NCBI GenBank assembly: GCA_965206645.1 | Contig: CBDBKE010000003.1 | Span: 416,001 to 480,000, forward strand | Reading direction: 5' to 3' | Origin: Terriglobia bacterium | GTDB lineage: Bacteria; Acidobacteriota; Terriglobia; JAJPHL01; JAPKYU01 | DNA: 64,000 nt | Part shown: positions 1-64,000 of the stretch, piece by piece | Numbering within the stretch: the first letter of the stretch is position 1 | Layout of the letters: the number at the start of each line of letters is the position of its first letter | Notes under the pieces: generated by a model | What the model was told of the DNA's origin: nothing | Databases searched by the model: none | What the model saw: only the letters and a program-made list of their open reading frames with translations | Translations under genes and position numbers: made by a program

Positions 1-177
1 ACCATCCAGCGGCGCATCAAGCAGCACCTGTTTATTTCGGTTTTCGGAAAAATGGAAGGGGACCGGAGCGTTCTTGAGACCGACCGGCAGGTGTTGAAGG
101 CGATCGAACTTCTGCCAAAGGCCAAAGAATTGGCGGAGACCGCTCGGCGCACTTTGGCGCAACAGCTGAACCGCTAG
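1..177 (+). CDS. 3' end of a gene entering the window, probably an S41 carboxyl-terminal protease tail
   Basis: Frame 1 is open from base 1: TIQRRIKQHLFISVFGKMEGDRSVLETDRQVLKAIELLPKAKELA...NR*. The D-x-Q-V-L-K-A-I-E-L tail resembles S41 peptidase C-termini. Confidence 0.5.
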   Translation, partial: TIQRRIKQHLFISVFGKMEGDRSVLETDRQVLKAIELLPKAKELAETARRTLAQQLNR

Positions 178-370
178 GAAACTGCCCGCCGGAAATCTAT
201 CCAACCGTGTGGTGGGAAATGGTGAAAGGCCCGCCTCGGGCCAAGTTCTCCTGGTTCTCGTTGACAGAATTGCACCGTAAGGTTACCGTCGCAGAAGATG
301 CATGGGAGAAGCTGGGGCGGGTACCCCGGGACCGCAAGGGGACAATGCTACCGAGAGAAGGATTGCTAAG

Positions 371-655
371 TTGGACGAGCAGCTGAAGCAGCTGATGAAG
401 GAGATGAGCGACGCGATCAACGAATCGCTGTTGGAATCTGAGCGGATTGGCGAAGTCATCGGCAACATCAAGCACGCCGGCTACGACGTCTTTCTGGTGC
501 TGGAAGCTAAGATCGGATTTAACCGGCGGGAAGAAAGCATCAAGAAAGAGCCGCTGAAGAGCGTGACGAATCCCTCGGGACGACTGCGGTTCACCACCCA
601 GGACACGAAATTCCTCAAGGCGTTGAAGATTTCCGTTGACGAAGACATGCACTAA
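371..655 (+). CDS. Small conserved hypothetical protein
   Basis: ORF 302..655 with likely TTG start at 371 (MDEQLKQLMKEMSDAINESL...GYDVFLVLEAKIGFN...FTTQDTKFLKALKISVD). Resembles a family I recall from Acidobacteria. Confidence 0.7.
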   Translation: MDEQLKQLMKEMSDAINESLLESERIGEVIGNIKHAGYDVFLVLEAKIGFNRREESIKKEPLKSVTNPSGRLRFTTQDTKFLKALKISVDEDMH

Positions 656-797
656 CCTCGCAACCCCCCCAAGACTTTCCCCGGATTCTCTCCCGTACGT
701 TCCTGATCGCAGGCAACCTTTTCCGCAGCTTGGTTCGCCGGTCCCACCGCAACGGAAGCCCGCGATGCTAACCACGAGAGGTCATCGTGACTTGAGG

Positions 798-825
798 TTG
801 ACACGGAGGGCGACGGGCGTATGCT
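798..825 (+). promoter_or_regulatory. Sigma70-like promoter upstream of the NHL gene
   Basis: TTGACA-16 nt-TATGCT. Confidence 0.45.
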
Positions 826-1004
826 TTTGGTCGAAGGGGAAGGGCAAATCGAAAATTCCGGATAACTACAGGTGTAACAACTAAGCCCGTCCGTTTGAAA
901 GCTGTGCTCGGTTGCACCCAAAGTGGGTGTATATTTTCAATCGCCGGAAGGCCGAAAAGGAAATTCCGGCTCCAATGCCGACCATCCTCCCCTCGGTAAG
1001 CGAC

Positions 1005-2597
1005 ATGACTCGTGTCCTCGGCTGCAGCATCTTGCTCGCAACAGCCGCTGCCGCGCAGGTATACACGATTGAGACCATCGCGGGAGGCGGAGATGGAGTT
1101 GGCGACGACGGCCCGGCTATCAGAGCCAAGTTGACAGAACCAACCGGTGTGGCGGTAGACGCCGCCGGCAACATCTACATTGCAGATCGGCACAATCACC
1201 GCGTACGCAAGGTCGACAGCTCAGGAACCATCAGCACCTTTGCGGGCACGGGGGTGGGCACGAGGGACTATGGTTTCAACGGGGATGGCGGACCAGCGGA
1301 CCGCGCCTTGTTGGCTTTCCCTGAAGGGGTGGTTGTGGACGCCGTGGGCAACGTCTACATCGCAGATACGGACAACCATCGTATCCGCATGGTCGATGCC
1401 TCGGGCATCATTCATACTATCGCGGGCTCGGGAGAGAGTGGTTTTGACGGGGACGACGGCCCGGCCATCAGTGCCTTGTTGAGCGAACCCAGCGGAGTGG
1501 CGACGGACGGGGCGGGCAACCTCTACATCGCCGATTCGAGGAACCACCGGATCCGCAAGGTCGACGCCTCGGGCATCATTCATACTATCGCGGGCACGGG
1601 GGTGGGAGGCGCCACAAGGGAGGGCGGTTTGGCCGTCGAGTCTGATCTATTTAGGCCTCTCGATGTGGCGGTGGACGGTGCTGGCAATATATACATCGCG
1701 GACTTCACTCGCATCTTCAAGGTCGACATCTCGGGTATAATCCGCACTTTCGGGGGGACGGGACGGGCGGAAACTGGCGCTAACGTCTTCGCCCCTCGCG
1801 GCGTGGCGGTAGACGCCGTCGGCAACGTCTACTTTACTAACCCTTCCTTACCCGGTATCCGCAAGGTTGACGTCTCGGGCGCCATTAGTACAGTCGTCGA
1901 ATTGGTGGAAGAGGATAATCTTCCCCGAGGTCTGGCGGTCGACACCTCCGGAATCGTTTACTTCACGGACATCATAAACTTTCGGGTTTACAAGGTCGAC
2001 GCCTCGGGTGCCCTGACCACCATCGCCGGCCTGGGAGTGGGGGACTATAGCGGGGACGGCGGCCCGGCCACGAAAGTCAAATTGGAATTTCCTAGAAACG
2101 TGGCGGTGGACGGCACGGGGAACGTGTATATCCAAGACTTCTCCCGCATTCGCAAGGTTGATGTTTCGGGCATCATTGACACTATCGCGGGCACGGGAGA
2201 AAGAGGCTTTGGCGGAGACGGCGGTCCGGCCACCAGTGCTTTGTTGACTTTCCCTCAAGGAGTGGCGACGGACGGCGCGGGCAACCTCTACATCGCAGAT
2301 GCGGAGAACCACCGCATTCGTGTGGTCGATAGCACGGGTGTCATTCGCACTATCGCGGGTACGGGAGAGGACGGGTTCGGCGGGGACGGCGGCCCGGCGG
2401 TCCAGGCCCAGCTAAACTACCCCCCTGGCGTGGCGCTGGACGATGCGGGCAACGTCTACATCGCCGATACGCACAACCACCGGATCCGAATCCTGACGCC
2501 TGCCGGTGGTGAGCGAGCGCCACTGTTAGAAGAAATACGCGGTCTTCTTCGACTACGATCTGCGGTCCCGACACGCACGTTAGGAGGGAAAAAGTGA
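1005..2597 (+). CDS. Secreted NHL-repeat beta-propeller protein
   Basis: Signal peptide MTRVLGCSILLATAAAAQ, then ~9 repeats of P-x-GVAVDxxGNxYIADxxNHRIRKVD-x-SG-I-x-TIAG with GDGGPA linkers. Confidence 0.9.
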   Translation: MTRVLGCSILLATAAAAQVYTIETIAGGGDGVGDDGPAIRAKLTEPTGVAVDAAGNIYIADRHNHRVRKVDSSGTISTFAGTGVGTRDYGFNGDGGPADRALLAFPEGVVVDAVGNVYIADTDNHRIRMVDASGIIHTIAGSGESGFDGDDGPAISALLSEPSGVATDGAGNLYIADSRNHRIRKVDASGIIHTIAGTGVGGATREGGLAVESDLFRPLDVAVDGAGNIYIADFTRIFKVDISGIIRTFGGTGRAETGANVFAPRGVAVDAVGNVYFTNPSLPGIRKVDVSGAISTVVELVEEDNLPRGLAVDTSGIVYFTDIINFRVYKVDASGALTTIAGLGVGDYSGDGGPATKVKLEFPRNVAVDGTGNVYIQDFSRIRKVDVSGIIDTIAGTGERGFGGDGGPATSALLTFPQGVATDGAGNLYIADAENHRIRVVDSTGVIRTIAGTGEDGFGGDGGPAVQAQLNYPPGVALDDAGNVYIADTHNHRIRILTPAGGERAPLLEEIRGLLRLRSAVPTRTLGGKK

Positions 2598-2695
2598 TGA
2601 ACTCCGCAAGAGCAAAGCCCTCGGGGACGGTTGTGGTTGAACGCGGTCCGGTCAGCCTGGCCGTAGATTCAAAAAGAAGAGAAGGATGGAGAGGA

Positions 2696-3310
2696 ATGTT
2701 CAAATTCAATCTGTTTGCGGCCATGCTATGTCTGTTAACCCTAAACTTGATGGCGCAAACCGTGCCGCGGCCCGCAGGTCCCTACTTCGAGCCACTCCTG
2801 GATTGGCAATACAGAGCAGGAATATCGAAGCGCGACATCGTGATCGCCCCCGGCGACAGCATCATTCCCCAGATTGCAAACAGTGGGACCCCGCAAAACG
2901 GGGGATTCTTTATGATCTTCCAGGCCAGTAATGTCTCGACGACCATGGCGACGTTCCAAGTGGACTTCTTCGACCCGAACGGGGAATCCATGAACATGCC
3001 ACTCGCAACAAGTCCCGATGACCTGACTGGCACACCTGCCCGTGGATTTCAGGGGGCCCTCTCCCCGGGCGGTTACGGTGCGCAAGTTACGATTCCAGAC
3101 GGCTCTCCCACGGCCATTGGTTATGCCGTGGTGACCATGAATCCGGCCAAATCGGTTGCAGTCAACGCGACGTTCTTGCAGTTAGTTCCAGGGCACCCGC
3201 TGTTTATGGCCGGCGTGCCACTGTCGAACGTCCTTCACAAGACGGCATTCATGCCGTACCTGTCAGGGGCTGGGTTCACTCCCACCCTGGCTTTGGTGTC
3301 GCTGCAGTCT
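2696..3310 (+). pseudogene. 5' part of a secreted protein gene cut by IS3 (segment 1 of 3)
   Basis: RBS GGAGAGG and signal peptide MFKFNLFAAMLCLLTLNLMAQ. The frame ends exactly at the IS3 IRL (3311); it continues on the minus strand at 8125. Confidence 0.85.
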
Positions 3311-3377
3311 TGACCTGACCGGCACTTTTTGTACCAAGTGGAAAGAGAGAGAATCCACTTGAGGAGGAAGTGAGGTC

Positions 3378-3656
3378 ATGCCGACAAGGAGTTACAAGCC
3401 GGAGCAGATTGTAGCGGTGCTACGGCAGATAGAAGTGCAGATGGGGAACGGGAAGACTGCGCCCCAAGCCTGCAAAGAAGCTGGAATCCACACCCAAACC
3501 TACTACCGGTGGCGGAAGGAATACGGCGGGCTGAAGGTGGTGCAGGCAAAACGGCTAAAGGAGTTGGAGAAGGAAAACACGCGGCTGAAGCGGTTGGTAG
3601 CGGAGCTTTCTCTGGAGAAGCAGGTACTGCGGGATGTGGCACAGGGAAACTTCTGA
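3378..3656 (+). CDS. IS3 OrfA (HTH)
   Basis: 92 aa with YYRWRKEYGGL...RLKELEKENTRLKRLVAELSL. Slippery G GGA AAC at 3644-3650 supports -1 frameshifting into OrfB. Confidence 0.93.
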   Translation: MPTRSYKPEQIVAVLRQIEVQMGNGKTAPQACKEAGIHTQTYYRWRKEYGGLKVVQAKRLKELEKENTRLKRLVAELSLEKQVLRDVAQGNF

Positions 3657-4603
3657 GCCCTGAGCGGCGGCGTTGTGCGGTGGAGCGTGCGTGGGAGCAA
3701 CACGGGTTGTCGGAACGGCATGCCTGCCGGCTGCTGGGGCAATGGCGAGGGACACAACGATACGAGCCGATTCATCGGGTGGACGAGGATGCTCTGACCC
3801 GAGCGATCATTGCCCTGGGAGCGAAGTACGGGCGATATGGCTACCGGAGGATCACAGCGTTGCTGCGGAGTGCGGGCTGGGAAGTGGGCAAGGACCGGGT
3901 GCAGCGGATTTGGCGGCGGGAAGGGCTGAAAGTGCCGCAAAAACAAAGGCCGCGAGGACGGCTGTGGCTGAACGACGGTTCCTGTGTACGACTGAGGCCG
4001 GAGCGACCGAACCACGTGTGGAGCTACGACTTCATGAGTGCCAGAACGCACGAGGGGAGAACGCTGCGGCTGCTGACCTTGCTGGATGAGTACACGCGGG
4101 AATGCCTGGCGATCCGGGTGGAGCGGAGGATGGGCAGCCAACAAATCATTGAGGCGTTGTCGGACGTGATGTTGTGGCGAGGGATACCGGAACAGATTCG
4201 ATCCGACAATGGTCCCGAGTTCATCGCCAAACAACTGCGCCAGTGGTTGGCAAATCTAGGGACCGGGACACTGTACATCGAACCGGGCAGTCCCTGGGAG
4301 AACGGGTACTGCGAGAGTTTCAATGGGAAGCTGCGGGACGAATGCCTGAATGGAGAGATCTTTTACTCCTTGAAGGAGGCACAGGTGGTGATTGAACAGT
4401 GGAGGGTGCAATACAACACGGTGCGGCCGCACTCGGCGCTCGGCTATAGGCCCCCGGCGCCGGGGGCCTATAGAGCCTGTGTGGAAACTCGGTTTAGCTG
4501 GCTGGAAATCAAAAGGGATCATGATTCGCTCCAGAATTCTGGTGTTTCGATCTTCGCCGAGTCGCCGGTCCGGGAGTCTGCTGAACTAGCCTTCCTGATT
4601 TAG
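3653..4603 (+). CDS. IS3 OrfB DDE transposase, C-terminal tail replaced by IS1182-derived sequence
   Basis: WSYDF, SDNGPEF, ENGYCESFNGKLRDE and YNTVRPHSALGY motifs. The native tail is displaced to 5871-5920. Confidence 0.9.
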   Translation: MSPERRRCAVERAWEQHGLSERHACRLLGQWRGTQRYEPIHRVDEDALTRAIIALGAKYGRYGYRRITALLRSAGWEVGKDRVQRIWRREGLKVPQKQRPRGRLWLNDGSCVRLRPERPNHVWSYDFMSARTHEGRTLRLLTLLDEYTRECLAIRVERRMGSQQIIEALSDVMLWRGIPEQIRSDNGPEFIAKQLRQWLANLGTGTLYIEPGSPWENGYCESFNGKLRDECLNGEIFYSLKEAQVVIEQWRVQYNTVRPHSALGYRPPAPGAYRACVETRFSWLEIKRDHDSLQNSGVSIFAESPVRESAELAFLI

Positions 4604-5866
4604 CTTCGGTTTGTTGCGCCACAGGCGGGTGAGGTTGAAGGCCGTTGCGGCCAGCGCGAACTCCACCGCGACCTTCTCCAGGCCCCGCCGCCGGAACTGC
4701 CGCATTCCACGCTGTTCTTTCAAAACCCCGATCACTGGTTCCACGATCGCCTTGCGCCGCTGATAAACCGCCCGGCCGGCCGGGTCGCGCAGCTTGCGTC
4801 GCATTCGCCGATGTTCCGGATGCCGTACAGCAGGTGCTCCGGGCGCGCGTTGGCCTCGGTTCAGTTCCCGCGCCAAGTTCGAGTCGGGCACATAGACGTC
4901 CAGGCCACGCTGGGCCAGTTCCACGATGGTCTCCAAGCAAAAGAAGCCGCTGTCGGCGCTGACCTTCTGCGGGCGTTCCCGGCAGCGCCGCTCGACCGCC
5001 TCCACCAGAGGGACCAGCGTCGCGTTGTCGGTGGCGTTTTGCCCCACGTGCTGCTCGACAATCAGATGATCTTCGCTGACCGCCACCTCCGCCGTGTAAC
5101 CCAGCGTGAATCCCTTGCGGTCGCGCAAAAACCGGCTGTCGGGATCGGTTTCCGAACGCCGCTTCAGCCCGCTTTTGCGCAACCGCTCCAGGCATCGCGG
5201 GATTTCTTCCAGCCGCTTCTCCAGCGCTGCCATCTGCTTGCCGCTCAGTTGCTGGCCAGCCGCTTCCTCGCAGGACTGCGTGTCACATTGTTTCTGCCAG
5301 CGACGAATCTGCCGCCGAATTTTGGCTCGCTCTGCCCTCAACTTGGCCACCGTCTCCACCCGGTCCTGCGAGGCGTTGGCCGCCACCCGCGTCGAGTCCA
5401 TGGCCACGTGTCCCAGCCGCCCCATCCCCAGCGACCGCGCCAACTCCACCACCTGTGTGAACAGATCGTTCAGGGCACGGGCGTGCCGCGTCCGAAACTG
5501 GTTCAGCGTCCAAAAGTCCGGCCCCGCTCCGGCCGCCAGATAACGGAACGCCAGGTCCTCCCGCACCCGCTGTTCCAGACGGCGGGCCGAGGTCACGCCC
5601 AGCGCGTAGGCATACAGCCACACCTTCAGCAACAGCGCCGGATGATAGGCCGGGCGGCCTTCTTCCACGTAGCCCTGCTCAAACGCACTCAGTTCCAGCC
5701 GCTCCACGACTTGGTGCACAAAAAAACAGATGTGATCTTCTCCCAGCACCTCCCGCACGCTGGGCGGTAGCAGATACGCTTGCTCCGGGTTGTAGGTCAA
5801 GAATTTCATCGCGCCCCCTTAAGGCGCATTATACGTGACTCGCAAGAGCGGTTTTCACACAGACTC
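4473..5866 (-). mobile_element. IS1182-family element copy A (1394 bp)
   Basis: Terminal IRs GAGCCTGTGTGGAAAC / GTTTTCACACAGACTC and 4-bp TSD TATA (4469-72, 5867-70). Confidence 0.93.
4586..5809 (-). CDS. IS1182-family transposase
   Basis: GRPAYHPALLLKVWLYAY, SARRLE, PDFWT, MDST, TDPDS, ADSGF and YQRRKAIVEPVIG motifs. Confidence 0.92.
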   Translation of the reverse strand: MKFLTYNPEQAYLLPPSVREVLGEDHICFFVHQVVERLELSAFEQGYVEEGRPAYHPALLLKVWLYAYALGVTSARRLEQRVREDLAFRYLAAGAGPDFWTLNQFRTRHARALNDLFTQVVELARSLGMGRLGHVAMDSTRVAANASQDRVETVAKLRAERAKIRRQIRRWQKQCDTQSCEEAAGQQLSGKQMAALEKRLEEIPRCLERLRKSGLKRRSETDPDSRFLRDRKGFTLGYTAEVAVSEDHLIVEQHVGQNATDNATLVPLVEAVERRCRERPQKVSADSGFFCLETIVELAQRGLDVYVPDSNLARELNRGQRAPGAPAVRHPEHRRMRRKLRDPAGRAVYQRRKAIVEPVIGVLKEQRGMRQFRRRGLEKVAVEFALAATAFNLTRLWRNKPKLNQEG

Positions 5867-5958
5867 TATAGCCCTCCCCTGCCACTGAAACCAGTTTCAC
5901 AGCCCCAGGCTGCGATGTAAACTCTCACTACGGTTGGTACAAAAAATCGGTCTGGTCA

Positions 5959-6010
5959 GTCGAATCAAACGTAAGGCTGGCCGTACAGCGATCACCGTCA
6001 TCGTAGTTAA
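5959..6010 (-). pseudogene. Segment 3 of the scrambled secreted-protein gene
   Basis: Reads NYDDGDRCTASLTFDS, in frame with ...TGTLTF from 7670 once IS1380 and one TTAA are removed. Confidence 0.75.
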
Positions 6011-6115
6011 CCCGGATTTCCGTTTTGAAACTCCAAAGCTAACCTTATACTGACCTCCGACGCCAATATTTATGCCGGTTCCAGCGTCAATACAGCTTCC
6101 GGAGGTAGAAACCGA

Positions 6116-7444
6116 GTGGGTGAGAGGCAAAATCAGCCCTTTCAGTTCTCTTTCAATGCTGCATTGAAGGTCGATTTCCAGGGGTCGCGGGTTACTTCCG
6201 ACGGCGGCCTGATCCTCGTGCGCGAATCAGACGAACATTTGGGATTCGGAGAACTCATCAAACAGCACTTGGCCGATCCTCGGAGAAAGAACACACGGTT
6301 GCCCTTTGCTGACCTCCTGCGCCAGTCCGTGTACAGCCGCTTGGCGGGTTACGAAGATATGAATGACGCGGAACGGCTCTCTCAAGATCCGACGTTCCGG
6401 CTGATCGGTTCAGAAAAGATCTGGGAGCGAGGAGCCGCGTTGACTTCCCGGCTGCAATCGTTCGAGACAGAACTACTGACGCAAGATGAGAACCTGGCTG
6501 GTTTGGCAGCGATCAACCGGGATTTAATCGCCAGGGCGGAAGCTATGGATTCCCCGCAACGGGTGGTGCTGGACATGGACTCGACCGAGATTCCGGTCTA
6601 CGGCCAGCAGGAGCAGAGTGCCTACAACGGGCATTTCGAGTCGAGCTGCTATCACCCGTTGTTGCTGTTCAATCGCGAGGGTGACTGTCTGGCGGCCAAG
6701 CTGCGACCGGGCAACGTGCACAGCGCCGAGGACTGGAAAGAACTTCTCCTGCCGGAGATCGAGCGGCAGCAGCAGCTGGGCAAGGAAGTGGTGTTTCGTG
6801 CCGACGCGGCCTTTGCCAAGCCGGAGATTTACGAGGCTCTGGAGGAGCGGGAGGTAAAGTACGCCATCCGCATCCCGGCTAACGACAGCCTACAGCGGGA
6901 CATTGAGGAGTTGCTGACTCGGCCGGTGGGGAGACCCAGCAAGAAGCCGTTGGTGGAGTTCAAGGGCTTTCTATACCAAGCGGCCAGTTGGAAGACAGCC
7001 CGCAGGGTGGTGGCCAAGGTGGAGCATCATCCAGGGGAGCTGTTCCCGCGAGTAGGGTTTATCGTTACGAACTTGACTCTGCCAAGTCGGGCGGTGATGC
7101 GGTTTTACAACAAGCGGGGGACAGCGGAGCAGTGGATCAAAGAAGGAGAGCAAGCAGTGAAGATGACGCGGCTCAGTTGTCACCGGTTCCGGTCGAACGA
7201 GGTCCGGCTGTGGCTCACCATCATTGCCTATAATCTCGGCAACCTGTGGCGGCGACTGGTGCTGCCACAGAGAATCGGGAACTGGTCCCTGACGAGCTTG
7301 CAACAGCGGTTGGTGAAAACGGGAGGACGGCTGGTGAAACATGCGCGATATTACTGGCTTTTGCTGGCCGAAGGGCACTTGAGCCGGAGGCTGTTCAGCA
7401 GCATGCTGCGAACGATCTCGGCACTGCCGCTGCCAGACGGCTAG
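6116..7444 (+). CDS. IS1380-family transposase
   Basis: TSDGGL, LDMDST, YNGHF...YHPL, RADAAF and YNKRGTAEQWIKEG motifs. Confidence 0.93.
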   Translation: MGERQNQPFQFSFNAALKVDFQGSRVTSDGGLILVRESDEHLGFGELIKQHLADPRRKNTRLPFADLLRQSVYSRLAGYEDMNDAERLSQDPTFRLIGSEKIWERGAALTSRLQSFETELLTQDENLAGLAAINRDLIARAEAMDSPQRVVLDMDSTEIPVYGQQEQSAYNGHFESSCYHPLLLFNREGDCLAAKLRPGNVHSAEDWKELLLPEIERQQQLGKEVVFRADAAFAKPEIYEALEEREVKYAIRIPANDSLQRDIEELLTRPVGRPSKKPLVEFKGFLYQAASWKTARRVVAKVEHHPGELFPRVGFIVTNLTLPSRAVMRFYNKRGTAEQWIKEGEQAVKMTRLSCHRFRSNEVRLWLTIIAYNLGNLWRRLVLPQRIGNWSLTSLQQRLVKTGGRLVKHARYYWLLLAEGHLSRRLFSSMLRTISALPLPDG

Positions 7445-7603
7445 CGAACCGGGAGAGAGGGTAATTTTAGGTGCTCAGAAGTGGTCGGGCCGGATAAGTG
7501 TCAGCGGCGCGGCAGGCTGGGCAGGCGAACCCCGCACAGCGACTCCGAAGAACAGCCAAAATGTGCCGCACTACCACCTCAAAGAGGCCAGAGCTGTTTG
7601 CGG

Positions 7604-7632
7604 TTGACACGACAGGGTACGAGGCATAGCTT
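7604..7632 (+). promoter_or_regulatory. Outward-facing promoter near the IS1380 right end
   Basis: TTGACA-17 nt-TAGCTT just inside IRR. Outward promoters are known for the ISEcp1/IS1380 family. Confidence 0.5.
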
Positions 7633-7669
7633 TTCGGGTGAAGAGGAAGCTCGAAATGGAAATTCCGGG

Positions 7670-8125
7670 TTAAACGTTAACGTTCCCGTATTCGAACCTG
7701 TGTTCCGATAGGTATAGCTTCCCGTATAGGTGTCCGCGCCCTCGGTTTCCCTGAAACGCCCAGGACTGACAAAATCCACATAGGCTGTCGGGTAGTTCGT
7801 CGCTCCCCGTTTACCAACGAAGAGATCGTTGAACGCAGCTTCGTCTGCCGGAGCGAACATCTCGCCCGTAACTCGCGCCAAGCTCGTCCAGATCGGCTGG
7901 GTCACAAACGCTCCTTCGTCATGCGCTTTAAAGCCAATCCCTGTTATGGAGCCAGGCAACAGAGGATCTCCGCGAATTTCAAGCGTTCCCTCCGACGTAG
8001 ACGTACAGGAAAGAACGTCCCTTAACAGGAACGCTCGGTGATGCCTGGCACCGAAGTTCATTGTGGCTCTACAGAGTTCGGCCCCGTCAAAGCCGGTGCG
8101 CGCAATCAGTGTCACATCCTGAGAC
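7670..8125 (-). pseudogene. Segment 2 (inverted) of the scrambled secreted-protein gene
   Basis: Begins with the GTCT TSD mate of 3307-3310 and reads SQDVTLIARTGFDG...YRNTGSNTGTLTFN, in frame with segment 1. Confidence 0.85.
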
Positions 8126-9412
8126 TGACCAGACCGATTTTTTGTACCAACCGTAGTGAGAGTTTACATCGCAGCCTGGGGCTGGGGCAAAACGCCACCG
8201 ACAACGCGACGTGAAACTGGTTTCAGTGGCAGGGGAGGGCTATAGGCCCCCGGCGCCGGGGGCCTATAGGCGAGCGCCGAGTGCGGCCGCACCGTGTTGT
8301 ATTGCACCCTCCACTGTTCAATCACCACCTGTGCCTCCTTCAACGAGTAGAAGATCTCTCCATTCAGGCATTCGTCCCGCAGCTTCCCATTGAAACTCTC
8401 GCAGTACCCGTTCTCCCAGGGACTGCCCGGTTCGATGTACAGTGTCCCGGTCCCTAGATTTGCCAACCACTGGCGCAGTTGTTTGGCGATGAACTCGGGA
8501 CCATTGTCGGATCGAATCTGTTCCGGTATCCCTCGCCACAACATCACGTCCGACAACGCCTCAATGATTTGTTGGCTGCCCATCCTCCGCTCCACCCGGA
8601 TCGCCAGGCATTCCCGCGTGTACTCATCCAGCAAGGTCAGCAGCCGCAGCGTTCTCCCCTCGTGCGTTCTGGCACTCATGAAGTCGTAGCTCCACACGTG
8701 GTTCGGTCGCTCCGGCCTCAGTCGGCCTCAGTCGTACACAGGAACCGTCGTTCAGCCACAGCCGTCCTCGCGGCCTTTGTTTTTGCGGCACTTTCAGCCC
8801 TTCCCGCCGCCAAATCCGCTGCACCCGGTCCTTGCCCACTTCCCAGCCCGCACTCCGCAGCAACGCTGTGATCCTCCGGTAGCCATATCGCCCGCACTTC
8901 GCTCCCAGGGCAATGATCGCTCGGGTCAGAGCATCCTCGTCCACCCGATGAATCGGCTCGTATCGTTGTGTCCCTCGCCATTGCCCCAGCAGCCGGCAGG
9001 CATGCCGTTCCGACAACCCGTGTTGCTCCCACGCACGCTCCACCGCACAACGCCGCCGCTCAGGGCTCAGAAGTTTCCCTGTGCCACATCCCGCAGCACC
9101 TGCTTCTCCAGAGAAAGCTCCGCTACCAACCGCTTCAGCCGCGTGTTTTCCTTCCCCAACTCCTTTAGCCGTTTTGCCTGCACCACCTTCAGCCCGCCGT
9201 ATTCCTTCCGCCACCGGTAGTAGGTTTGGGTGTGGATTCCAGCTTCTTTGCAGGCTTGGGGCGCAGTCTTCCCGTTCCCCATCTGCACTTCTATCTGCCG
9301 TAGCACCGCTACAATCTGCTCCGGCTTGTAACTCCTTGTCGGCATGACCTCACTTCCTCCTCAAGTGGATTCTCTCTCTTTCCACTTGGTACAAAAAGTG
9401 CCGGTCAGGTCA
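8126..9412 (-). mobile_element. IS3-family copy 2, not invaded by IS1182; OrfB frameshifted
   Basis: Same IRs as copy 1. Length 1287 = 1250 + a 27-bp insert (8184-8210) + a 10-bp duplication (8713-8732). OrfA is at 9067..9345. Confidence 0.95.
8240..8269. repeat. Perfect 30-bp palindrome in the IS3 3' end (IS1182 target)
   Basis: CTATAGGCCCCCGGCGCCGGGGGCCTATAG. It is 34 bp in the reconstructed empty sites of copies 1 and 3. Confidence 0.95.
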
Positions 9413-9413
9413 G

Positions 9414-9734
9414 GGGCTCGGCCCTTGGCTTTTCCCGAGCCACAATAACCCAAGCACGCACCAAAAGACTCTGAAGACAGTCTGGCACGCCGTTTTGCGA
9501 AGGGCCAAGGTCCCTTACTTCCGCATCTACGATCTGCGCTCGACGTACGCGACACGGTTGAGCGCCGGCGGAGTGGCGGACGAGTGGGTTACGCAGCTTC
9601 TCCGTCAAGGAGACGCGAAAGTGTTCAAGAAATATTCGCAAATGAAGCTGCAAATGAAGCGTGAGGCTTTACAAAAGCTGAACCGGATGGCAAACGAGGC
9701 CAACCGGAGTTTTGTCACGGAGCGACCAAATTGA
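9414..9734 (+). pseudogene. C-terminal fragment of a tyrosine integrase truncated by IS3
   Basis: WLFPS...VPYFRIYDLRSTYATRL...QLLRQGDAKVFKKYSQ. Confidence 0.85.
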
Positions 9735-9760
9735 GGGGTTTTGTCACGGTTTTGTCACGG
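9709..9760 (+). repeat. Three direct repeats GTTTTGTCACGG, probable integrase arm-type sites
   Basis: Copies at 9709, 9738 and 9749, between the integrase 3' end and the tRNA fragment. Confidence 0.65.
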
Positions 9761-9846
9761 TCAAGGGGTATTTGGCCCTCTCTGGGGACGTTCTGGAGTT
9801 TTTCGAAATTCGGAAGTGGTTTAGAATCAATAGAGCGATTTCAGTC

Positions 9847-9886
9847 GGGCGGTTAGCTCAGTTGGTCAGAGCGCCTGCCTTACAAG
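9847..9886 (+). pseudogene. 5' half of tRNA-Val(TAC), att-site remnant
   Basis: GGGCGGTTAGCTCAGTTGGTCAGAGCGCCTGCCTTACAAG. tRNA similarity stops right after the anticodon loop; no T arm. Confidence 0.85.
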
Positions 9887-10338
9887 TGGCTACCTCTCCT
9901 CTTCTCCTTTCACTCTCTCCCTTCTTTTCCATAGCTTTACACTCATTCAGGGACTCTGCTTTCGCTCAGCACATAACCCTTTTTGGCTGTTTGACTTGCA
10001 TTTCTGACACATTTTTGGCACAGCAGGAAGTTCATGAGAGCGACTGCCGTGGACAGATGCTCTGTTTGAAGATCGCCTCCGAGGGAGATTGCTATTCCCA
10101 CTCATGGGCCGAGGCGCTCGTCTGCGATTACCAGTTGGCGCATGCCTCGAGCACAAATGCGTCCTGCCCTCTTCAGCTGGACCGGCACGGCCAGTCCGGA
10201 AATATCTGGATACAACCTGCAAACTGAGCGAGATACCAAATTGGGTCGTGCCACATTCGCACTTCGGAAAATGCCACACACACTCCTTTGTCAGTGTGGC
10301 AATCTGGTTGACCCCCTCCTTGACCCCGGCAACTCTTA

Positions 10339-10419
10339 ACCAATAAAATCGGGGCTTCGACGCCTTACAACTTCCGCGGCAAGAAGCCGACTCCCTACGG
10401 CGGCTTGCTGCCGGTGGTC
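10339..10419 (+). pseudogene. Short N-terminal remnant of an IS1380-type transposase
   Basis: TNKIGASTPYNFRGKKPTPYGGLLPV resembles the L-T-x-Y-G-G-L N-terminal motif. Confidence 0.5.
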
Positions 10420-10967
10420 GGGAGGGCGCTGATCTGAGAGCCTAGCTATGCGCTATGCATGAAATTTTACGCACTAGCCGTAACGCACTAGAAACACGTC
10501 ACTTCCGAGCGAGGTTTTGACGACGCGGATTCTGGGCGGGAAGGGAAACCGGGGACGGAATAGCCAAAAGACCAGTTGCCGAGCTACCACCTCACGACGA
10601 CCGCCAACCCGCTACGAACGCAGCCACACTCGCAAAGTGAATCTGTGCATAATTCAGGTATCAAACTTGTGCCGTCGCGCTGCGTTGAACTTATGTGGCA
10701 TTTGGACTACCCCCAGCGTTGAAAACCAATGATAAGACATTCTTCGGGATGATCCATGCAACAAGGTCCACTATAATGCGCGCCTCGAAGGTCGCAACTT
10801 CGCACCCGACAAGGAGCTTGCCTATGCGCTTGTGGTTAGCGTACAGGCGAAGAAGATTTCCGATCTCTACGACACCATCGTCCGCAAATTCGCGCCCCTG
10901 ATTGAACCGCTGCGGCCGGTTGTCGAAATTCCCATCACGATCTGATCGTTCAGATAGCGGTACATGA

Positions 10968-11546
10968 CTAGAACCCAACAAAGATGCCGATGCTGGACTC
11001 GAGAACATTCAGAGTATGACCCTCGACACCGCGTATAGAGTACATGCGCACATCGAAGCGAAGGCCGACAGGCGCCATCACCTCCAGATTCAACCCGCCC
11101 CCATAGTTAAAACTGAACTTCGTCCCGAAGCTGGAAGACCCGCTGCCTCCCGCACGAACGAGACCCCCACCGGCTGTCGCGTAAGGCCGGAATATGGGTG
11201 CGGGCAATTCCGCCCGCAGATTCGTACTGAAGAGAAAGGCATTGCCGTCGCTGTCAATGAAATTCGGACTGTACGCGACGGTGTGCTCCAATCCCAGTGT
11301 CGCCGCAGAACGATGCAGCCGCACTCCGAAGATTCCAAAGTCCTTGGGGTCAATCTGGAAGCCTGAAAGATCGTCCGGGGAGTTTATAGACGGCACTCCG
11401 ATGGCCCCGCCCACCCCGCCCACTCCTGAACTCAGAGTGAGGGTGCCCGGGTGCTGGAAGCCTCCAAAGACTGTAAAGTCCTGAGCATGGAGCGTACCTG
11501 TGAACCCCGTCCACGCCACAATCAGAAATCCGAGGAAATATCTCAT
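10968..11546 (-). CDS. Outer-membrane beta-barrel protein (8-stranded OMP type)
   Basis: Signal peptide, RPYATAGGGL, FNYGGGL, VGLRFDVR and terminal F. Confidence 0.8.
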   Translation of the reverse strand: MRYFLGFLIVAWTGFTGTLHAQDFTVFGGFQHPGTLTLSSGVGGVGGAIGVPSINSPDDLSGFQIDPKDFGIFGVRLHRSAATLGLEHTVAYSPNFIDSDGNAFLFSTNLRAELPAPIFRPYATAGGGLVRAGGSGSSSFGTKFSFNYGGGLNLEVMAPVGLRFDVRMYSIRGVEGHTLNVLESSIGIFVGF

Positions 11547-11755
11547 CTGACAATTATAATCAATCCACGTCGCCGTCCAACCGCCGCTTGAGGTCTTCCG
11601 TACTTTGCCCGCCGGGGTCAGGCAGGGGTCTCACCTGTTTTGGTACAGCGTCCCGGTGCGGCACTCATCTCCAGCCTGCACTACTTGGTTCAGCAGCGCG
11701 ACGTACTTGCGGGCGCAGCCGAGCAGCGCGTGGTGGTTGAGGGTAAGTCGCGGTG

Positions 11756-12061
11756 TCACGAGTTCACCTCCTCACTCGCAACGGCCTTGCGGGCCCGCTT
11801 CTTGCGCATCGATTCGCCTTGCAGCTCGCTACAGCGGGCGTTGTGTACCAGGCGGTCGAGAATGCTGTCGGCCAGCGTGGGATCGCCGATCTGGATATGC
11901 CACTTGGCCACCGGCAACTGGCTGGTCAGAATGGTCGAGCGTCTCTGATAACGGTCGTCGACGCGAACGTAGATCCCGACGCGAAGCGCTTTTGCCCCCT
12001 GTCCGAAAACCCCCTTGTGATCGGTGGTCGGAACACACCGTGTTTTCAGGGGTTTGGGCAT
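11756..12061 (-). pseudogene. Fusion remnant: serine-resolvase N-terminus joined to the IS21 IstB C-terminus
   Basis: LRVGIYVRV (resolvase Y-x-R-V-S start) runs into DDRYQRRSTILTSQLPVAKWH...DPTLADSILDRLVHNA...GESMRK. Confidence 0.75.
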
Positions 12062-12264
12062 GCGATACAGGTATGTCCGGAAACTATAGTTTACTCACAT
12101 AGGGACCGCAACGCCCTAGGAAGGCGTCCAGTTGAGGCATGCCCCAACTGGACGGAGCAAGAAGGCAGTGCCTACAACTGGTACGTTGAGTCGATCTGCT
12201 ACCCCCCCCGCTTGATCTGGTCAATGATCACGATGCTGTAGAGGTGGTCGTGGTCACTCCGTGA

Positions 12265-13320
12265 CTATTCCCTTGGATGTGCGTGAACGGCTGGCCCTCG
12301 GTAGCCAATCCTTCGGATAATGCTGCCAATTTTCGGAAGCAGCACCTCTGGCTCAACGGCTCGTGCGAGGAGGTGGGCGACCAGAACCCGCAGGAGTTCA
12401 CCGAAAAGCAAATGTACATCCGATAGGGCGTGTTCGTTCGGACGCCACGGCGTGGGAAACTGGTCTTCGCATACGACTACGATGGGAGGCTGATCGCTCC
12501 GAGTTACATCCGTGGACTCGGCGACGGCGAACCCTTTCGGCATATCGCCGAGTTTCAGGCGTTCCGATCCTGGTTGAGCCTCAAGCACTTTCCTGCTAGC
12601 CACGTTGATGATGGCTTCTTGGCGCGGTATGCGCTCGGCGTCCAGCAAACGTTGTCGGATGATCCGGTCGAGACCCGACAGGAGAAGCGCAAGAACAGTG
12701 GTTGTGATGGCCGTTCTTGGGCTGTCGTCCAGTTGCACGAGTGAGATGACGACGCCGTCAGCGATCTCTAGTCGAAGCGTCCAGTGCCCGGACCCATCAG
12801 GCTGAGGTTTGAAGTAGATACGGGCTTCCGCCGCCGCGAGCCGTTCCGCGATATCAGCAACATCGTCGAGTGTCAGTAAATTGCCGGACTGCGCCATCAG
12901 AATGGCCGCCGCGGCTGCTAGCCTCGCGGGCATTGGCGACGTAGACCCTCGAGGGAATAGGATATCTGTTGCCTGGAGAATAATCCTACGCTCGACCAAA
13001 GGCGGGACGTCTGCAAGCAGATCGGCCATCGAGAGCGCGACGATAGGCAATAGGCGATCCATCCGTGTGATGGTATCGGCCATTCTTGGAAGAGTGCGGT
13101 ACAGCGCGTCGAGAGGTTCGATGCTCTCGTCGACGGCCTTCAAGTCTGGGACGAACACATCCTTCAATAGCCGGATCTTGAGACCAATCTTCTTCGATGT
13201 TGCACACAGATGCAACGCGTCACCGATCAGCGACACAAAGAAAGATCCGCCTGGCCGGAACGCTGAAATCGCTGCCGCTGCATCCGTATAAGCCCTGATT
13301 GCCGTTTCGATGTCATGTTG
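12265..13320 (-). pseudogene. C-terminal ~350 aa of a large unknown protein, 5' end missing
   Basis: Protein-like sequence from DIETAIRAY to HPRE*. The upstream part of the listed ORF is just the antisense of the TPR gene. Confidence 0.55.
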
Positions 13321-14133
13321 ACCCTTCAGAGTGAAAGGCCTGCCGAGGCGTGGGCCCGTGTCGAGCAGCGCGCCGTCGAGCTGTTGCGCCAGAACCGCAT
13401 CGCCGAAGCTCGGACCTTGCTGGAGGCCGTTGTGGAGGAACAGCCCGGGAACGCGCGCGCCCAAGCCTACCTGGCGGCCGCCGAACTGCAGTCCGGTGAG
13501 GTCGAGAAAGCGATCAACCGTGCGAGCCGGCTCCTGAAGGCCGATCCGGACAACGCCGACCTGCACGAGCTGCTTGCTCAGGCGCACATGCTGAATCAGG
13601 ACTGGGCCCGGGCTGAGAAGCAGTGGCGCGCCGTGCTCCGCGAGCGCCCGAATTCGGAAGAGGCGCGCTTCCAACTGGCCAAGGCCCTGCTGCAGCGCGG
13701 GCGCTTTCCAGAAGGCTTGCAGGAGGTGACGCGCGCCGTGGAGATCAACCCGCGGCGGAGCAACGCGCGGGCCTTGCGCGGCAACCTGCTGGCCCGAGTG
13801 GGGCGAACCGTAGAGGCGGCCAGGGAATGGCGGCTGGCGCTGGCTAGCGATCCCAACAACCCGGCTGCGCTGGCCGGGCTGGCCGTCTATTTGCGCGAGC
13901 GCGAGCCGGACGTGGCGCTCGAATACGCTCGCCGTGCGGTCGAGCTCAATAACTGGGAGTCGGTTGGGTCGATCCGCATCCTGGTGCTGGTGCACCGGAC
14001 GCGCGGGGAACATGAGCGCGCACGGGAGGTGTTACGCAAAGGGCTGCGAAAACTCTCCGACAACCCTGTCCTGGCTTCGGAATTACGCGGGCTGAACAAA
14101 CCAGCCCCGAAAAAGCCTGCGTCACCCCAGTGA
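13315..14133 (+). CDS. TPR-repeat protein, possibly 5'-truncated
   Basis: Repeated helical units ending in P-x-N (QPGN, DPDN, RPNS, NPRR, DPNN). Confidence 0.8.
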   Translation: MLTLQSERPAEAWARVEQRAVELLRQNRIAEARTLLEAVVEEQPGNARAQAYLAAAELQSGEVEKAINRASRLLKADPDNADLHELLAQAHMLNQDWARAEKQWRAVLRERPNSEEARFQLAKALLQRGRFPEGLQEVTRAVEINPRRSNARALRGNLLARVGRTVEAAREWRLALASDPNNPAALAGLAVYLREREPDVALEYARRAVELNNWESVGSIRILVLVHRTRGEHERAREVLRKGLRKLSDNPVLASELRGLNKPAPKKPASPQ

Positions 14134-14696
14134 CTGCCCGCCCCACCAAGAAGTCTGTCATTCGCCAGTACCTGCAGCAAGCGCGTCCGGCCCGCATCGG
14201 AACGGAGGAAGCTTTGGCTATCCGGCGCGAGCTGGCGTGGGTGCTGGGCCCGCAGGCGCGTATCTCCCAAGAGTACCTGCTGGACCTGCTCGCCGAGATG
14301 GGCGCCGGCGTGGACGCTGAACTGGGAGGGATCTCCCGAGAAGTCCTAGGGCTGCTGCACTTCGAGACGCTGGAAGCCGCCGAAACCACCCTGCGCACGC
14401 TCGATGAGCGCTACCGGAACTGCCGCAGCCGAAATGAACGCGCCCTCGCCGAGGAGTGCCGCCGCGGCGCCATTCGGCTGCGCCGCCGTGCCGCCCTGAT
14501 CGCCCGCAACCGCAAGGTGGCGGCGGACAAGCGCGCGGAGAAAGAAGAGATCGCCCAGTGGTTCACCATTTGGCTCCAGACCCCGGAGCTGTTCTTCGAC
14601 TGGCTCGCTCTGCGCAAACAATCCGAGGATTTCAGCAACCGTTTCGGTCCGCCACTCTCCGACCATCCAGTCTCCGACCCTATGGATCGGGGGTGA
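14130..14696 (+). CDS. Conserved hypothetical protein
   Basis: GTGA overlap with the TPR gene. KRAEKEEIAQWFTIWLQTPELFFDWLALRK recalls an Acidobacteria family. Confidence 0.75.
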   Translation: MTARPTKKSVIRQYLQQARPARIGTEEALAIRRELAWVLGPQARISQEYLLDLLAEMGAGVDAELGGISREVLGLLHFETLEAAETTLRTLDERYRNCRSRNERALAEECRRGAIRLRRRAALIARNRKVAADKRAEKEEIAQWFTIWLQTPELFFDWLALRKQSEDFSNRFGPPLSDHPVSDPMDRG

Positions 14697-14975
14697 CCGT
14701 TATGGCTGCCGTAGTGGGTTATTCCTCCCTCCGCTCGCCTAGCTGGATCATCAGGAACCGCTGGCTGTCGGGCGCGGAGTCCAAGCGGCACGAGATACCG
14801 CAGTCGGGCGGCTTCAGCCTGCTTTGCGGTCTTCCGCTCCGTTCTTAGTGTGCCTGGGTTGGGAACACAATCAGCTTCGTCGGTGTCTTTAAACACGGAT
14901 TCTCAGGATGAGTTACTCGAAGTGGGGGGCGATGGATATTCAGTGCATCTACCCGAAGGCGAGCAAATCCATTAA

Positions 14976-16212
14976 CTCTTGCCAGCTCAACCGGTCGATG
15001 CAACACAAGCGTTAAATCGTTCTGCCGGAGTTTCAAACTCCAGCGTCTGACGGGGCCGTTCGTTCAGCTGACGTGCCACCTTGTTCAGATGCGCCTGAGA
15101 GTGCACCGACAAGTCCGTTCCCTTGGGGAAGTACTGTCGGAGTAGACCGTTGGTGTTCTCATTCGAACCGCGCTGCCATGGACTCTGAGGATCACAGAAG
15201 TATACGTCAATGTCGGTCGCCAACGTGAACCGTCGATGCTCGGCGAGCTCCAGGCCTCGATCCCAAGTCAGAGATTTGTACAGTTCCGTCGGCAGCTTCT
15301 TCGCGTGCTTGATGAGCGCCGACACGACCGTCTCCGTTTTCTTGCTGGATACTTTCGTAAGCATCACGTAGCGCGTATGACGTTCGACCAGAGTCGCAAT
15401 GTGGCTGTTCTTCGATCCGGACAGCAGATCGCCTTCCCAATGACCGGGCACGGCACGATCTTCGACCGAGGCCGGGCGCTCACGGATCGATACGATGTCG
15501 GTGATCTGTCCTCGTCCATGGCCTCTCAGACTTGCATGTCGGGATCGACGAATCGTCCGCTTTGACCGCAGATGCTGCATCAGCTCTGCCTTCAGCGCAC
15601 CGCGGGCTTGAACAAACAGGCTGCGGTAGATGGTCTCGTGAGACACGTGATAGGACGGATCCTTCGGATAGGCTCGTTTCAGCCAGCTGGCGATCTGCTC
15701 AGGCGACCAGTTTATGCTGAGCTTTCTGGCCACTACCCGTCGTAGTTGTGGATGCTTGACCAGCTGACACCGCTTCGGCCGGCGGGCCCTCTCCCCGGCT
15801 TGCTCATCGGCCTCCGCTGCTCGATAGTCATTATCGCCGCCATTCCGCCGAATCTCCCGGCTCACCGTCGATGGTGAGCGACCCAGCAACCCGGCGATGG
15901 ATCGTATCGATTGATGTGCCGCAATGCCTCGAGAGATCTCTTCGCGCTCCGACAACGTCAGTGCCCAACATGAACGGCGTGGTGGCCGAGGACGGATGCC
16001 TCCGTACGGAGCAAGCTGATGGTAAACAGACGATGGCTGCTTACAAAACACTCGTCCAATCGACTTGAGCGACTCCCCTCGTTTCCACCGATCCCACACC
16101 TCCTCCAGTTCCGCCAGCGTGTAACCGCGACGAGCTCTTTGCTTCATCCGCATACACTCCACCTCCTCCTTTCAAGGCAAAGTGTTGCGTCGATGGGTTG
16201 AGACCACCCTGA
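14976..16212 (-). mobile_element. IS30-family element
   Basis: Imperfect IRs CTCAACCGGTCGATGCAACAC / GTGTTGCGTCGATGGGTTGAG. TTAA lies at equal distance on both sides (14972-75, 16213-16). Confidence 0.85.
14987..16147 (-). CDS. IS30-family transposase
   Basis: LSEREEISRG, WSPEQI, SHETIY, GHWEGD, TWDRG and WQRGSNENTNGLLRQYFPKGTD motifs. Confidence 0.95.
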   Translation of the reverse strand: MKQRARRGYTLAELEEVWDRWKRGESLKSIGRVFCKQPSSVYHQLAPYGGIRPRPPRRSCWALTLSEREEISRGIAAHQSIRSIAGLLGRSPSTVSREIRRNGGDNDYRAAEADEQAGERARRPKRCQLVKHPQLRRVVARKLSINWSPEQIASWLKRAYPKDPSYHVSHETIYRSLFVQARGALKAELMQHLRSKRTIRRSRHASLRGHGRGQITDIVSIRERPASVEDRAVPGHWEGDLLSGSKNSHIATLVERHTRYVMLTKVSSKKTETVVSALIKHAKKLPTELYKSLTWDRGLELAEHRRFTLATDIDVYFCDPQSPWQRGSNENTNGLLRQYFPKGTDLSVHSQAHLNKVARQLNERPRQTLEFETPAERFNACVASTG

Positions 16213-16283
16213 TTAACGTTCGGTATGATCCATTCGATGGCCGGTGCGGTTGCGGGATCGGGTAGGGCAGGCCGCATGATGTA

Positions 16284-16447
16284 TCACGGTAAATGATCAG
16301 CCTGGAAATATTTGGGTCGCAACTGGCACAGATTACAAACCCGAAGAACGAAGCGATCCACGACTGGATGCCTCAACTCTTCCAGCAGGTAGAGCGCCAA
16401 GCTGGGTCGTCAGGGATCGAAGCCACGCGTCGACGGCAGGGTTGCCA
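16284..16447 (-). pseudogene. cas1: Degenerate cas1 C-terminal fragment
   Basis: [32 protein letters not shown] matches the Cas1 motif GxDPxxGFxH...RPSLALDLxEEFRxxxVD, with the His segment deleted. Confidence 0.65.
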
Positions 16448-19400
16448 AAGCCGGGGGCCAACTGGTCTTTCTTTTGTCGAAGGACGGCGGCAATTTGATC
16501 CTTGACGAATAGCTGCTTCAATTCGGCGCTTCTTCCGGCTCTGCTTGCAAAACTTCTTGTCCGCAACATTCTCATGTCTCGCCCTTTCGCCATCCGTGCC
16601 CTTGTTGCCTGGTCTCCAGCCCAGCGTTTCACCCACACATCGGTCTGAGCCTCTTGGATCGCCTTCAGGTGGCCGATCAACTCATCGTACAGCGCTTCGA
16701 GTTCCGCGATCTGCTCGGCAACCTCTTGGCGCACCCGTTCCGGATCGCGTTGGGGCGCCGCTTGAGTCTGAGACGATCTATGCACCGCTGGGCGGCCCAC
16801 GCCCCAGCGATAGTTGAGCCGCACGTAGATGTTAGTGCCGTTGAACCCGAAGGGCGAGAACTGGCCGTAGTAATTGCCGACCGTCCGGATGCCAAACTCG
16901 TTCACGTCGGGGTAAGTATTCAGCAAGTTCTCCCCGCCGATGGCCAGAGCAACGTTTTTCCCGAGCGGGATCCCGAGCTCGACATCGAGCAGCGCCTTGC
17001 CGCCATAGGACGGGTACAGCCACGACTCGGACACGACACCCAAGTCAGCCGCGTTCCGCCCGTCCTCGCTGTCCCAGAACTGACCGAAGTAGTTCAAGCG
17101 GCCCATGAGATTCCATCGGCCGGCGTCGTGATTGACGTTGAAGCTCCACCGCGTGTTCGGCAGCCCCCGTTCCAGCGTAGTGATGCGGAACTGGTCGATC
17201 ACGGAAGATTCGATGTTCTTGACCTCTGTATCCGTGTAGTTGTAGATCGCACTGAACGTCGTGCGCCCCTTCACCAGCGTCGAGATCAGGTCGACGCCCT
17301 GGGTCGTCGTCGAAAAGTCGTTCAAGAAGAACCGGAACACGGGGAAATTCCGTGCTTCTGGAATCCCCTCCGCCAGCAACGTCTCGATCTCGTCATCCGA
17401 CAATTTGATTTCCTGGGCCAGGGCGACGCGGTCGTCGATGTCGACCCGGAAATAGTCCGCGGTGAAGGTGAACGGGCCCTTCTCGAGGACGACGCCCGCG
17501 CTGTAGTTGCGCGATGTCTCCGGTTGGAGCTGGCCTCCGCCCCGCGCCATGGCCACGGCTGAGGTAGCCGGAACCACACCTTGGTTGGTCAGTTGCCCGC
17601 CGATAAAGGCGGTCGTCACGTTGAACGCGTTCTGTTGCCCCGGCGTCGGCGCCCGAAACCCGGTGCTGACGGCGCCGCGCAGCGCGGCCATGCCGGTCAG
17701 CTTGAGGCGCCCGGAGACCTTGTAGTTGACCGTCTTGCCGAAGTCGTCGAAGTTCTCGAACCGGACGGCCGTGCCGAGCGTCCACCGGCCCGGGTCGCTG
17801 AACTCAACGTCGCCATAGACGGCGATGTTGCTACGGCTCCAGGTTCCCGCCGTCGTGTCGGCCCGGTAGCCGTTGAAGCCGTTCGAACCGGAACTGAAGC
17901 CCTGCGCGGCATACGGACCGATCTCCCACGACGGCTGATCGCCGGCGCCAATCGTGAACTCCTCCCTCCTCCACTCCGCGCCGGCGGCCAAGTGCACGAG
18001 ATCGTTGAGGGGGTAGGAAACGTCGAAGTTGAGATTGGTTTCCTTCTGCCGATAGACGCCGGGCCGGAACGACGTCGGCGTGTCGAAACCGAGCGACGCA
18101 TTGACCGTATCGAAAATGAACTGATCGATCTCGCTGGTGCCGATGCTGGCGCTCGCGTCCCAGGTGAAGCCGTTGCTGGCGAACCCGCGCAGACCGCCGA
18201 CCAGCGAGTAGTCGATCAGATCCCCGCCGAACTGCGGAGTGAATCCTCCAGGAAACCGGTTGTGGAGAGTGAAGCAGTTCGGGTCGGCCTCGACTGCGGA
18301 GAGAGCGCCTGCGTCGGGGACGTTGTCGACGATCGGGATGATGGGGCAGCCGCCGGCGCCCGGCTCGCGTCCGGGAGGAGGAACCTTGCTGGTGGGCGCG
18401 GTATCGGCCCAGACCCGGTCGCCGACGAGCAGCGTACGGTTTCCGTCGACCACGGGACCGCGAAAAACCCCGCCCCGCGTGTGTGGATTCCGGAAGTAAA
18501 AGCCCCCGGTCACCTTGCGGGACGCGTAGTTGCCGTGACCGTAGAGTTGATAACGATCGTCGAACAGATGGCCGAAGTTTGCGAACAGCTTGAAGTCGTG
18601 GTTGATTCTCGGCGATCCCCAAACCTGCGCCGTGTCGCGCAGATTCGTATTGCCCGCGTTGATGATGTCCGACGCGTCCTGGCGCTGGATGGCGCGGTTG
18701 GTCGGCTCGGCGGTGCCGTACTCCATGCTGATGTTGCCGAAACCGTTCGCTCCCAGCGGCACCCCGACGTTGCCGGCTACAGAAAACGTCCGGCCGCGTC
18801 CGCCGATTCCGTTACACGAGTGCTTGATGTCACCGATGATGCCCGACCCGCACGTCTCCGGGTTCCCCGAATTGGCATCGAAGAAGCCCCCGGTTTGGAC
18901 TTCCAGGCTGCCTCCCGAGGGATCGTTCTTCAGTTGAAAGTTCATGACTCCGGCGATGGCGTCCGAGCCGTATTGCGCCGCCGCGCCGTCGCGCAGCACC
19001 TCAACCTGCCGAATGGCAATCGATGGAATGATGGAGAGGTCCGGTCCCTGCGAGCCGTCGGCGATGCCATTTCCCAGCCAAGTGATGACCGCCGAGCGGT
19101 GGCGGCGCTTTCCGTTGACTAGGACCAGCGTGTGGTCGGGCGCTAGGTTGCGCAAGTTAGCCGGACGGACGACGGTCCCCGCATCGCTGATCGGCTGAGT
19201 GCTGATGTTGAAGGAGGGGATGACAGTCCGCAACTGGGATACCAAATCCCTGCTACCCTGTCTAGCGAGGTCCTCGGCACGGATGACGTCCACGGGCACG
19301 GTGGACGCGGTCACCGACCGTGGCTCGGCGCGGCTACCGACGACCACGACGGACTGGGCGACGGCGGCCAATTCGAGCGTAAAGTTTCGCAGGACCGATT

Positions 19401-19695
19401 GGCCGGCAATCAGTTCGACGTCATCGGCGATGCCAGTCTCGAAGCCGGGATTCTCAGCCGTAATCGTGTAGACCCCGGGCTCTAGAGTCAATTCGTATGC
19501 GCCGTCGGCATCCGTCGAACCGGTCACCTCGGCTCCGGTGGCGTTGTTGGTCGCCGTTATTTCCGCGCCTGTGATGACTGAGCCGGAATCATCGGTTACC
19601 TCTCCGCGCAAGGTAGCCGTTTGCTGAGCGTACGCGACTCCGGAAACCCCAACCAGGAGCAACATGATTATGACAACAAGACTTCTTTGGAACAT
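16333..19695 (-). CDS. TonB-dependent receptor with N-terminal carboxypeptidase-regulatory-like domain and an anomalous C-terminal extension
   Basis: Signal peptide, [46 protein letters not shown] and [10 protein letters not shown]. The barrel ends at YVRLNYRW (16804). Confidence 0.92.
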
Positions 19696-19840
19696 GGTCA
19701 ACTCCCAAACATAGAGATAATGAACAGCTCACGTATTGCAATACATAAGTATTGTACTCATCCAGTAGGTGTACTCGTCCAGTGGATTAGTGACACTTTG
19801 GCTCCTTGGAAAGGGATTGGTTTTGGGTGAGGAACTCAAG

Positions 19841-20562
19841 CCAGGATTTCCATTTTGTCCCTAACACGGCGACAATTATACACCCGCGCTGCCCCGAATA
19901 CCACCTCTCTTCGCGCTGAACCCTGCACATCACCTCCGCCGGTAGGCGCCAGGGCTCGTCCGTCCGCTCACAGACGTTGCTTGAGCGGGCTGAACGGTGC
20001 TCCGGCCGACAATGCTCCCTGCGAAACCTTTTTGGAGCCAAAAACTGTTGATCCTCACCCGGTCAACGCTACCCACCCGGCACAGGCAGCGCCCAGATCC
20101 GTCGCAGCATGTCGCCGAACAGCCGCCGGTTCAGATACCCCTCGGCCAGCAGCAGCCAGTAATACCGCGCGTGCTTGACCAGCCGACCGCCGGTCTTCAT
20201 CAACCTGTGTTGCAAGCTCGTCAGCGACCAACTCTTGATCCTGTTCGGCAGTCCGAGCCGTCGCCACAAGTTGCCCAGGTTGCAGGCGATGATCGTCAGC
20301 CAAAGCCGTACCTCGTTAGATCGGAACTTGTGGCAACTGAGCCGCGTCATCTTCACCGCCTGCTTGCCTTCCTTGATCCACTGTTCTGCGGTGCCGCGCT
20401 TGTTATAGAACCGCACCACCGCCCGATTCGGCAGCGTCAGATTCGTTACAATGAACCCCACTCGCGGGAACAACTCCCCGGAATGATGCTCTACTTTCGC
20501 CACCACCCTTCGAGCCGTCTTCCAACCGGCTGCCTGGTACAAGAACCCCTTGTGCTCGACCA
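19841..20562 (-). mobile_element. 3' remnant of a second, divergent IS1380 element cut by IS3 copy 3
   Basis: YNKRGTAEQWIKEGKQAVK motif. IRR CCAGGATTTCCATTTT at 19841. The 5' part is replaced by the IS3 IRL. Confidence 0.88.
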
Positions 20563-21724
20563 TGACCTGACCTGCACTTTTTGTACCAAGTGGAAAGAGA
20601 GAGAATCCACTTGAGGAGGAAGTGAGGTCATGCCGACAAGGAGTTACAAGCCGGAGCAGATTGTAGCGGTGCTACGGCAGATAGAAGTGCAGATGGGGAA
20701 CGGGAAGACTGCGCCCCAAGCCTGCAAAGAAGCTGGAATCCACACCCAAACCTACTACCGGTGGCGGAAGGAATACGGCGGGCTGAAGGTGGTGCAGGCA
20801 AAACGGCTAAAGGAGTTGGAGAAGGAAAACACGCGGCTGAAGCGGTTGGTAGCGGAGCTTTCTCTGGAGAAGCAGGTGCTGCGGGATGTGGCACAGGGAA
20901 ACTTCTGAGCCCTGAGCGGCGGCGTTGTGCGGTGGAGCGTGCGTGGGAGCAACACGGGTTGTCGGAACGGCATGCCTGCCGGCTGCTGGGGCAATGGCGA
21001 GGGACACAACGATACGAGCCGATTCATCGGGTGGACGAGGATGCTCTGACCCGAGCGATCATTGCCCTGGGAGCGAACTACGGGCGATATGGCTACCGGA
21101 GGATCACAGCGTTGCTGCGGAGTGCGGGCTGGGAAGTGGGCAAGGACCGGGTGCAGCGGATTTGGCGGCGGGAAGGGCTGAAAGTGCCGCAAAAACAAAG
21201 GCCGCGAGGACGGCTGTGGCTGAACGACGGTTCCTGTGTACGACTGAGGCCGGAGCGACCGAACCACGTGTGGAGCTACGACTTCATGAGTGCCAGAACG
21301 CACGAGGGGAGAACGCTGCGGCTGCTGACCTTGCTGGATGAGTACACGCGGGAATGCCTGGCGATCCGGGTGGAGCGGAGGATGGGCAGCCAACAAATCA
21401 TTGAGGCGTTGTCGGACGTGATGTTGTGGCGAGGGATACCGGAACAGATTCGATCCGACAATGGTCCCGAGTTCATCGCCAAACAACTGCGCCAGTGGTT
21501 GGCAAATCTAGGGACCGGGACACTGTACATCGAACCGGGCAGTCCCTGGGAGAACGGGTACTGCGAGAGTTTCAATGGGAAGCTGCGGGACGAATGCCTG
21601 AATGGAGAGATCTTCTACTCGTTGAAGGAGGCACAGGTGGTGATTGAACAGTGGAGGGTGCAATACAACACGGTGCGGCCGCACTCGGCGCTCGGCTATA
21701 GGCCCCCGGCGCCGGGGGCCTATA

Positions 21725-23118
21725 GAGTCTGTGTGAAAACCGCTCTTGCGAGTCACGTATAATGCGCCTTAAGGGGGCGCGATGAAATTCTTGACCTACA
21801 ACCCGGAGCAAGCGTATCTGCTACCGCCCAGCGTGCGGGAGGTGCTGGGAGAAGATCACATCTGTTTTTTTGTGCACCAAGTCGTGGAGCGGCTGGAACT
21901 GAGTGCGTTTGAGCAGGGCTACGTGGAAGAAGGCCGCCCGGCCTATCATCCGGCGCTGTTGCTGAAGGTGTGGCTGTATGCCTACGCGCTGGGCGTGACC
22001 TCGGCCCGCCGTCTGGAACAGCGGGTGCGGGAGGACCTGGCGTTCCGTTATCTGGCGGCCGGAGCGGGGCCGGACTTTTGGACGCTGAACCAGTTTCGGA
22101 CGCGGCACGCCCGTGCCCTGAACGATCTGTTCACACAGGTGGTGGAGTTGGCGCGGTCGCTGGGGATGGGGCGGCTGGGACACGTGGCCATGGACTCGAC
22201 GCGGGTGGCGGCCAACGCCTCGCAGGACCGGGTGGAGACGGTGGCCAAGTTGAGGGCAGAGCGAGCCAAAATTCGGCGGCAGATTCGTCGCTGGCAGAAA
22301 CAATGTGACACGCAGTCCTGCGAGGAAGCGGCTGGCCAGCAACTGAGCGGCAAGCAGATGGCAGCGCTGGAGAAGCGGCTGGAAGAAATCCCGCGATGCC
22401 TGGAGCGGTTGCGCAAAAGCGGGCTGAAGCGGCGTTCGGAAACCGATCCCGACAGCCGGTTTTTGCGCGACCGCAAGGGATTCACGCTGGGTTACACGGC
22501 GGAGGTGGCGGTCAGCGAAGATCATCTGATTGTCGAGCAGCACGTGGGGCAAAACGCCACCGACAACGCGACGCTGGTCCCTCTGGTGGAGGCGGTCGAG
22601 CGGCGCTGCCGGGAACGCCCGCAGAAGGTCAGCGCCGACAGCGGCTTCTTTTGCTTGGAGACCATCGTGGAACTGGCCCAGCGTGGCCTGGACGTCTATG
22701 TGCCCGACTCGAACTTGGCGCGGGAACTGAACCGAGGCCAACGCGCGCCCGGAGCACCTGCTGTACGGCATCCGGAACATCGGCGAATGCGACGCAAGCT
22801 GCGCGACCCGGCCGGCCGGGCGGTTTATCAGCGGCGCAAGGCGATCGTGGAACCAGTGATCGGGGTTTTGAAAGAACAGCGTGGAATGCGGCAGTTCCGG
22901 CGGCGGGGCCTGGAGAAGGTCGCGGTGGAGTTCGCGCTGGCCGCAACGGCCTTCAACCTCACCCGCCTGTGGCGCAACAAACCGAAGCTAAATCAGGAAG
23001 GCTAGTTCAGCAGACTCCCGGACCGGCGACTCGGCGAAGATCGAAACACCAGAATTCTGGAGCGAATCATGATCCCTTTTGATTTCCAGCCAGCTAAACC
23101 GAGTTTCCACACAGGCTC
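21725..23118 (+). mobile_element. IS1182-family element copy B (1394 bp)
   Basis: Same IRs as copy A and TSD TATA (21721-24, 23119-22). Opposite orientation relative to its host IS3. Confidence 0.93.
21782..23005 (+). CDS. IS1182-family transposase
   Basis: 407 aa, identical to the copy A protein. Confidence 0.92.
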   Translation: MKFLTYNPEQAYLLPPSVREVLGEDHICFFVHQVVERLELSAFEQGYVEEGRPAYHPALLLKVWLYAYALGVTSARRLEQRVREDLAFRYLAAGAGPDFWTLNQFRTRHARALNDLFTQVVELARSLGMGRLGHVAMDSTRVAANASQDRVETVAKLRAERAKIRRQIRRWQKQCDTQSCEEAAGQQLSGKQMAALEKRLEEIPRCLERLRKSGLKRRSETDPDSRFLRDRKGFTLGYTAEVAVSEDHLIVEQHVGQNATDNATLVPLVEAVERRCRERPQKVSADSGFFCLETIVELAQRGLDVYVPDSNLARELNRGQRAPGAPAVRHPEHRRMRRKLRDPAGRAVYQRRKAIVEPVIGVLKEQRGMRQFRRRGLEKVAVEFALAATAFNLTRLWRNKPKLNQEG

Positions 23119-23210
23119 TATAGCCCTCCCCTGCCACTGAAACCAGTTTCACAGCCCCAGGCTGCGATGTGAACTCTCACTACGGTTGGTACAAAAAATC
23201 GGTCTGGTCA

Positions 23211-23408
23211 GGACGACCTCAGAAACCAAAGCACTTGAAGCGCGGCACGATCTTCCCTGTGAAGTGCACACGGGCCGAGTTGCGCCGATTCAAGGCGTTG
23301 GCTTCCTCGGTGCGGGTTCCACTTGCAGAACTGATGCGGGAAGGAGCACGGTTCTACGCTCGGCGGCTAAAGAAGAGAAAAGGCGAGTCGAGAAAGGAGG
23401 AACGATGA
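23211..23408 (+). pseudogene. Small ribbon-helix-helix-like DNA-binding protein, 5' end removed by IS3
   Basis: GRPQKPKHLKRGTIFPVKCTRAELRRFKALASSVRVPLAELMREGA. ATGA overlap with the integrase. Confidence 0.55.
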
Positions 23409-24595
23409 AGACTCGCCGTAGTTTCCAAAATGGCTATGTGACAGATCGTAGGGGTAAGTGGATTATTCGCTGGAGGGAGCGCGTAGTGAAGGACGGGAAG
23501 CTGGCGTGGGCACACCGTCTCGAGACGCTCAGGTCTACCAGTTCGATGACCAAAGGCGAAGCCAGAAAAATCCTGCTAGAACGGCTGGACGAACTCAATC
23601 CGCTTGCCCATTTCCCGGCTCGGGAAACAACGCTGGAGCAACTGGTGAGACGTTGGGAGCAGGAATCGTTGCCCAACAAATCACTGCCCACACAAGCAGG
23701 ATACCGGAAGCTGCTTAAGAAGCACATCCTTGCCGGGGATGGGTTGGCGCTGGTATGTTTGCGGCCACCTGATCTTTCTCCGGGGCTGGTTCAACGTTTT
23801 GTCAGCCGCAAGACTGAAGCGGGGCTTTCGCCACAGACGGTGCGTAACATTTATCACCTGCTGCGCTCGATCTTGCGCTTCGGCATACGTCTCAAGCTAC
23901 TCAGGGAAAACCCATCAAACGGTGTAGAACTGCCTAAGAAGGTGGGGCCTCGTCAAGAGCGGGCTGTGTACACACCGGAGCAAGTCAGCGCCATTTTGAC
24001 GGCGTTCGAGCAACAGGACGATTTACTGTCCCGAACTCTAATTCTGTGCGTCTACTTTACGGGTCTTCGCCGCTCAGAATTATGCGGTTTACGGTGGCAA
24101 GACGCAGACCTCCAAAGGAAGGAGATTCGACCGCAGCGGGCGGTATGGAACGGGCTGGAATGCGACCTGAAGAGCGCAGCCAGCTATTCTGCCTTACCTA
24201 TCCCTGAAATTCTCAGGGATGCCCTCCTCGAACTGCGGCTACGTAGCAGGTTTGCGAATCCCTGTGACCCGGTCTTCGTGGGGCCCGGTGGCAAGCCTAT
24301 GATCCTCGCGAATTGGGTGAGACGAAAGTTGCGTCCTGTTCTTCGACAACTGGCTTTGCCCATGGGTGCTCTTCACAGTTTCCGGCATCCCCGGAGCACT
24401 CGGCTGAATTTCCTTGGCGTTGACCCGCGTACGCTTCAGGCACTAAATCGCCATGCGGATGTGGGGGTGACGTTCAAGCATTACACGCACCTGGTTCCAG
24501 GGGTCCAACGGCAGGCTGTGGATCTCATGGAGGCGGAGTTTCTGGCAGCCCGCGGGAACTCGTGCTCCACTGGTGCTCAAGAGAGGTTGGTTTAG
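23405..24595 (+). CDS. Tyrosine recombinase / phage-type integrase
   Basis: RBS AAGGAGG, arm-binding N-terminus, and TGLRRSEL, LKS, LHSFRH, RHA, KHYTH catalytic motifs. Directly upstream of a tRNA. Confidence 0.92.
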   Translation: MKTRRSFQNGYVTDRRGKWIIRWRERVVKDGKLAWAHRLETLRSTSSMTKGEARKILLERLDELNPLAHFPARETTLEQLVRRWEQESLPNKSLPTQAGYRKLLKKHILAGDGLALVCLRPPDLSPGLVQRFVSRKTEAGLSPQTVRNIYHLLRSILRFGIRLKLLRENPSNGVELPKKVGPRQERAVYTPEQVSAILTAFEQQDDLLSRTLILCVYFTGLRRSELCGLRWQDADLQRKEIRPQRAVWNGLECDLKSAASYSALPIPEILRDALLELRLRSRFANPCDPVFVGPGGKPMILANWVRRKLRPVLRQLALPMGALHSFRHPRSTRLNFLGVDPRTLQALNRHADVGVTFKHYTHLVPGVQRQAVDLMEAEFLAARGNSCSTGAQERLV

Positions 24596-24631
24596 GTTGC
24601 TCTCGGAGCTAAACTATTGATACCAAAGCAT

Positions 24632-24708
24632 GCCCCTGTAGCTCAGATGGACAGAGCAGCGGTTTCCTAAACCGTTGGTCGGGAGTTCGAGTCTCCCCAG
24701 GGGCGCCA
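24632..24708 (+). tRNA. tRNA-Arg(CCT)
   Basis: Acceptor GCCCCTG/CAGGGGC, anticodon arm GCGGT-TTCCTAA-ACCGT, T arm GGGAG-TTCGAGT-CTCCC and encoded CCA. Confidence 0.95.
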
Positions 24709-24843
24709 CATCTTTCAATCGGTCGGTTCCGGGGCTCCCAAAGACATTCAACTAGCGGCTAGGGCAAGATGAGACTAGCCAGGTCACCGCGTTGACTTGC
24801 CTGTGGGTGGGGCGTAGCATGGCCGGCTGGGGGCGTCCTTACC

Positions 24844-27800
24844 ATGATCGGTCAGACACTGGGCCACTACCACATCCTGGAGAAGCTCGGTGGGGGCGGG
24901 ATGGGTGTCGTCTACAAGGCCGAGGACACGAGGCTGGGACGCCACGTCGCCCTGAAGTTCCTGCCCGAGGAGCTCTCCAAGGATCGCCCGGCGCTTGACC
25001 GCTTCCACCGCGAGGCCCGCGCCGCCTCGGCTCTGAATCATCCCAACATCTGCACCATTCATGACATTGACGAATACAAAGGCCAGCAATTCATGGTCAT
25101 GGAGCTTCTGGAGGGCCAGACGCTGAAGCACCACATTGGCGGCAAGCCGCTGCAGGCCGAGCAGGTGCTGGAGCTCGGGGTTCAGATCGCCGATGCGCTC
25201 GAGGCAGCCCACGCCAAGGGGATCGTGCATCGCGACATCAAGCCGGCCAATATCTTTGTGACTCCGCGGGGCCAGGTTAAGGTGCTGGACTTCGGCCTGG
25301 CCAAGCTGGCGCCCCAAAGCCAGCGGGTGGGTGAAGCAATGGGAGCCTCGGCTTCCGACACCTGCCTCACACTCGACGAGGCTCTGACCAGCCCGGGCAC
25401 ATTTCTCGGCACAGTAGCCTACACCTCCCCGGAGCAAGTGCGTGGCGAAGAAGTCGATGCACGCTCGGACCTGTTTTCCTTCGGCTTGGTGCTCTATGAA
25501 ATGGCCACGGGCCAGCTGGCGTTCACAGGCAACACCTCTGGAGTCATCCTGGAAGCGATTCTCAACAAAGCGCCGGCATCCCCCCTGCACTTAAACTCTA
25601 AACTGCCACCCAAACTGGAAGAGGTCATCAACAAGGCGCTGGAGAAAGACCCTAAGTTCCGTTCTCAGACAGCTTCGGAATTGCGCGCTGACTTGCAGCG
25701 TCTGAAACGCGACACGGACTCGGGGCTGGCAGCGGCTCTGCTGGCCTCCGACACACGCCCGCCTGCGGGGGCTCGTCGTGGGCGCAAGGCCAGGCCAGGG
25801 CGCATTAAGGCGCTGGCGGTACTGCCGCTCGAGAACCTCTCTGGCGACCCCGAACAGGAATACTTCGCCGATGGGATGACCGAGGCGCTGATTACTGACC
25901 TTGCCCAGATCCGAGCGCTGAGGGTGATTTCGCGCACTTCGACGATGCAGTACAAGGGGGCAAAGAAAGCGCTGCTCGAGGTTGCGCGAGAATTGAACGT
26001 GGACGCTGTGGTGGAAGGGTCGGTGCTGCGTTCGGGGGATCGGGTGCGGATCACAGCGGACTTGATCCACGCGGCCACAGATCAGCACCTGTGGGCCAAG
26101 AGCTACGAGCGCGACCTGCGCGACATCCTGTCGCCTTGCAGAGCGAGGTGGCGCGGTCCATTGTTGATGAGATTAAGATCAAACTGACATCACGGGAACG
26201 GACCCACCTAGCCCGTATACGCGCGGTTAACCCCGACGCCCATGAGGCCTATCTCAAGGGCCGCTACCACTGGAACAAGTTTACAGAGGAGGGTTTGAAA
26301 GAAAGCATTGAGTACTTCAAGCGGGCGACTGACATAGACCCAACCAACGCTCTTTCCTACGCCGGGTTGGCCAATAGCTATAGCAAACTTGCGTTGTTCT
26401 CTTACTTGGCTCCCTCGGATGCCTGTCCAAGAGGGAAAGCAGCCGCAACCAAAGCGCTGGAGCTAGATAACAAGCTGGCCGAAGCGCACACCGCATTTGG
26501 CTTGATCAAGTTCTTCTTCGAGTGGGATTGGGCCGGAGCCGAGCAGGAGTTCAAGCATGCCGTGGAACTCAACCCAAACAACGTCGATGCCCTTGTGCCG
26601 TACTCGGAATATTTGCTGTTGACAGGAAGATTTGACGAAGGCATCGCCGCGGGCAAGCGAGCACTCGAACTGGACCCACTCTCACCCCCAGCCAATTTGA
26701 ACCTGGGATGGGCCTACTTCGAGGCACGCCGCTTTGACGCCTCGATTGCTCAAATCAAGAAAACACTAGAGCTGAATCCGGAATTCGCCTATGCGCACAT
26801 GCAACTAGCGTGGAGCTATGCGAAGAAAGAGATGTATGCGGAAGCCATAGTTGAGTCCGACACAGCGCTAGCCCTCTTGGCTGAGGCTGACGATCAACTC
26901 TTGCTAGGTTCGCTCGGATGGGTCTATGGCCTCTCGGGCAGGCCAGGCCAGGCCCTGAAGCTGTTAGACCGATTGGGGAGGTTGTCGAAGCGGAAGTGGG
27001 TTGATCCCTGCTTGGTAGCCCACGTTCATGACGGCCTTGGGGTAAAAGATTACGTTTTCGAGTGTTTGAACAACGCCTATGAGGAACGCTCGGCGGCCCT
27101 GGTCTATTTGAAGGTGTGCCCAACCCTCGACGGTCTTCGCTCCGACCCCCGCTTTGAAGAGCTGTTGCGGCGCATGAAGTTCCAAGATCCGAGCCATGCA
27201 CTGGCTGGCGCCGGGCTGGCCGACTGCCACGCCTCGGTCTTGCAGCTTTGGGCAAGGATTTCACCACGAATACAACAGTCGAAGTGTCTTGAGGATGCCG
27301 CGCAGGAGCTGGCTACGGCGGTGCATACGCAGTTCCATGAATCGATCGTTCTTGCCCGTGTGTTCATAACTGTCCCCTTCTTCGGGTTGCCGTTGGGGAA
27401 CGAAGAGTTCGTTCGTAGCCTGGCTGGATCGGCTGGGGCCGCCACTGAGTTAAGGGCCACCACTCCTGTTCTCTCACTCGCAGGGACTCACGGCCAAGAA
27501 TCAGACTGGAACGACCGCCGCCGGTCCAAACGGCATATGGGAATACCGTTGATTTCATCGGCTTTCGTGGACGGTATTCCAATGATCTCCCGCCTGCTCA
27601 AGGATCTTGGAGTACCCTTGCAGTGGATCGACAGCCACGACGCAGCAATCATAAGAGCGACAGTGGGGCGTTCGTTTGGCTTGTTCTTCGTGGAGGAGGC
27701 TGCTGGGGCCAGCGATCACAAAGGCCGAAAGGTCATCCCAGAGCAGGACTTTGTGTCCACCTATAAGGTGAAAAGTGTCTTTGGTACTGGCGGTGCCTAT

Positions 27801-27944
27801 GCGGGTGGCCAGATCGTCGTCATGATTATATTCTGCCGCGACGTTTTATCACGCGCTGCGGTCGAACCTTTCTTAGTGCTGACGGACTTGTTCCAGCAGC
27901 AGACCAGATCCCTCGTGGAAACCTCAAGAATTTTCGCTGAGTGA
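24844..27944 (+). CDS. Ser/Thr kinase with TolB-like and TPR domains and a C-terminal GAF-like domain; one frameshift near 26130
   Basis: [45 protein letters not shown], then TPRs in ORF 26091..27944. The two ORFs join at RDIL / ALQSEVA. Confidence 0.88.
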
Positions 27945-28083
27945 TAAAAGCTCAAGCTTTGCAAGCCGGATCTGAGCTTGAGGCGACAGAGCGACCGGAG
28001 AGGATGTATCCTTTCTTCGGTCGCAGGCAAGAGCGGGCGCCTGACACCGCGCCGGAGCAAACAGCCGCCCCGTCGAATCTCGC

Positions 28084-29091
28084 ATGAAGGATTTGAGCGT
28101 CTTCTCACGCCCTCTATTCCCAAAGATCAGTGCCCGCGCGTTCCAAGCTTTGCTGCTTCTATGCGTTCTTCTACTCCCCGCGTGTAAGACACGTGAGCAA
28201 CCACTGTACGCAGTCATACCCAAGGGCCAGTCCCATGTCTTCTGGCAATCTGTGCACGCTGGGGCGGTGGCCGCGTCACGAGAGTCAGGTGTGGATATCG
28301 CCTGGAATGGGCCAGCATTGGAAACAGACTTCACAAAACAAATCGCCATCATAGATGCCTTTATCAACCGTCGGGTCGACGGCATCCTGCTCGCTCCGAG
28401 CGAACAGGAGGCTCTTGTACCGGCCATCCAGCGTGCTCACCGAGCTGGCATCCCTCTCACCATCTTCGATTCGCGAGCCCAAACAGAGGACTACGTTTCT
28501 TTTATCGCCACAGACAACTATGCCGGTGGAGTGATGGGGGCACGTCGTCTGGCTAAGATCCTTGGTGGGCGGGGCAGAGTGGCGATGATCGCGGTCATGC
28601 CCGGAGCAGCTTCTACCCTGGAACGCGAGAAGGGATTCCAGGATACGCTCCAGAAGGAGTCTCCGGACATCAAGCTTGTAGCTTGGCAATACGGCATGGC
28701 GGAATACGCACGCTCCCTCACTGTGACCGAAGATATCCTGACAGCCCATCCCACACTCGAGGGCATTTTCGCTTCAAACGAGTCGAGTACGGTTGGAGCA
28801 GCCCAGGCTGTTAAGGGACGGGGATTGGCCGGTAAGATAAAGATTGTGGGCTTCGACTCTTCTCCCAGCTTGCTAGACGATCTGCGAGCCGGAACCATCG
28901 ACTCGCTCGTCCTACAGGACCCGTTTCAAATGGGATACCTGGGCTTGAAGACGCTCATCGACTACCGCGCCGGCCGCGAGCCACCGAAACGAACGGACCT
29001 ACCCCCCACGCTGGTTACCCGCGAGAATCTTGATGACTCCAAAATTCAACGTTTGGTCAATCCTGACATTGAGCGCTACCTGAAGGAATAG
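28084..29091 (+). CDS. Sugar ABC transporter substrate-binding lipoprotein (RbsB-like)
   Basis: Lipobox LPAC, then IPKG...FWQSV, ATDNY, VGFD and LQDPFQMGY. Confidence 0.9.
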   Translation: MKDLSVFSRPLFPKISARAFQALLLLCVLLLPACKTREQPLYAVIPKGQSHVFWQSVHAGAVAASRESGVDIAWNGPALETDFTKQIAIIDAFINRRVDGILLAPSEQEALVPAIQRAHRAGIPLTIFDSRAQTEDYVSFIATDNYAGGVMGARRLAKILGGRGRVAMIAVMPGAASTLEREKGFQDTLQKESPDIKLVAWQYGMAEYARSLTVTEDILTAHPTLEGIFASNESSTVGAAQAVKGRGLAGKIKIVGFDSSPSLLDDLRAGTIDSLVLQDPFQMGYLGLKTLIDYRAGREPPKRTDLPPTLVTRENLDDSKIQRLVNPDIERYLKE

Positions 29092-29099
29092 ATTTTCAC

Positions 29100-30638
29100 A
29101 TGTCGGTCGATGGGATTTCCCGCATCGTCTCCCAACCTTCGTCGTCCCTTGTGGAGCTCCGAGGAATCGACAAGTCCTACGGAGGAGTGCCAGTCCTGAA
29201 ACAGGCCGGTCTCCATGTCGGATTGGGAGAAATTCACGGGCTAGTAGGTGAAAACGGCGCCGGCAAGTCCACACTGGTCAAGATCCTCGGGGGCGAAGTG
29301 CCACGGGACAGCGGCGAAATTCGCTGGCTAGAGGAGCCGACCCCACTCGCCTCTCGAGGCGATGCGGAGCGCCTGGGCATCACAATGATCCACCAAGAAC
29401 TGAACCTGGCGCCCCATCTCACCGTGGCCCAGAACTTATTCCTCGGCCACGAACCGACCCGATTCGGCCGGCCATTCAGAATCATTGATCGTGCACGAGA
29501 ACTCTCCGAAACCCAGGACTTGCTCAAGCGGATTGGGTTCGACTTGGATCCGCAAGTGCAGGTTCGTCGCTTGCGCCCGGCCCAAAGGCAATTGGTCGAA
29601 ATTGCCCGAGCCGTCATCCGGGCTACACGCCTCGTGATCATGGACGAACCGACCTCATCGCTGTCATCCCGAGAGGTGGAAGAGTTATTTCGCGTCGTCC
29701 GGCGGCTGAAGGAGCACGGGACTGCTGTCATTTTCGTGACACACCGTTTGGAGGAACTCGCACAGATCGCTGATCGCACCACAGTCCTGCGTGACGGTGA
29801 AACAGTTCACGAAGGCGCCATGCCACGCCAGGATTTCGGTGAGCTGATTCGCGCTTTAGTTGGACGTGAATTAAAGGATTTCTTTCCACCCCGTAGCTCC
29901 CAGCGAGGGAAGCTCGCACTGGAAGTTCACAACCTGACCCGCCCAAGGAGTTTCATAAATGTCAGTTTTGGCGTCCACGAGGGAGAAATTGTTGGTCTCG
30001 CCGGACTGACTGGGGCAGGTCGAACCGAGCTGGCGGAAGCAATATTTGGGGTGGCGCCACCAGTCGACGGCCAAATCTTCATCCATGGTGAGCAAGCCAC
30101 CATCCGCTCGCCGCAGGACGCGATCCGTTACGGCCTGGCGCTCATTACAGAGGATCGGAAACGGACGGGCCTCACACTAAACCTCGGCGTCGCGAAAAAT
30201 ATTACCCTCGCGAATATGTCCGGCATAACTCGCAAGGGGCTCATCGATCTCAAAAAGGAAGAGCAGGTAGCGCAGCAATTGTTAGACCGTTTGCGGATTC
30301 GCGCAGCTTCCCTAGCCCAGAAGGTCAACCGGTTGAGCGGCGGCAACCAGCAAAAAGTCGTCCTGGCCAAGTGGCTCTTTGGGCAGGGTCGAATTTTTCT
30401 TTTCGACGAGCCCACTCGCGGAGTGGATGTTGGCGCCAAGACGGAAATCTATCGCATCATGAACCAGCTGGCTGGAGCTGGCGCTGCGATTCTGATGATT
30501 TCCTCTGAGTTGCCAGAAATCCTGGGCATGACAGACCGAGTTCTCGTCATGCGTAACAATCGTTTGGTCAAAGAGCTGGTAACGGCCCAGACGACACAGG
30601 AAGAGATCATGCGCTATGCAGCGCTGGAGCAAGAGTAG
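29100..30638 (+). CDS. Sugar ABC transporter ATP-binding protein (RbsA-like)
   Basis: GENGAGKST, MDEPT, LSGGNQQKV and FDEPTRGVDVGAK. Confidence 0.95.
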   Translation: MSVDGISRIVSQPSSSLVELRGIDKSYGGVPVLKQAGLHVGLGEIHGLVGENGAGKSTLVKILGGEVPRDSGEIRWLEEPTPLASRGDAERLGITMIHQELNLAPHLTVAQNLFLGHEPTRFGRPFRIIDRARELSETQDLLKRIGFDLDPQVQVRRLRPAQRQLVEIARAVIRATRLVIMDEPTSSLSSREVEELFRVVRRLKEHGTAVIFVTHRLEELAQIADRTTVLRDGETVHEGAMPRQDFGELIRALVGRELKDFFPPRSSQRGKLALEVHNLTRPRSFINVSFGVHEGEIVGLAGLTGAGRTELAEAIFGVAPPVDGQIFIHGEQATIRSPQDAIRYGLALITEDRKRTGLTLNLGVAKNITLANMSGITRKGLIDLKKEEQVAQQLLDRLRIRAASLAQKVNRLSGGNQQKVVLAKWLFGQGRIFLFDEPTRGVDVGAKTEIYRIMNQLAGAGAAILMISSELPEILGMTDRVLVMRNNRLVKELVTAQTTQEEIMRYAALEQE

Positions 30639-30714
30639 CTGGCAACAAAATTAAAAGATCAAGTCGCGGGCACAAGAAAATAAGAAGACCGATCCGACTG
30701 TCAGTTTCTAGCGC

Positions 30715-31716
30715 ATGGACGACCAATCGGTTGAGACTTCAATGACGTCTGTTGGGCCCAAGCTTCCTAAACACGCTATGCGTCGCGGTTGGTTGGAGCG
30801 CATGCTTCCGTTCGCTAGCGTGGCGGTCCTATTCATCACTCTTTCGATTCTGTCACCCTATTTCCTTACAATTCAAAACCTATCGACGGTCTGCCGCCAG
30901 ACTGCTGTCATCAATATCATGGCGTTGGGGATGACGTTGATCATCATCTCGGGCGGCATCGATCTCTCGGTCGGATCGGTAATGGCTTTTGCAGGAATTT
31001 GCGGCACGATGCTGCTCCAGATGGGGGTTCCCTTTCTACCCTCCATCTTGGGCGCAATGCTGGCCGGCGCCGCGTGGGGCCTGGTAAATTCCCTACTCAT
31101 CACGGTGCTTAGAGTCAGTCCATTCATTGCCACATTGGGCACGATGGGTGTCGCGCGAGGCCTCACTCTGGTGATCACGGGCAGCTTGCCTGTGGTGAAT
31201 CTGCCGGCGTCTTTCGGCCGGCTTGGAGATGGCAATTTTCTGGGGGTCGTTCCGGTGCCTCTAGTGATCCTAGCTACCCTCGCATTGTTAACCGGGTTCA
31301 TTCTGAAGTACACCCGCCTGGGGCGCTACGCTTACGCAATCGGCAGCAATGTCGAGGCAGCACGTTATGCTGGTATTCCCGTCCGTCGGTTTCTGATCGC
31401 TATCTACATCTTTGCTGGCGCGGCGACAGGGCTGGCCGGAATGATTGAGTTCTCGCGGCTGATGACCGGTCAACCTACAGCCGGGCAAGGCTACGAGCTG
31501 TCTGTCATTGCCGCCGTGATCATCGGCGGAGCAAGCTTATCGGGAGGTGAAGGGTCTGTTACTGGCACCATCGCGGGAGCGTTCTTGATGAGCCTCATGT
31601 CGAACGGTAGCAATCTGCTCGGCGTCTCACCATTTTGGCAGCAGGTGCTCATTGGAGTCGTTATCGTCGCGGCCGTGGCCATGGACGAACTTCGCAGGCG
31701 CCGACAGATAACGTAG
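30715..31716 (+). CDS. Sugar ABC transporter permease (RbsC-like)
   Basis: GGIDLSVG, PFIATLG, AIGSN and YELSVIAAVIIGG. Confidence 0.93.
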   Translation: MDDQSVETSMTSVGPKLPKHAMRRGWLERMLPFASVAVLFITLSILSPYFLTIQNLSTVCRQTAVINIMALGMTLIIISGGIDLSVGSVMAFAGICGTMLLQMGVPFLPSILGAMLAGAAWGLVNSLLITVLRVSPFIATLGTMGVARGLTLVITGSLPVVNLPASFGRLGDGNFLGVVPVPLVILATLALLTGFILKYTRLGRYAYAIGSNVEAARYAGIPVRRFLIAIYIFAGAATGLAGMIEFSRLMTGQPTAGQGYELSVIAAVIIGGASLSGGEGSVTGTIAGAFLMSLMSNGSNLLGVSPFWQQVLIGVVIVAAVAMDELRRRRQIT

Positions 31717-31771
31717 GGGCAGGCGAGCAGTTCAGAGACAGCAAAGCCATTCCTAAACAAGGAGAGGTAGC

Positions 31772-32497
31772 ATGGCACATGTGAGTGAAATCGGGCCAGA
31801 TTTGTATCGCATCTCGGCCTTCGTGGAGCAGTTCAACCTTCAGTTCAACCATTTCCTTGTCCTCGACGATGAGCCGCTGCTGTTCCACGCGGGCCTCAAG
31901 GGGATGTTCCCAGAAGTACGCGAGGCAGTGGCAAGCGTTATGGATCCGTCAGGGATTCGTTGGATTGGGTTCAGCCACTTTGAGTCGGATGAATGCGGCG
32001 CCTTGAACCAGTGGCTGGAGCTAGCCCCCAAGGCCCAGCCCGTCTGCAGCGATCTGGGGGCAGCGGTAAGTCTGACTGACTTCTCGATCCGCCCACCCCG
32101 CGGGATGACCGAGGGAGAAGTGTTGCCCACCGGAAAGCGTCGCTTCCGGCTGTGCCGGACGCCGCACCTGCCCCACGGCTGGGACGCCGCCTTGCTGTTT
32201 GAGGAAACAACGAAGACGTTGCTATGTTCGGACCTGTTCCATCAGGTGGGCAAAGTCGAGCCTCTGACGAGGTCCGATGTGGTAGGCCGATCCCGCGTGG
32301 CGTTGAAAGAGTACCAGGCGGGCTTTCTCGCCGATTACGCCCCCTACACTCACTACACCGACAAGATATTTCAAAAGCTGGCCGCTTTGAAGCCCACGAA
32401 ACTGGCAATCATGCACGGTTCTAGCTTTGAAGGTGACGGCGAGCGTGCGCTCCACGAATTGGGCGAAACGTTCCGAGAAATCTTTGGCGGCAAGTAG
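31772..32497 (+). CDS. MBL-fold di-iron protein (FprA N-terminal / ODP-like)
   Basis: [23 protein letters not shown] and MHGS. Confidence 0.8.
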
Positions 32498-32548
32498 GAC
32501 CGGCGTTACATTTGCGGGTGCCGGGGCTGGCTGCCGGCCAGCGACAAA

Positions 32549-33541
32549 TCACTTCGATTTGAAGCGGGGCGCGTCCGGATAGAAGGCTCGCGCACTGGCC
32601 AGAAATGCGACGTAGGACGGTACCCGGGCGCCGCTTGCGTCCCGGGCGCGGGCTGTCTTGTCCTTCGCATCGAATTCGATAGTGATGGTTTTCCCGGCGA
32701 ACTGGTCGGTCACCGGGGAGCCGGTCTTCTTCATCTGCTTCTTGAGCTGCGAAAAAGGATAGATTTTCGTTTTCCCGTTCAGAGTGATCACCAGCGCCGG
32801 CCTCCGGTCCAAAGGAGCCCCGGCATACGGGTCCCTGGAATAGTCCCGCTGGTGTCCAGTGTCGAACGACAGCACCAGGGTTCGCGGATGCTGTTTCTTC
32901 CAGCGCCCCCAAGTGGTATGCACTGAAAGCAGCACGCGGAGAGGGGTTCCGGTGAGAGTCCCGGTGGCCGCCCGGCCCAGAATCTGTGCCCACAGGCTTT
33001 CCGTCTCGCGGTCGTACATCAGCACATTGCGCTTGTAGAGCAGGCCGGAGACACCGAAGGTGTGCCGCCGGCCGTGGATTTGTGGGTCGTACACGACGCC
33101 CGCACCGACCAGCGGTCACCAGGTGACCAGCGCCGGCTGCCGGCCCACCTCGTCGTTCACGATTTCATGCCAGTTGAGGATGCGAATCGGGTAGGCCTTG
33201 GCCACGCCCTGGAATTCGACCCCCAGAACCACGTCGGAATCCCTCAACACCCGGTCCGCCTGCGCCGCCGTGACAAACTTCGGGGAGTCCAGCGCAGGAA
33301 TGCCGTCCCGCGGAGGACCCCCGCCCTGAATATCCCGGAGCGGAATCAGATGGCGCGTGACGTCAAAGGGTCTTGAGCCATGACCGGATGAGATGGTTTT
33401 CGGCTTCTTTTCGACTTTGATGGACAACTTGCGCTGCGACGCCGGGGCGCCAGGCAGAAGCCCGGCAAACAGCAGCGCCACGAGCCACAGCCTTGCCCCC
33501 TGGCGAAGACTTGTGCGTTTCAAGGCAGATCCCGAACCCAT
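32549..33541 (-). CDS. DUF3179-family protein with in-frame UGA, probable selenoprotein
   Basis: RBS AGGAGG and signal peptide; GGPPRDGIPAL, KAYPIRILNWHEIVND, VTW-TGA-PL (33116-18), then FGVSGLLY..NVLMYDRETESLWAQ in the same frame. Confidence 0.85.
33084..33101 (-). promoter_or_regulatory. Candidate bacterial SECIS hairpin
   Basis: GGGCGUCG-UGUA-CGACCC. The apical loop is ~23 nt after the UGA and contains GU. Confidence 0.6.
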
Positions 33542-33812
33542 TGGTGCGACCTCCTGAGGCGTTCTGATGTTGGACCTGACCATAAAGGCGAGTACCCACG
33601 GATGGCGCAAGTTGCAGGGGGACGAAAAAACTGCGCAATCTGCGCGCTCCGCGGACACCTCTTCGTAAGATGCCGGTAGGCTGCCTTTGGATGCGCCCTC
33701 GCCGGGGCCAGGGACCCGGTGGTCGCAGTGACGCGAGGGATTTTGGCAGCGACCCCAGGCTGGAAGATAATGTTTCCCTCCCGGCCCTGGAATTGGGTGT
33801 TGATTCATAGGA

Positions 33813-34304
33813 TCAGTCGTCGGCTCCGGCAGGGTTGTTCGCTGATCCCACGGGAACTGATCGCAGAGCAGCGTCCAAGACTACCTGAGGCACCGACACG
33901 TTCTCAACCAAATACTCCTTGGCCAGCTCACGCTGCCGCTGAAGCTCCGGGAGTTCGCGCCCATCGATGTCTCCTCCGGCCCATACCTGGGTGAGGAAAT
34001 ACTGATCTCCATATCGGTTGAAGATGAACCTCGGAGAATCATCCTCTCCCGATTTAGCTGGCACGGTGTTGGACCAGAGCAGCAAGCTTCGGCTTTCATC
34101 TTCTCCAATATGAATCATGAACACACCCTGCGGATTCGTGTACTGAACAGCGTAGCTGCCGGTCGGATACGCTGTATTCCCGACCATGAAATCAAACGGG
34201 ATGTCCGCCCAGACCTCGCTGTCAGAGTCTGCATGGACAGAGACAACTGCCAGCATGGCCAGGAGACTCGCCATCGCCAGAACCGTTAGAGCTTGCTTTT
34301 TCAT
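33813..34304 (-). CDS. Secreted hypothetical protein (IPFDF...G.Y family), paralog 1
   Basis: RBS GGAGG, signal peptide, ADIPFDFMVG and FNRYGDQYFL. Confidence 0.8.
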   Translation of the reverse strand: MKKQALTVLAMASLLAMLAVVSVHADSDSEVWADIPFDFMVGNTAYPTGSYAVQYTNPQGVFMIHIGEDESRSLLLWSNTVPAKSGEDDSPRFIFNRYGDQYFLTQVWAGGDIDGRELPELQRQRELAKEYLVENVSVPQVVLDAALRSVPVGSANNPAGADD

Positions 34305-34494
34305 AATAACCTCCAGTCCTTGCTTAGAATCTCGAGAAGGTGACAGTCGAAAGCTGACCGACCTCCAGGTTCAACTTGGGTGGAATTGGTCCTGCGACCA
34401 ACTCCTTTGCCGACGTACGGTACCGAACCAAAACGGCAACCCGAAGAGGGGCCATGCTCGGGTTGCCGTCTGTTTCGATAGGCTACCTGCGAGC

Positions 34495-34869
34495 TTACTG
34501 GAGCTCGCGCCCACCGAGGCCTCCTCCCACCCATACCTGGGCGAGGACATACTGATCCCCATCCCGGTTGAAGATGAGCTTCGGAGAATCATCCCCCATC
34601 ACTACCGATTTACCTTTTCTCACGGCGTTGGTGAAGGAGACTGCTGACCTACTGTGATCCAGGTTTTGAATCACGAGGGTAGTCTCGTTGCTGTTGTACT
34701 TAGCAGTGTAGGTGCCGGCCGGAAGCGTTTCATTCCCGACCACGAAAGCAAACGGGATGTCCGCCCGGACCTTCCGGACCTTGCTGTCACTATCTGCGTG
34801 GAGGGAGACCACTGACCCTATGGCCAAGAGACCCGCCATCGCCAGAATCGTTAGAGCTTGCTTTTTCAT
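34495..34869 (-). CDS. Secreted hypothetical protein, paralog 2 (shorter C-terminus)
   Basis: RBS AAGGAGG, MKKQALTILAMAG, ADIPFAFVVG and FNRDGDQYVL. Confidence 0.75.
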   Translation of the reverse strand: MKKQALTILAMAGLLAIGSVVSLHADSDSKVRKVRADIPFAFVVGNETLPAGTYTAKYNSNETTLVIQNLDHSRSAVSFTNAVRKGKSVVMGDDSPKLIFNRDGDQYVLAQVWVGGGLGGRELQ

Positions 34870-35115
34870 AGTGACCTCCTTGAGTTTTGTGAGAAGGGGC
34901 GGGCCACCCCGCCACTTTCGATTTCGCTTTTTTTTCAGGCAATAAATGTGATGCAACCAGAAGGCAATGAGATTCACATTCGAATCCAGAATTCGAAAGC
35001 CTCGACTGGTAGCGACACGCCATCGTCGGCGATCCTCAAAAGAGCGGAGAAGGCAGCCGGCACCTGCGGCAAAGGCTCCCGGCAGGGCTCACGGCAAATG
35101 CACTAGAATGGCACT

Positions 35116-35799
35116 GTGGCCGGCGCGGTGGAACTGCTGGGAGTGAGGCGGGTGTATACCGCCAACGGCCGCGAAGTGGTCGCGGTGTCGGACGTTACTG
35201 CCTCGTTTTCCTCCGGCAGCTTCACCGCCCTGATGGGGCGCAGCGGCTGCGGTAAGAGCACGCTGTTAAACCTGGCCGGGGCGATGGACCGGCCGACAGC
35301 CGGCGAAGTGCGCCTCCTGGGACAGCCCACCCGCGCGCTGTCCGACGATGCGCTCACCCGCTTGCGCCGCCGCCAGGTGGGCTTCGTCTTCCAGTTCTTC
35401 AACCTGCTGCCAACGCTGAGCGTTCAGGAGAACGTCGAGTTGCCCCTGCTGCTGGACGGGCGCCGCGATGGCGCCGGGCCCGTCCGCCGGGTGCTGGAAC
35501 AGGTGGAGTTGTGGGACCGGGGCCGGGATTATCCGCACCAGCTCTCGGGAGGCGAGATGCAGCGGGTGGCCATTGCCCGGGCCCTGGCGCACGGGCCCGC
35601 CGTGCTGCTTGCCGACGAACCCACGGGCAACCTGGACAGCGCCACGGCCCAGACGGTCCTGGAGCTGATGGCTTGCACCTGCCGCGAGTTGGGAGTCACC
35701 GTGATCCTGGCTACTCACAGCCGCGAGGCCGCGGCCTTCGCCGATCGCTTGCTGTTGATGCGCGACGGACGCATCGAGAGTGAGAAGTCCAATGCCTAA
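35116..35799 (+). CDS. ABC transporter ATP-binding protein (LolD/MacB-type)
   Basis: [19 protein letters not shown] and ADEPTGNLD. Confidence 0.93.
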
Positions 35800-35867
35800 G
35801 GTCCAAAGTCCAGAGTCGGAACGCCCCCCTGTCCGGCTACGACTTTGGACCTTGGACTTTGGACTTC
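35785..35867. repeat. Inverted array of 7-bp repeats (AGTCCAA / GACTTTG)
   Basis: AAGTCCAATGCCTAAGGTCCAAAGTC pairs with GACTTTGGACCTTGGACTTTGGACTT. Confidence 0.75.
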
Positions 35868-38459
35868 AGACTAAGACTCTTCCGCAGCTTCATCCTCCGC
35901 CCGCTGTGGAACGACATCCTGCGCACCCTGCTGAGCGTGGTCGCGGTGGCGCTGGGTATCGGCGCGGTGGTAGCCATCCAGCTGGCCAACCGGAGCGCTA
36001 TCTCCTCCTTCCAGGAGTCGGTCACCGAGATTAGCGGCCGGGCCAACCTCAGCATCACGGCCCTGGTTCCCTTCAACGAGCAATTGCTGCCCGTTGTTTA
36101 CAACGCGTTTGCGGGACAGCAGGCGGAAGTCGAGATCGCGCCTGTGGTGGAAGGCAGCGTGGTTGAGCCACGCTCGGGCGAGGCCCTGGAGATACTGGCC
36201 GTGGACCTGGCCACCGATCGGGCGGTGCGCGACATTGCCACTGAAGGGGCCACCGAAGGGGCCACCGAGGGGGCCGCTGAAGGGCGGCCCACCACCCGCG
36301 ACCTGCTGTTGTTGTTGACCGACCCAAATTCGCTGTTGCTGGGCCGCGGGTTCGCCACCCGCCACCACCTCCGGTCAGGCAGTGAGCTGACCCTGGTGGC
36401 CAACGACCGCCCGCAGAAGTTCACCGTCCGTGGCGTCCTTGCCGATTCGGGACCAGGCCGGGCACTGGCGGGCAATATCGCCGTGATGGACATAGCGGCT
36501 GGCCAGTTGCTGTTCGGTCGCCAGGGCAAGCTGGATCGCATTGACATGGTGGTGCCTCCGGAACGGCTAGCGAAAACGCGCGCTCGGCTGGCGCCGCTGC
36601 TGCCACCCGGTGTCTCCCTGGAGAGGCCGCGGGCGCGCGGGGAGCAGGTGGAGAAGATGCTGCGCGCCTTTCGCTTGAACCTTTCGGCCTTGAGCCTGGT
36701 TTCGCTGATCGTGGGGGCGTTTCTTATCTACAACACAATTGCCATCTCGGTAGTGCGCCGGCGGCCGGAGGTGGGGGCGCTGCGGGCCGTGGGGGCCACG
36801 CGCTCCGCCGTGGTGGGGCTGTTTCTGGCCGAAGCCGCACTGCTCGGCCTGGCGGGCTCGGTCGTTGGAATTCTGTTGGGCCGCCTGATGGCCGGCCAGG
36901 CCCTGAAGTTGGTGGCCGCCACAGTGAATGCCCTGTGGGTGAGCGTCGTTGCCGCCCCGGTTGCTCTCAGCTGGCATCTGGCGGGGTTCGCTCTGGCGGT
37001 AGGTGTCAGTGCTGCTTTGCTGGCGGCACTCGGGCCAGCACTGGAGGCTGCCCGTGTGGAAACCGCCGACGCGCTCCGCCGCGGAGCCCACGAGCGCGCT
37101 CGGCGCCTGCGCCTGCGACGCAGTGCCGCTGCTGGTCTGCTGGTGCTGGCGGCTGCCTACGGCGCGGCTCGCCTGCCCGCGGTCGAAGCCGGGCCCGTCT
37201 TCGGCTACGTCGCGGCCGTGCTCCTAGTAGCGGCGTTCGCGCTACTGATGCCTGCGCTGATGGCTGGTTACTCTGGCATTTGCTCGACGCTGCTAGGCCG
37301 GGCGGGAACGATCACCGGGACGCTGGCCGCTCGCAGCCTGGGCGCCGCGCTGGGGCGCGCCTCCGTGCTGGCCATGGCGCTGACCACTGCAATCGCCATG
37401 ATGGCCAGCGTGGCCATCATGGTCACCAGCTTTCGCCGCACCGTCGAGCTTTGGAGCGAGCAGACACTGCGCGCCGACCTCTTCATTCGTGCTCCGGGCA
37501 GCCGCAGCGGGCGCGTGCGCTCGGCCACTATCTCGCCGGAAACCGTCCAGGCCATCCGCCAGACGCCGGGGGTGGCCGCCGTGGATGCGTTTCGCTCGGT
37601 GGAGATCACGTTCCGCGGTGCGCCTGCGTTTCTTGCATCCGTCGACTGGGAGGTGCTCAGCCACTACGGCAACCTGATGTTTCTTGACGGGCGCCCGGCG
37701 GCGGAAGTGCTCCGCCCCGAACTCGATGCCGTCATCGTCAGCGAACCGTTCTCGCTGCGGCACGGTGTGCGGCGAGGTGACACGATCGTGCTGCCCACTC
37801 CCTCAGGAGACCAACCATTCCGGGTGCAGGGGGTTTACTACGACTACTCGAGTGACCAGGGCTATGCGGCGATGAACCGGCGCGACTGGCTGCGCTGGGG
37901 CGGGGACCCCGGAGCCACCAGCCTGGCGGTGTACCTGGCGCCGAGGGCCGATGGCGCCCAGGTGCGGGCTGAAATTGCGCGGCGCACGGCGGGGCGCGCC
38001 CTGCTCACCTCCAACCGCGAGCTGAAAGCCAGAGTGCTGCACATTTTTGATCGCACCTTTGCCATCACCTGGGTACTGGAAGCGATCGCCATTTGCGTGG
38101 CGATCCTGGGCATCGCCAACGCGCTGCTGGCCCTGGTGCTGGAGCGGCGCCGCGAACTCGGCATCCTGCGCTACCTGGGTGCCAGCCGCAGCCAGCTGCG
38201 CGACCTGGTGTTGTTCGAATCCGGGTTGCTGGGCCTGCTGGCATCGGCCGCCGGCCTGGTGCTGGGCCTGGTGCTTTCGTTGGTGCTGATCTACGTGATC
38301 AACCGCCAGTCGTTCGGCTGGACGATTCAGTTCTCCCTGCCCGTTGGCTTCTTGAGTGTGGCAACGCTGGCAGTTTTTCTGGTCACCTGTCTCAGCGCAC
38401 TCTATCCGGCGCGCCAGGCGGCCCGGATTGACCCGGTCGAGGCCGTTCTGATTGAGTAA
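35859..38459 (+). CDS. ABC transporter permease, double FtsX/MacB type
   Basis: RRPEVGALRAVGA and RRRELGILRYLGA motifs; two 4-TM halves. Confidence 0.9.
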   Translation: MDFRLRLFRSFILRPLWNDILRTLLSVVAVALGIGAVVAIQLANRSAISSFQESVTEISGRANLSITALVPFNEQLLPVVYNAFAGQQAEVEIAPVVEGSVVEPRSGEALEILAVDLATDRAVRDIATEGATEGATEGAAEGRPTTRDLLLLLTDPNSLLLGRGFATRHHLRSGSELTLVANDRPQKFTVRGVLADSGPGRALAGNIAVMDIAAGQLLFGRQGKLDRIDMVVPPERLAKTRARLAPLLPPGVSLERPRARGEQVEKMLRAFRLNLSALSLVSLIVGAFLIYNTIAISVVRRRPEVGALRAVGATRSAVVGLFLAEAALLGLAGSVVGILLGRLMAGQALKLVAATVNALWVSVVAAPVALSWHLAGFALAVGVSAALLAALGPALEAARVETADALRRGAHERARRLRLRRSAAAGLLVLAAAYGAARLPAVEAGPVFGYVAAVLLVAAFALLMPALMAGYSGICSTLLGRAGTITGTLAARSLGAALGRASVLAMALTTAIAMMASVAIMVTSFRRTVELWSEQTLRADLFIRAPGSRSGRVRSATISPETVQAIRQTPGVAAVDAFRSVEITFRGAPAFLASVDWEVLSHYGNLMFLDGRPAAEVLRPELDAVIVSEPFSLRHGVRRGDTIVLPTPSGDQPFRVQGVYYDYSSDQGYAAMNRRDWLRWGGDPGATSLAVYLAPRADGAQVRAEIARRTAGRALLTSNRELKARVLHIFDRTFAITWVLEAIAICVAILGIANALLALVLERRRELGILRYLGASRSQLRDLVLFESGLLGLLASAAGLVLGLVLSLVLIYVINRQSFGWTIQFSLPVGFLSVATLAVFLVTCLSALYPARQAARIDPVEAVLIE

Positions 38460-38576
38460 AAAAGGTTGAGTCCTTAGGCCGAATCCTGCCAGCCCAGGGC
38501 ATTGCGGCAATGGATTGTGATAGCGGGGGCGAACGGGTCTACAATGGCATCTCGCAAGGCCAGTTGGGAGGAAGCG

Positions 38577-40220
38577 GTGAGAAAGCTGCTGTTGGTTGCG
38601 GGTATTGTGGTCGCACTGGTGGTGGTGGCGGCGTTCATTCTGCCCTATTTCCTGTTTGACGCCGAGACCCAGCGCGGCATCATTGCCTCCCGCCTGGAAA
38701 CTGCGCTCGGCCGCAAGGTGACGCTGGGGAAAGTGCGGCTGGGTCTGCTCCCGCCCGCGTTGCACCTCTACGACCCCGAGATTGCCGAACGTCTCGGCTT
38801 CCCCGGCACGGCCTTTTCCACCGCCGAGGGCATGCGGGCGCGCGTGCGCCTGTTCCCCCTGCTGCGCGGCCGCCTGGAAGTGCCGTCCGTCGAGTTGGAC
38901 GAACCGACAGTGCACCTGGTGAAAAACAGGCGAGGTGAATGGAACTTCGCCACCCTGGGCCAGCCCGGGGGCCAGCCCGGGGGCCAGACCGAGGGTCAGC
39001 GCAAGGGAAAGAAGAAGCCCTCAGACGCCGCCTCATCGCCGCCGCTCGAGATCGATGAACTCCGGATTCGCAACGGCACGCTCACCGTAACCGACCTACA
39101 AAAGCGCCAACCCAAAGTCACCTTCGACCGCATTTTTGTCACGCTGACGAACTTCTCGCCCGAGCGGCCTTTTGACTGGGAGGTTTCCGTCCGCCCGCCC
39201 GGCCACAAGAAAGCCACCATCGAGACGGAGGGGCGCGGCGGGCCTGTAGACCGCGACAATCTGGCAGCCTCGCCAGCGAAGGGCGTGGTGGAGTTCAAAA
39301 ATGTGGAGCTGGCGGGGCTGGCTCCGTTCACCGGCCAGCCGGGCCTATCCGGCTTGTTCGGCGGCCAGGCCAACTTCTCCAGTGACGGCAAGGCGGCGCA
39401 GGTCGAAGGCAAGTACCGCATCGCGCGCCTGCGGCTCAGCCCCAAGGCTGGCGTGGCGCAGGCGCCTGTCTCCGGGCGTTTCCAGTTGCAGTACGACAGC
39501 AAGCGGAACCGATTGCGCGTGCAGCAGTTCCAAATGGGCACCGGCAAGGCGGTGGCTCACACCACCGGCCAGGTGCGGCTGGGAAGACGCGCAACGGCGA
39601 ATCTGAAAACCAGTCTGTCCAACGCGCCTCTGGCGGACCTTGCCCGGCTGCTGCCTGCGCTGGGAGTGAAGTTGCCCCCTGGCAGTTCATTGACCGGCGG
39701 CACGCTCACCGGCGAGATGAAGGTGCGCGGCCCCCTGCAAAGCCCCTCCCGAAGCGGCCATGTGGAAGTCACCAATGCGCGGCTGGCCAACTACAACGTC
39801 GCCGGGAAAATGGGAGGCGTCATCCGCCTGGCCGGCGTGGATACCGGCGGGAAAGACACCGTCATCGAGCAGTTCAAGACCAAGTTTGCCAGCAAGAAGG
39901 GCTACACCAAACTCACCGACCTGCTGCTGGTGATTCCCGGCCTGAAGATCGCCGGCAACGGCGGCTTCGCCGACGACGGCCCGCTCGACTTCCGGGGCAC
40001 GGCGACACTGACGCGCGCCGAGGGAGCCGCCGTGGCCGGGCTGCTTCAGGCGGTCACCGGCACCTCCGGCACCATCCCCTTCCGCGTCACCGGCACCCTG
40101 GAGAACCCTGTCTTCCAGCCCGACGTGGGCGGCCTGGTAAAGCAGCGCGCCGCCGAGCAACAGCCCGCCGACGCGGAGCAGTTCCTCAAAGGCCTCAGCT
40201 CCCTCTTCCAGAAGCAGTAG
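38577..40220 (+). CDS. AsmA-family protein
   Basis: N-terminal TM anchor, LETALGRKV, RGEWNFATL and IPFRVTGTLENP. Confidence 0.82.
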   Translation: MRKLLLVAGIVVALVVVAAFILPYFLFDAETQRGIIASRLETALGRKVTLGKVRLGLLPPALHLYDPEIAERLGFPGTAFSTAEGMRARVRLFPLLRGRLEVPSVELDEPTVHLVKNRRGEWNFATLGQPGGQPGGQTEGQRKGKKKPSDAASSPPLEIDELRIRNGTLTVTDLQKRQPKVTFDRIFVTLTNFSPERPFDWEVSVRPPGHKKATIETEGRGGPVDRDNLAASPAKGVVEFKNVELAGLAPFTGQPGLSGLFGGQANFSSDGKAAQVEGKYRIARLRLSPKAGVAQAPVSGRFQLQYDSKRNRLRVQQFQMGTGKAVAHTTGQVRLGRRATANLKTSLSNAPLADLARLLPALGVKLPPGSSLTGGTLTGEMKVRGPLQSPSRSGHVEVTNARLANYNVAGKMGGVIRLAGVDTGGKDTVIEQFKTKFASKKGYTKLTDLLLVIPGLKIAGNGGFADDGPLDFRGTATLTRAEGAAVAGLLQAVTGTSGTIPFRVTGTLENPVFQPDVGGLVKQRAAEQQPADAEQFLKGLSSLFQKQ

Positions 40221-40261
40221 CGCTCAATTTCCGACTCGCCGACGAGCATTCTTGAATGGGC

Positions 40262-41683
40262 TTATTTCCCGATACAGAAGGTGGAGAAGATTTGGTTGAG
40301 GATGTCTTCGATGGTGGTTTGGCCGGTGATGGCGTCCAGGGGGCGAAGGGCGTTGTAAAGGTCTAGCAGCAGCATTTCGTGTGGGATGTTTTGCTCGACC
40401 GCCCCGCGTGCCGCGCCCAAAGCTTCCAGCGAATCGCGGAGCAGACGCTCGTGGCGGATATTGGTGAGGAAGCCGGTTTCGCGGGAGCCATCGAGACCAG
40501 GCAGCGCGCCCTCGACAATGGCGCGGCGCAGTTCCGGGACGCCCTGGCCGGTGAGCGCCGAGACCAGCCAGGGGCCGGCCGGTTGGGAAGCTCCGTCATC
40601 GCCGGGCTTCAGTTCCCGCTTGCCCAGATCTAACTCAACCGGCGGCGGCCGCAGGTCCACCTTGTTCCAAACCACCAATGCGGTGCCGGCGGCCCGGCTC
40701 CGCTCCAGCAGCTCACGGTCTTCGGCCGGCAGGCCAGCGCTTGAGTCCAGCACCACCAGCGCCAGGTCCGAGTCGGCCAGCGCCTCATAGGACTTGCGCA
40801 CCCCGATGGACTCAGCTTCATCCCGAGAGTGGCGAATGCCAGCCGTATCCACCAGCTTCACCGGGATACCTTCCAGATTAACCACCTCGGTCACCAAATC
40901 GCGCGTGGTACCGGGCACGGCAGTGACAATGGCCCGGTCGTGCTCAACCAGGCGGTTAAACAGGCTGGACTTGCCGACGTTCGGGCGGCCAAGAATGGCC
41001 AGCGTCAGCCCCTCCTGCACGACACGCCCGAAGCGGAAGGTTTCCGCGTAGGCTTCCAGGCCCGCGTGGACGCGCCGGATGCGCTCCAGAATTTCTGGCG
41101 AAGGCAAAACGGAGACATCGTCCTCAGCAAAATCAATCCCCGCCTCGAGCAGCGCAATCAGGCCCACCAGTTCCTTCTTGACGGGGGCCAGGCGGCGGGC
41201 GACCGCACCGCCCATCTGCTGGGCAGCGACGCGGGCCTGGTAGAGGGTCTGAGCCTCGATCAGATCGCGCACCGCCTCGGCCTGGGCCAGGTCCAGGCGG
41301 CCGTTGAGGAAGGCGCGCATGGTGAACTCGCCCGGCTCGGCCAGCCGCGCGCCCTGTGCGGTAGCGCGCTCCAGCAGGAAGCGCAGCAGGACCGGGGCAC
41401 CGTGGCAGTTCACCTCAACGACATCCTCGGCGGTATAGGAATGGGGCTTGCGAAAATAGGTAACCACCACCTGGTCAACTGCCTCGCCCGGCATCCCGCC
41501 CTCGGGCCCCAGCAGCTCACCCAAGGTGGCGTGACGCGGCTGCGGCTCCGCTTGCGTTTCCCCTTTGAGACGCACCAACTGGCAGACGATCGGCAGCGCC
41601 TCGGGGCCCGAAAAGCGCACCACTCCGATGCCGCCACGCCCGGGCGGAGTGGAAATGGCCACGATGGTGTCATCGGTGTGCAT
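40262..41683 (-). CDS. mnmE: tRNA modification GTPase MnmE
   Basis: [22 protein letters not shown] and terminal FCIGK. Confidence 0.97.
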
Positions 41684-41743
41684 GCAATCCAGGCAGGCCA
41701 GGAAGCCTGTCGCTCAGATAGGAGCTAGGCGGAATAGCACCGG

Positions 41744-42289
41744 TCAGCGCGAGGGGCGCCGGCCCCCGAGCGGCTGCCGTGCCGGCGAGGGCTCTGCGGA
41801 GTGAATCACCACGTGGCGGTGGGGTCCCACGCCCTCGCTTTGGGTGCGTACCTCAGCTTCCTCTCGAAGTGCCATGTGGATCACCCGGCGCTCGCGGGAG
41901 CTCATGGGGTTGAACGTGTGAGTCACTCCGGTGCGGCGCACGCGGTCGGCGGCCGCCTGAGCAGCCAGTTGCAGCTCGTCCATGCGCATCATGCGGTACT
42001 CATTGCAGTCGAACAAGATGCGCTCGCGGTACCCGGGAGGCACGCCGATCGCCTCGAAGACCACGTGCTCCAACGCCTGCAGCAGCTCGCCCTTGTTCTC
42101 TATGAGCAGACCGGTGTCCTGGCCCTCGAAACTCACCACCAAGTCCGGGTTTTCAAACGGACGGTTGTACCAGCCCGTTGTGCGCTGCACCTGGAAGGTC
42201 AACTCGAGCCCCATTCGTTGCACAATGGCGGCCAGCAGCGGCTGGACTCGATCCGCGATCTGCTCTGGCTGGAACTGGAACTCGCTCAC
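41744..42289 (-). CDS. jag: Jag/KhpB RNA-binding protein (KH + R3H)
   Basis: GELLQALE and PMSSRERRVIH...TQSEG; located between yidC and mnmE. Confidence 0.88.
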   Translation of the reverse strand: MSEFQFQPEQIADRVQPLLAAIVQRMGLELTFQVQRTTGWYNRPFENPDLVVSFEGQDTGLLIENKGELLQALEHVVFEAIGVPPGYRERILFDCNEYRMMRMDELQLAAQAAADRVRRTGVTHTFNPMSSRERRVIHMALREEAEVRTQSEGVGPHRHVVIHSAEPSPARQPLGGRRPSR

Positions 42290-42297
42290 GGCTGTTT

Positions 42298-44076
42298 CTA
42301 CTTGGCTTTGACAGTTCGTGTCGCCGCCGGTTTGCGCCCGACCTCCGCCTGCAGCCCTGTCCGGTTGATGAACCACTGCTGTCCTATGCCGACCACATTG
42401 CCCACCAGCCAGTAGAGCACCAGACCGCTGGAGAAGCTAAGAAACATCACGCCGAAGAACAGCGGCATCAGGGTGAACATCTTCCGTTGCATCGGGTCGG
42501 TGGTCGTCATCGGCGTCATCTTCTGCAAGGCAAACATGGTCGCTGTCATCACGATCGGTAGCACGTAAGTGGGGTCCTTGGCCGAAAGGTCCGGGATCCA
42601 GAGCCAGTGGGCATGACGCATCTCGATGGAGACGATCAGGACGTTATAGAAGCCTAAGAAGAAGGGAAGCTGGAGCAGCATCGGGAAGCAGCCACCGATG
42701 GGGTTGACCCCATGCTTCCGGTACAGATCCATGACTTCCTTGTTCATTTCCTGCTTCTTGGGATCGTTGAACTTCAACTTCTTGTATTTCTCCTGGACGG
42801 CCTTCACCTGCGGAGCGATCTTTTGCATCTTCAGCGCCGACTTCATGCTTTTCAGCTTGAGCGGAAACAGCACGAAGTTGATCACGATCGTGAGCAGGAC
42901 GATGGCCCAGCCATAATTGGTAACTACATGGCTGTAAATCCACTTCAGGGCCAGCAACATCGGCTTGGCAATAAAAGCGAACCAGCCGTAATCCACCAGT
43001 TCCACCAGGGTTATAACCGGCTCGCCGCGGCTTTGCCTCTGCTGGGCGCCCGGTTCGGGAAAAACTTCCTGCAGCACCTCCACGGCCTTGGGCCCCACGA
43101 ACGCGCGCATCTTGTTCTGGGCCGAGCCGCCGACGCTGACCCCGAGCAGCCCCGTGGCGGCCTCTACCCCTTCCGGCTGGTACTCGGAGCGGAAGGTTCG
43201 CAGACGAGTGATCGTGGCACCCTCGTTCCCTTCCGACGACGGCATGAACACCGCCGCGAAAAACCGGTCTTCAATCCCGGCGTAGAGCCAAGGCCCGCCG
43301 CTGGACTTGCTTTCCGGATCCTTGATTTCCGCGTAGGGCTGTCGCTGCACCTCGCTGGGCAGCGCGCTGATCACTCCGGTACTTAGATGGCTGTCCGGCA
43401 CGGTACGGTCGCCAAAGCTGCCGCGCCAGGCCAGCTCGTGTTCCACCGGGTTTCCATTTTGATGGACCTGCGAAGTCACCTCCACCACGTAGCTGTTGCG
43501 CCGGAAGCGGAACTGCTTGCGGGCAGAAACGACGCCATCGCTGTACTCGAAGGTGACCGTGACGGGCGGGCGTCTGCCACTCGCCTTTACCTCAAACAGC
43601 CCGTCATTCAGCTGCTGGCGCAGCTCTTCCTGCTCTTGCTCTGTCCAGACGATGAAGGGATAACCCAACGCGTCCGCGGCCGGCTGGTTCACGAGTTCCA
43701 GCGAACGCCCCTTGCCGTCCTGGTAGTGCTTTAGCTTCCAGCTCTTGACTACGCCGCCGCGGTTGGAGAGTTCGACTCGGTACAGGTCGTCCTCCACGAC
43801 GAATTTCTTCTCCTCCGAAGCCTGCCTCGGGGGACCAACCGGGGCGGCGGCCGGCGGCGCCCCCGGTTCAGAAGCCAGTTCAGAAGTTGGCGCCGCCTGT
43901 TCAGCAGCTCCAGCAGCCGGTTCAGAACGAGGAGCCGCGCGCTCGGCTGGAGCTGGCGTCGGCGGCCGTGTCGGCGGCGGATTCCGCGGGGCTAACAACA
44001 GCAACACCACTGCAGAGAGCGCGAACGCCAGCAATACGCGCAACTGCAACGACGAGTCGCCGTTCGAACTTGGCAT
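42298..44076 (-). CDS. yidC: Membrane protein insertase YidC
   Basis: VDYGW, NYGWAIVLLTI, NPIGGCFPMLLQLP and GLVLYW. Confidence 0.96.
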   Translation of the reverse strand: MPSSNGDSSLQLRVLLAFALSAVVLLLLAPRNPPPTRPPTPAPAERAAPRSEPAAGAAEQAAPTSELASEPGAPPAAAPVGPPRQASEEKKFVVEDDLYRVELSNRGGVVKSWKLKHYQDGKGRSLELVNQPAADALGYPFIVWTEQEQEELRQQLNDGLFEVKASGRRPPVTVTFEYSDGVVSARKQFRFRRNSYVVEVTSQVHQNGNPVEHELAWRGSFGDRTVPDSHLSTGVISALPSEVQRQPYAEIKDPESKSSGGPWLYAGIEDRFFAAVFMPSSEGNEGATITRLRTFRSEYQPEGVEAATGLLGVSVGGSAQNKMRAFVGPKAVEVLQEVFPEPGAQQRQSRGEPVITLVELVDYGWFAFIAKPMLLALKWIYSHVVTNYGWAIVLLTIVINFVLFPLKLKSMKSALKMQKIAPQVKAVQEKYKKLKFNDPKKQEMNKEVMDLYRKHGVNPIGGCFPMLLQLPFFLGFYNVLIVSIEMRHAHWLWIPDLSAKDPTYVLPIVMTATMFALQKMTPMTTTDPMQRKMFTLMPLFFGVMFLSFSSGLVLYWLVGNVVGIGQQWFINRTGLQAEVGRKPAATRTVKAK

Positions 44077-44143
44077 CAGATTCCTATCCGTATCTTCCTA
44101 TCCACAGCAGGCTATCCACAGCCGGGGCTTACCGCCCAGGAGC

Positions 44144-44356
44144 CTATTCGACCGGGTCATAGCCACCGGGATGAAACGGGCGGCATCGCCACAGCCGCCG
44201 GGCTGACATCCAACTGCCCCTCGCGGTGCCGTGGCGGCCAACGGCCTGGATGGCGTATTCCGAGCAGGTCGGGTAGAACTTGCACGCAGAAGGCAACACC
44301 GGCGAAATCACGCTTTTGTAAAAATGCAGCAGAGCCAGCAGCAGCGCCCGACCCAT
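44144..44356 (-). CDS. yidD: Membrane protein insertion efficiency factor YidD
   Basis: [10 protein letters not shown] and [13 protein letters not shown]. Confidence 0.95.
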
Positions 44357-44739
44357 TAGGGCTTGCCTCCCCTGCCCAACACGGACTCGAATAGGCGCGA
44401 CACTTCCTTCTCCAGCCGGGAAAACTCCACGTCAAAAACGCTTCGGCGGGGATGGAAAACGACGTTCCATCCCGGACCAATCTTCCGCAGGTGCAGGCGG
44501 ACTGCCTCCCGCATCCGGCGCTTGATCCGATTGCGCCGTACTGCTCTGCCCAGCCCGCGTCCGACGGTGAAGCCTACCTTGCTGGTAGCCGACCCGGTTT
44601 GAAGCAGGAACGCTGAGAAGAGTGGAAAACTATACCTGCGGCCTGCCGAATATATCTGATCAAACTCGCTGCGTTTTCGCAACCGCGCTGTGCGCGGCCA
44701 CCTTCGAGGGCTTCCCACGCTGCCAGCAGGCGGTACCAT
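44356..44739 (-). CDS. rnpA: Ribonuclease P protein component
   Basis: [13 protein letters not shown] and [13 protein letters not shown]; start codon uncertain. Confidence 0.92.
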
Positions 44740-44752
44740 CACCTCTGGGGGA

Positions 44753-44890
44753 TCAGACGGCGAGCCGGCTGCGGCCTTTCCTCCGTCTTGCGGCCAGGGT
44801 TCTACGGCCACCTTTGGTCTTCATCCGCGACCGGAATCCGTGCGTCTTGGCGCGCCGACGCGTGTTGGGCTGGAAGGTTCGTTTGGGCAT
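44753..44890 (-). CDS. rpmH: 50S ribosomal protein L34
   Basis: Translated by hand: [45 protein letters not shown]. Confidence 0.96.
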
Positions 44891-45097
44891 GAACGTTTAG
44901 ACTCCTGAGATGGAAAGCACCACCCGCCGCAAAAGAACAATTGTAAGAACGGATGTCGAAAAGGTCAAGGACGACGACCCCGAGTTTACTGCTAAGCGAC
45001 AAGAAACAAAGCAGATTTTGAGTTTGGTTCAAGCCTACTCGTTATGTTATGTTCGACCGCCTCTCAATCTACTTCACCGAAGGCGGCAGAAAACGCC

Positions 45098-46465
45098 ATG
45101 GCCAGTGTCCCATCGCCCGGCTCTACCGGCTTGCCCTTGAGCGCAGCCAACGATGCCTGGCAGCAGGTCCTTCGACTGGTGAAGGAGACGGTGGACCCGC
45201 AGAACTTCGCAACCTGGTTGCAGCCTGCCCGAGCTAGCCTGATTCGGGACGCCACGCTCTACGTCCGGGTCCCCAACCACACCTTCAAGGACTGGATTGA
45301 AGCCCACTACCGCAACTGCATCGAGGAAGCAATCCGGGCGCTAGGCCTGCCTGTCCGCCGAGTGGAGTTTGCACCCGAGAGCGCGCGGGAGGAGCAGTGG
45401 ACGGCACCACCGCGCCGTCCCGCCGCAACCACAGAAGACAGATGGTTCTCCTCTGCGCTAAACCCCAGGTACAGCTTTTCCGCGTTCGTGGTGGGCGCCT
45501 CAAACCAGTTCGCACACGCTGCCGCCTCGCGTGTCGCTCACGACCCCGGCTGCTCCTACAATCCGCTCTTCCTGTACGGCGGTGTGGGACTGGGCAAGAC
45601 CCACTTAATGCATGCCATCGGGCACGAACTGCGCCAGCGTTTTCCACATTGGCGGGTGGTGTACGTTTCAGCAGAGCGGTTTACCAACGAGATGGTGCAG
45701 TCGCTGAAGAACGACCGGATGGTCACCTTCCACGAGCGCTTCCGGCACATTGACACGCTGCTGGTGGATGACGTGCAGTTCCTTAGCGGAAAAGAGGGAA
45801 CTCAGGAGGAGTTCTTCCACACCTTCAACACGCTTTACGAGCGCCAGAAACAGATCGTGCTCTCCAGCGACCGGCCTCCGAAGGAGATCCCGCGGGTTGA
45901 GGAGCGGCTGCGTTCCCGCTTTGGGTGCGGGCTGATCGCCGACATCCAGCCCCCCGACCTGGAGACACGGCTGGCCATCCTCATGAAGAAAGCGGAAGCA
46001 GAGGCGTTCTTGCTACCAGAAAAGGTCGCTCTGTTTGTCGCCATGCACGTGAAGTCTAACATCCGGGAGCTAGAGGGTTCGCTCATCCGTCTGATGGCCT
46101 ATGCTTCCCTCACCGGGGAGGACATCACCGAGTCAATGGCTCAGCAAATTCTAAAGGACCTGGTGGAAACTCAAGGCAAGCAAGTAACGATCGAGTTGAT
46201 TCAAAGGAGCGTGTGTGAGCACTACAATCTCCGCCTGAATGAGTTGAAGGCCAAGGACAACTCCCAGCGCGTTGTAGTCCCTCGTCAGGTTGCCATGTGG
46301 ATGGCTCGCCGACTAACACAGGCATCGCTGCCGGAAATAGCTAGAGCCTTTGGTGACAGGCACCACACAACGGTGCTGCACTCTATCGCCAAGATTTCGA
46401 AACACCGCCTGGTTGACAAAGATTTGAACAAGACATTGAATCGGCTCTTGGCCTGTTTTCAATAA
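45098..46465 (+). CDS. dnaA: Chromosomal replication initiator DnaA
   Basis: YNPLFLYGGVGLGKTHL, DDVQF, TQEEFFHTFN, RELEG and RHHTTVLH. Confidence 0.98.
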   Translation: MASVPSPGSTGLPLSAANDAWQQVLRLVKETVDPQNFATWLQPARASLIRDATLYVRVPNHTFKDWIEAHYRNCIEEAIRALGLPVRRVEFAPESAREEQWTAPPRRPAATTEDRWFSSALNPRYSFSAFVVGASNQFAHAAASRVAHDPGCSYNPLFLYGGVGLGKTHLMHAIGHELRQRFPHWRVVYVSAERFTNEMVQSLKNDRMVTFHERFRHIDTLLVDDVQFLSGKEGTQEEFFHTFNTLYERQKQIVLSSDRPPKEIPRVEERLRSRFGCGLIADIQPPDLETRLAILMKKAEAEAFLLPEKVALFVAMHVKSNIRELEGSLIRLMAYASLTGEDITESMAQQILKDLVETQGKQVTIELIQRSVCEHYNLRLNELKAKDNSQRVVVPRQVAMWMARRLTQASLPEIARAFGDRHHTTVLHSIAKISKHRLVDKDLNKTLNRLLACFQ

Positions 46466-46738
46466 GTTAGCTTAGTACATAAAATGTGCTTGTGTATAAC
46501 TTATGAACACTTGTGCGGCTTGGCCTATAGGCACATCATAGACAAGACCTTCCGCAGGATATCCACAGGCTACGTTGCCAGCAAGCCTTTACCAAACAGG
46601 AAGATGTCTTGGTTTCCACAATTTTGGCTACACTACTACTACTATTGATTTATATAAGTAGTTATAGATAGTAATAACAGTAGACTTCAAGCTGAGGGTG
46701 GCGGGACGCTCTCCAAGCGGGATAGGGAGGTGAGCTAA
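46466..46738. other. Replication origin oriC
   Basis: dnaA-dnaN gap with DnaA boxes TGTGTATAA (46491), TTATGAACA (46501), ATATCCACA (46559) and GTTTCCACA (46612). TAC trio-like repeats and an AT-rich tract at 46630-46680. Confidence 0.85.
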
Positions 46739-47848
46739 ATGGAGTTCACGGTCAGCAAATCAGACCTCGTAAAAGAACTGAGTTTGGCCCAGGGTGTTGT
46801 CGAAAAAAAGACCACAATCCCAATCCTATCGAACATGCTAATCGAGGCAAGTGGGGAAGCCATTGAACTGACGGCGACAGACCTGGAGATCGGCCTGCGC
46901 AGTTCTTGCCCAGCCAAGGTGGCCACACCTGGTTCAGTGACAGTGCCGGCTAAGAAGCTGCTGGACTACGTCCGGTTGCTGGATGAGGGGACAGTAGCAA
47001 TGCGGCTGCTGGAGAATTTCTGGGTCCAGATCAAGGCCAAGCATTCGGTGACACGCATGGTAGGGATGTCACGAGAAAACTTCCCAGCGCTACCTCCTTT
47101 GCCCAGTGCCCTGACTAGCATTCCGGCTGGCACGTTACTAGACCTAATTGGCAAGACTATCTTTGCGATCTCTAGCGAGGAGTCCCGCTACACGCTGAAC
47201 GGAGCCCTGCTGCTAATTGGGGCCGATTCGCTGTGCATGATCGCGACGGATGGCCACCGCTTGGCGCACATCGAAAACTCTTACTCTTCAGGGGTGTCCG
47301 CCGAGGCGCGTGCGCTGGTGCCGAAAAAAGCCCTGGGGGAGATTCAGCGCTTAGTGGGCGAGGTAGCGCCAGACACACAAGTGGAATTTGGCCGAGATGA
47401 GAGCCATCTGTTCTTCCGCGTCGGGAGCCGGCTGTTAATCTCGCGGATGCTCACCGGGCAGTTTCCCAATTACGAGGCCGTCCTGCCGAAGGAGAACAAC
47501 CGGGCGGTAGTGTTGGACCGCGAGCAGGTAACGGCTGCCCTGCGGCGCGTTTCCCAGTTTGCCGACGAGCGTTCCCACGCTGTCCGCATGCAACTCGGGC
47601 CCAATGAAGTGAAGCTCTCCTCCTCGAGTTCGGAGTCCGGGGAGTCCGAGGAGACACTGGAAACGGAGTACTCAGCTGAGCCTCTGCAGATCGGCTTCAA
47701 CTCCCAATACCTGCTGGACTTTCTGGCGGCTGCGAACAGCGGCCCGGTGTGCTTTGAGTTCAAGGACGAGCAGTCGGCGGGCCAGTTGCGCCCGGCGGGC
47801 GAGGACGGCGGGCGCTACCGCTACGTCGTCATGCCCATGCGCATTTGA
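46739..47848 (+). CDS. dnaN: DNA polymerase III beta clamp
   Basis: KTTIPILSN, ATDLE, ATDGHRL, FPNY and YVVMPMRI. Confidence 0.97.
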   Translation: MEFTVSKSDLVKELSLAQGVVEKKTTIPILSNMLIEASGEAIELTATDLEIGLRSSCPAKVATPGSVTVPAKKLLDYVRLLDEGTVAMRLLENFWVQIKAKHSVTRMVGMSRENFPALPPLPSALTSIPAGTLLDLIGKTIFAISSEESRYTLNGALLLIGADSLCMIATDGHRLAHIENSYSSGVSAEARALVPKKALGEIQRLVGEVAPDTQVEFGRDESHLFFRVGSRLLISRMLTGQFPNYEAVLPKENNRAVVLDREQVTAALRRVSQFADERSHAVRMQLGPNEVKLSSSSSESGESEETLETEYSAEPLQIGFNSQYLLDFLAAANSGPVCFEFKDEQSAGQLRPAGEDGGRYRYVVMPMRI

Positions 47849-47887
47849 TCTGGCGCGCGGAAGCCAGCGGGGCGGCGGTTTAGCAGC

Positions 47888-48199
47888 CTAGTCCAGGTCA
47901 ATGTCGCGCGGCGGGGGAGGGGCAGGCGGCTCCTCCTTGGCTTTCTCCAGGGCTTCCTCAAACTTCCGCTCCAGCAGCTTGCCGCGATCGCGCTCGGCTT
48001 TGAAGGATTTTTGGAACTGCTCCTCGCGGCGGCTTTCCTTTTCCTGCAGGGTGCGTGCCGCCTGGGCCAGGTCGGAGACCTGTCGAGCCTTGGGAGGTGG
48101 CTCGTGGGAAACGACTGCGCGGACTTCCGGGTTAACCCGAAGGCGTGCGCCGCAGCAGGGGCAGGTAATGTCGAACGTTCTCAGCTTAGCGGCCCTCAG
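47888..48199 (-). CDS. Small hypothetical protein with CPCC zinc-ribbon-like motif and coiled coil (absent from the ORF track)
   Basis: TFDITCPCCGARLRVNPEVRAVVSHE...KLLERKFEEALEKAKEEPPAPPPRDIDLD*. Only CTG starts are available, one after AGGGGG. Confidence 0.7.
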   Translation of the reverse strand: MRAAKLRTFDITCPCCGARLRVNPEVRAVVSHEPPPKARQVSDLAQAARTLQEKESRREEQFQKSFKAERDRGKLLERKFEEALEKAKEEPPAPPPPRDIDLD

Positions 48200-48223
48200 C
48201 TTAACCCCCTTAGCTTAACCCCC

Positions 48224-49192
48224 TCAACTTAACCAAGGCTGTTCCCCGGTAGCCCCGGTAGCGGTTGCTCCTGGTCCGCGGGCAGGAGTCGAGCAGGCTG
48301 CCTTCAGTGCCAGCACGGTGTTGCTGTGAATTAGCACGGTGTCGGTCACTTGGCGGGCGTAACCTCCGGCTAGAGTGGCCATGACGGGTAGTCCTCTGCG
48401 CCGCGAGGTCGCTAACACCAGTTCATCCCTCCGCTGGAGCCCCCGCACGGTTAATCCCAGCCCGCCGAGTTGGTCCTCCTCATACGGGTCAGCGCCGGCC
48501 AGGTAGCAGACCAGCTCCGGTGTGAGCGATGCCAGTGCCTGCTCCAGCCCACCCCGCAGCAGCGCCAGGTACTCTTCGTCGCCGATGCCGTCTGGCAAGT
48601 TAATATCGAGGGTGCTGGGGGGCTTGGGCGTCGGATAGTTGTTTTCCTGATGCATGGAGAAGGTGAAGACGTCGGTGTCGCCGGCAAAGATGGCGGCCGT
48701 GCCATTGCCTTGATGGACATCGCAGTCCACGATCAACGCCCGCTCAAGCCGCCCGTCTTTTTGCAGGCGGCGCACGGCAATGGCGACGTCGTTGATGGCG
48801 CAGAAGCCCTCCCCATGGTCCGCGAAGGCGTGGTGGAAGCCGCCGCACAGGTTCATGGCCGCGCCCTGCTCCAACGCCTGACGGCAAGCCAGAATCGAGC
48901 CGCCGGCTGAGCGCCAGAAAGCTCGCACTAACTGCTCGGAATAGGGCACTTCCAGGCGCAGAAGTTCCGCGTAGCTGAGCGTGCCGTTGCGCAGCTTCCT
49001 CACCCAGTCCTCGGTGTGGACCAGCAGTACGTCCTCGTCGTCAGCCTCCGGCGGCGCCAGGAAATCTCTGGGCTCTGCCAGACCCTCGGCTAGCAGGCGC
49101 TCGTAGATGAGGCGATACTTTTGGGCCGGGAAGACATGCGCGCCCAAGTTGAGCTGGTAGGCTTCGGAATAGACAATCGGGAACGGCAGCAT
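48224..49192 (-). CDS. Histone deacetylase family protein
   Basis: GGFHHA, GFC, DCDVHQGNGT, GADP..ED and AGGY. Confidence 0.93.
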   Translation of the reverse strand: MLPFPIVYSEAYQLNLGAHVFPAQKYRLIYERLLAEGLAEPRDFLAPPEADDEDVLLVHTEDWVRKLRNGTLSYAELLRLEVPYSEQLVRAFWRSAGGSILACRQALEQGAAMNLCGGFHHAFADHGEGFCAINDVAIAVRRLQKDGRLERALIVDCDVHQGNGTAAIFAGDTDVFTFSMHQENNYPTPKPPSTLDINLPDGIGDEEYLALLRGGLEQALASLTPELVCYLAGADPYEEDQLGGLGLTVRGLQRRDELVLATSRRRGLPVMATLAGGYARQVTDTVLIHSNTVLALKAACSTPARGPGATATGATGEQPWLS

Positions 49193-49487
49193 GATTCCTT
49201 GGGGGCTGATTGTAGCAGGGAACCTTGTTTAGAGTTTAGCAACCTGGGTTTAGCAACCTGGGTTCAGCAAGCTGGCAACGTGTCTGTGGAGAGCGGCGGA
49301 GGCGAAGCGGTGCCTCCGGAGAAGTGTGGCGGAGAGTGTGAAGCCTGCCCTGCCGGCCCCGTTTCCCATCGGACTCCGGTCTAGCCCTCCTGCGACGGAA
49401 GTCGCGCGGATTGACTATCGTTTTGCGCCCAAGGTACTCTTGGGGTATTCTCCAGGGGGGCAGCAGGCCCTGGGCTGCGGAGTCTTC

Positions 49488-52324
49488 ATGGCATTCAGTC
49501 TGGGCTTCAACAAGACAAAGGTCGTCGAGGCGGCGCAGAAGTACGTCCAGAAGGGGAAGATCCCGGCTGCCATCCAGGAATACCAGAAGGTTCTAGCCAA
49601 GGAGCCGCGCAACCTCGACATCTTGACCATCGTCGCCGGCCTGCACGAGAGCGCTGGCAACAAGGAAGAGGCCTTGAAGTGCTTGTACAAATTGGGCCAG
49701 GTTAACCTGCAGGCTGGTTTCGCCCGAAATGCAATCGCGTTCTACCGTCGGATCACCCGGATGGACCCCAACGCGATTGACGCTATCCTCCAGCTGGGCG
49801 AGTTGTACACACTTCAGGGGCAACTGAGCGATGCGAAGGCTCAATATCAGCGAGCCAGCGACTTCTTCTCTCAGCGCAATCAAGCCGACAAGTGCGTGGA
49901 AGTCATGGAGAAGATTCTGCTGTTGGATCCAGAGAACGTGGCCAGCAAGCAGCGCTTGGCCCAGATGTACCAAGAGGTCAACCGGAAGGACGATGCGGCC
50001 GGCATGTATCTGTCAGCCGCGCAGGGGTTAGCCGACATTGGCAATCGGACAGATGCCGAGAGCGTCCTCCAGCGAGTGCGCAACCTGGGCCTGTCCACCC
50101 CCGAGGTGCTGGTTCTGGAGGCGCGGATCCAGTTGGAGGACGACCGCCCCGCAGATGCCATCGCAACCCTGGAGCAAGTGCCCGAAGAGAGCGTCGACAG
50201 GGAGGCACTGAACCTCTTGTTCCAGGCCTGCCTGTACCTCGGTGGGAGACAACGGACGCGCTGCCACCGTGGCCCGGCGGTTGCTGGAAGAGCACGGGGA
50301 CGGCACCGGGCTGACCGTGGTCTGCGACCGCCTGCTAGAGGCAGGACAGCATGCCGAAGCGCTGGAGAACTACCGGCAACTCGGCGACGGCCTGATTGCC
50401 CAGGGGGAAACCGCGCCTCTGATCGAAGGCCTGAAGAAAATCGTCAGCTCGCTGCCTTCCAGCGTGGAAGCGTTGAGCCTGCTCCGGAGCGTCTACCAGA
50501 AAACCGAGCAGACCTCAGAGATCTCTGAGGTGAACGAACAACTTGCACACGCCTATGTCAATCAAGGCGACCATGCGCAGGCCCGCGACCTGTTCGAGGA
50601 ACTGGCCCGCCTGGAGCCGGAAAATCCACACCACCGGCAGAACCTGGAACAGATGGACACCAAGCTGGGCCGAGCTCCAGCGGCCGCCCCCCCCCTCGCC
50701 CGAAGCGGGTTTCGCCGAACAGGTGATGGGCGAGCCGACCCTGGCGGAGGAGCCGCTCACCGAAGAGGAACGGGAGGCATTGAACACCGCGGTCAACGAA
50801 AGCGACCTCTACCTGACGTATCGCCAGGTGGACAAGGCGATTCAACCTCTGGAAGCGATTTTGGAGCGCATGCCCCGGAATGCCATGTTGAACGAGCGCC
50901 TGCTGGACTTGTATGAGCGCGGAGAATACTACGTAAAGGCGGCGCAGCGCTGCGAGGTGCTGGCCGAAATCCATGTGCTGGCCGGGGCGGCGGAGACAGC
51001 CACTACTTATAGCGACAGGAAGGCGAAGTTCCAAGAGCGGGCCGGCACCGCGGTCCCAACTTCAGAGGCGCCGCCGGTCATCCCAGAGGTTCCCGAGTTC
51101 CCGGTAACCCCTCCCAGCGTCGATGTTTCCGAGGCCACGGCCCCCGCGGCGGACACCGCGGCTGGCGTGCGGGAAGTGGACTTGTCAAACTGGGAACAGA
51201 TGATGGGCACCCCCGTAGAGGCGCCGCCTCCGGCAGAAGTACCGCCTCCTGAGGAGCCGGCACCCGCCGCTGCAGCGCCCGAGCTTGCGGGCGCGGCTGA
51301 AGAGGTCGAATTCTACCTGCAGGCCGGCTTGGTCTCCGAGGCTACCACCTCACTGGCGCGCCTCCAGGAGCTTTATCCTGGCTCGCCGGAGGTGGAGCAG
51401 CTGGCCGAAAAGGTAGCCATAGCAGCCATGGGCGCACCGGCCGCCGAGGAGGCTGCGACGCCAGCCGCCCCACCCGTCGAGGAAGCAGCGCCGGTTCCCC
51501 CGCCTCAACCTAAGCCTGTGGCGGCGCCGCCGGAGCCCGCTCCCCCGCCGCCTTCCCCACCAAAGCCAGCTCCTCCGGCGGCTGCTCCGCGTCAGCAAGA
51601 ATTCGTTCTCTCGCTGGAGGAGCAGCCGGCCGAAGATGGCTTCCAGTTGTCGCTGGATGAAGAATCGGCACCACCCCCGGCCGCTGCCGTGCCACCCCCG
51701 GCTGCGCCACCCTCCCCGGCGGCCGCGGCTCCCACCGGCTTTGACGGCCTAGTGGGCGCGCTCGAGGAGGAGCTTTCCGATGTTGCGCAACCGCCGCCCA
51801 AGGCCGCTGCTCCGCCCCCAAAGCCGCCGCCGGCTGCGCCTCCTGCCCCCTCACCTCCTTCGGCAGCTCCCGAAGGGGCTGGGGCGCTGACCGAAGTGTT
51901 TGATGAGTTTAAGGCGGGCATGGAAGACGCTACCGCGGAGGCCGACATCGAAACGCATTTCAACATGGGTGTGGCCTTCAAGGAAATGAACCTGCTGGAT
52001 GAGGCCATTGGAGAATTTCAAAAGGCCTACCAGGCGGCCGAGCGCGCCAAGAGCTATTCCAACTACGTCCGCTGCTGCAGTCTGCTAGCCCATTGCTTCC
52101 TGGAAAAGAACCTGCCACCCCTGGCCGTGCGTTGGCTGGAGAATGCGCTGAAGGCACCCGGCCTGGACCAGGAGGACATCGTGGCGGTGCGTTACGAGAT
52201 CGGCGCCGCCCACGAAATGGCAGGCGACAAGAAAGCGGCGCTGAGCAGCTTCATGGACGTCTACTCCCACAACATCGACTACAGGGACGTGGCCGAACGC
52301 ATCCGCGAGCTGCAGGGAAAGTAG
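49488..52324 (+). CDS. Large TPR protein with Pro/Ala-rich linker; two frameshifts (~50240, ~50690)
   Basis: Three consecutive TPR-like ORFs. C-terminal THFNMGVAFKEMNLLDEAIGEFQ...DYRDV. The second shift is at a C homopolymer. Confidence 0.8.
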
Positions 52325-52333
52325 TGCTCCTCT

Positions 52334-52651
52334 ATGGGGAAACAGATCTTGTTCGTGATTTTGTGCCTGGAACTGGGTCTGTTCCTGCTGCTGCTTCCCT
52401 GGTCGGAGATGTGGGAGCACAACCTGATCTTCTGGCTTGTTCCCGGACTGCGCCCTTTCCTGTTGAGTTACTACGTCCGCGGCGCGCTGAACGGGTTGGG
52501 CTTGGTGAACCTGTGGGTTGGGTTTTCTGAAGCCTGGCATCTCAGGCTGAGCCGGGCGCTGCAGGAGACGAAACAGAAGCCCGCCCAAGAAACTGCCCCC
52601 CTGGACGCCGAAGCGGTTGTGCTGCCTCCGTCGCGCAGCCGCGGGCAATGA
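52334..52651 (+). CDS. Small membrane protein
   Basis: Two hydrophobic segments; ATGA-coupled to the next gene. Confidence 0.7.
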   Translation: MGKQILFVILCLELGLFLLLLPWSEMWEHNLIFWLVPGLRPFLLSYYVRGALNGLGLVNLWVGFSEAWHLRLSRALQETKQKPAQETAPLDAEAVVLPPSRSRGQ

Positions 52652-53313
52652 GTCGCCGCCCCATTCTCTACTACATCACCGACAGCAGCCAACTTGGGCA
52701 ACCCCAGGAGGTATTGGGCAGGATCCGTGCCGCCTACGCCGCCGGCGTGGATTGGATCCAAATCCGTGAGAAGAAGATGCCCACCCGAGACCTTTGTCGG
52801 CTGGTAGAACAGGCCCTGGCGCTACCAGAAAAGGGGCGCGGACGACTGCTGATCAACGAACGATTGGATGTGGCGCTGGCCTGCGGTGCAGACGGCGTGC
52901 ATCTGCCGGCCGACTCGCTCCCAGTGGCCGTGGTCCGAAACGCAGTGCCAGTTGGAGGGCCTACTGAGTGGCTGGTCGGGGCCTCCTGCCATTCCCCGGC
53001 CCAGGTGGAAGCCGTCGCCCGCGAAGGCGCCAGCTTCGCGGTGCTGGGCCCGATCTTTGAGATGCCCGGCAAGGGCCCGCCGCTGGGACTGGAGCCGCTT
53101 CGCCAGGCCTGCCGCGCTGTCGCTGAACGTGAATTCCCGGTGCTGGCTCTGGGCGGCGTGAACTTGGAGAATGCCGGCACCTGTCTCGAGGCCGGAGCCG
53201 CCGGCCTGGCCGCCATCCGCCTGTTTCAATCAACAGACGTGGCCGAGGATGTGGCCACGGCGGCCGCAAACCTTCACAGCTTTGAGATGGCACCTGAGAG
53301 AGGAGGCACCTGA
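52648..53313 (+). CDS. thiE: Thiamine-phosphate synthase / TenI-like protein
   Basis: IQIREK, LLINERLDVA, GVHL, GASCH, GPIF and ALGGV. Confidence 0.8.
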   Translation: MSRRPILYYITDSSQLGQPQEVLGRIRAAYAAGVDWIQIREKKMPTRDLCRLVEQALALPEKGRGRLLINERLDVALACGADGVHLPADSLPVAVVRNAVPVGGPTEWLVGASCHSPAQVEAVAREGASFAVLGPIFEMPGKGPPLGLEPLRQACRAVAEREFPVLALGGVNLENAGTCLEAGAAGLAAIRLFQSTDVAEDVATAAANLHSFEMAPERGGT

Positions 53314-53319
53314 GACGGG

Positions 53320-54375
53320 CTAGTCGGCCATGAGGCGGCCGTAGGGCCGCCACTCGGGAACGTTATCGCAGACGGCCTTGACGCCGGCAGTGATGGGCAC
53401 CGCCAGCAGCAGCCCCATCCCACCCCACAGCCAGCCCCAGAACATCAGGGCGATGGTCACCACTACCGGGTTCAGGTGCACTCGCGCGCCGACCAGCTTG
53501 GGGTAGAGCACGTTGAGGGCGATGATGTGGAAACCCACCACGGCGGCGACAATCGCCGCCAGCGGTGTCAGCGTGTCGTACTTGGCCATGCCCGCCAACA
53601 CGGGAGGCAGGCTCCCCAGCAGCACCCCCAGGTAGGGCACCACGCTCAAGAATCCGCTCGCCGGACCCATGACCGCCGCGTAGGGCAGCCCCATCGCCCA
53701 GAAGAAAAGCCCGCTGGCTACGGATAGAATCGCCGCGATGATCAGGTTGCCGATGACGAAGCCGCGAATCATGGTGGTGATGCCGTCCAGCGTCTTTTCC
53801 GCTGCCATTCGGTTTCCCGTGCCGAACAGAGCGACGGAGTTGCGCCGTATGTGGTCCCGCCAGGTGAGCAGAAAATAGACCAGGAAGGGAATGAAGCTCA
53901 CCATGAACAGCACCTCGGTCGCCGAGCGCAGGCCGGCGCCCAGGTAGGTGGAGAAGTTTGGACCGGAAGAAGCAGGCGAGGTCGCTGGCGCGGGCTGGTC
54001 GTCTGCGATGACGGTCCGTGTCTGCTTCTGAAACTCCTGTGCCCTTTCCCGGAATCGCAGCACGTGACCGCGGAGCTTGGTGGAATACTTCGGGAAATCG
54101 TTGACGAAGGTCGCGGCCTGCGCGTAAAACAGATAGAAAAGCAGGTAGAAGACGCCCACCATCAGCAGGACCATCAGCGAGGCGCCCAGCCCCCGTGGCA
54201 GGCCCCTGCGTCTGAGCCAGGTTACGCCCGGGTCACAGACCAGAGCCAGCAGCAGCAACACCACCACCGTCATCACCAGCGAGCTGGCCAGGTAGAGGCA
54301 GGCCAGCAAAACAGCGGCGGCCACCAGCCGCTGCCCGTAGCCGCGTTGCTTTTCCAAAGCTTGCTGAACGGGCAT
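53320..54375 (-). CDS. AI-2E family transporter
   Basis: VPYLG and LNPVVVTIALMFWGWLWGGMGLLLAVP. Confidence 0.9.
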   Translation of the reverse strand: MPVQQALEKQRGYGQRLVAAAVLLACLYLASSLVMTVVVLLLLALVCDPGVTWLRRRGLPRGLGASLMVLLMVGVFYLLFYLFYAQAATFVNDFPKYSTKLRGHVLRFRERAQEFQKQTRTVIADDQPAPATSPASSGPNFSTYLGAGLRSATEVLFMVSFIPFLVYFLLTWRDHIRRNSVALFGTGNRMAAEKTLDGITTMIRGFVIGNLIIAAILSVASGLFFWAMGLPYAAVMGPASGFLSVVPYLGVLLGSLPPVLAGMAKYDTLTPLAAIVAAVVGFHIIALNVLYPKLVGARVHLNPVVVTIALMFWGWLWGGMGLLLAVPITAGVKAVCDNVPEWRPYGRLMAD

Positions 54376-54432
54376 GGCGTCGATCTGCCGAAGGTATCAC
54401 AGCGAGTGGAGATTCCCCTATACAATGGGGCC

Positions 54433-54903
54433 GTGGAGCGCAAACCACATGGTCGTGTGCTCGCGCTCGATCTGGGCCAACGGCGCATCGGGCTGGCCGT
54501 CTCCGATCCGCTGGGACTAACCGCGCAGGGCCTGCCGACGCTGGAGCGCAAGAACAAGCGCGCCGATCTGGAGGTCCTACGGCAGCTGGCCGAGCAGCAC
54601 CAAGCCGTGCTGCTGCTGGTGGGCCACCCGGTGCACTTGAGCGGGAGAGCCGGGACGCAGGCGGAGAAGGCGGCTGCCTTCGCCGAGGACCTGAGGCGGT
54701 ACCTGGGCCGCCAGGTCTTGCTTTGGGATGAACGCCTGACCAGCGCCGAAGCCCAGCGCGTCCTCCGGCAAAGCGGGGTTGGCCGAGCGAAGCAAGCGGC
54801 CGCCATTGACCGGATGGCGGCCGTGCTGCTGCTGCAAAGCTATCTGGATCAGCAGAGGATGACAGATTGTTCCCCCGAGCAGAGCGCATCTTTGAACATG
54901 TGA
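54433..54903 (+). CDS. ruvX: Holliday junction resolvase-like RuvX/YqgF
   Basis: VLALDLGQRRIGLAVSDPLG, WDERLTS and IDRMAAVLLLQSYLD. Confidence 0.93.
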   Translation: MERKPHGRVLALDLGQRRIGLAVSDPLGLTAQGLPTLERKNKRADLEVLRQLAEQHQAVLLLVGHPVHLSGRAGTQAEKAAAFAEDLRRYLGRQVLLWDERLTSAEAQRVLRQSGVGRAKQAAAIDRMAAVLLLQSYLDQQRMTDCSPEQSASLNM

Positions 54904-55940
54904 AACGGCGCCGCCTTATTCTGCTGCTGGGCGTGGTCGCGCTGGCGGGGACCAGTGCGTTCGCCCTGGCTGCCTATTACGTCACGCGCCCTTTCCGGGG
55001 CTGGAAGCAGCCAGCCGTAGTGGACGTGGCGCCCGGCACTTCATCCCTGGCCATCGCCGTGCGCTTGCGCGGTGCCGGGGTGCTCCGCGGTGAATGGCCT
55101 TTCCTGCTGTTCTACTACCTCGGGCCTTGGCAAACCCTGAAGGCCGGGGAATACCACTTCGACCGTGCACTCAGCCCGTGGGAGGTACTGAGGAAACTCA
55201 GCCGCGGCGACGTCTACCAGCACAGTATTACCATTCCGGAAGGGCACAACATCTTCGAGGTGGCCGAGGCGGTTTCCGCCAGCGGGCTGGTTTCTCGAGA
55301 GCAAATCCGGGAGGTTCTCCAGGACAGCGCGCTGATTGGCGATTTGGACCCATCGGCGGAGAACCTGGAAGGCTACCTGTTCCCGGACACTTATTACTTC
55401 ACCCGGCACACCTCAGCCGCAGAGATGGTGAAAAGGATGGTGGCGCGGTTCCGCAGGGTGTACGGGGAGCTGGAGAGCAGGCGCTCTCCCGACCGCCCGA
55501 TGCGGGAGGTCGTCATCCTGGCTTCGCTGGTGGAGAAGGAGACTGGGGTGCCGGAGGAGCGCCGGCTGGTGGCCGGCGTCTTCTACAACCGGTTGAAAGC
55601 TGGCCTGCCGTTGCAGTGCGATCCGACGGTGATCTATGCGGCGCTGGTGGCTGGGCGCTACCGCGGCGCGATTTTCCAGAGCGACCTGAAGTTCAATTCG
55701 CCTTACAACACATACCGGCGACGCGGGCTGCCACCGGGGCCGATTGCCAATCCGGGGCGGGCGGCGCTGGAGGCGGCCATGGCGCCGGCTGCGACCGACT
55801 ACAGGTACTTCGTCAGCAACGCCGAGAGCGGCCACGTCTTCTCCACCACCCTGCGCGACCACTCCCGCGCGGTCGCCGAGTACCGCCGTAAAGCCAACGC
55901 CTCGCGGCGGTCCCGAAGTGTGGCCGAGCAACCCAAGTGA
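54900..55940 (+). CDS. mltG: Endolytic transglycosylase MltG
   Basis: TIPEG, LEGYLFPDTY, ASLVEKE, LQCDPT, SPYNTY and GLPPGPIANPG. Confidence 0.96.
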   Translation: MKRRRLILLLGVVALAGTSAFALAAYYVTRPFRGWKQPAVVDVAPGTSSLAIAVRLRGAGVLRGEWPFLLFYYLGPWQTLKAGEYHFDRALSPWEVLRKLSRGDVYQHSITIPEGHNIFEVAEAVSASGLVSREQIREVLQDSALIGDLDPSAENLEGYLFPDTYYFTRHTSAAEMVKRMVARFRRVYGELESRRSPDRPMREVVILASLVEKETGVPEERRLVAGVFYNRLKAGLPLQCDPTVIYAALVAGRYRGAIFQSDLKFNSPYNTYRRRGLPPGPIANPGRAALEAAMAPAATDYRYFVSNAESGHVFSTTLRDHSRAVAEYRRKANASRRSRSVAEQPK

Positions 55941-55976
55941 CTTCTCCTATTACCCCGAACGCCGACGTTACACTGC

Positions 55977-56851
55977 ATGTCAAAGAATAAGACCGGGCCG
56001 TGGAAGTTCTACCATCTCTTGTTGCTGGCATTTGTGCTTGGGTTACTCAATACCAGCGCCAAAGAGCCGAGACCAAACTGCGTCGAAGTCCCGGAAGAGG
56101 CGGCCAGACTGGTCATACCCATCTTGGATGCTCGTGTGGAGGCATTGGGAGGAAAACAACTCTGGCAGCATAAACGCGGTGTCTCCTGGAACGGCTTCAG
56201 ACTTCTTGAAGAACTATCTCGTGACAAGGCGGGCACTACCGACGAGGCATTGGCCGTACTCCTGGGGTATCGCCTTGGTAGTGCTGAGGACTACGCAGTA
56301 GTCCGCGAAGTGGCGGTACGTGGGCAGAGGATACTGCCCTATCTCTCCAAGTACAGGGGCCGCCTGGCGTGCATCCCCGGGAGAAGGTATCCCGATTCGG
56401 TGCAAATCAACGCGTGCCTCCGGCGCGATGTTTTCGATGCAGCAACTGACCTCTGCCTTCGGGGAGAGGTTCCGGGGAAGGGTTGCCTTGAGATTCCGCG
56501 AAGCGTGGCTGCTCTTGTTGTGCCCATATTGGAGACGTATTCTGAAGCTGTGGAGAAAGACGATTGGAAGTTTGAGGAAGGGACGCCGCAATGGAGATTC
56601 GAAGAGCTGTTCTACGGGTTGTTCGAGAACCGAAGTGCCGCCGCGGATGAGACCCTGGGGAGGAGCTGGATAAGGAGATCCCTGCGCGAGGTCAAAGGAT
56701 GTTGAAATTCCTGAAGAAATATCGGTATCGTTGTGTTTGCATCCCAGGGAAGATGTATCCAGACTTTAAGCGAATGGATCTTGAAACCAAATTGAGATTT
56801 GTCGCGGACCTTGTTGCGCGTATTCGCAGAGGTAAGAAACTAGAAGAATGA
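55977..56851 (+). pseudogene. Secreted two-repeat hypothetical protein with a frameshifting deletion near 56655
   Basis: RGQRILPYLSKYRGRLACIPGRRYPD recurs in another frame as RGQRMLKFLKKYRYRCVCIPGKMYPD, ending at 56851. Confidence 0.6.
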
Positions 56852-56962
56852 GGTGCAGCGCCGCACCTGACCCCGCTTCGAGCAACCGCTTCCACTGCAC
56901 CGATCTCCTGGAGGTCTGGAACTAGTAGACCGGAAGAGTTTCATAGAGCGGCGTCCTGAGGG

Positions 56963-58036
56963 TTAATCAGCCTCGTTTCTGACAGCGTAGGTGCGGGACT
57001 GGCCGGTGCGCCCGTTGGTGACCGTATAACTTGTTCCATCGGGGGCCACTGCGACCTTGATCACGTGCCCCTGGCACTCCTCCTCTGTGCCCAAATTGGC
57101 GATCAACTCCGGCGCCGTGTTTCCCTTGTCGCCGTAGTCCAGGTTCCGGTGCCCCTGGTAGATGTCCTCCAGGCTGGGGAGCGCGCGCAGCGTTGCCATT
57201 ACATCGGGGAAGATGCCCTTGTGAGGACCATTGTTTGCCACCGCCACCTGAGGCTTCAGGGTGCGCAGTAACACCGGGTTGCTGCTGCTGTCGAGCCCGT
57301 GGTGCGTTACCTGGTAGAGATCCACCCGGCCGATCACGTCCACCGGGCAGGCCAGCTTGTGCTCGATGTTCCAGGTCAGGTCGCCCAGGTCCAGGAAGCG
57401 GAATTTGCCTAAAGTGAGCACGAAGCCCAGACTGCGCGCGTTGTCGCTGGTATCCTTGGGCTTGGGTTTCGCCTCTTTGCACTCAGGGTTTTCTTTAGCA
57501 GTCTTGAGCTGGATGACCTCGCCACCCGAGGCTACCACCAACAGCCCGATGCGCGCCGCTCCGGCATCCTGATTCAGCCGGATTTCGTCGCCGGGCCGCA
57601 GCACTTGCGTCTGGCCCTTGGCCGCCTCCACATAGGCTTCGTACAGCTTGGGGTCTTCGAGGAGGTCAGTCTTCCCGTGGTCATAGAACTTGCCGATGGG
57701 GATCAGCTCGCTGAGCTCGGCCACTCCTCCGTAGTGGTCGCCGTGGAAGTGGCTGGTCAGCAGGTGGTCGATTCGCTTCAACCCCGCCTGTTGCGCCGCC
57801 TGGTGCATGCGTTTGGAATCCCGGCCGTCCTCCTCCCGTTTGTTGCCGGTATCCACCAGCAGCGATTCCCCGGCGGGCGTGACGATCAGGGTGGCTGCTC
57901 CACCTTCCACGTCCACAAAGTAAATTTCCAGGGGCCTGGCGGGGGCGGGAGCCTCGGCAGGAGCCTCGCGGTCAACGGTCGGCTGGCAGGCTACCAGGAA
58001 GGTCAATAGAAGTAACAAGCTGATAAGTGGTCGCAT
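56963..58036 (-). CDS. ComEC/Rec2-like MBL-fold hydrolase lipoprotein
   Basis: Lipobox LVAC, then DVEGG, SHFHGDHYGG, GDL and THHG. Confidence 0.85.
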   Translation of the reverse strand: MRPLISLLLLLTFLVACQPTVDREAPAEAPAPARPLEIYFVDVEGGAATLIVTPAGESLLVDTGNKREEDGRDSKRMHQAAQQAGLKRIDHLLTSHFHGDHYGGVAELSELIPIGKFYDHGKTDLLEDPKLYEAYVEAAKGQTQVLRPGDEIRLNQDAGAARIGLLVVASGGEVIQLKTAKENPECKEAKPKPKDTSDNARSLGFVLTLGKFRFLDLGDLTWNIEHKLACPVDVIGRVDLYQVTHHGLDSSSNPVLLRTLKPQVAVANNGPHKGIFPDVMATLRALPSLEDIYQGHRNLDYGDKGNTAPELIANLGTEEECQGHVIKVAVAPDGTSYTVTNGRTGQSRTYAVRNEAD

Positions 58037-58280
58037 AAGGCCTAAAGTATCACAAAGCAGGCCGCTAAGCTTGGGGGCATCCCCGACCGGAAGTACTGGG
58101 CTTCCTAGCCCCCCTACCCAAGCGGAAAAACGGTATCCACCTGGACCAGAACGTTGTACAATGCTGCCTCGATACCGTTGTGCGTGGCGCACGACGGTCC
58201 CCCCTGGAAGCCCGAGTGACCCGGGCGGATGGCTAGTTGGCGGGGTGGTTGTTCGACTGCGTCAGGAAGGGGAGACACGC

Positions 58281-61156
58281 ATGGCAAGGCAGACAAAGCG
58301 GCTGGCGTCGTTCGCAATCCCAGTAATGCTAACGATGGCAGTCCTCTCCTTAGGGGCCGGTACCGCAGCCGCCCAGGGCTGGGAAGACTACTTCGAGGGA
58401 ATTGAGCTCCATGGTCGTTGGACTATCGAGTACCAGGGCAGACCGGGCCAGCTATTCGGGGCCCCGGGATACCTAGCCAACAAGCACGTTGGGTACTATG
58501 ACAAAGACAACGTAACGCTTAATCAGGGAGCCCTTAGCCTGCGTCTGACCCAAGTTGAGGGTAACGGAGACGAGGTGATTTCTTGGGGTGCCCTAATCTT
58601 CACCCAGGAGAAGTACGGTTACGGCACCTACGAGTGGAAGATGAGGATGTCTTCCACGGCTCTGCCTACCGATCCGTACGGTCCAGGGTCTCCCAAATCA
58701 GGAAGTGTCTCTGCCGGTTTCATCCATGTGAATAACTCGGAGACAGAAATCGACTTTGAATATTCAGGTCATGTTTTACTCCCCCAAGACACGGACCCTT
58801 CCAACGACGCAAGGGTCTATATGGGAAACTGGTACAATCAGGGCACGTCTACTGATCCTGCGAGCACGGAGTCCACTTTCTCTACGGTGACGGTCGACGG
58901 TGCCAACACTGGCTTTCACGAATACAAGTTCATCTGGGAGGAGGGGAAGATCACCTTCTTTATTTACGACGAGTCAGGGACGACCCTCATTTATCAGACC
59001 GAGCACACAACGAATGTGCTAAGCGCCCCCGCACACTTGGATCCGGAATTTCCATTTTGAGCTTCCTCTTCACCCGAAAAGCTATGCCTCGTACCCTGTC
59101 GTGTCAACCGCAAACAGCTCTGGCCTCTTTGAGGTGGTAGTGCGGCACATTTTGGCTGTTCTTCGGAGTCGCTGTGCGGGGTTCGCCTGCCCAGCCTGCC
59201 GCGCCGCTGACACTTATCCGGCCCGACCACTTCTGAGCACCTAAAATTACCCTCTCTCCCGGTTCGCTAGCCGTCTGGCAGCGGCAGTGCCGAGATCGTT
59301 CGCAGCATGCTGCTGAACAGCCTCCGGCTCAAGTGCCCTTCGGCCAGCAAAAGCCAGTAATATCGCGCATGTTTCACCAGCCGTCCTCCCGTTTTCACCA
59401 ACCGCTGTTGCAAGCTCGTCAGGGACCAGTTCCCGATTCTCTGTGGCAGCACCAGTCGCCGCCACAGGTTGCCGAGATTATAGGCAATGATGGTGAGCCA
59501 CAGCCGGACCTCGTTCGACCGGAACCGGTGACAACTGAGCCGCGTCATCTTCACTGCTTGCTCTCCTTCTTTGATCCACTGCTCCGCTGTCCCCCGCTTG
59601 TTGTAAAACCGCATCACCGCCCGACTTGGCAGAGTCAAGTTCGTAACGATAAACCCTACTCGCGGGAACAGCTCCCCTGGATGATGCTCCACCTTGGCCA
59701 CCACCCTGCGGGCTGTCTTCCAACTGGCCGCTTGGTATAGAAAGCCCTTGAACTCCACCAACGGCTTCTTGCTGGGTCTCCCCACCGGCCGAGTCAGCAA
59801 CTCCTCAATGTCCCGCTGTAGGCTGTCGTTAGCCGGGATGCGGATGGCGTACTTTACCTCCCGCTCCTCCAGAGCCTCGTAAATCTCCGGCTTGGCAAAG
59901 GCCGCGTCGGCACGAAACACCACTTCCTTGCCCAGCTGCTGCTGCCGCTCGATCTCCGGCAGGAGAAGTTCTTTCCAGTCCTCGGCGCTGTGCACGTTGC
60001 CCGGTCGCAGCTTGGCCGCCAGACAGTCACCCTCGCGATTGAACAGCAACAACGGGTGATAGCAGCTCGACTCGAAATGCCCGTTGTAGGCACTCTGCTC
60101 CTGCTGGCCGTAGACCGGAATCTCGGTCGAGTCCATGTCCAGCACCACCCGTTGCGGGGAATCCATAGCTTCCGCCCTGGCGATTAAATCCCGGTTGATC
60201 GCTGCCAAACCAGCCAGGTTCTCATCTTGCGTCAGTAGTTCTGTCTCGAACGATTGCAGCCGGGAAGTCAACGCGGCTCCTCGCTCCCAGATCTTTTCTG
60301 AACCGATCAGCCGGAACGTCGGATCTTGAGAGAGCCGTTCCGCGTCATTCATATCTTCGTAACCCGCCAAGCGGCTGTACACGGACTGGCGCAGGAGGTC
60401 AGCAAAGGGCAACCGTGTGTTCTTTCTCCGAGGATCGGCCAAGTGCTGTTTGATGAGTTCTCCGAATCCCAAATGTTCGTCTGATTCGCGCACGAGGATC
60501 AGGCCGCCGTCGGAAGTAACCCGCGACCCCTGGAAATCGACCTTCAATGCAGCATTGAAAGAGAACTGAAAGGGCTGATTTTGCCTCTCACCCACTCGGT
60601 TTCTACCTCCGGAAGCTGTATTGACGCTGGAACCGGCATAAATATTGGCGTCGGAGGTCAGTATAAGGTTAGCTTTGGAGTTTCAAAACGGAAATCCGGG
60701 TTCATGATCAACCACTGGGGAACGAATAACCCGAATGGGTTTGGGGGTGGGGCAAACATTGTAGATGATCGATACTTCTACGTGGACTGGGTAAAGTTTA
60801 CGCCGCAGGAAGGCGCGCCGCCCCCGCCGCCAGGCCCGCCGGCTGCCCCGAGCGATTTGACGGCCAGCGTAAAAAGTTCAGGCAAAGGCAAGAACAAAAT
60901 AGTCGAAAAGGTACTTCTGGCCTGGCAGGATAATTCCACCAATGAAGACATCTTCATGATTGAGCGCTGCGAAGTCGTTGGGAAGGGAAAGAATAAAAGG
61001 TGCATCGATACAAGCTGGACGGTACCTAAAAACAGCACCACGTACTCCGATATTACCGTTGCAGGCAGGACGACGTACCGATACCGGGTGAAGGCGAAGA
61101 GCGACGCCGACGGCGATTCACCGTTCTCGAACATCGCGCAGGCCAAAACACCATAG
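58281..61156 (+). pseudogene. Secreted GH16 glycoside hydrolase + FN3 domain, interrupted by IS1380
   Basis: Signal peptide, YGYGTYE, EIDFE and FHEYKFIW...APAH before the IS. After it come FMINHW...YVDWVKF and FN3 (PAAPSDL, WQDNS, YRYRVKA). Confidence 0.85.
59042..60700 (-). mobile_element. IS1380-family element copy 2 (transposase 59267..60595)
   Basis: 442-aa transposase identical to copy 1; two substitutions in IRR. Confidence 0.94.
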
Positions 61157-61326
61157 GCTGCGACCCTGGCACTCCGAACTCTGACAGGACTGAAAGCACT
61201 TCTGTCACTTATATAACTCCTACATTTGTAGTGACCTATGCGGCCCCCGCAGACTTCCATCGGCAGCCGGAAGGATTTCCTTGCCACTAGCCTGGACCTT
61301 GAGATAGAAGGACGCGGCGAGAGACC

Positions 61327-61989
61327 ATGCATCTGGTTGGCGCACGCTGGGCGGTGATCTGGCTGTTGGTGGTAGGTTGGTGTGGCTCGGCTCGCGCGCA
61401 GGATTTTCCCCGGCAAGCCAGCCAGGTGGCCGCGGGCACCACGCAGCAGCAGGAGGACACCCGCTCCGGCGCAGGCGATGCCCGCTGGCGTCGTGGCGCC
61501 ACCGAGTGGGGGATTCTCTCCGGCGGCGGCCCGGCGATTGTGGGTGGCGTGCGCGACCGCGGCTTTTGGTTTGTGGCCGGGCGCTGGGGACGCCAGATCA
61601 CTGCTGACCGCGGCGACTCCTGGGCGCGGGGCCATCTCCAGTACGCCATCGAGGCTATGCCACTTTACCTGCATTTCCAGTCCGAGACCGTCTACGGCGC
61701 GGGCATCACTCCCTTCCTGCTCCGCTACCACTTCACCCGCAGTCGAAAGCTTGTGCCGTTCCTGGAGGCGGGCGCCGGAATCTTGGCGACCACCGAGCAG
61801 GTGCCGGAGGGCACCTCGCGCTTCAACTTTACTCCGCAGGCCGGAGTAGGACTCCAGTTCGTGACCGCATCCGGACCGGCCTGGACCCTGGGCGTACGCT
61901 ACCACCACACGTCGAACGCCGGGATCGCCCGACGGAACCCCGGCGTCAACGCGATCGTCTTCCACGCCGGGATTTCCTGGTGGAAATGA
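61327..61989 (+). CDS. Acyloxyacyl hydrolase / lipid A 3-O-deacylase (PagL-like) barrel
   Basis: PFLEAGAG, FNFTPQAG and RYHHTSNAGI..NPGVN. Confidence 0.85.
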   Translation: MHLVGARWAVIWLLVVGWCGSARAQDFPRQASQVAAGTTQQQEDTRSGAGDARWRRGATEWGILSGGGPAIVGGVRDRGFWFVAGRWGRQITADRGDSWARGHLQYAIEAMPLYLHFQSETVYGAGITPFLLRYHFTRSRKLVPFLEAGAGILATTEQVPEGTSRFNFTPQAGVGLQFVTASGPAWTLGVRYHHTSNAGIARRNPGVNAIVFHAGISWWK

Positions 61990-62061
61990 AACAGCTCGTC
62001 CCGTGGCGCTCCCCTCTTGCGCCCCATCTGGTATGGTGTGTGGGCTGGCAGGTGAGTCCCC

Positions 62062-63363
62062 ATGGGCGAGATGCAGTCGCACACGCTAAACGCTGAACGT
62101 CCGCAGCCGCCCCGGTTGTATCGCTGGGTCGTGCTGGTCTTCCTCAGCGTCGCGATGGCGGGCAACTACTACGCCTACGACAGCATCAGCCCGCTGGCCG
62201 ACGTTCTGAAGCAGCAGTTGGGCTTTTCCGATTCCAACATCGGCCTGCTCAACGCTATCTACAGCATTCCCAACGTCTTCATGGTGCTGCTCGGCGGGTT
62301 TCTGATTGACCGCATCGGCACCAAGCGGGCCACTCTCATTTTTGGAGTGCTCTGCCTGCTGGGGGCGGCGCTGACGGCCGCCACCGATCGGCTGGCGATG
62401 ATGGCTGCCGGAAGGCTGGTCTTCGGCATTGGCGCCGAGTCGCTGATTGTCTCAGTCACCACGGCGCTGGCCAAGTGGTTCCGCGGCAAGGAACTCAGCT
62501 TCGCCTTCGGCCTGAACCTCACCCTCGCCCGGCTGGGCTCCTTCGTCGCTCTGAACTCGCCCACCTGGGCGGGCCGCTATTACGAGCACTGGCAAGGGCC
62601 CCTGCTGCTGGCGGTCGGCTTCAGCGGATTTTGCGTGGCAGGCGCCATCATTTATTGGCTCCTGGAGAGCCACGCGGAGCAAGCCTACGAACTGGGCCAG
62701 ACTGGGGCCACCGACAAGGTGGTGTGGCGTGACATCTTTAAGTTCAGCAAATCCTACTGGTACATTGTGGCCCTCTGCGTCACCTTCTATTCGGCCATCT
62801 TTCCCTTCCAGACCTTTGCGGTGAAGTATTTCATCGAGGCGCACGGGACCTCGCGCCAGACCGGCGGCTTCCTTTCCAGCATGCTCACCCTGTTCGCCAT
62901 GATCGCCACGCCGCTGTTCGGCCTGCTGGTGGACCGGGTGGGCAAACGCTCGCTGCTAATGATGTTCGGTTCGCTGCTGCTAGTGCCGGTGTACCTGATC
63001 ATGGCCTACACGGGCCTGTCACTCTACATCCCGATGGCCATGATGGGCGTGGCCTTCTCGCTGATCCCGGCGGTGATGTGGCCTTCGGTGGCCTACATTG
63101 TGGATCAGCGCCGGTTGGGCACTGCCTACGGGTTGATGACCATGATCCAGAACATCGGGCTGGCGGGTTTCAACCTGCTGGTCGGATGGGCGAACGATTC
63201 TGCTGGCGCCAGCGCCGCCAACCCCGGCGGCTATGCCCTGGGGATGTGGATCTTCTCCGTCCTGAGTGTTTCCGGCGTCTTGTTCTCCTGGCTGTTGCGG
63301 CGTAGGGAAACCGGCCCGCACGCTCACGGCCTGGAAACGATCGTTACAGGATCTCAGCGGTGA
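62062..63363 (+). CDS. MFS transporter
   Basis: GFLIDRIGTK and GLLVDRVGKR motifs; ~12 TM segments. Confidence 0.92.
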   Translation: MGEMQSHTLNAERPQPPRLYRWVVLVFLSVAMAGNYYAYDSISPLADVLKQQLGFSDSNIGLLNAIYSIPNVFMVLLGGFLIDRIGTKRATLIFGVLCLLGAALTAATDRLAMMAAGRLVFGIGAESLIVSVTTALAKWFRGKELSFAFGLNLTLARLGSFVALNSPTWAGRYYEHWQGPLLLAVGFSGFCVAGAIIYWLLESHAEQAYELGQTGATDKVVWRDIFKFSKSYWYIVALCVTFYSAIFPFQTFAVKYFIEAHGTSRQTGGFLSSMLTLFAMIATPLFGLLVDRVGKRSLLMMFGSLLLVPVYLIMAYTGLSLYIPMAMMGVAFSLIPAVMWPSVAYIVDQRRLGTAYGLMTMIQNIGLAGFNLLVGWANDSAGASAANPGGYALGMWIFSVLSVSGVLFSWLLRRRETGPHAHGLETIVTGSQR

Positions 63364-63394
63364 ACATAGCTACGTTTGGAAAGTTTAATCAATT

Positions 63395-64000
63395 TTAAAT
63401 CTTCTCTGTGCGAGAACTCTCCAGTCTGAAATCTCGCAGCTGCGGGTACACATATTTGAACTTTGCTGTATGCCTATAACGGCCTTCTCCTGCCACCTCA
63501 TACTGAACTTGTAGGCGAACGAGTAGGCCACCTCGATCGTTTCTGATATCCCGAAGTTGGTCGGGGGATAGCATCGCATTATTGTGGTTAATGACGGGTC
63601 CTTCCGGAAAAATCTCGCAGGGAGGCTGTTCCTGTTCTTTCCCTACTGGTTGCCACCCTGCTTGATTGTCTCCGAAAAAAAATGCGACGCTAATTCTGAC
63701 GTCAGCCGCTGGGAAGGCACCAAAGTTCTTTGTTTCAAGGGAAATCAGGAAGTGAGGATCGTGGGGTGGTTCCTGCCGTTTGCACTGCGAGATTCCGAGA
63801 TATGGCCTGTGAGACAGGAGGAAAGCTTTTTGCGCGATCTCTGCAGAGTTTTTAGCTGCTTCCGCGGTGCTCTTTGTCGCCTTGAAAAGCTTCGCAGTGT
63901 AGATCACATAAGCGACAGTCGCTACAGCGATGATGAACGTGAATACGGCACTGAAAGAGGCGGGATCTCTGAGACCGCCGAGTGGATCGATGGGAAAAGC
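63395..64000 (-). CDS. Membrane-anchored hypothetical protein, start beyond the window
   Basis: The frame is open to the window edge: TM segment FTFIIAVATVAYVIYT, then AEAAKNSAE and RPYL...KNFGAFPA. Lower GC than neighbours. Confidence 0.65.
   Translation of the reverse strand, partial: AFPIDPLGGLRDPASFSAVFTFIIAVATVAYVIYTAKLFKATKSTAEAAKNSAEIAQKAFLLSHRPYLGISQCKRQEPPHDPHFLISLETKNFGAFPAADVRISVAFFFGDNQAGWQPVGKEQEQPPCEIFPEGPVINHNNAMLSPDQLRDIRNDRGGLLVRLQVQYEVAGEGRYRHTAKFKYVYPQLRDFRLESSRTEKI

What the first reader, a model, noticed from the sequence alone, without database searches (positions are those of the whole stretch)
4442..5873. IS1182 targets one TATA at the foot of a palindrome inside IS3, in both orientations
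Seen: both IS1182 copies (4473-5866 minus, 21725-23118 plus) duplicate the same TATA in the 3' arm of GGCTATAGGCCCCCGGCGCCGGGGGCCTATAGCC. Both host IS3 copies are on the plus strand, so these are two independent insertions or a precise flip. The site lies after all OrfB catalytic motifs and leaves both IS3 IRs intact. Established: some IS1182 members prefer palindromic or REP-like targets. Inference: IS1182 rides the IS3 as a satellite, and the 2648-bp composite may still be mobile.
Basis: partly seen in the sequence, partly recalled or inferred. Interest (0 to 1): 0.7.

Follow-up and report, generated by a model that had tools for sequence, protein, structure and literature searches.

The report
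Jumping gene nesting inside another
A small bacterial jumping gene (IS1182 family), whose relatives insert into short mirror-image repeats, finds a look-alike of that target near the end of a second, very abundant jumping gene (IS3 family), so most of its copies sit there harmlessly, and the pair may travel between bacteria together.

Summary
Observation confirmed. Both IS1182 copies are identical and duplicate the same TATA in a plus-strand IS3, in opposite orientations. Genome-wide, 30 of 36 intact IS1182 ends sit at this IS3 hairpin, including all 9 copies of the youngest sequence type. Short-read contigs support both orientations.

In 107 related elements from other genomes, the 4-bp duplication is the centre of a short dyad (GGSY-TNNA-RSCC), often a REP-like repeat of the kind that flanks a RAYT gene. 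A long hairpin is rarely involved. The IS3 3' arm mimics this target, occurs about 70 times and is a neutral site. IS1182 has its own intact transposase and also inserts elsewhere, so it is not a true satellite.

Movement of the composite as a unit is unproven: 0 of 9 composites have their own duplication, but only 7 of 59 empty IS3 copies do. Co-transfer is plausible, because in two other genomes the only copy of this IS3 is a composite. The hairpin is conserved by two-sided changes in an IS3 subclade. The scan noted this pairing before on another piece of this genome. Verdict: a new variant of known palindrome targeting.

The parts
3311..5958 (+). Composite 1: IS3-family element (1250 bp when empty) carrying IS1182 in opposite orientation, 2648 bp
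3378..3656 (+). IS3 OrfA, 92 aa, helix-turn-helix
   Evidence: PF01527
3653..4603 (+). IS3 OrfB (DDE integrase core) in the -1 frame to OrfA, with a slippery-type heptamer at 3644-3650 (read from the sequence; frameshifting inferred); the native tail of 16 residues is replaced by 43 residues read from IS1182
   Evidence: (NF033516, 236.7 bits, cut-off 160)
4442..4472 (+). IS3 palindrome up to the insertion: 5' TATA at 4445-4448, 3' TATA at 4469-4472 (left copy of the duplication)
   Evidence: fold; conservation
4473..5866 (-). IS1182-family element, 1394 bp, terminal inverted repeats matching at 14 of 16 bases
4586..5809 (-). IS1182 transposase, 407 aa, intact
   Evidence: NF033551, 321.3 bits, cut-off 270
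5867..5958 (+). Right copy of the TATA duplication (5867-5870) and the remaining 3' end of IS3 with its right inverted repeat
5959..8125 (.). Segment inverted between two oppositely oriented IS3 copies; holds an IS1380 at 6009-7668. The left flank of composite 1 joins the right flank of the third IS3 with a 4-bp duplication
8126..9412 (-). Third IS3 copy, empty target site (TATA at 8241-8244); carries a 10-bp duplication that shifts OrfB and a 27-bp piece of IS1182 interior in its tail
20563..23210 (+). Composite 2: IS3 carrying IS1182 in the same orientation, 2648 bp; OrfA 20630-20908, OrfB open to 21762 with a 12-residue foreign tail
21694..21724 (+). IS3 palindrome up to the insertion; TATA at 21721-21724
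21725..23118 (+). IS1182-family element, identical to the first copy; transposase 21782-23005
23119..23210 (+). Right copy of the TATA duplication (23119-23122) and the IS3 3' end

Best explanation
An autonomous IS1182-family DDE transposon recognises a short 2-fold symmetric target (GGSY-TNNA-RSCC, often extended to a 5-8-bp stem). It cuts with a 4-base stagger across the centre, so the centre is duplicated and both orientations arise. In free Acidobacteriota sites this target is often a REP-like palindrome of the kind that flanks RAYT genes. One IS3 subclade carries a conserved 34-36-bp palindrome over its G-Y-R-P-P codons, and the mirror arm of it happens to spell such a target. This genome has only a few native REP-type sites but about 70 IS3 copies, and insertion there removes only a non-conserved OrfB tail, so IS3 is the main tolerated landing site. 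Repeated insertion, later shuffled by recombination among copies, gives the observed pattern. Shown: target consensus, duplication, both orientations, recurrence in six genomes, recombinants. Inferred: the chemistry (by analogy to DDE transposases), selection against other sites, and dispensability of the tail.
For: (1) Among 107 distinct clade elements with both flanks, half-site consensus is G.85 G.69 G.59 C.92 | T.82.. A.81. Flank pairing at distances 2-8 from the duplication exceeds the partner-shuffled control (for example 0.83 vs 0.54 and 0.67 vs 0.39). (2) A matrix built from other genomes, with the IS3 site left out, gives the IS3 3' arm 11.3 bits (training quartile 10.3, median 15.1) and the 5' arm 7.4. 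In the main IS3 type, 11 upstream junctions are at the 3' arm and 0 at the 5' arm, although a cruciform would make the two arms equivalent. (3) The best-scoring site of the genome lies beside a RAYT gene (NF047646, 117.9 bits, cut-off 80), flanked by 26-bp inverted repeats that by eye resemble sites used in other genomes. A second site lies within 150 bp in 11 of 40 clade sites against 9 of 162 controls (p=2e-4). (4) Close relatives use plain dyads with other centres and no long hairpin (L003, L004; G000 C4:26796). (5) In G001, 5 inspected copies of an abundant IS3 variant have the long hairpin but a weaker 3' site (6.8 bits); none of the 9 inspected IS1182 ends (of 11 matches) lies in that variant. 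(6) Markers 30 and 48 bp from the junction take both alleles within an orientation, which gives at least 4 events. (7) Tails after the site are unrelated among variants, and G004 holds 10 near-identical copies with a shifted tail.
Against: (1) The motif alone does not explain the bias. At the score of the IS3 site there are 70 IS sites, 105 other coding sites and 42 non-coding sites by crude gene calls. Nine of 9 young copies in IS3 has p=4e-5 against all sites and p=0.015 against IS3 plus non-coding sites, if the events are independent. (2) The better native sites at the RAYT locus are empty. (3) Lower-scoring arms of diverged IS3 variants were also hit (3.8 and 4.8 bits). 5' arms were hit in G000 variants, G004, G018 and G055, in G055 where the sister copy has a poor motif. 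This suggests the long hairpin adds something. (4) The matrix pools transposases of 45-97% identity, so it is only an approximation for this enzyme. (5) Only 46 of 107 elements have a perfect 4-bp duplication. (6) Mosaic SNPs in repeats may be partly consensus artefacts; only some were seen in read contigs.
Confidence: 0.62

Rival explanations
1. Hitch-hiking. After a few insertions, the composite is moved as one unit by the IS3 OrfAB acting on the intact IS3 ends (copy-out, paste-in). This amplifies the 3'-arm composites and carries IS1182 into new hosts. It can act together with the best explanation.
For: 6 of 9 composites keep TG...CA ends and open OrfA/OrfB. In G002 (same genus) and G001 (=G132, another family) the only copy of this IS3, 99.4-99.7% identical to G000, is a composite with an 87% IS1182 variant. 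In G002 it is also the only IS1182 found by the end pattern. These genomes have 30 and 20 plain matches to the short motif, so hitting the single IS3 by chance twice is unlikely (roughly 1/31 x 3/21, my estimate). All young copies are at the arm that spares the conserved OrfB motif.
Against: No composite in G000 (0 of 9), G001 or G002 has its own duplication. In G002 the left IS3 end has lost its first 3 bases. Composites share no derived haplotype; the one alike pair also shares its flank, so it is a segmental duplication. The G001 and G002 composites have opposite orientations. The G001 copy lies near other DNA 97-99% identical to G000, so transfer inside a larger segment is possible.
Confidence: 0.3
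2. Structure-guided targeting. The transposase recognises the extruded long hairpin or cruciform and inserts at a foot of the stem, as IS1272 targets stem-loops.
For: The hairpin is real and kept by two-sided changes in an IS3 subclade (26 cells, 0 of 500 shuffles). Both feet have been hit across variants, including low-scoring ones. The residual bias beyond the motif needs some cause.
Against: Long inverted repeats are not enriched at clade sites (2 of 39 non-IS3 sites vs 6 of 162, p=0.65). The split is 11:0 between two structurally equivalent arms in the main IS3 type. Hairpin-bearing variants in G001 were not hit among the ends inspected. IS1272 deletes its stem-loop and makes no duplication, unlike here.
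Confidence: 0.15
3. Homing by recombination. IS1182 spreads from composites into empty IS3 copies by gene conversion through the shared IS3 flanks, with no further transposition.
For: IS3 SNPs are mosaic. Chimeric IS1182 copies (old half, young half) and head-to-head recombinants exist (C4:47287-51018, C4:1098004, C4:1075785). An inversion between IS3 copies lies in the window.
Against: It needs at least two founders, plus conversion tracts that end within 30-50 bp of the junction, to give the marker alleles. It does not explain insertions by other IS1182 variants into other IS3 variants in five other genomes.
Confidence: 0.12
4. Assembly artefact: collapsed or mis-joined repeats create the apparent fixed site or one of the orientations.
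For: Most IS3 copies lack matching flanks (only 3 of 30 testable left flanks have a contiguous partner). Several copies hold odd short IS1182 pieces.
Against: Read contigs of other samples branch exactly 5 bases outside the IS ends and show the empty site. The same junctions occur in five independently assembled genomes.
Confidence: 0.03

Closest known systems
IS1182 family, members that target palindromes (IS1272, TnSha1; PMC5678879, PMC4923244, passages read)
   Same: Same transposase family; inserts at inverted-repeat sequences; repeated insertion into one target in both orientations.
   Different: IS1272 has no primary consensus, deletes the stem-loop and makes no duplication. This clade has a clear consensus and duplicates the 4-base centre, the outcome drawn as hypothetical 'pathway c' (loop duplication) in PMC5678879.
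REP-targeting insertion sequences (ISPsy8, ISPa11, ISPpu9/10, ISRm19/22; PMC1525189, abstract read)
   Same: Use of a repeated extragenic palindrome as a safe, many-copy target.
   Different: Those named in the abstract are from Pseudomonas and Sinorhizobium; none is given there as IS1182. Here the dominant target in this genome is a mimic inside the coding end of another IS.
RAYT/TIRYT-associated repeats of Acidobacteria (PMC3733652 section 16 read; PMC6006769 passages read)
   Same: Palindromic repeats flanking Y1 transposase genes in Acidobacteria, as at G000 C4:709929-710513.
   Different: The parts I read do not name them as targets of an IS1182 element. I could not see the figures or supplements that list the repeat sequences, so identity with a named repeat family is not tested.
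IS3 family host element (IS407 group by recalled features)
   Same: OrfA/OrfB in -1 frame, TG...CA ends, 4-5-bp duplications.
   Different: A subclade (about 77% OrfB identity or more) carries a 34-36-bp perfect palindrome over the last conserved codons, which more distant members lack.
IS-on-IS targeting by IS1182 members (recalled from ISfinder/Siguier 2015; the review is not held)
   Same: I recall that some members insert into palindromes inside other IS, which would make IS-in-IS targeting known for the family.
   Different: Recalled only, not verified. No IS3-tail case was found in the searches run.

Membership tests
IS1182 family | Single DDE transposase matching the family model | tested here: met
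   NF033551 321.3 bits, cut-off 270; PF05598 + PF13751
IS1182 family | Terminal inverted repeats and a short target duplication | tested here: met
   14 of 16 bases match; 4-bp duplication
IS1272-type stem-loop replacement | Deletion of the target hairpin, no duplication, no sequence consensus | tested here: not met
   Target kept, 4 bases duplicated, consensus present (papers). One old copy lacks the hairpin interior (C2:11119-9726), which recombination between two insertions can also explain
IS3 family (host) | OrfA HTH and OrfB DDE in -1 frame; family model | tested here: met
   PF01527, PF00665, PF13683; NF033516 236.7 bits, cut-off 160
IS3 family (host) | TG...CA ends and 3-5-bp duplication | tested here: met
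   Ends; duplication in 7 of 59 empty copies, confirmed in two insertions into other repeats
IS407 group of IS3 | Clustering with reference IS407-group transposases | not tested
   No reference set used; label recalled
REP-targeting IS | Insertion sites are members of a RAYT-associated repeat family | tested here: inconclusive
   Sites resemble, by eye, the repeats flanking the RAYT of G000, and they cluster; repeat families were not counted per host genome
Satellite element | Depends on the helper's machinery for its own mobility | tested here: not met
   Own intact transposase; insertions outside IS3 with perfect duplications
Compound mobile unit (IS3 with cargo) | Copies of the whole unit with their own duplication, or circle junctions | tested here: inconclusive
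   0 of 9 vs 7 of 59, p=0.58; no circle joint listed, but contigs of a stretch lacking the left IS3 end cannot show it
Compound mobile unit (IS3 with cargo) | Activity of OrfAB with the replaced tail | not testable with these tools
   Needs an assay; indirect support from variable tails

The most novel reading that the evidence does not exclude
A two-element partnership. An IS3 subclade of Acidobacteriota maintains a hairpin that acts as a landing pad mimicking REP loops. IS1182 docks there without inactivating its host, and the 2.65-kb composite is moved by the IS3 transposase and carries IS1182 between bacterial families. This would be an insertion sequence that uses another as its vehicle, which would explain the lone composites in G001 and G002.
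Probability: 0.27. Interest if true: 0.68.

Novelty: new variant of a known kind. Interest (0 to 1): 0.42.

Why it matters
It defines a target rule for a widespread Acidobacteriota IS1182 clade: a short dyad, often a RAYT-type repeat, with the 4-base centre duplicated. This differs from the one IS1182 mechanism described in the papers read (IS1272, stem-loop deletion). It also shows how a target mimic inside an expanding IS becomes a safe harbour, and it gives a simple test of whether one IS can ride another across hosts. A DDE transposase with a 12-20-bp preference is of modest tool interest. The conserved IS3 hairpin is a separate open question. It is not a new class of system.

Tried and rejected
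Precise flip: not needed. The two copies are identical end to end, and the target is symmetric.

Long hairpin as a general target: not enriched.

Strict TATA specificity: the exact 12-base dyad with TATA occurs 63 times at IS3 and 0 times elsewhere, but only about 2 are expected elsewhere by my estimate, and close relatives use other centres.

Duplication test for composite mobility: no power.

Matching of left and right IS3 flanks across copies: 29 shared 4-mers against 17.8 expected. Only 3 of 30 testable flanks have a partner, so most partners are lost rather than swapped.

the pattern was wrong (G000, the positive control, gave 0), so the result was discarded; the junction was found in G000 only, among 301 phylum genomes searched. 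That sample did not include G001, G002, G004, G018 or G055.

End-pattern searches found nothing in G003, G026, G065 and G156, and one non-IS3 end in G034.

Read depth was not used as copy number. The '14 of 17' line was a rough placeholder and is not used.

Literature searches listed no report of IS1182 in an IS3 tail, of IS1182 sites in Acidobacteria, or of this IS3 hairpin. Listings only were seen for most hits, and the Siguier 2015 review is not held.

Full report
Observation. The window is G000:C3:416001-480000 of a 4.4-Mb, four-contig genome. Its IS1182 relatives lie in Acidobacteriota records. Two identical 1394-bp elements lie at 4473-5866 (minus) and 21725-23118 (plus), each with a 407-aa IS1182-family transposase (NF033551, 321 bits, cut-off 270). 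Each sits between two copies of TATA in the 3' arm of a 34-bp palindrome near the end of orfB of a plus-strand IS3-family element. A third IS3 at 8126-9412 shows the empty site. The IS3 family model is complete before the site. Only the last 16 residues of OrfB are replaced, by 43 or 12 foreign residues.

Genome-wide pattern. There are 68 IS3 copies with both ends, 9 of them composites, 6 co-directional and 3 opposite. Of 36 intact IS1182 ends, counted by hand abut the IS3 hairpin, 5 do not and 1 is unassigned; 32 read TATA. All 9 copies of the youngest sequence type lie in the 3' arm. The older, diverged copies include the non-IS3 sites and 5'-arm insertions into IS3 variants. Markers 30 bp upstream and 48 bp downstream take both alleles within an orientation, which implies at least four insertions unless conversion tracts ended very near the junction. 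In read contigs of run X4, the IS is one contig that ends 5 bases outside each end, as expected when both ends meet both flanks; X1 shows the same boundary on one side, and the empty site is seen in X8 and X11. No listed piece spans a whole locus.

What the target is. I fetched 159 loci of relatives. Of these, 118 had both ends, and 107 were distinct with flanks. Their half-sites agree on GGSY next to a T..A core. In the 46 with a perfect duplication, the flanks pair with each other more than shuffled partners do out to about 8 bases. The duplicated bases are therefore the centre, or loop, of a short dyad. Among the rows visible (the output was cut between L070 and L085), only L005 had both ends in an IS3 tail, and L006 one end. 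A long inverted repeat holding the site was found in 3 of 40 sites against 6 of 162 controls, while a second target-like site nearby was found in 11 of 40 against 9 of 162. The best-scoring site in G000 lies beside a REP-associated tyrosine transposase flanked by 26-bp inverted repeats that, by eye, resemble sites used elsewhere. Such repeats are described for Acidobacteria in PMC3733652 (section 16 and passages read) and PMC6006769 (passages). I could not see their figures or supplements, which list the repeat sequences. I infer that RAYT-type repeats are a native target and that the IS3 arm is a mimic. A matrix from other genomes scores the 3' arm 11.3 bits and the 5' arm 7.4, matching the 11:0 use in the main IS3 type.

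What the motif does not explain. At that score the genome has 70 IS sites, 105 other coding sites and 42 non-coding sites by crude gene calls. Nine of 9 young copies in IS3 has p=4e-5 against all sites, and p=0.015 if coding sites are not tolerated. The better native sites are empty. Low-scoring arms of IS3 variants were hit as well. Selection covers much of the excess. A contribution from the hairpin, from conversion between copies, or from movement of the composite remains open.

Other genomes. IS1182 ends at the IS3 hairpin were seen in G001 (3 of 9 ends inspected, of 11 matches), G002 (2 of 2), G004 (6 of 9, of 13), G018 (2 of 10, of 28) and G055 (1 of 2), but not in G034 (0 of 1). With G000 these span four families. 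In G001 (=G132, another family) and G002 the only copy of this IS3, 99.4-99.7% identical to G000, is a composite with an 87% IS1182 variant. The orientations are opposite, and the two IS1182 copies differ at 6 bases. In G002 no other IS1182 end was found. This points to co-transfer, or to a stronger preference than the motif predicts. Neither composite has its own duplication, the G002 left end is damaged, and the G001 copy lies near other DNA shared with G000, so transfer inside a larger segment is not excluded. The junction was not found in 300 other phylum genomes searched.

Mobility of the composite. Six of 9 composites have TG...CA ends and open OrfA/OrfB. The OrfB tail is not conserved, and G004 amplified 10 copies with a shifted tail, so activity is plausible. 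However, 0 of 9 composites have a cognate duplication, against 7 of 59 empty copies (p=0.58), and no composite haplotype exists. Most IS3 flanks have lost their partners. The left flank of composite 1 belongs with the right flank of the third IS3, showing an inversion of 5959-8125. Chimeric and head-to-head IS1182 copies show recombination between copies.

The IS3 hairpin. In 20 distinct tails (19 hairpin-bearing ones picked, with damaged, frameshifted and composite rows left out, plus one relative without the hairpin), 92.5% of cells pair, with 26 two-sided changes and only 2 G-T cells; 0 of 500 shuffles reach this. The selection of rows favours the structure, and relatedness inflates the test. 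In one search, below about 75% OrfB identity the pairing is mostly absent. The 3' arm follows the 5' arm even when residues change. This fits DNA-level mirror copying by template switching, or a selected hairpin. Its function is untested.

Comparison and verdict. Palindrome targeting is known for IS1182 members (PMC5678879 and PMC4923244, passages), but IS1272 deletes its stem-loop with no duplication, whereas this clade duplicates the centre. REP targeting is known for other IS (PMC1525189, abstract). The bioRxiv paper (passages) did not bear on targets. I recall that ISfinder lists IS1182 members inside palindromes of other IS; the review was not held. Searches listed no report of this pairing. 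The finding is real and is a new variant of a known habit. The satellite reading is not met, and hitch-hiking is possible but unproven. Interest 0.42.

Noticed in passing
window 4442-4472; loci L227-L286: An IS3 subclade keeps a 34-36-bp perfect palindrome over its last conserved OrfB codons by two-sided changes; more distant IS3 relatives lack it. Function unknown.
   Followed up: partly
window 3311, 5959-8125, 8126-9412: Local inversion between two opposed IS3 copies, shown by a 4-bp duplication split between composite 1 and the third copy.
   Followed up: yes
window about 8184-8210; G000 C1:364305-364370, C4:1604479-1604540, C4:834283-834313, C3:859567-860928, C2:446645-446941: Short pieces (27-66 bp) of IS1182 interior inside or beside IS3 copies, and copies with many small deletions. 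These may be consensus artefacts at loci that are mixed for the insertion, or repair scars. No such insert was listed in read contigs.
   Followed up: partly
G000 genome-wide: Only 7 of 59 empty IS3 copies keep a target duplication and 27 of 30 testable left flanks have no partner: heavy IS-linked deletion and rearrangement in an IS-rich genome.
   Followed up: partly
L322:630-1214 (G000 C4:709929-710513): RAYT gene between 26-bp perfect inverted repeats with further REP-like dyads; these hold the best IS1182-type target of the genome, unoccupied.
   Followed up: partly
L205 (G004), L321 (G055), G000 C1:312059: The 4 bases next to the IS end differ from the IS3 sequence, twice towards tetramers typical of REP-type sites. 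61 of 107 clade elements have imperfect duplications. Conversion between copies is one explanation.
   Followed up: no
G018 C2:350835-350975, C3:1086763-1086902, C4:1461998-1462138: Pairs of IS1182-type ends about 140 bp apart: probable MITE derivatives of this clade.
   Followed up: no
L229, L240, L246 (G004): Ten IS3 copies share an altered tail that makes the short dyad perfect and shifts the OrfB end; those inspected are empty.
   Followed up: partly
window 6009-7668, 59043-60702, 20054-20562: Two near-identical IS1380 copies and a diverged IS1380 fragment cut by composite 2.
   Followed up: no
window 912-2597, 16333-19701, 23186-24595: NHL-repeat beta-propeller protein, TonB-dependent receptor with carboxypeptidase-like domain, and a tyrosine integrase directly after composite 2.
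   Followed up: no
L255, L256: Several other IS and genes in G001 and G002 are 97-99.8% identical to G000, which points to recent exchange of mobile DNA across families.
   Followed up: no

Follow-up and report, generated by a model that had tools for sequence, protein, structure and literature searches.

A 27-bp piece of an IS1182-family transposase gene in an IS3-family element of an acidobacterium, probably acquired as filler DNA during break repair

How does an insertion sequence come to carry, close to its end, an exact copy of a short stretch from the middle of another element's transposase gene, and is the copy of any use to it? The question is posed by one IS3-family copy in a 64,000-nucleotide stretch of DNA from a Terriglobia bacterium (referred to below as the window, meaning the whole stretch analysed). 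This copy, the second of three in the window, has the following parts.

8126..9412, minus strand: IS3-family copy 2, 1287 bp, equal to the 1250-bp reference plus 27 plus 10; defective
9067-9345: orfA frame of copy 2
8164-8697: orfB remnant of copy 2
8725..8734, minus strand: 10-bp tandem duplication in copy 2, after IS3 reference position 678; frameshifts orfB
8240..8269, no strand: perfect 30-bp palindrome at the 3' end of orfB; its CTATAG at 8240-8245 is the IS1182 site in other copies and is empty here
8212..8225, no strand: small hairpin adjoining the insertion, with a 6-bp stem and a 2-nt loop; common to all IS3 copies
8184..8210, minus strand: 27-bp insertion of copy 2; copies IS1182 from about position 848 to 820, antisense to the transposase in the IS3 orientation

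The host is an IS3-family element, with an HTH_Tnp_1 OrfA, an rve DDE OrfB, terminal inverted repeats (TGACC...GGTCA) and a short target duplication. PF01527 is found on the orfA frame (E = 3.8e-15) and PF00665 and PF13683 on the orfB frames, and the element scores 237 bits against the NCBIfam IS3 transposase model NF033516, for which the cut-off is 160.

When copy 2 is compared with copies 1 and 3 and with a clean genomic copy, the point of insertion falls after IS3 reference position 1191, which places the 27 extra bases between the hairpin and the final 58 bases of the element. The 27-mer has exactly three sites in the window, at 8184-8210 (+), 5019-5045 (-) and 22546-22572 (+), and none in any of 100 dinucleotide-preserving shuffles. 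A repeat finder extends the identity by one base on each side, to 29/29, such that 8183-8211 equals 22545-22573 and the reverse complement of 5018-5046. Exact search and repeat finder agree with what had first been noticed from the letters alone, and everything that this sequence-only reading had stated about the sequence, the frameshift in orfB included, is correct. The 27 bp keep the reading frame of OrfB and lengthen its C-terminal tail by RRVVGGVLP, beyond the conserved integrase core; an IS3 transcript would carry them antisense to the IS1182 transposase mRNA; and they abut the hairpin, 29-30 bp from a CTATAG that is single and intact. The insert is not flanked by any duplication, and the exact match exceeds it by 2 bp, leaving about 1 bp of homology at each junction, an amount that is also frequent by chance.

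The two other IS3 copies in the window are each split by a nested element, absent from copy 2, that contains the matching sequence.

3311..5958, plus strand: IS3 copy 1; holds IS1182 copy A at 4474-5865, with its transposase gene at 4586-5809 on the minus strand and the 29-mer at 5018-5046
20563..23210, plus strand: IS3 copy 3; holds IS1182 copy B at 21726-23117, with its transposase gene at 21782-23005 on the plus strand and the 29-mer at 22545-22573

The nested element is 1392 bp long and encodes a transposase of 407 residues. This protein scores 321 bits against the NCBIfam IS1182 equivalog NF033551 (cut-off 270) and also contains DUF772 and DDE_Tnp_1 domains (matches to PF05598, PF13751 and PF01609), and the source element belongs to the IS1182 family. 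Copies A and B occupy the identical CTATAG site in opposite orientations, and it is copy A that has, in the IS3 frame, the orientation of the 27-mer in IS3 copy 2. In copy B the 29-mer covers codons 255-264 (V-GQNATDNAT), within the DDE domain (Pfam match 231-393). The source thus lies at 820-848 of the 1392 bp, 545 bp from the nearer end of IS1182. An excision footprint was considered and rejected: the insert lies 29 bp beyond the single intact CTATAG, not at the insertion point, and with a source internal to IS1182 it is no simple excision scar, a point that the sequence-only reading had already made.

The direction of transfer can be judged from the distribution of the 29-mer, which has 17 sites in the genome, 16 of them within IS1182 loci and one in the focal IS3 copy (1/66 IS3). 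All 16 of the IS1182 loci that cover the region are identical to the focal stretch at 29/29 positions. The same region of IS1182 is ungapped, at 83% local identity, in a homologue from a genome of the same genus (G001), and is 78% identical with two gapped positions in one from another family of the same class (G017). The 27-bp piece is therefore native to IS1182 and foreign to IS3, into which it was copied. As the insert differs at no position from the resident IS1182 lineage, the event is recent.

The site next to which the insert lies is one that IS1182 uses habitually. Nearly all full IS1182 copies are flanked by CTATAG, and most sit in a single spot, the CTATAG 3' of the 30-bp palindrome at the 3' end of orfB. 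The hosts at this palindrome CTATAG are the focal IS3 or diverged relatives of it, entered in both orientations. In G001 a homologue with 87% identity to IS1182 is placed likewise between pieces of IS3. IS1182 is here a specialised parasite of the IS3 group.

RpoB similarity places the organism among uncultured Acidobacteriota, its best matches being at 80-83% to Solibacteraceae, Bryobacterales and Acidobacteria MAGs. The genome (4 contigs, 4.41 Mb) has 81 IS3 loci, 66 of which are end-to-end. Of these, 43 deviate from the 1250-bp reference by no more than 1 bp, 7 hold a full or near-full IS1182 and 3 hold some other large insertion; most IS3 copies are thus uninvaded, and the description of copy 2 as the one uninvaded copy is correct for the three copies in the window and not for the genome as a whole. 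All 66 end-to-end copies were aligned to the reference and insertions of 5-400 bp (medium insertions) were counted. There are 13, spread over 12 of the 66 copies, and the focal insert, which had been taken for an isolated case, is one of them.

IS1182 piece, focal copy: 27 bp, IS1182 848 to 820, antisense; at IS3 reference 1191
IS1182 piece, C1:364306-364369: 64 bp, IS1182 462-527, sense; at IS3 reference 1015
IS1182 piece, C4:1604480-1604539: 60 bp, IS1182 1346 to 1285, non-coding 3' part; at IS3 reference 1164, the target itself
IS1182 piece, C4:649188-649259: 72 bp, made up of IS3 1134-1160 and the last 45 bp of IS1182; at IS3 reference 1122
IS1182 piece, C2:446643-447008: 366 bp, complex, including IS1182 147-443 (about 300 bp); at IS3 reference 1139
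IS3-derived insertion: 70-bp copy of IS3 1089-1160; at IS3 reference 1062
IS3-derived insertion: 30-bp duplication with 8 extra bases; at IS3 reference 1157
IS3-derived insertions: two tandem duplications, of 84 bp and 10 bp
Four further insertions: 6-9 bp, source unassigned; one resembles a 6-bp tandem duplication

IS1182 makes up 0.55% of the genome, and given that share the presence of its sequence in 5 of 13 medium insertions has a probability of 6e-9. The IS1182 pieces (27, 45, 60, 64 and about 300 bp) lie at five different IS3 positions, occur in both orientations and are accompanied by no duplicated repeat. In the three simple ones the exact match is slightly longer than the insert, at 29 versus 27, 66 versus 64 and 62 versus 60 bp. 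The target lies at about 1160 in the IS3 reference, and eight of the 13 medium insertions fall in the surrounding interval 1010-1250 (binomial p = 0.001).

Other mobile elements of the same genome served as controls: IS1182 (14 copies), IS1380 (19), a second IS1380 group, IS1380b (19), and a 1291-bp IS (34). These 86 copies contain between none and one medium insertion, as against the 12 of 66 IS3 copies that are affected (Fisher p = 2e-5 to 2e-4). The range reflects an extra 30 bp in one IS1380b copy, which was rejected as a filler insertion, being a divergent end that comprises seven small gaps; p = 2e-4 applies if it is counted. Exact reference length is found in 32/34 copies of ISX, 18/19 of IS1380 and 9/14 of IS1182. 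The pattern of medium insertions is peculiar to the focal IS3 among the five IS families tested.

Two further candidate explanations of these insertions were set aside. That the two indels of the focal copy arose in one mutagenic event is not claimed, as a Poisson expectation based on 15 indels in 66 copies gives about 1.5 copies with more than one indel, and 2-3 are seen. Restriction-like cleavage was rejected after inspection by eye, in which two fragment ends were found to abut GATC and the others not.

We consider it probable that the 27 bp are filler DNA, a stretch of the IS1182 transposase gene that was put into a break in IS3 by error-prone repair and that has no function of its own. 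Breaks may form at or near the palindrome and the target, either by action of the IS1182 transposase or by processing of the palindrome. Ku/LigD end joining might mend such a break and capture a fragment of IS1182 DNA in doing so, or synthesis during repair or replication could switch template onto an IS1182 copy for 27 nucleotides. In either case the filler would come from IS1182 or IS3 itself, the sequences that physically take part. The insert has the hallmarks of filler DNA, namely an exact copy in the same genome, junction homology within the range of 0-4 bp, no target-site duplication and no transposon ends. The genes for end joining are also available. Ku (PF02735, 158.9 bits) is encoded in an open frame at C2:196811-197347, and the LigD polymerase domain, Prim-Pol (PF21686, 289.5 bits), in an open frame at C2:449927-450697.

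The sequence alone is compatible with both end-joining capture and template switching, and we infer the break as well as the pathway; the indirect sign of breaks here is the clustering of eight of the 13 medium insertions around palindrome and target. Template-switch capture, which had been offered from the start as one possible origin, suits an insert that is derived from IS1182, lies off the insertion point, lacks a target duplication and has about 1 bp of homology on each side. Quasipalindrome and short-range template-switch mutations are known in bacteria, and short-range template switching is known also in apes. The present case resembles them in that the event is located beside hairpins and that the host IS3 forms an arm of a large inverted repeat. 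It differs from the classical quasipalindrome switch, in which the sequence directly opposite is copied, in that the donor here lies deep inside IS1182.

The inverted repeat in question is formed by IS3 copies 1 and 2, whose arms are 2.2 kb apart and enclose a segment that has been turned round.

5959..8125, no strand: segment inverted between IS3 copies 1 and 2; an IS1380-family element occupies 6009-7668 within it

One IS3 target duplication has been split in two, its halves being GTCT at 3307-3310 and AGAC at 8122-8125. The site is empty in a genome of the same genus (G003), and likewise in one contig from run X17, with window position 8125 joined straight to the reverse complement of 3310. 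The gene interrupted is an NHL-repeat gene, and its paralogues in the genome are likewise continuous. The split target duplication and the empty site together mean that IS3 inserted here and that 5959-8125 was inverted later. The inversion arose by exchange between the two inverted IS3 copies, and this exchange is a recombination or repair event within the very element that holds the insert. The arm formed by copy 1 holds an IS1182 of matching orientation, and this IS1182, 3.1 kb away in the inverted partner and in the same relative orientation, would be the nearest possible template for the 27 bp.

A different history would have copy 2 descend from an IS3::IS1182 composite, the 27 bp being all that is left of an IS1182 of its own, otherwise lost in a complex way through deletion with rejoining or gene conversion. 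By shared variants (columns 518 and 1133) the nearest IS3 to copy 2 is C3:859475-862093, 518G being common to only these two, and this copy is indeed a composite, with its IS1182 oriented relative to IS3 as the 27-mer is. That IS1182 has also lost material, with 8 small deletions and only 2 mismatches, and elsewhere the 60-bp piece C4:1604480-1604539 lies exactly at the target site, as expected of a remnant. The closest-relative call for copy 2 nevertheless depends on two shared sites in a set of IS3 copies whose variant patterns are mosaic. The order of the parts is also permuted, since in the composite the 29 bp after CTATAG have the 27-mer on their left, and in copy 2 they have it on their right. 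Given this order and the single intact CTATAG, no set of simple deletions yields copy 2. Simple CTATAG-CTATAG excision footprints are found in none of the 66 IS3 copies, and excision of IS1182 followed by end joining is therefore not obviously frequent here. A remnant is on balance an unlikely origin for the 27 bp. Capture at a single break, for its part, leaves unexplained that the closest IS3 relative of copy 2 is an invaded composite.

In a genome with 66 copies of one element, some invaded and some not, an insert of this kind might also be produced by the assembly or by polishing, through mixing of the two sorts of copy. In the Logan contigs of four runs, no listed piece bridges 8183/8184 or 8210/8211, so that the junctions of the insert are not found in these public contigs. 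Compared with the adjacent IS3 bins, depth over 8176-8209 is lower by 50-100-fold in X15 and X16 and by about 20-fold in X1, and what depth is left there may stem from IS1182 contigs, since matches of 28 letters were counted. An exact-pattern search of JGI metagenome contigs returned nothing for the insert with both junctions, and nothing for the uninserted IS3 junction that was the positive control, so that the blank for the insert carries no weight. The runs that share parts of the window are mostly marine, sponge and sediment metagenomes. An artefact would also be in keeping with the restriction of medium insertions to the most repeated, palindrome-bearing family and with the unusual excess of deletions over mismatches in the composite described above. 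However, mis-mapped junction reads would be expected to bring the termini of IS1182 to the target, not to plant an internal 27-mer 29 bp from it; a k-mer graph is not led astray by junction homology of 1 bp; and the assembly is otherwise clean, with copies of reference length dominating across some 150 IS copies. The restriction of the insertions to one family can also be counted against an artefact. An error of assembly or polishing thus seems improbable, more so than a remnant.

There remains the second half of the opening question, whether filler DNA of this kind, once in place, does anything for its host. A functional role would make the insert a record of the parasite, a memory of antisense or spacer-like type with which IS3 silences IS1182 or shields its own target. 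The antisense orientation to the transposase mRNA, should IS3 be transcribed, the nearness of the target site and the recurrence of IS1182-derived pieces across IS3 copies all lend this idea some appeal. An antisense regulator would be expected to keep one orientation and to be retained in live copies. The insert is nevertheless confined to a single, frameshifted copy, and the other IS1182 pieces include a sense one, one from the non-coding 3' part and one that consists of the terminal 45 bp. A spacer-like system would predict an integrase, a duplicated repeat, one length and one place, whereas the pieces run from 27 to about 300 bp, lie at five different positions, vary in orientation and lack repeat duplication. 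It had further been asked whether such inserts recur at this IS3 position and anti-correlate with occupancy by IS1182. Across the 66 copies neither is seen, the five positions being different and pieces being present in 5/56 copies without a full IS1182 and 0/7 with one (Fisher p = 1.0). The insert is absent from 40 related genomes, though one of them, G003, has many IS3 copies. This absence, together with the empty syntenic site in G003, makes the insert recent, which is not proof of its being real.

The resemblance to CRISPR spacer acquisition, which includes ectopic integration by Cas1-Cas2, is limited in the same way. A piece of a mobile element, about 30 bp long, is stored in host DNA beside a palindrome, as a spacer would be, but there is no duplicated repeat, no fixed length, no array and no intact Cas1. 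The search for Cas1 gave only a 41-residue match of 28.5 bits with an internal stop. This match, at about 16293-16415 in the window, overlaps the end of an ORF for a TonB-dependent receptor and is probably spurious. No Rfam family was found above threshold, and the one sub-threshold match, a chance one, lies outside the insert. The local RNA fold has a z-score of -2.9, which is due to the pre-existing 30-bp palindrome present in every copy. An antisense or spacer-like memory is very unlikely. Hardly less far-fetched is a looser version, in which IS3 repeatedly picks up IS1182 pieces beside the landing site of this parasite and some, the antisense 27-mer for example, might be kept because read-through transcripts damp the IS1182 transposase or because the piece spoils the target. 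If that were true, the retained IS1182 pieces would be a primitive transposon-transposon memory that operates without Cas proteins.

Filler DNA, the reading we prefer, has described parallels in eukaryotes, where filler and abortive gap repair accompany maize Ac/Ds and Drosophila P elements and where yeast breaks capture Ty1 cDNA or mitochondrial DNA. The IS3 insertions are like the filler at eukaryotic transposon breaks in consisting of short copies of transposon or nearby sequence, in their permuted order, in their 0-4 bp of homology and in their clustering at the transposon site. They are unlike it in the pathways concerned, which in eukaryotes are SDSA and classical or theta-mediated end joining. 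Full-text literature searches found no bacterial example of IS-in-IS filler, which does not mean that none has been published.

The nearest bacterial case is Sinorhizobium meliloti, for which one report describes the capture of DNA fragments into chromosomal breaks by Ku/LigD end joining, the fragment being a selectable kilobase cassette introduced by electroporation and the break being made by I-SceI (PMC6379672). As in that capture, a foreign fragment is found here whose junctions show hardly any homology or none and whose target is not duplicated, in a genome that encodes Ku and the LigD polymerase domain. Unlike it, the event here is natural and involves 27 bp from a resident IS, and the break and the pathway are presumed.

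The 27-mer adds a natural example to a kind of mutation already known, and taken alone it is a neutral scar in a dead element. More useful than the 27-mer are the set of 13 target-centred, IS3-specific scars and the strict targeting of IS3 by IS1182. An IS1182-family element attacks the palindrome-flanked CTATAG in either orientation, and does so in more than one species of the genus. If confirmed by reads, the pattern would show that an IS that parasitises another IS leaves collateral damage, which inactivates copies of the host IS. It would also be evidence from the field that bacteria use transposon DNA to patch breaks, by end joining or by template switching, capture in bacterial breaks having so far been shown in the laboratory, in S. 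meliloti. In this uncultured, IS-laden acidobacterium, the genome-wide pattern may have recorded error-prone break repair as it happens in nature.

Mobile elements are dense across the whole window. Those that concern us here, besides the IS3 copies themselves, are as follows (window coordinates):

4474-5865, IS1182-family element, copy A, within IS3 copy 1
8154-9313, locus L094, within IS3 copy 2
14987-16162, transposase with HTH_38 and rve domains, IS30-like by domain content
21726-23117, IS1182-family element, copy B, within IS3 copy 3
23186-24595, gene of the phage integrase family, immediately following IS3 copy 3

A 41-residue stretch at 16293-16415, with one internal TGA, matches Cas1 weakly (28.5 bits). 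It overlaps the end of the ORF for a TonB-dependent receptor (16333-19701), and the match is probably spurious; no other match to Cas1 was found in the genome.

Between IS3 copies 1 and 2 lies a 2.2-kb segment (5959-8125) that has been inverted, and the target duplication is split between the two copies, with GTCT at 3307-3310 and AGAC at 8122-8125. The site is empty of IS3 both in the same-genus genome G003 and in a contig of the public sequencing run X17. The split duplication and the empty sites thus show that a single IS3 insertion interrupted a putative NHL-repeat gene (912-3313 plus 7579-8115), and that the rearrangement came later. We take the 561-residue ORF at 912-2597 to be this gene, truncated by the IS3 insertion; the NHL label is our own. 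It contains tandem repeats of ~168 bp (1100-2500; repeat families D1, D2, D5 and D6) and has several paralogues elsewhere in the genome.

The IS1182-family element is also found broken. In the source genome, three independent events (C4:1604480-1604539, C4:649188-649259 and C3:859475-862093) share a break point at element positions 1346-1348, ~46 bp from the right end and adjoining the palindrome ATCATGAT. Elsewhere the element is present as halves, 1-815 and 801-1392, whose common junction word, TTGTCGAGCAG, is only 5 bp away from the sequence that gave rise to the 27-bp insert in IS3 copy 2. Halves at C1:274680-275271 and C1:311244-312058 are separated by 36 kb of other DNA, the inner ends of which are repeated elements and in which aragorn found no tRNA gene; further halves occur at C3:149087-149992 and at several places on contig C2 of G003. 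An exact 31-bp match to element positions 867-897 (85% over 53 bp) at C4:834283-834313, in otherwise unique DNA 78 bp past an IS3 end, may be an old relic or a further captured piece.

The C3:859475-862093 locus is an IS3::IS1182 composite and the nearest relative of IS3 copy 2. Its IS1182 has only two mismatches against eight small deletions (1-10 bp), an unusual indel-to-substitution ratio that points to error-prone synthesis or else to noise in the local assembly.

Genome-wide, the element occupies almost only CTATAG sites adjoining a 30-bp perfect palindrome at the 3' end of IS3 orfB, where it occurs in both orientations and in copies that are 100% identical. An 87% homologue has the same location in another same-genus genome (G001:C2:56982-58647). 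The IS1182-family element is a specialised IS-in-IS parasite.
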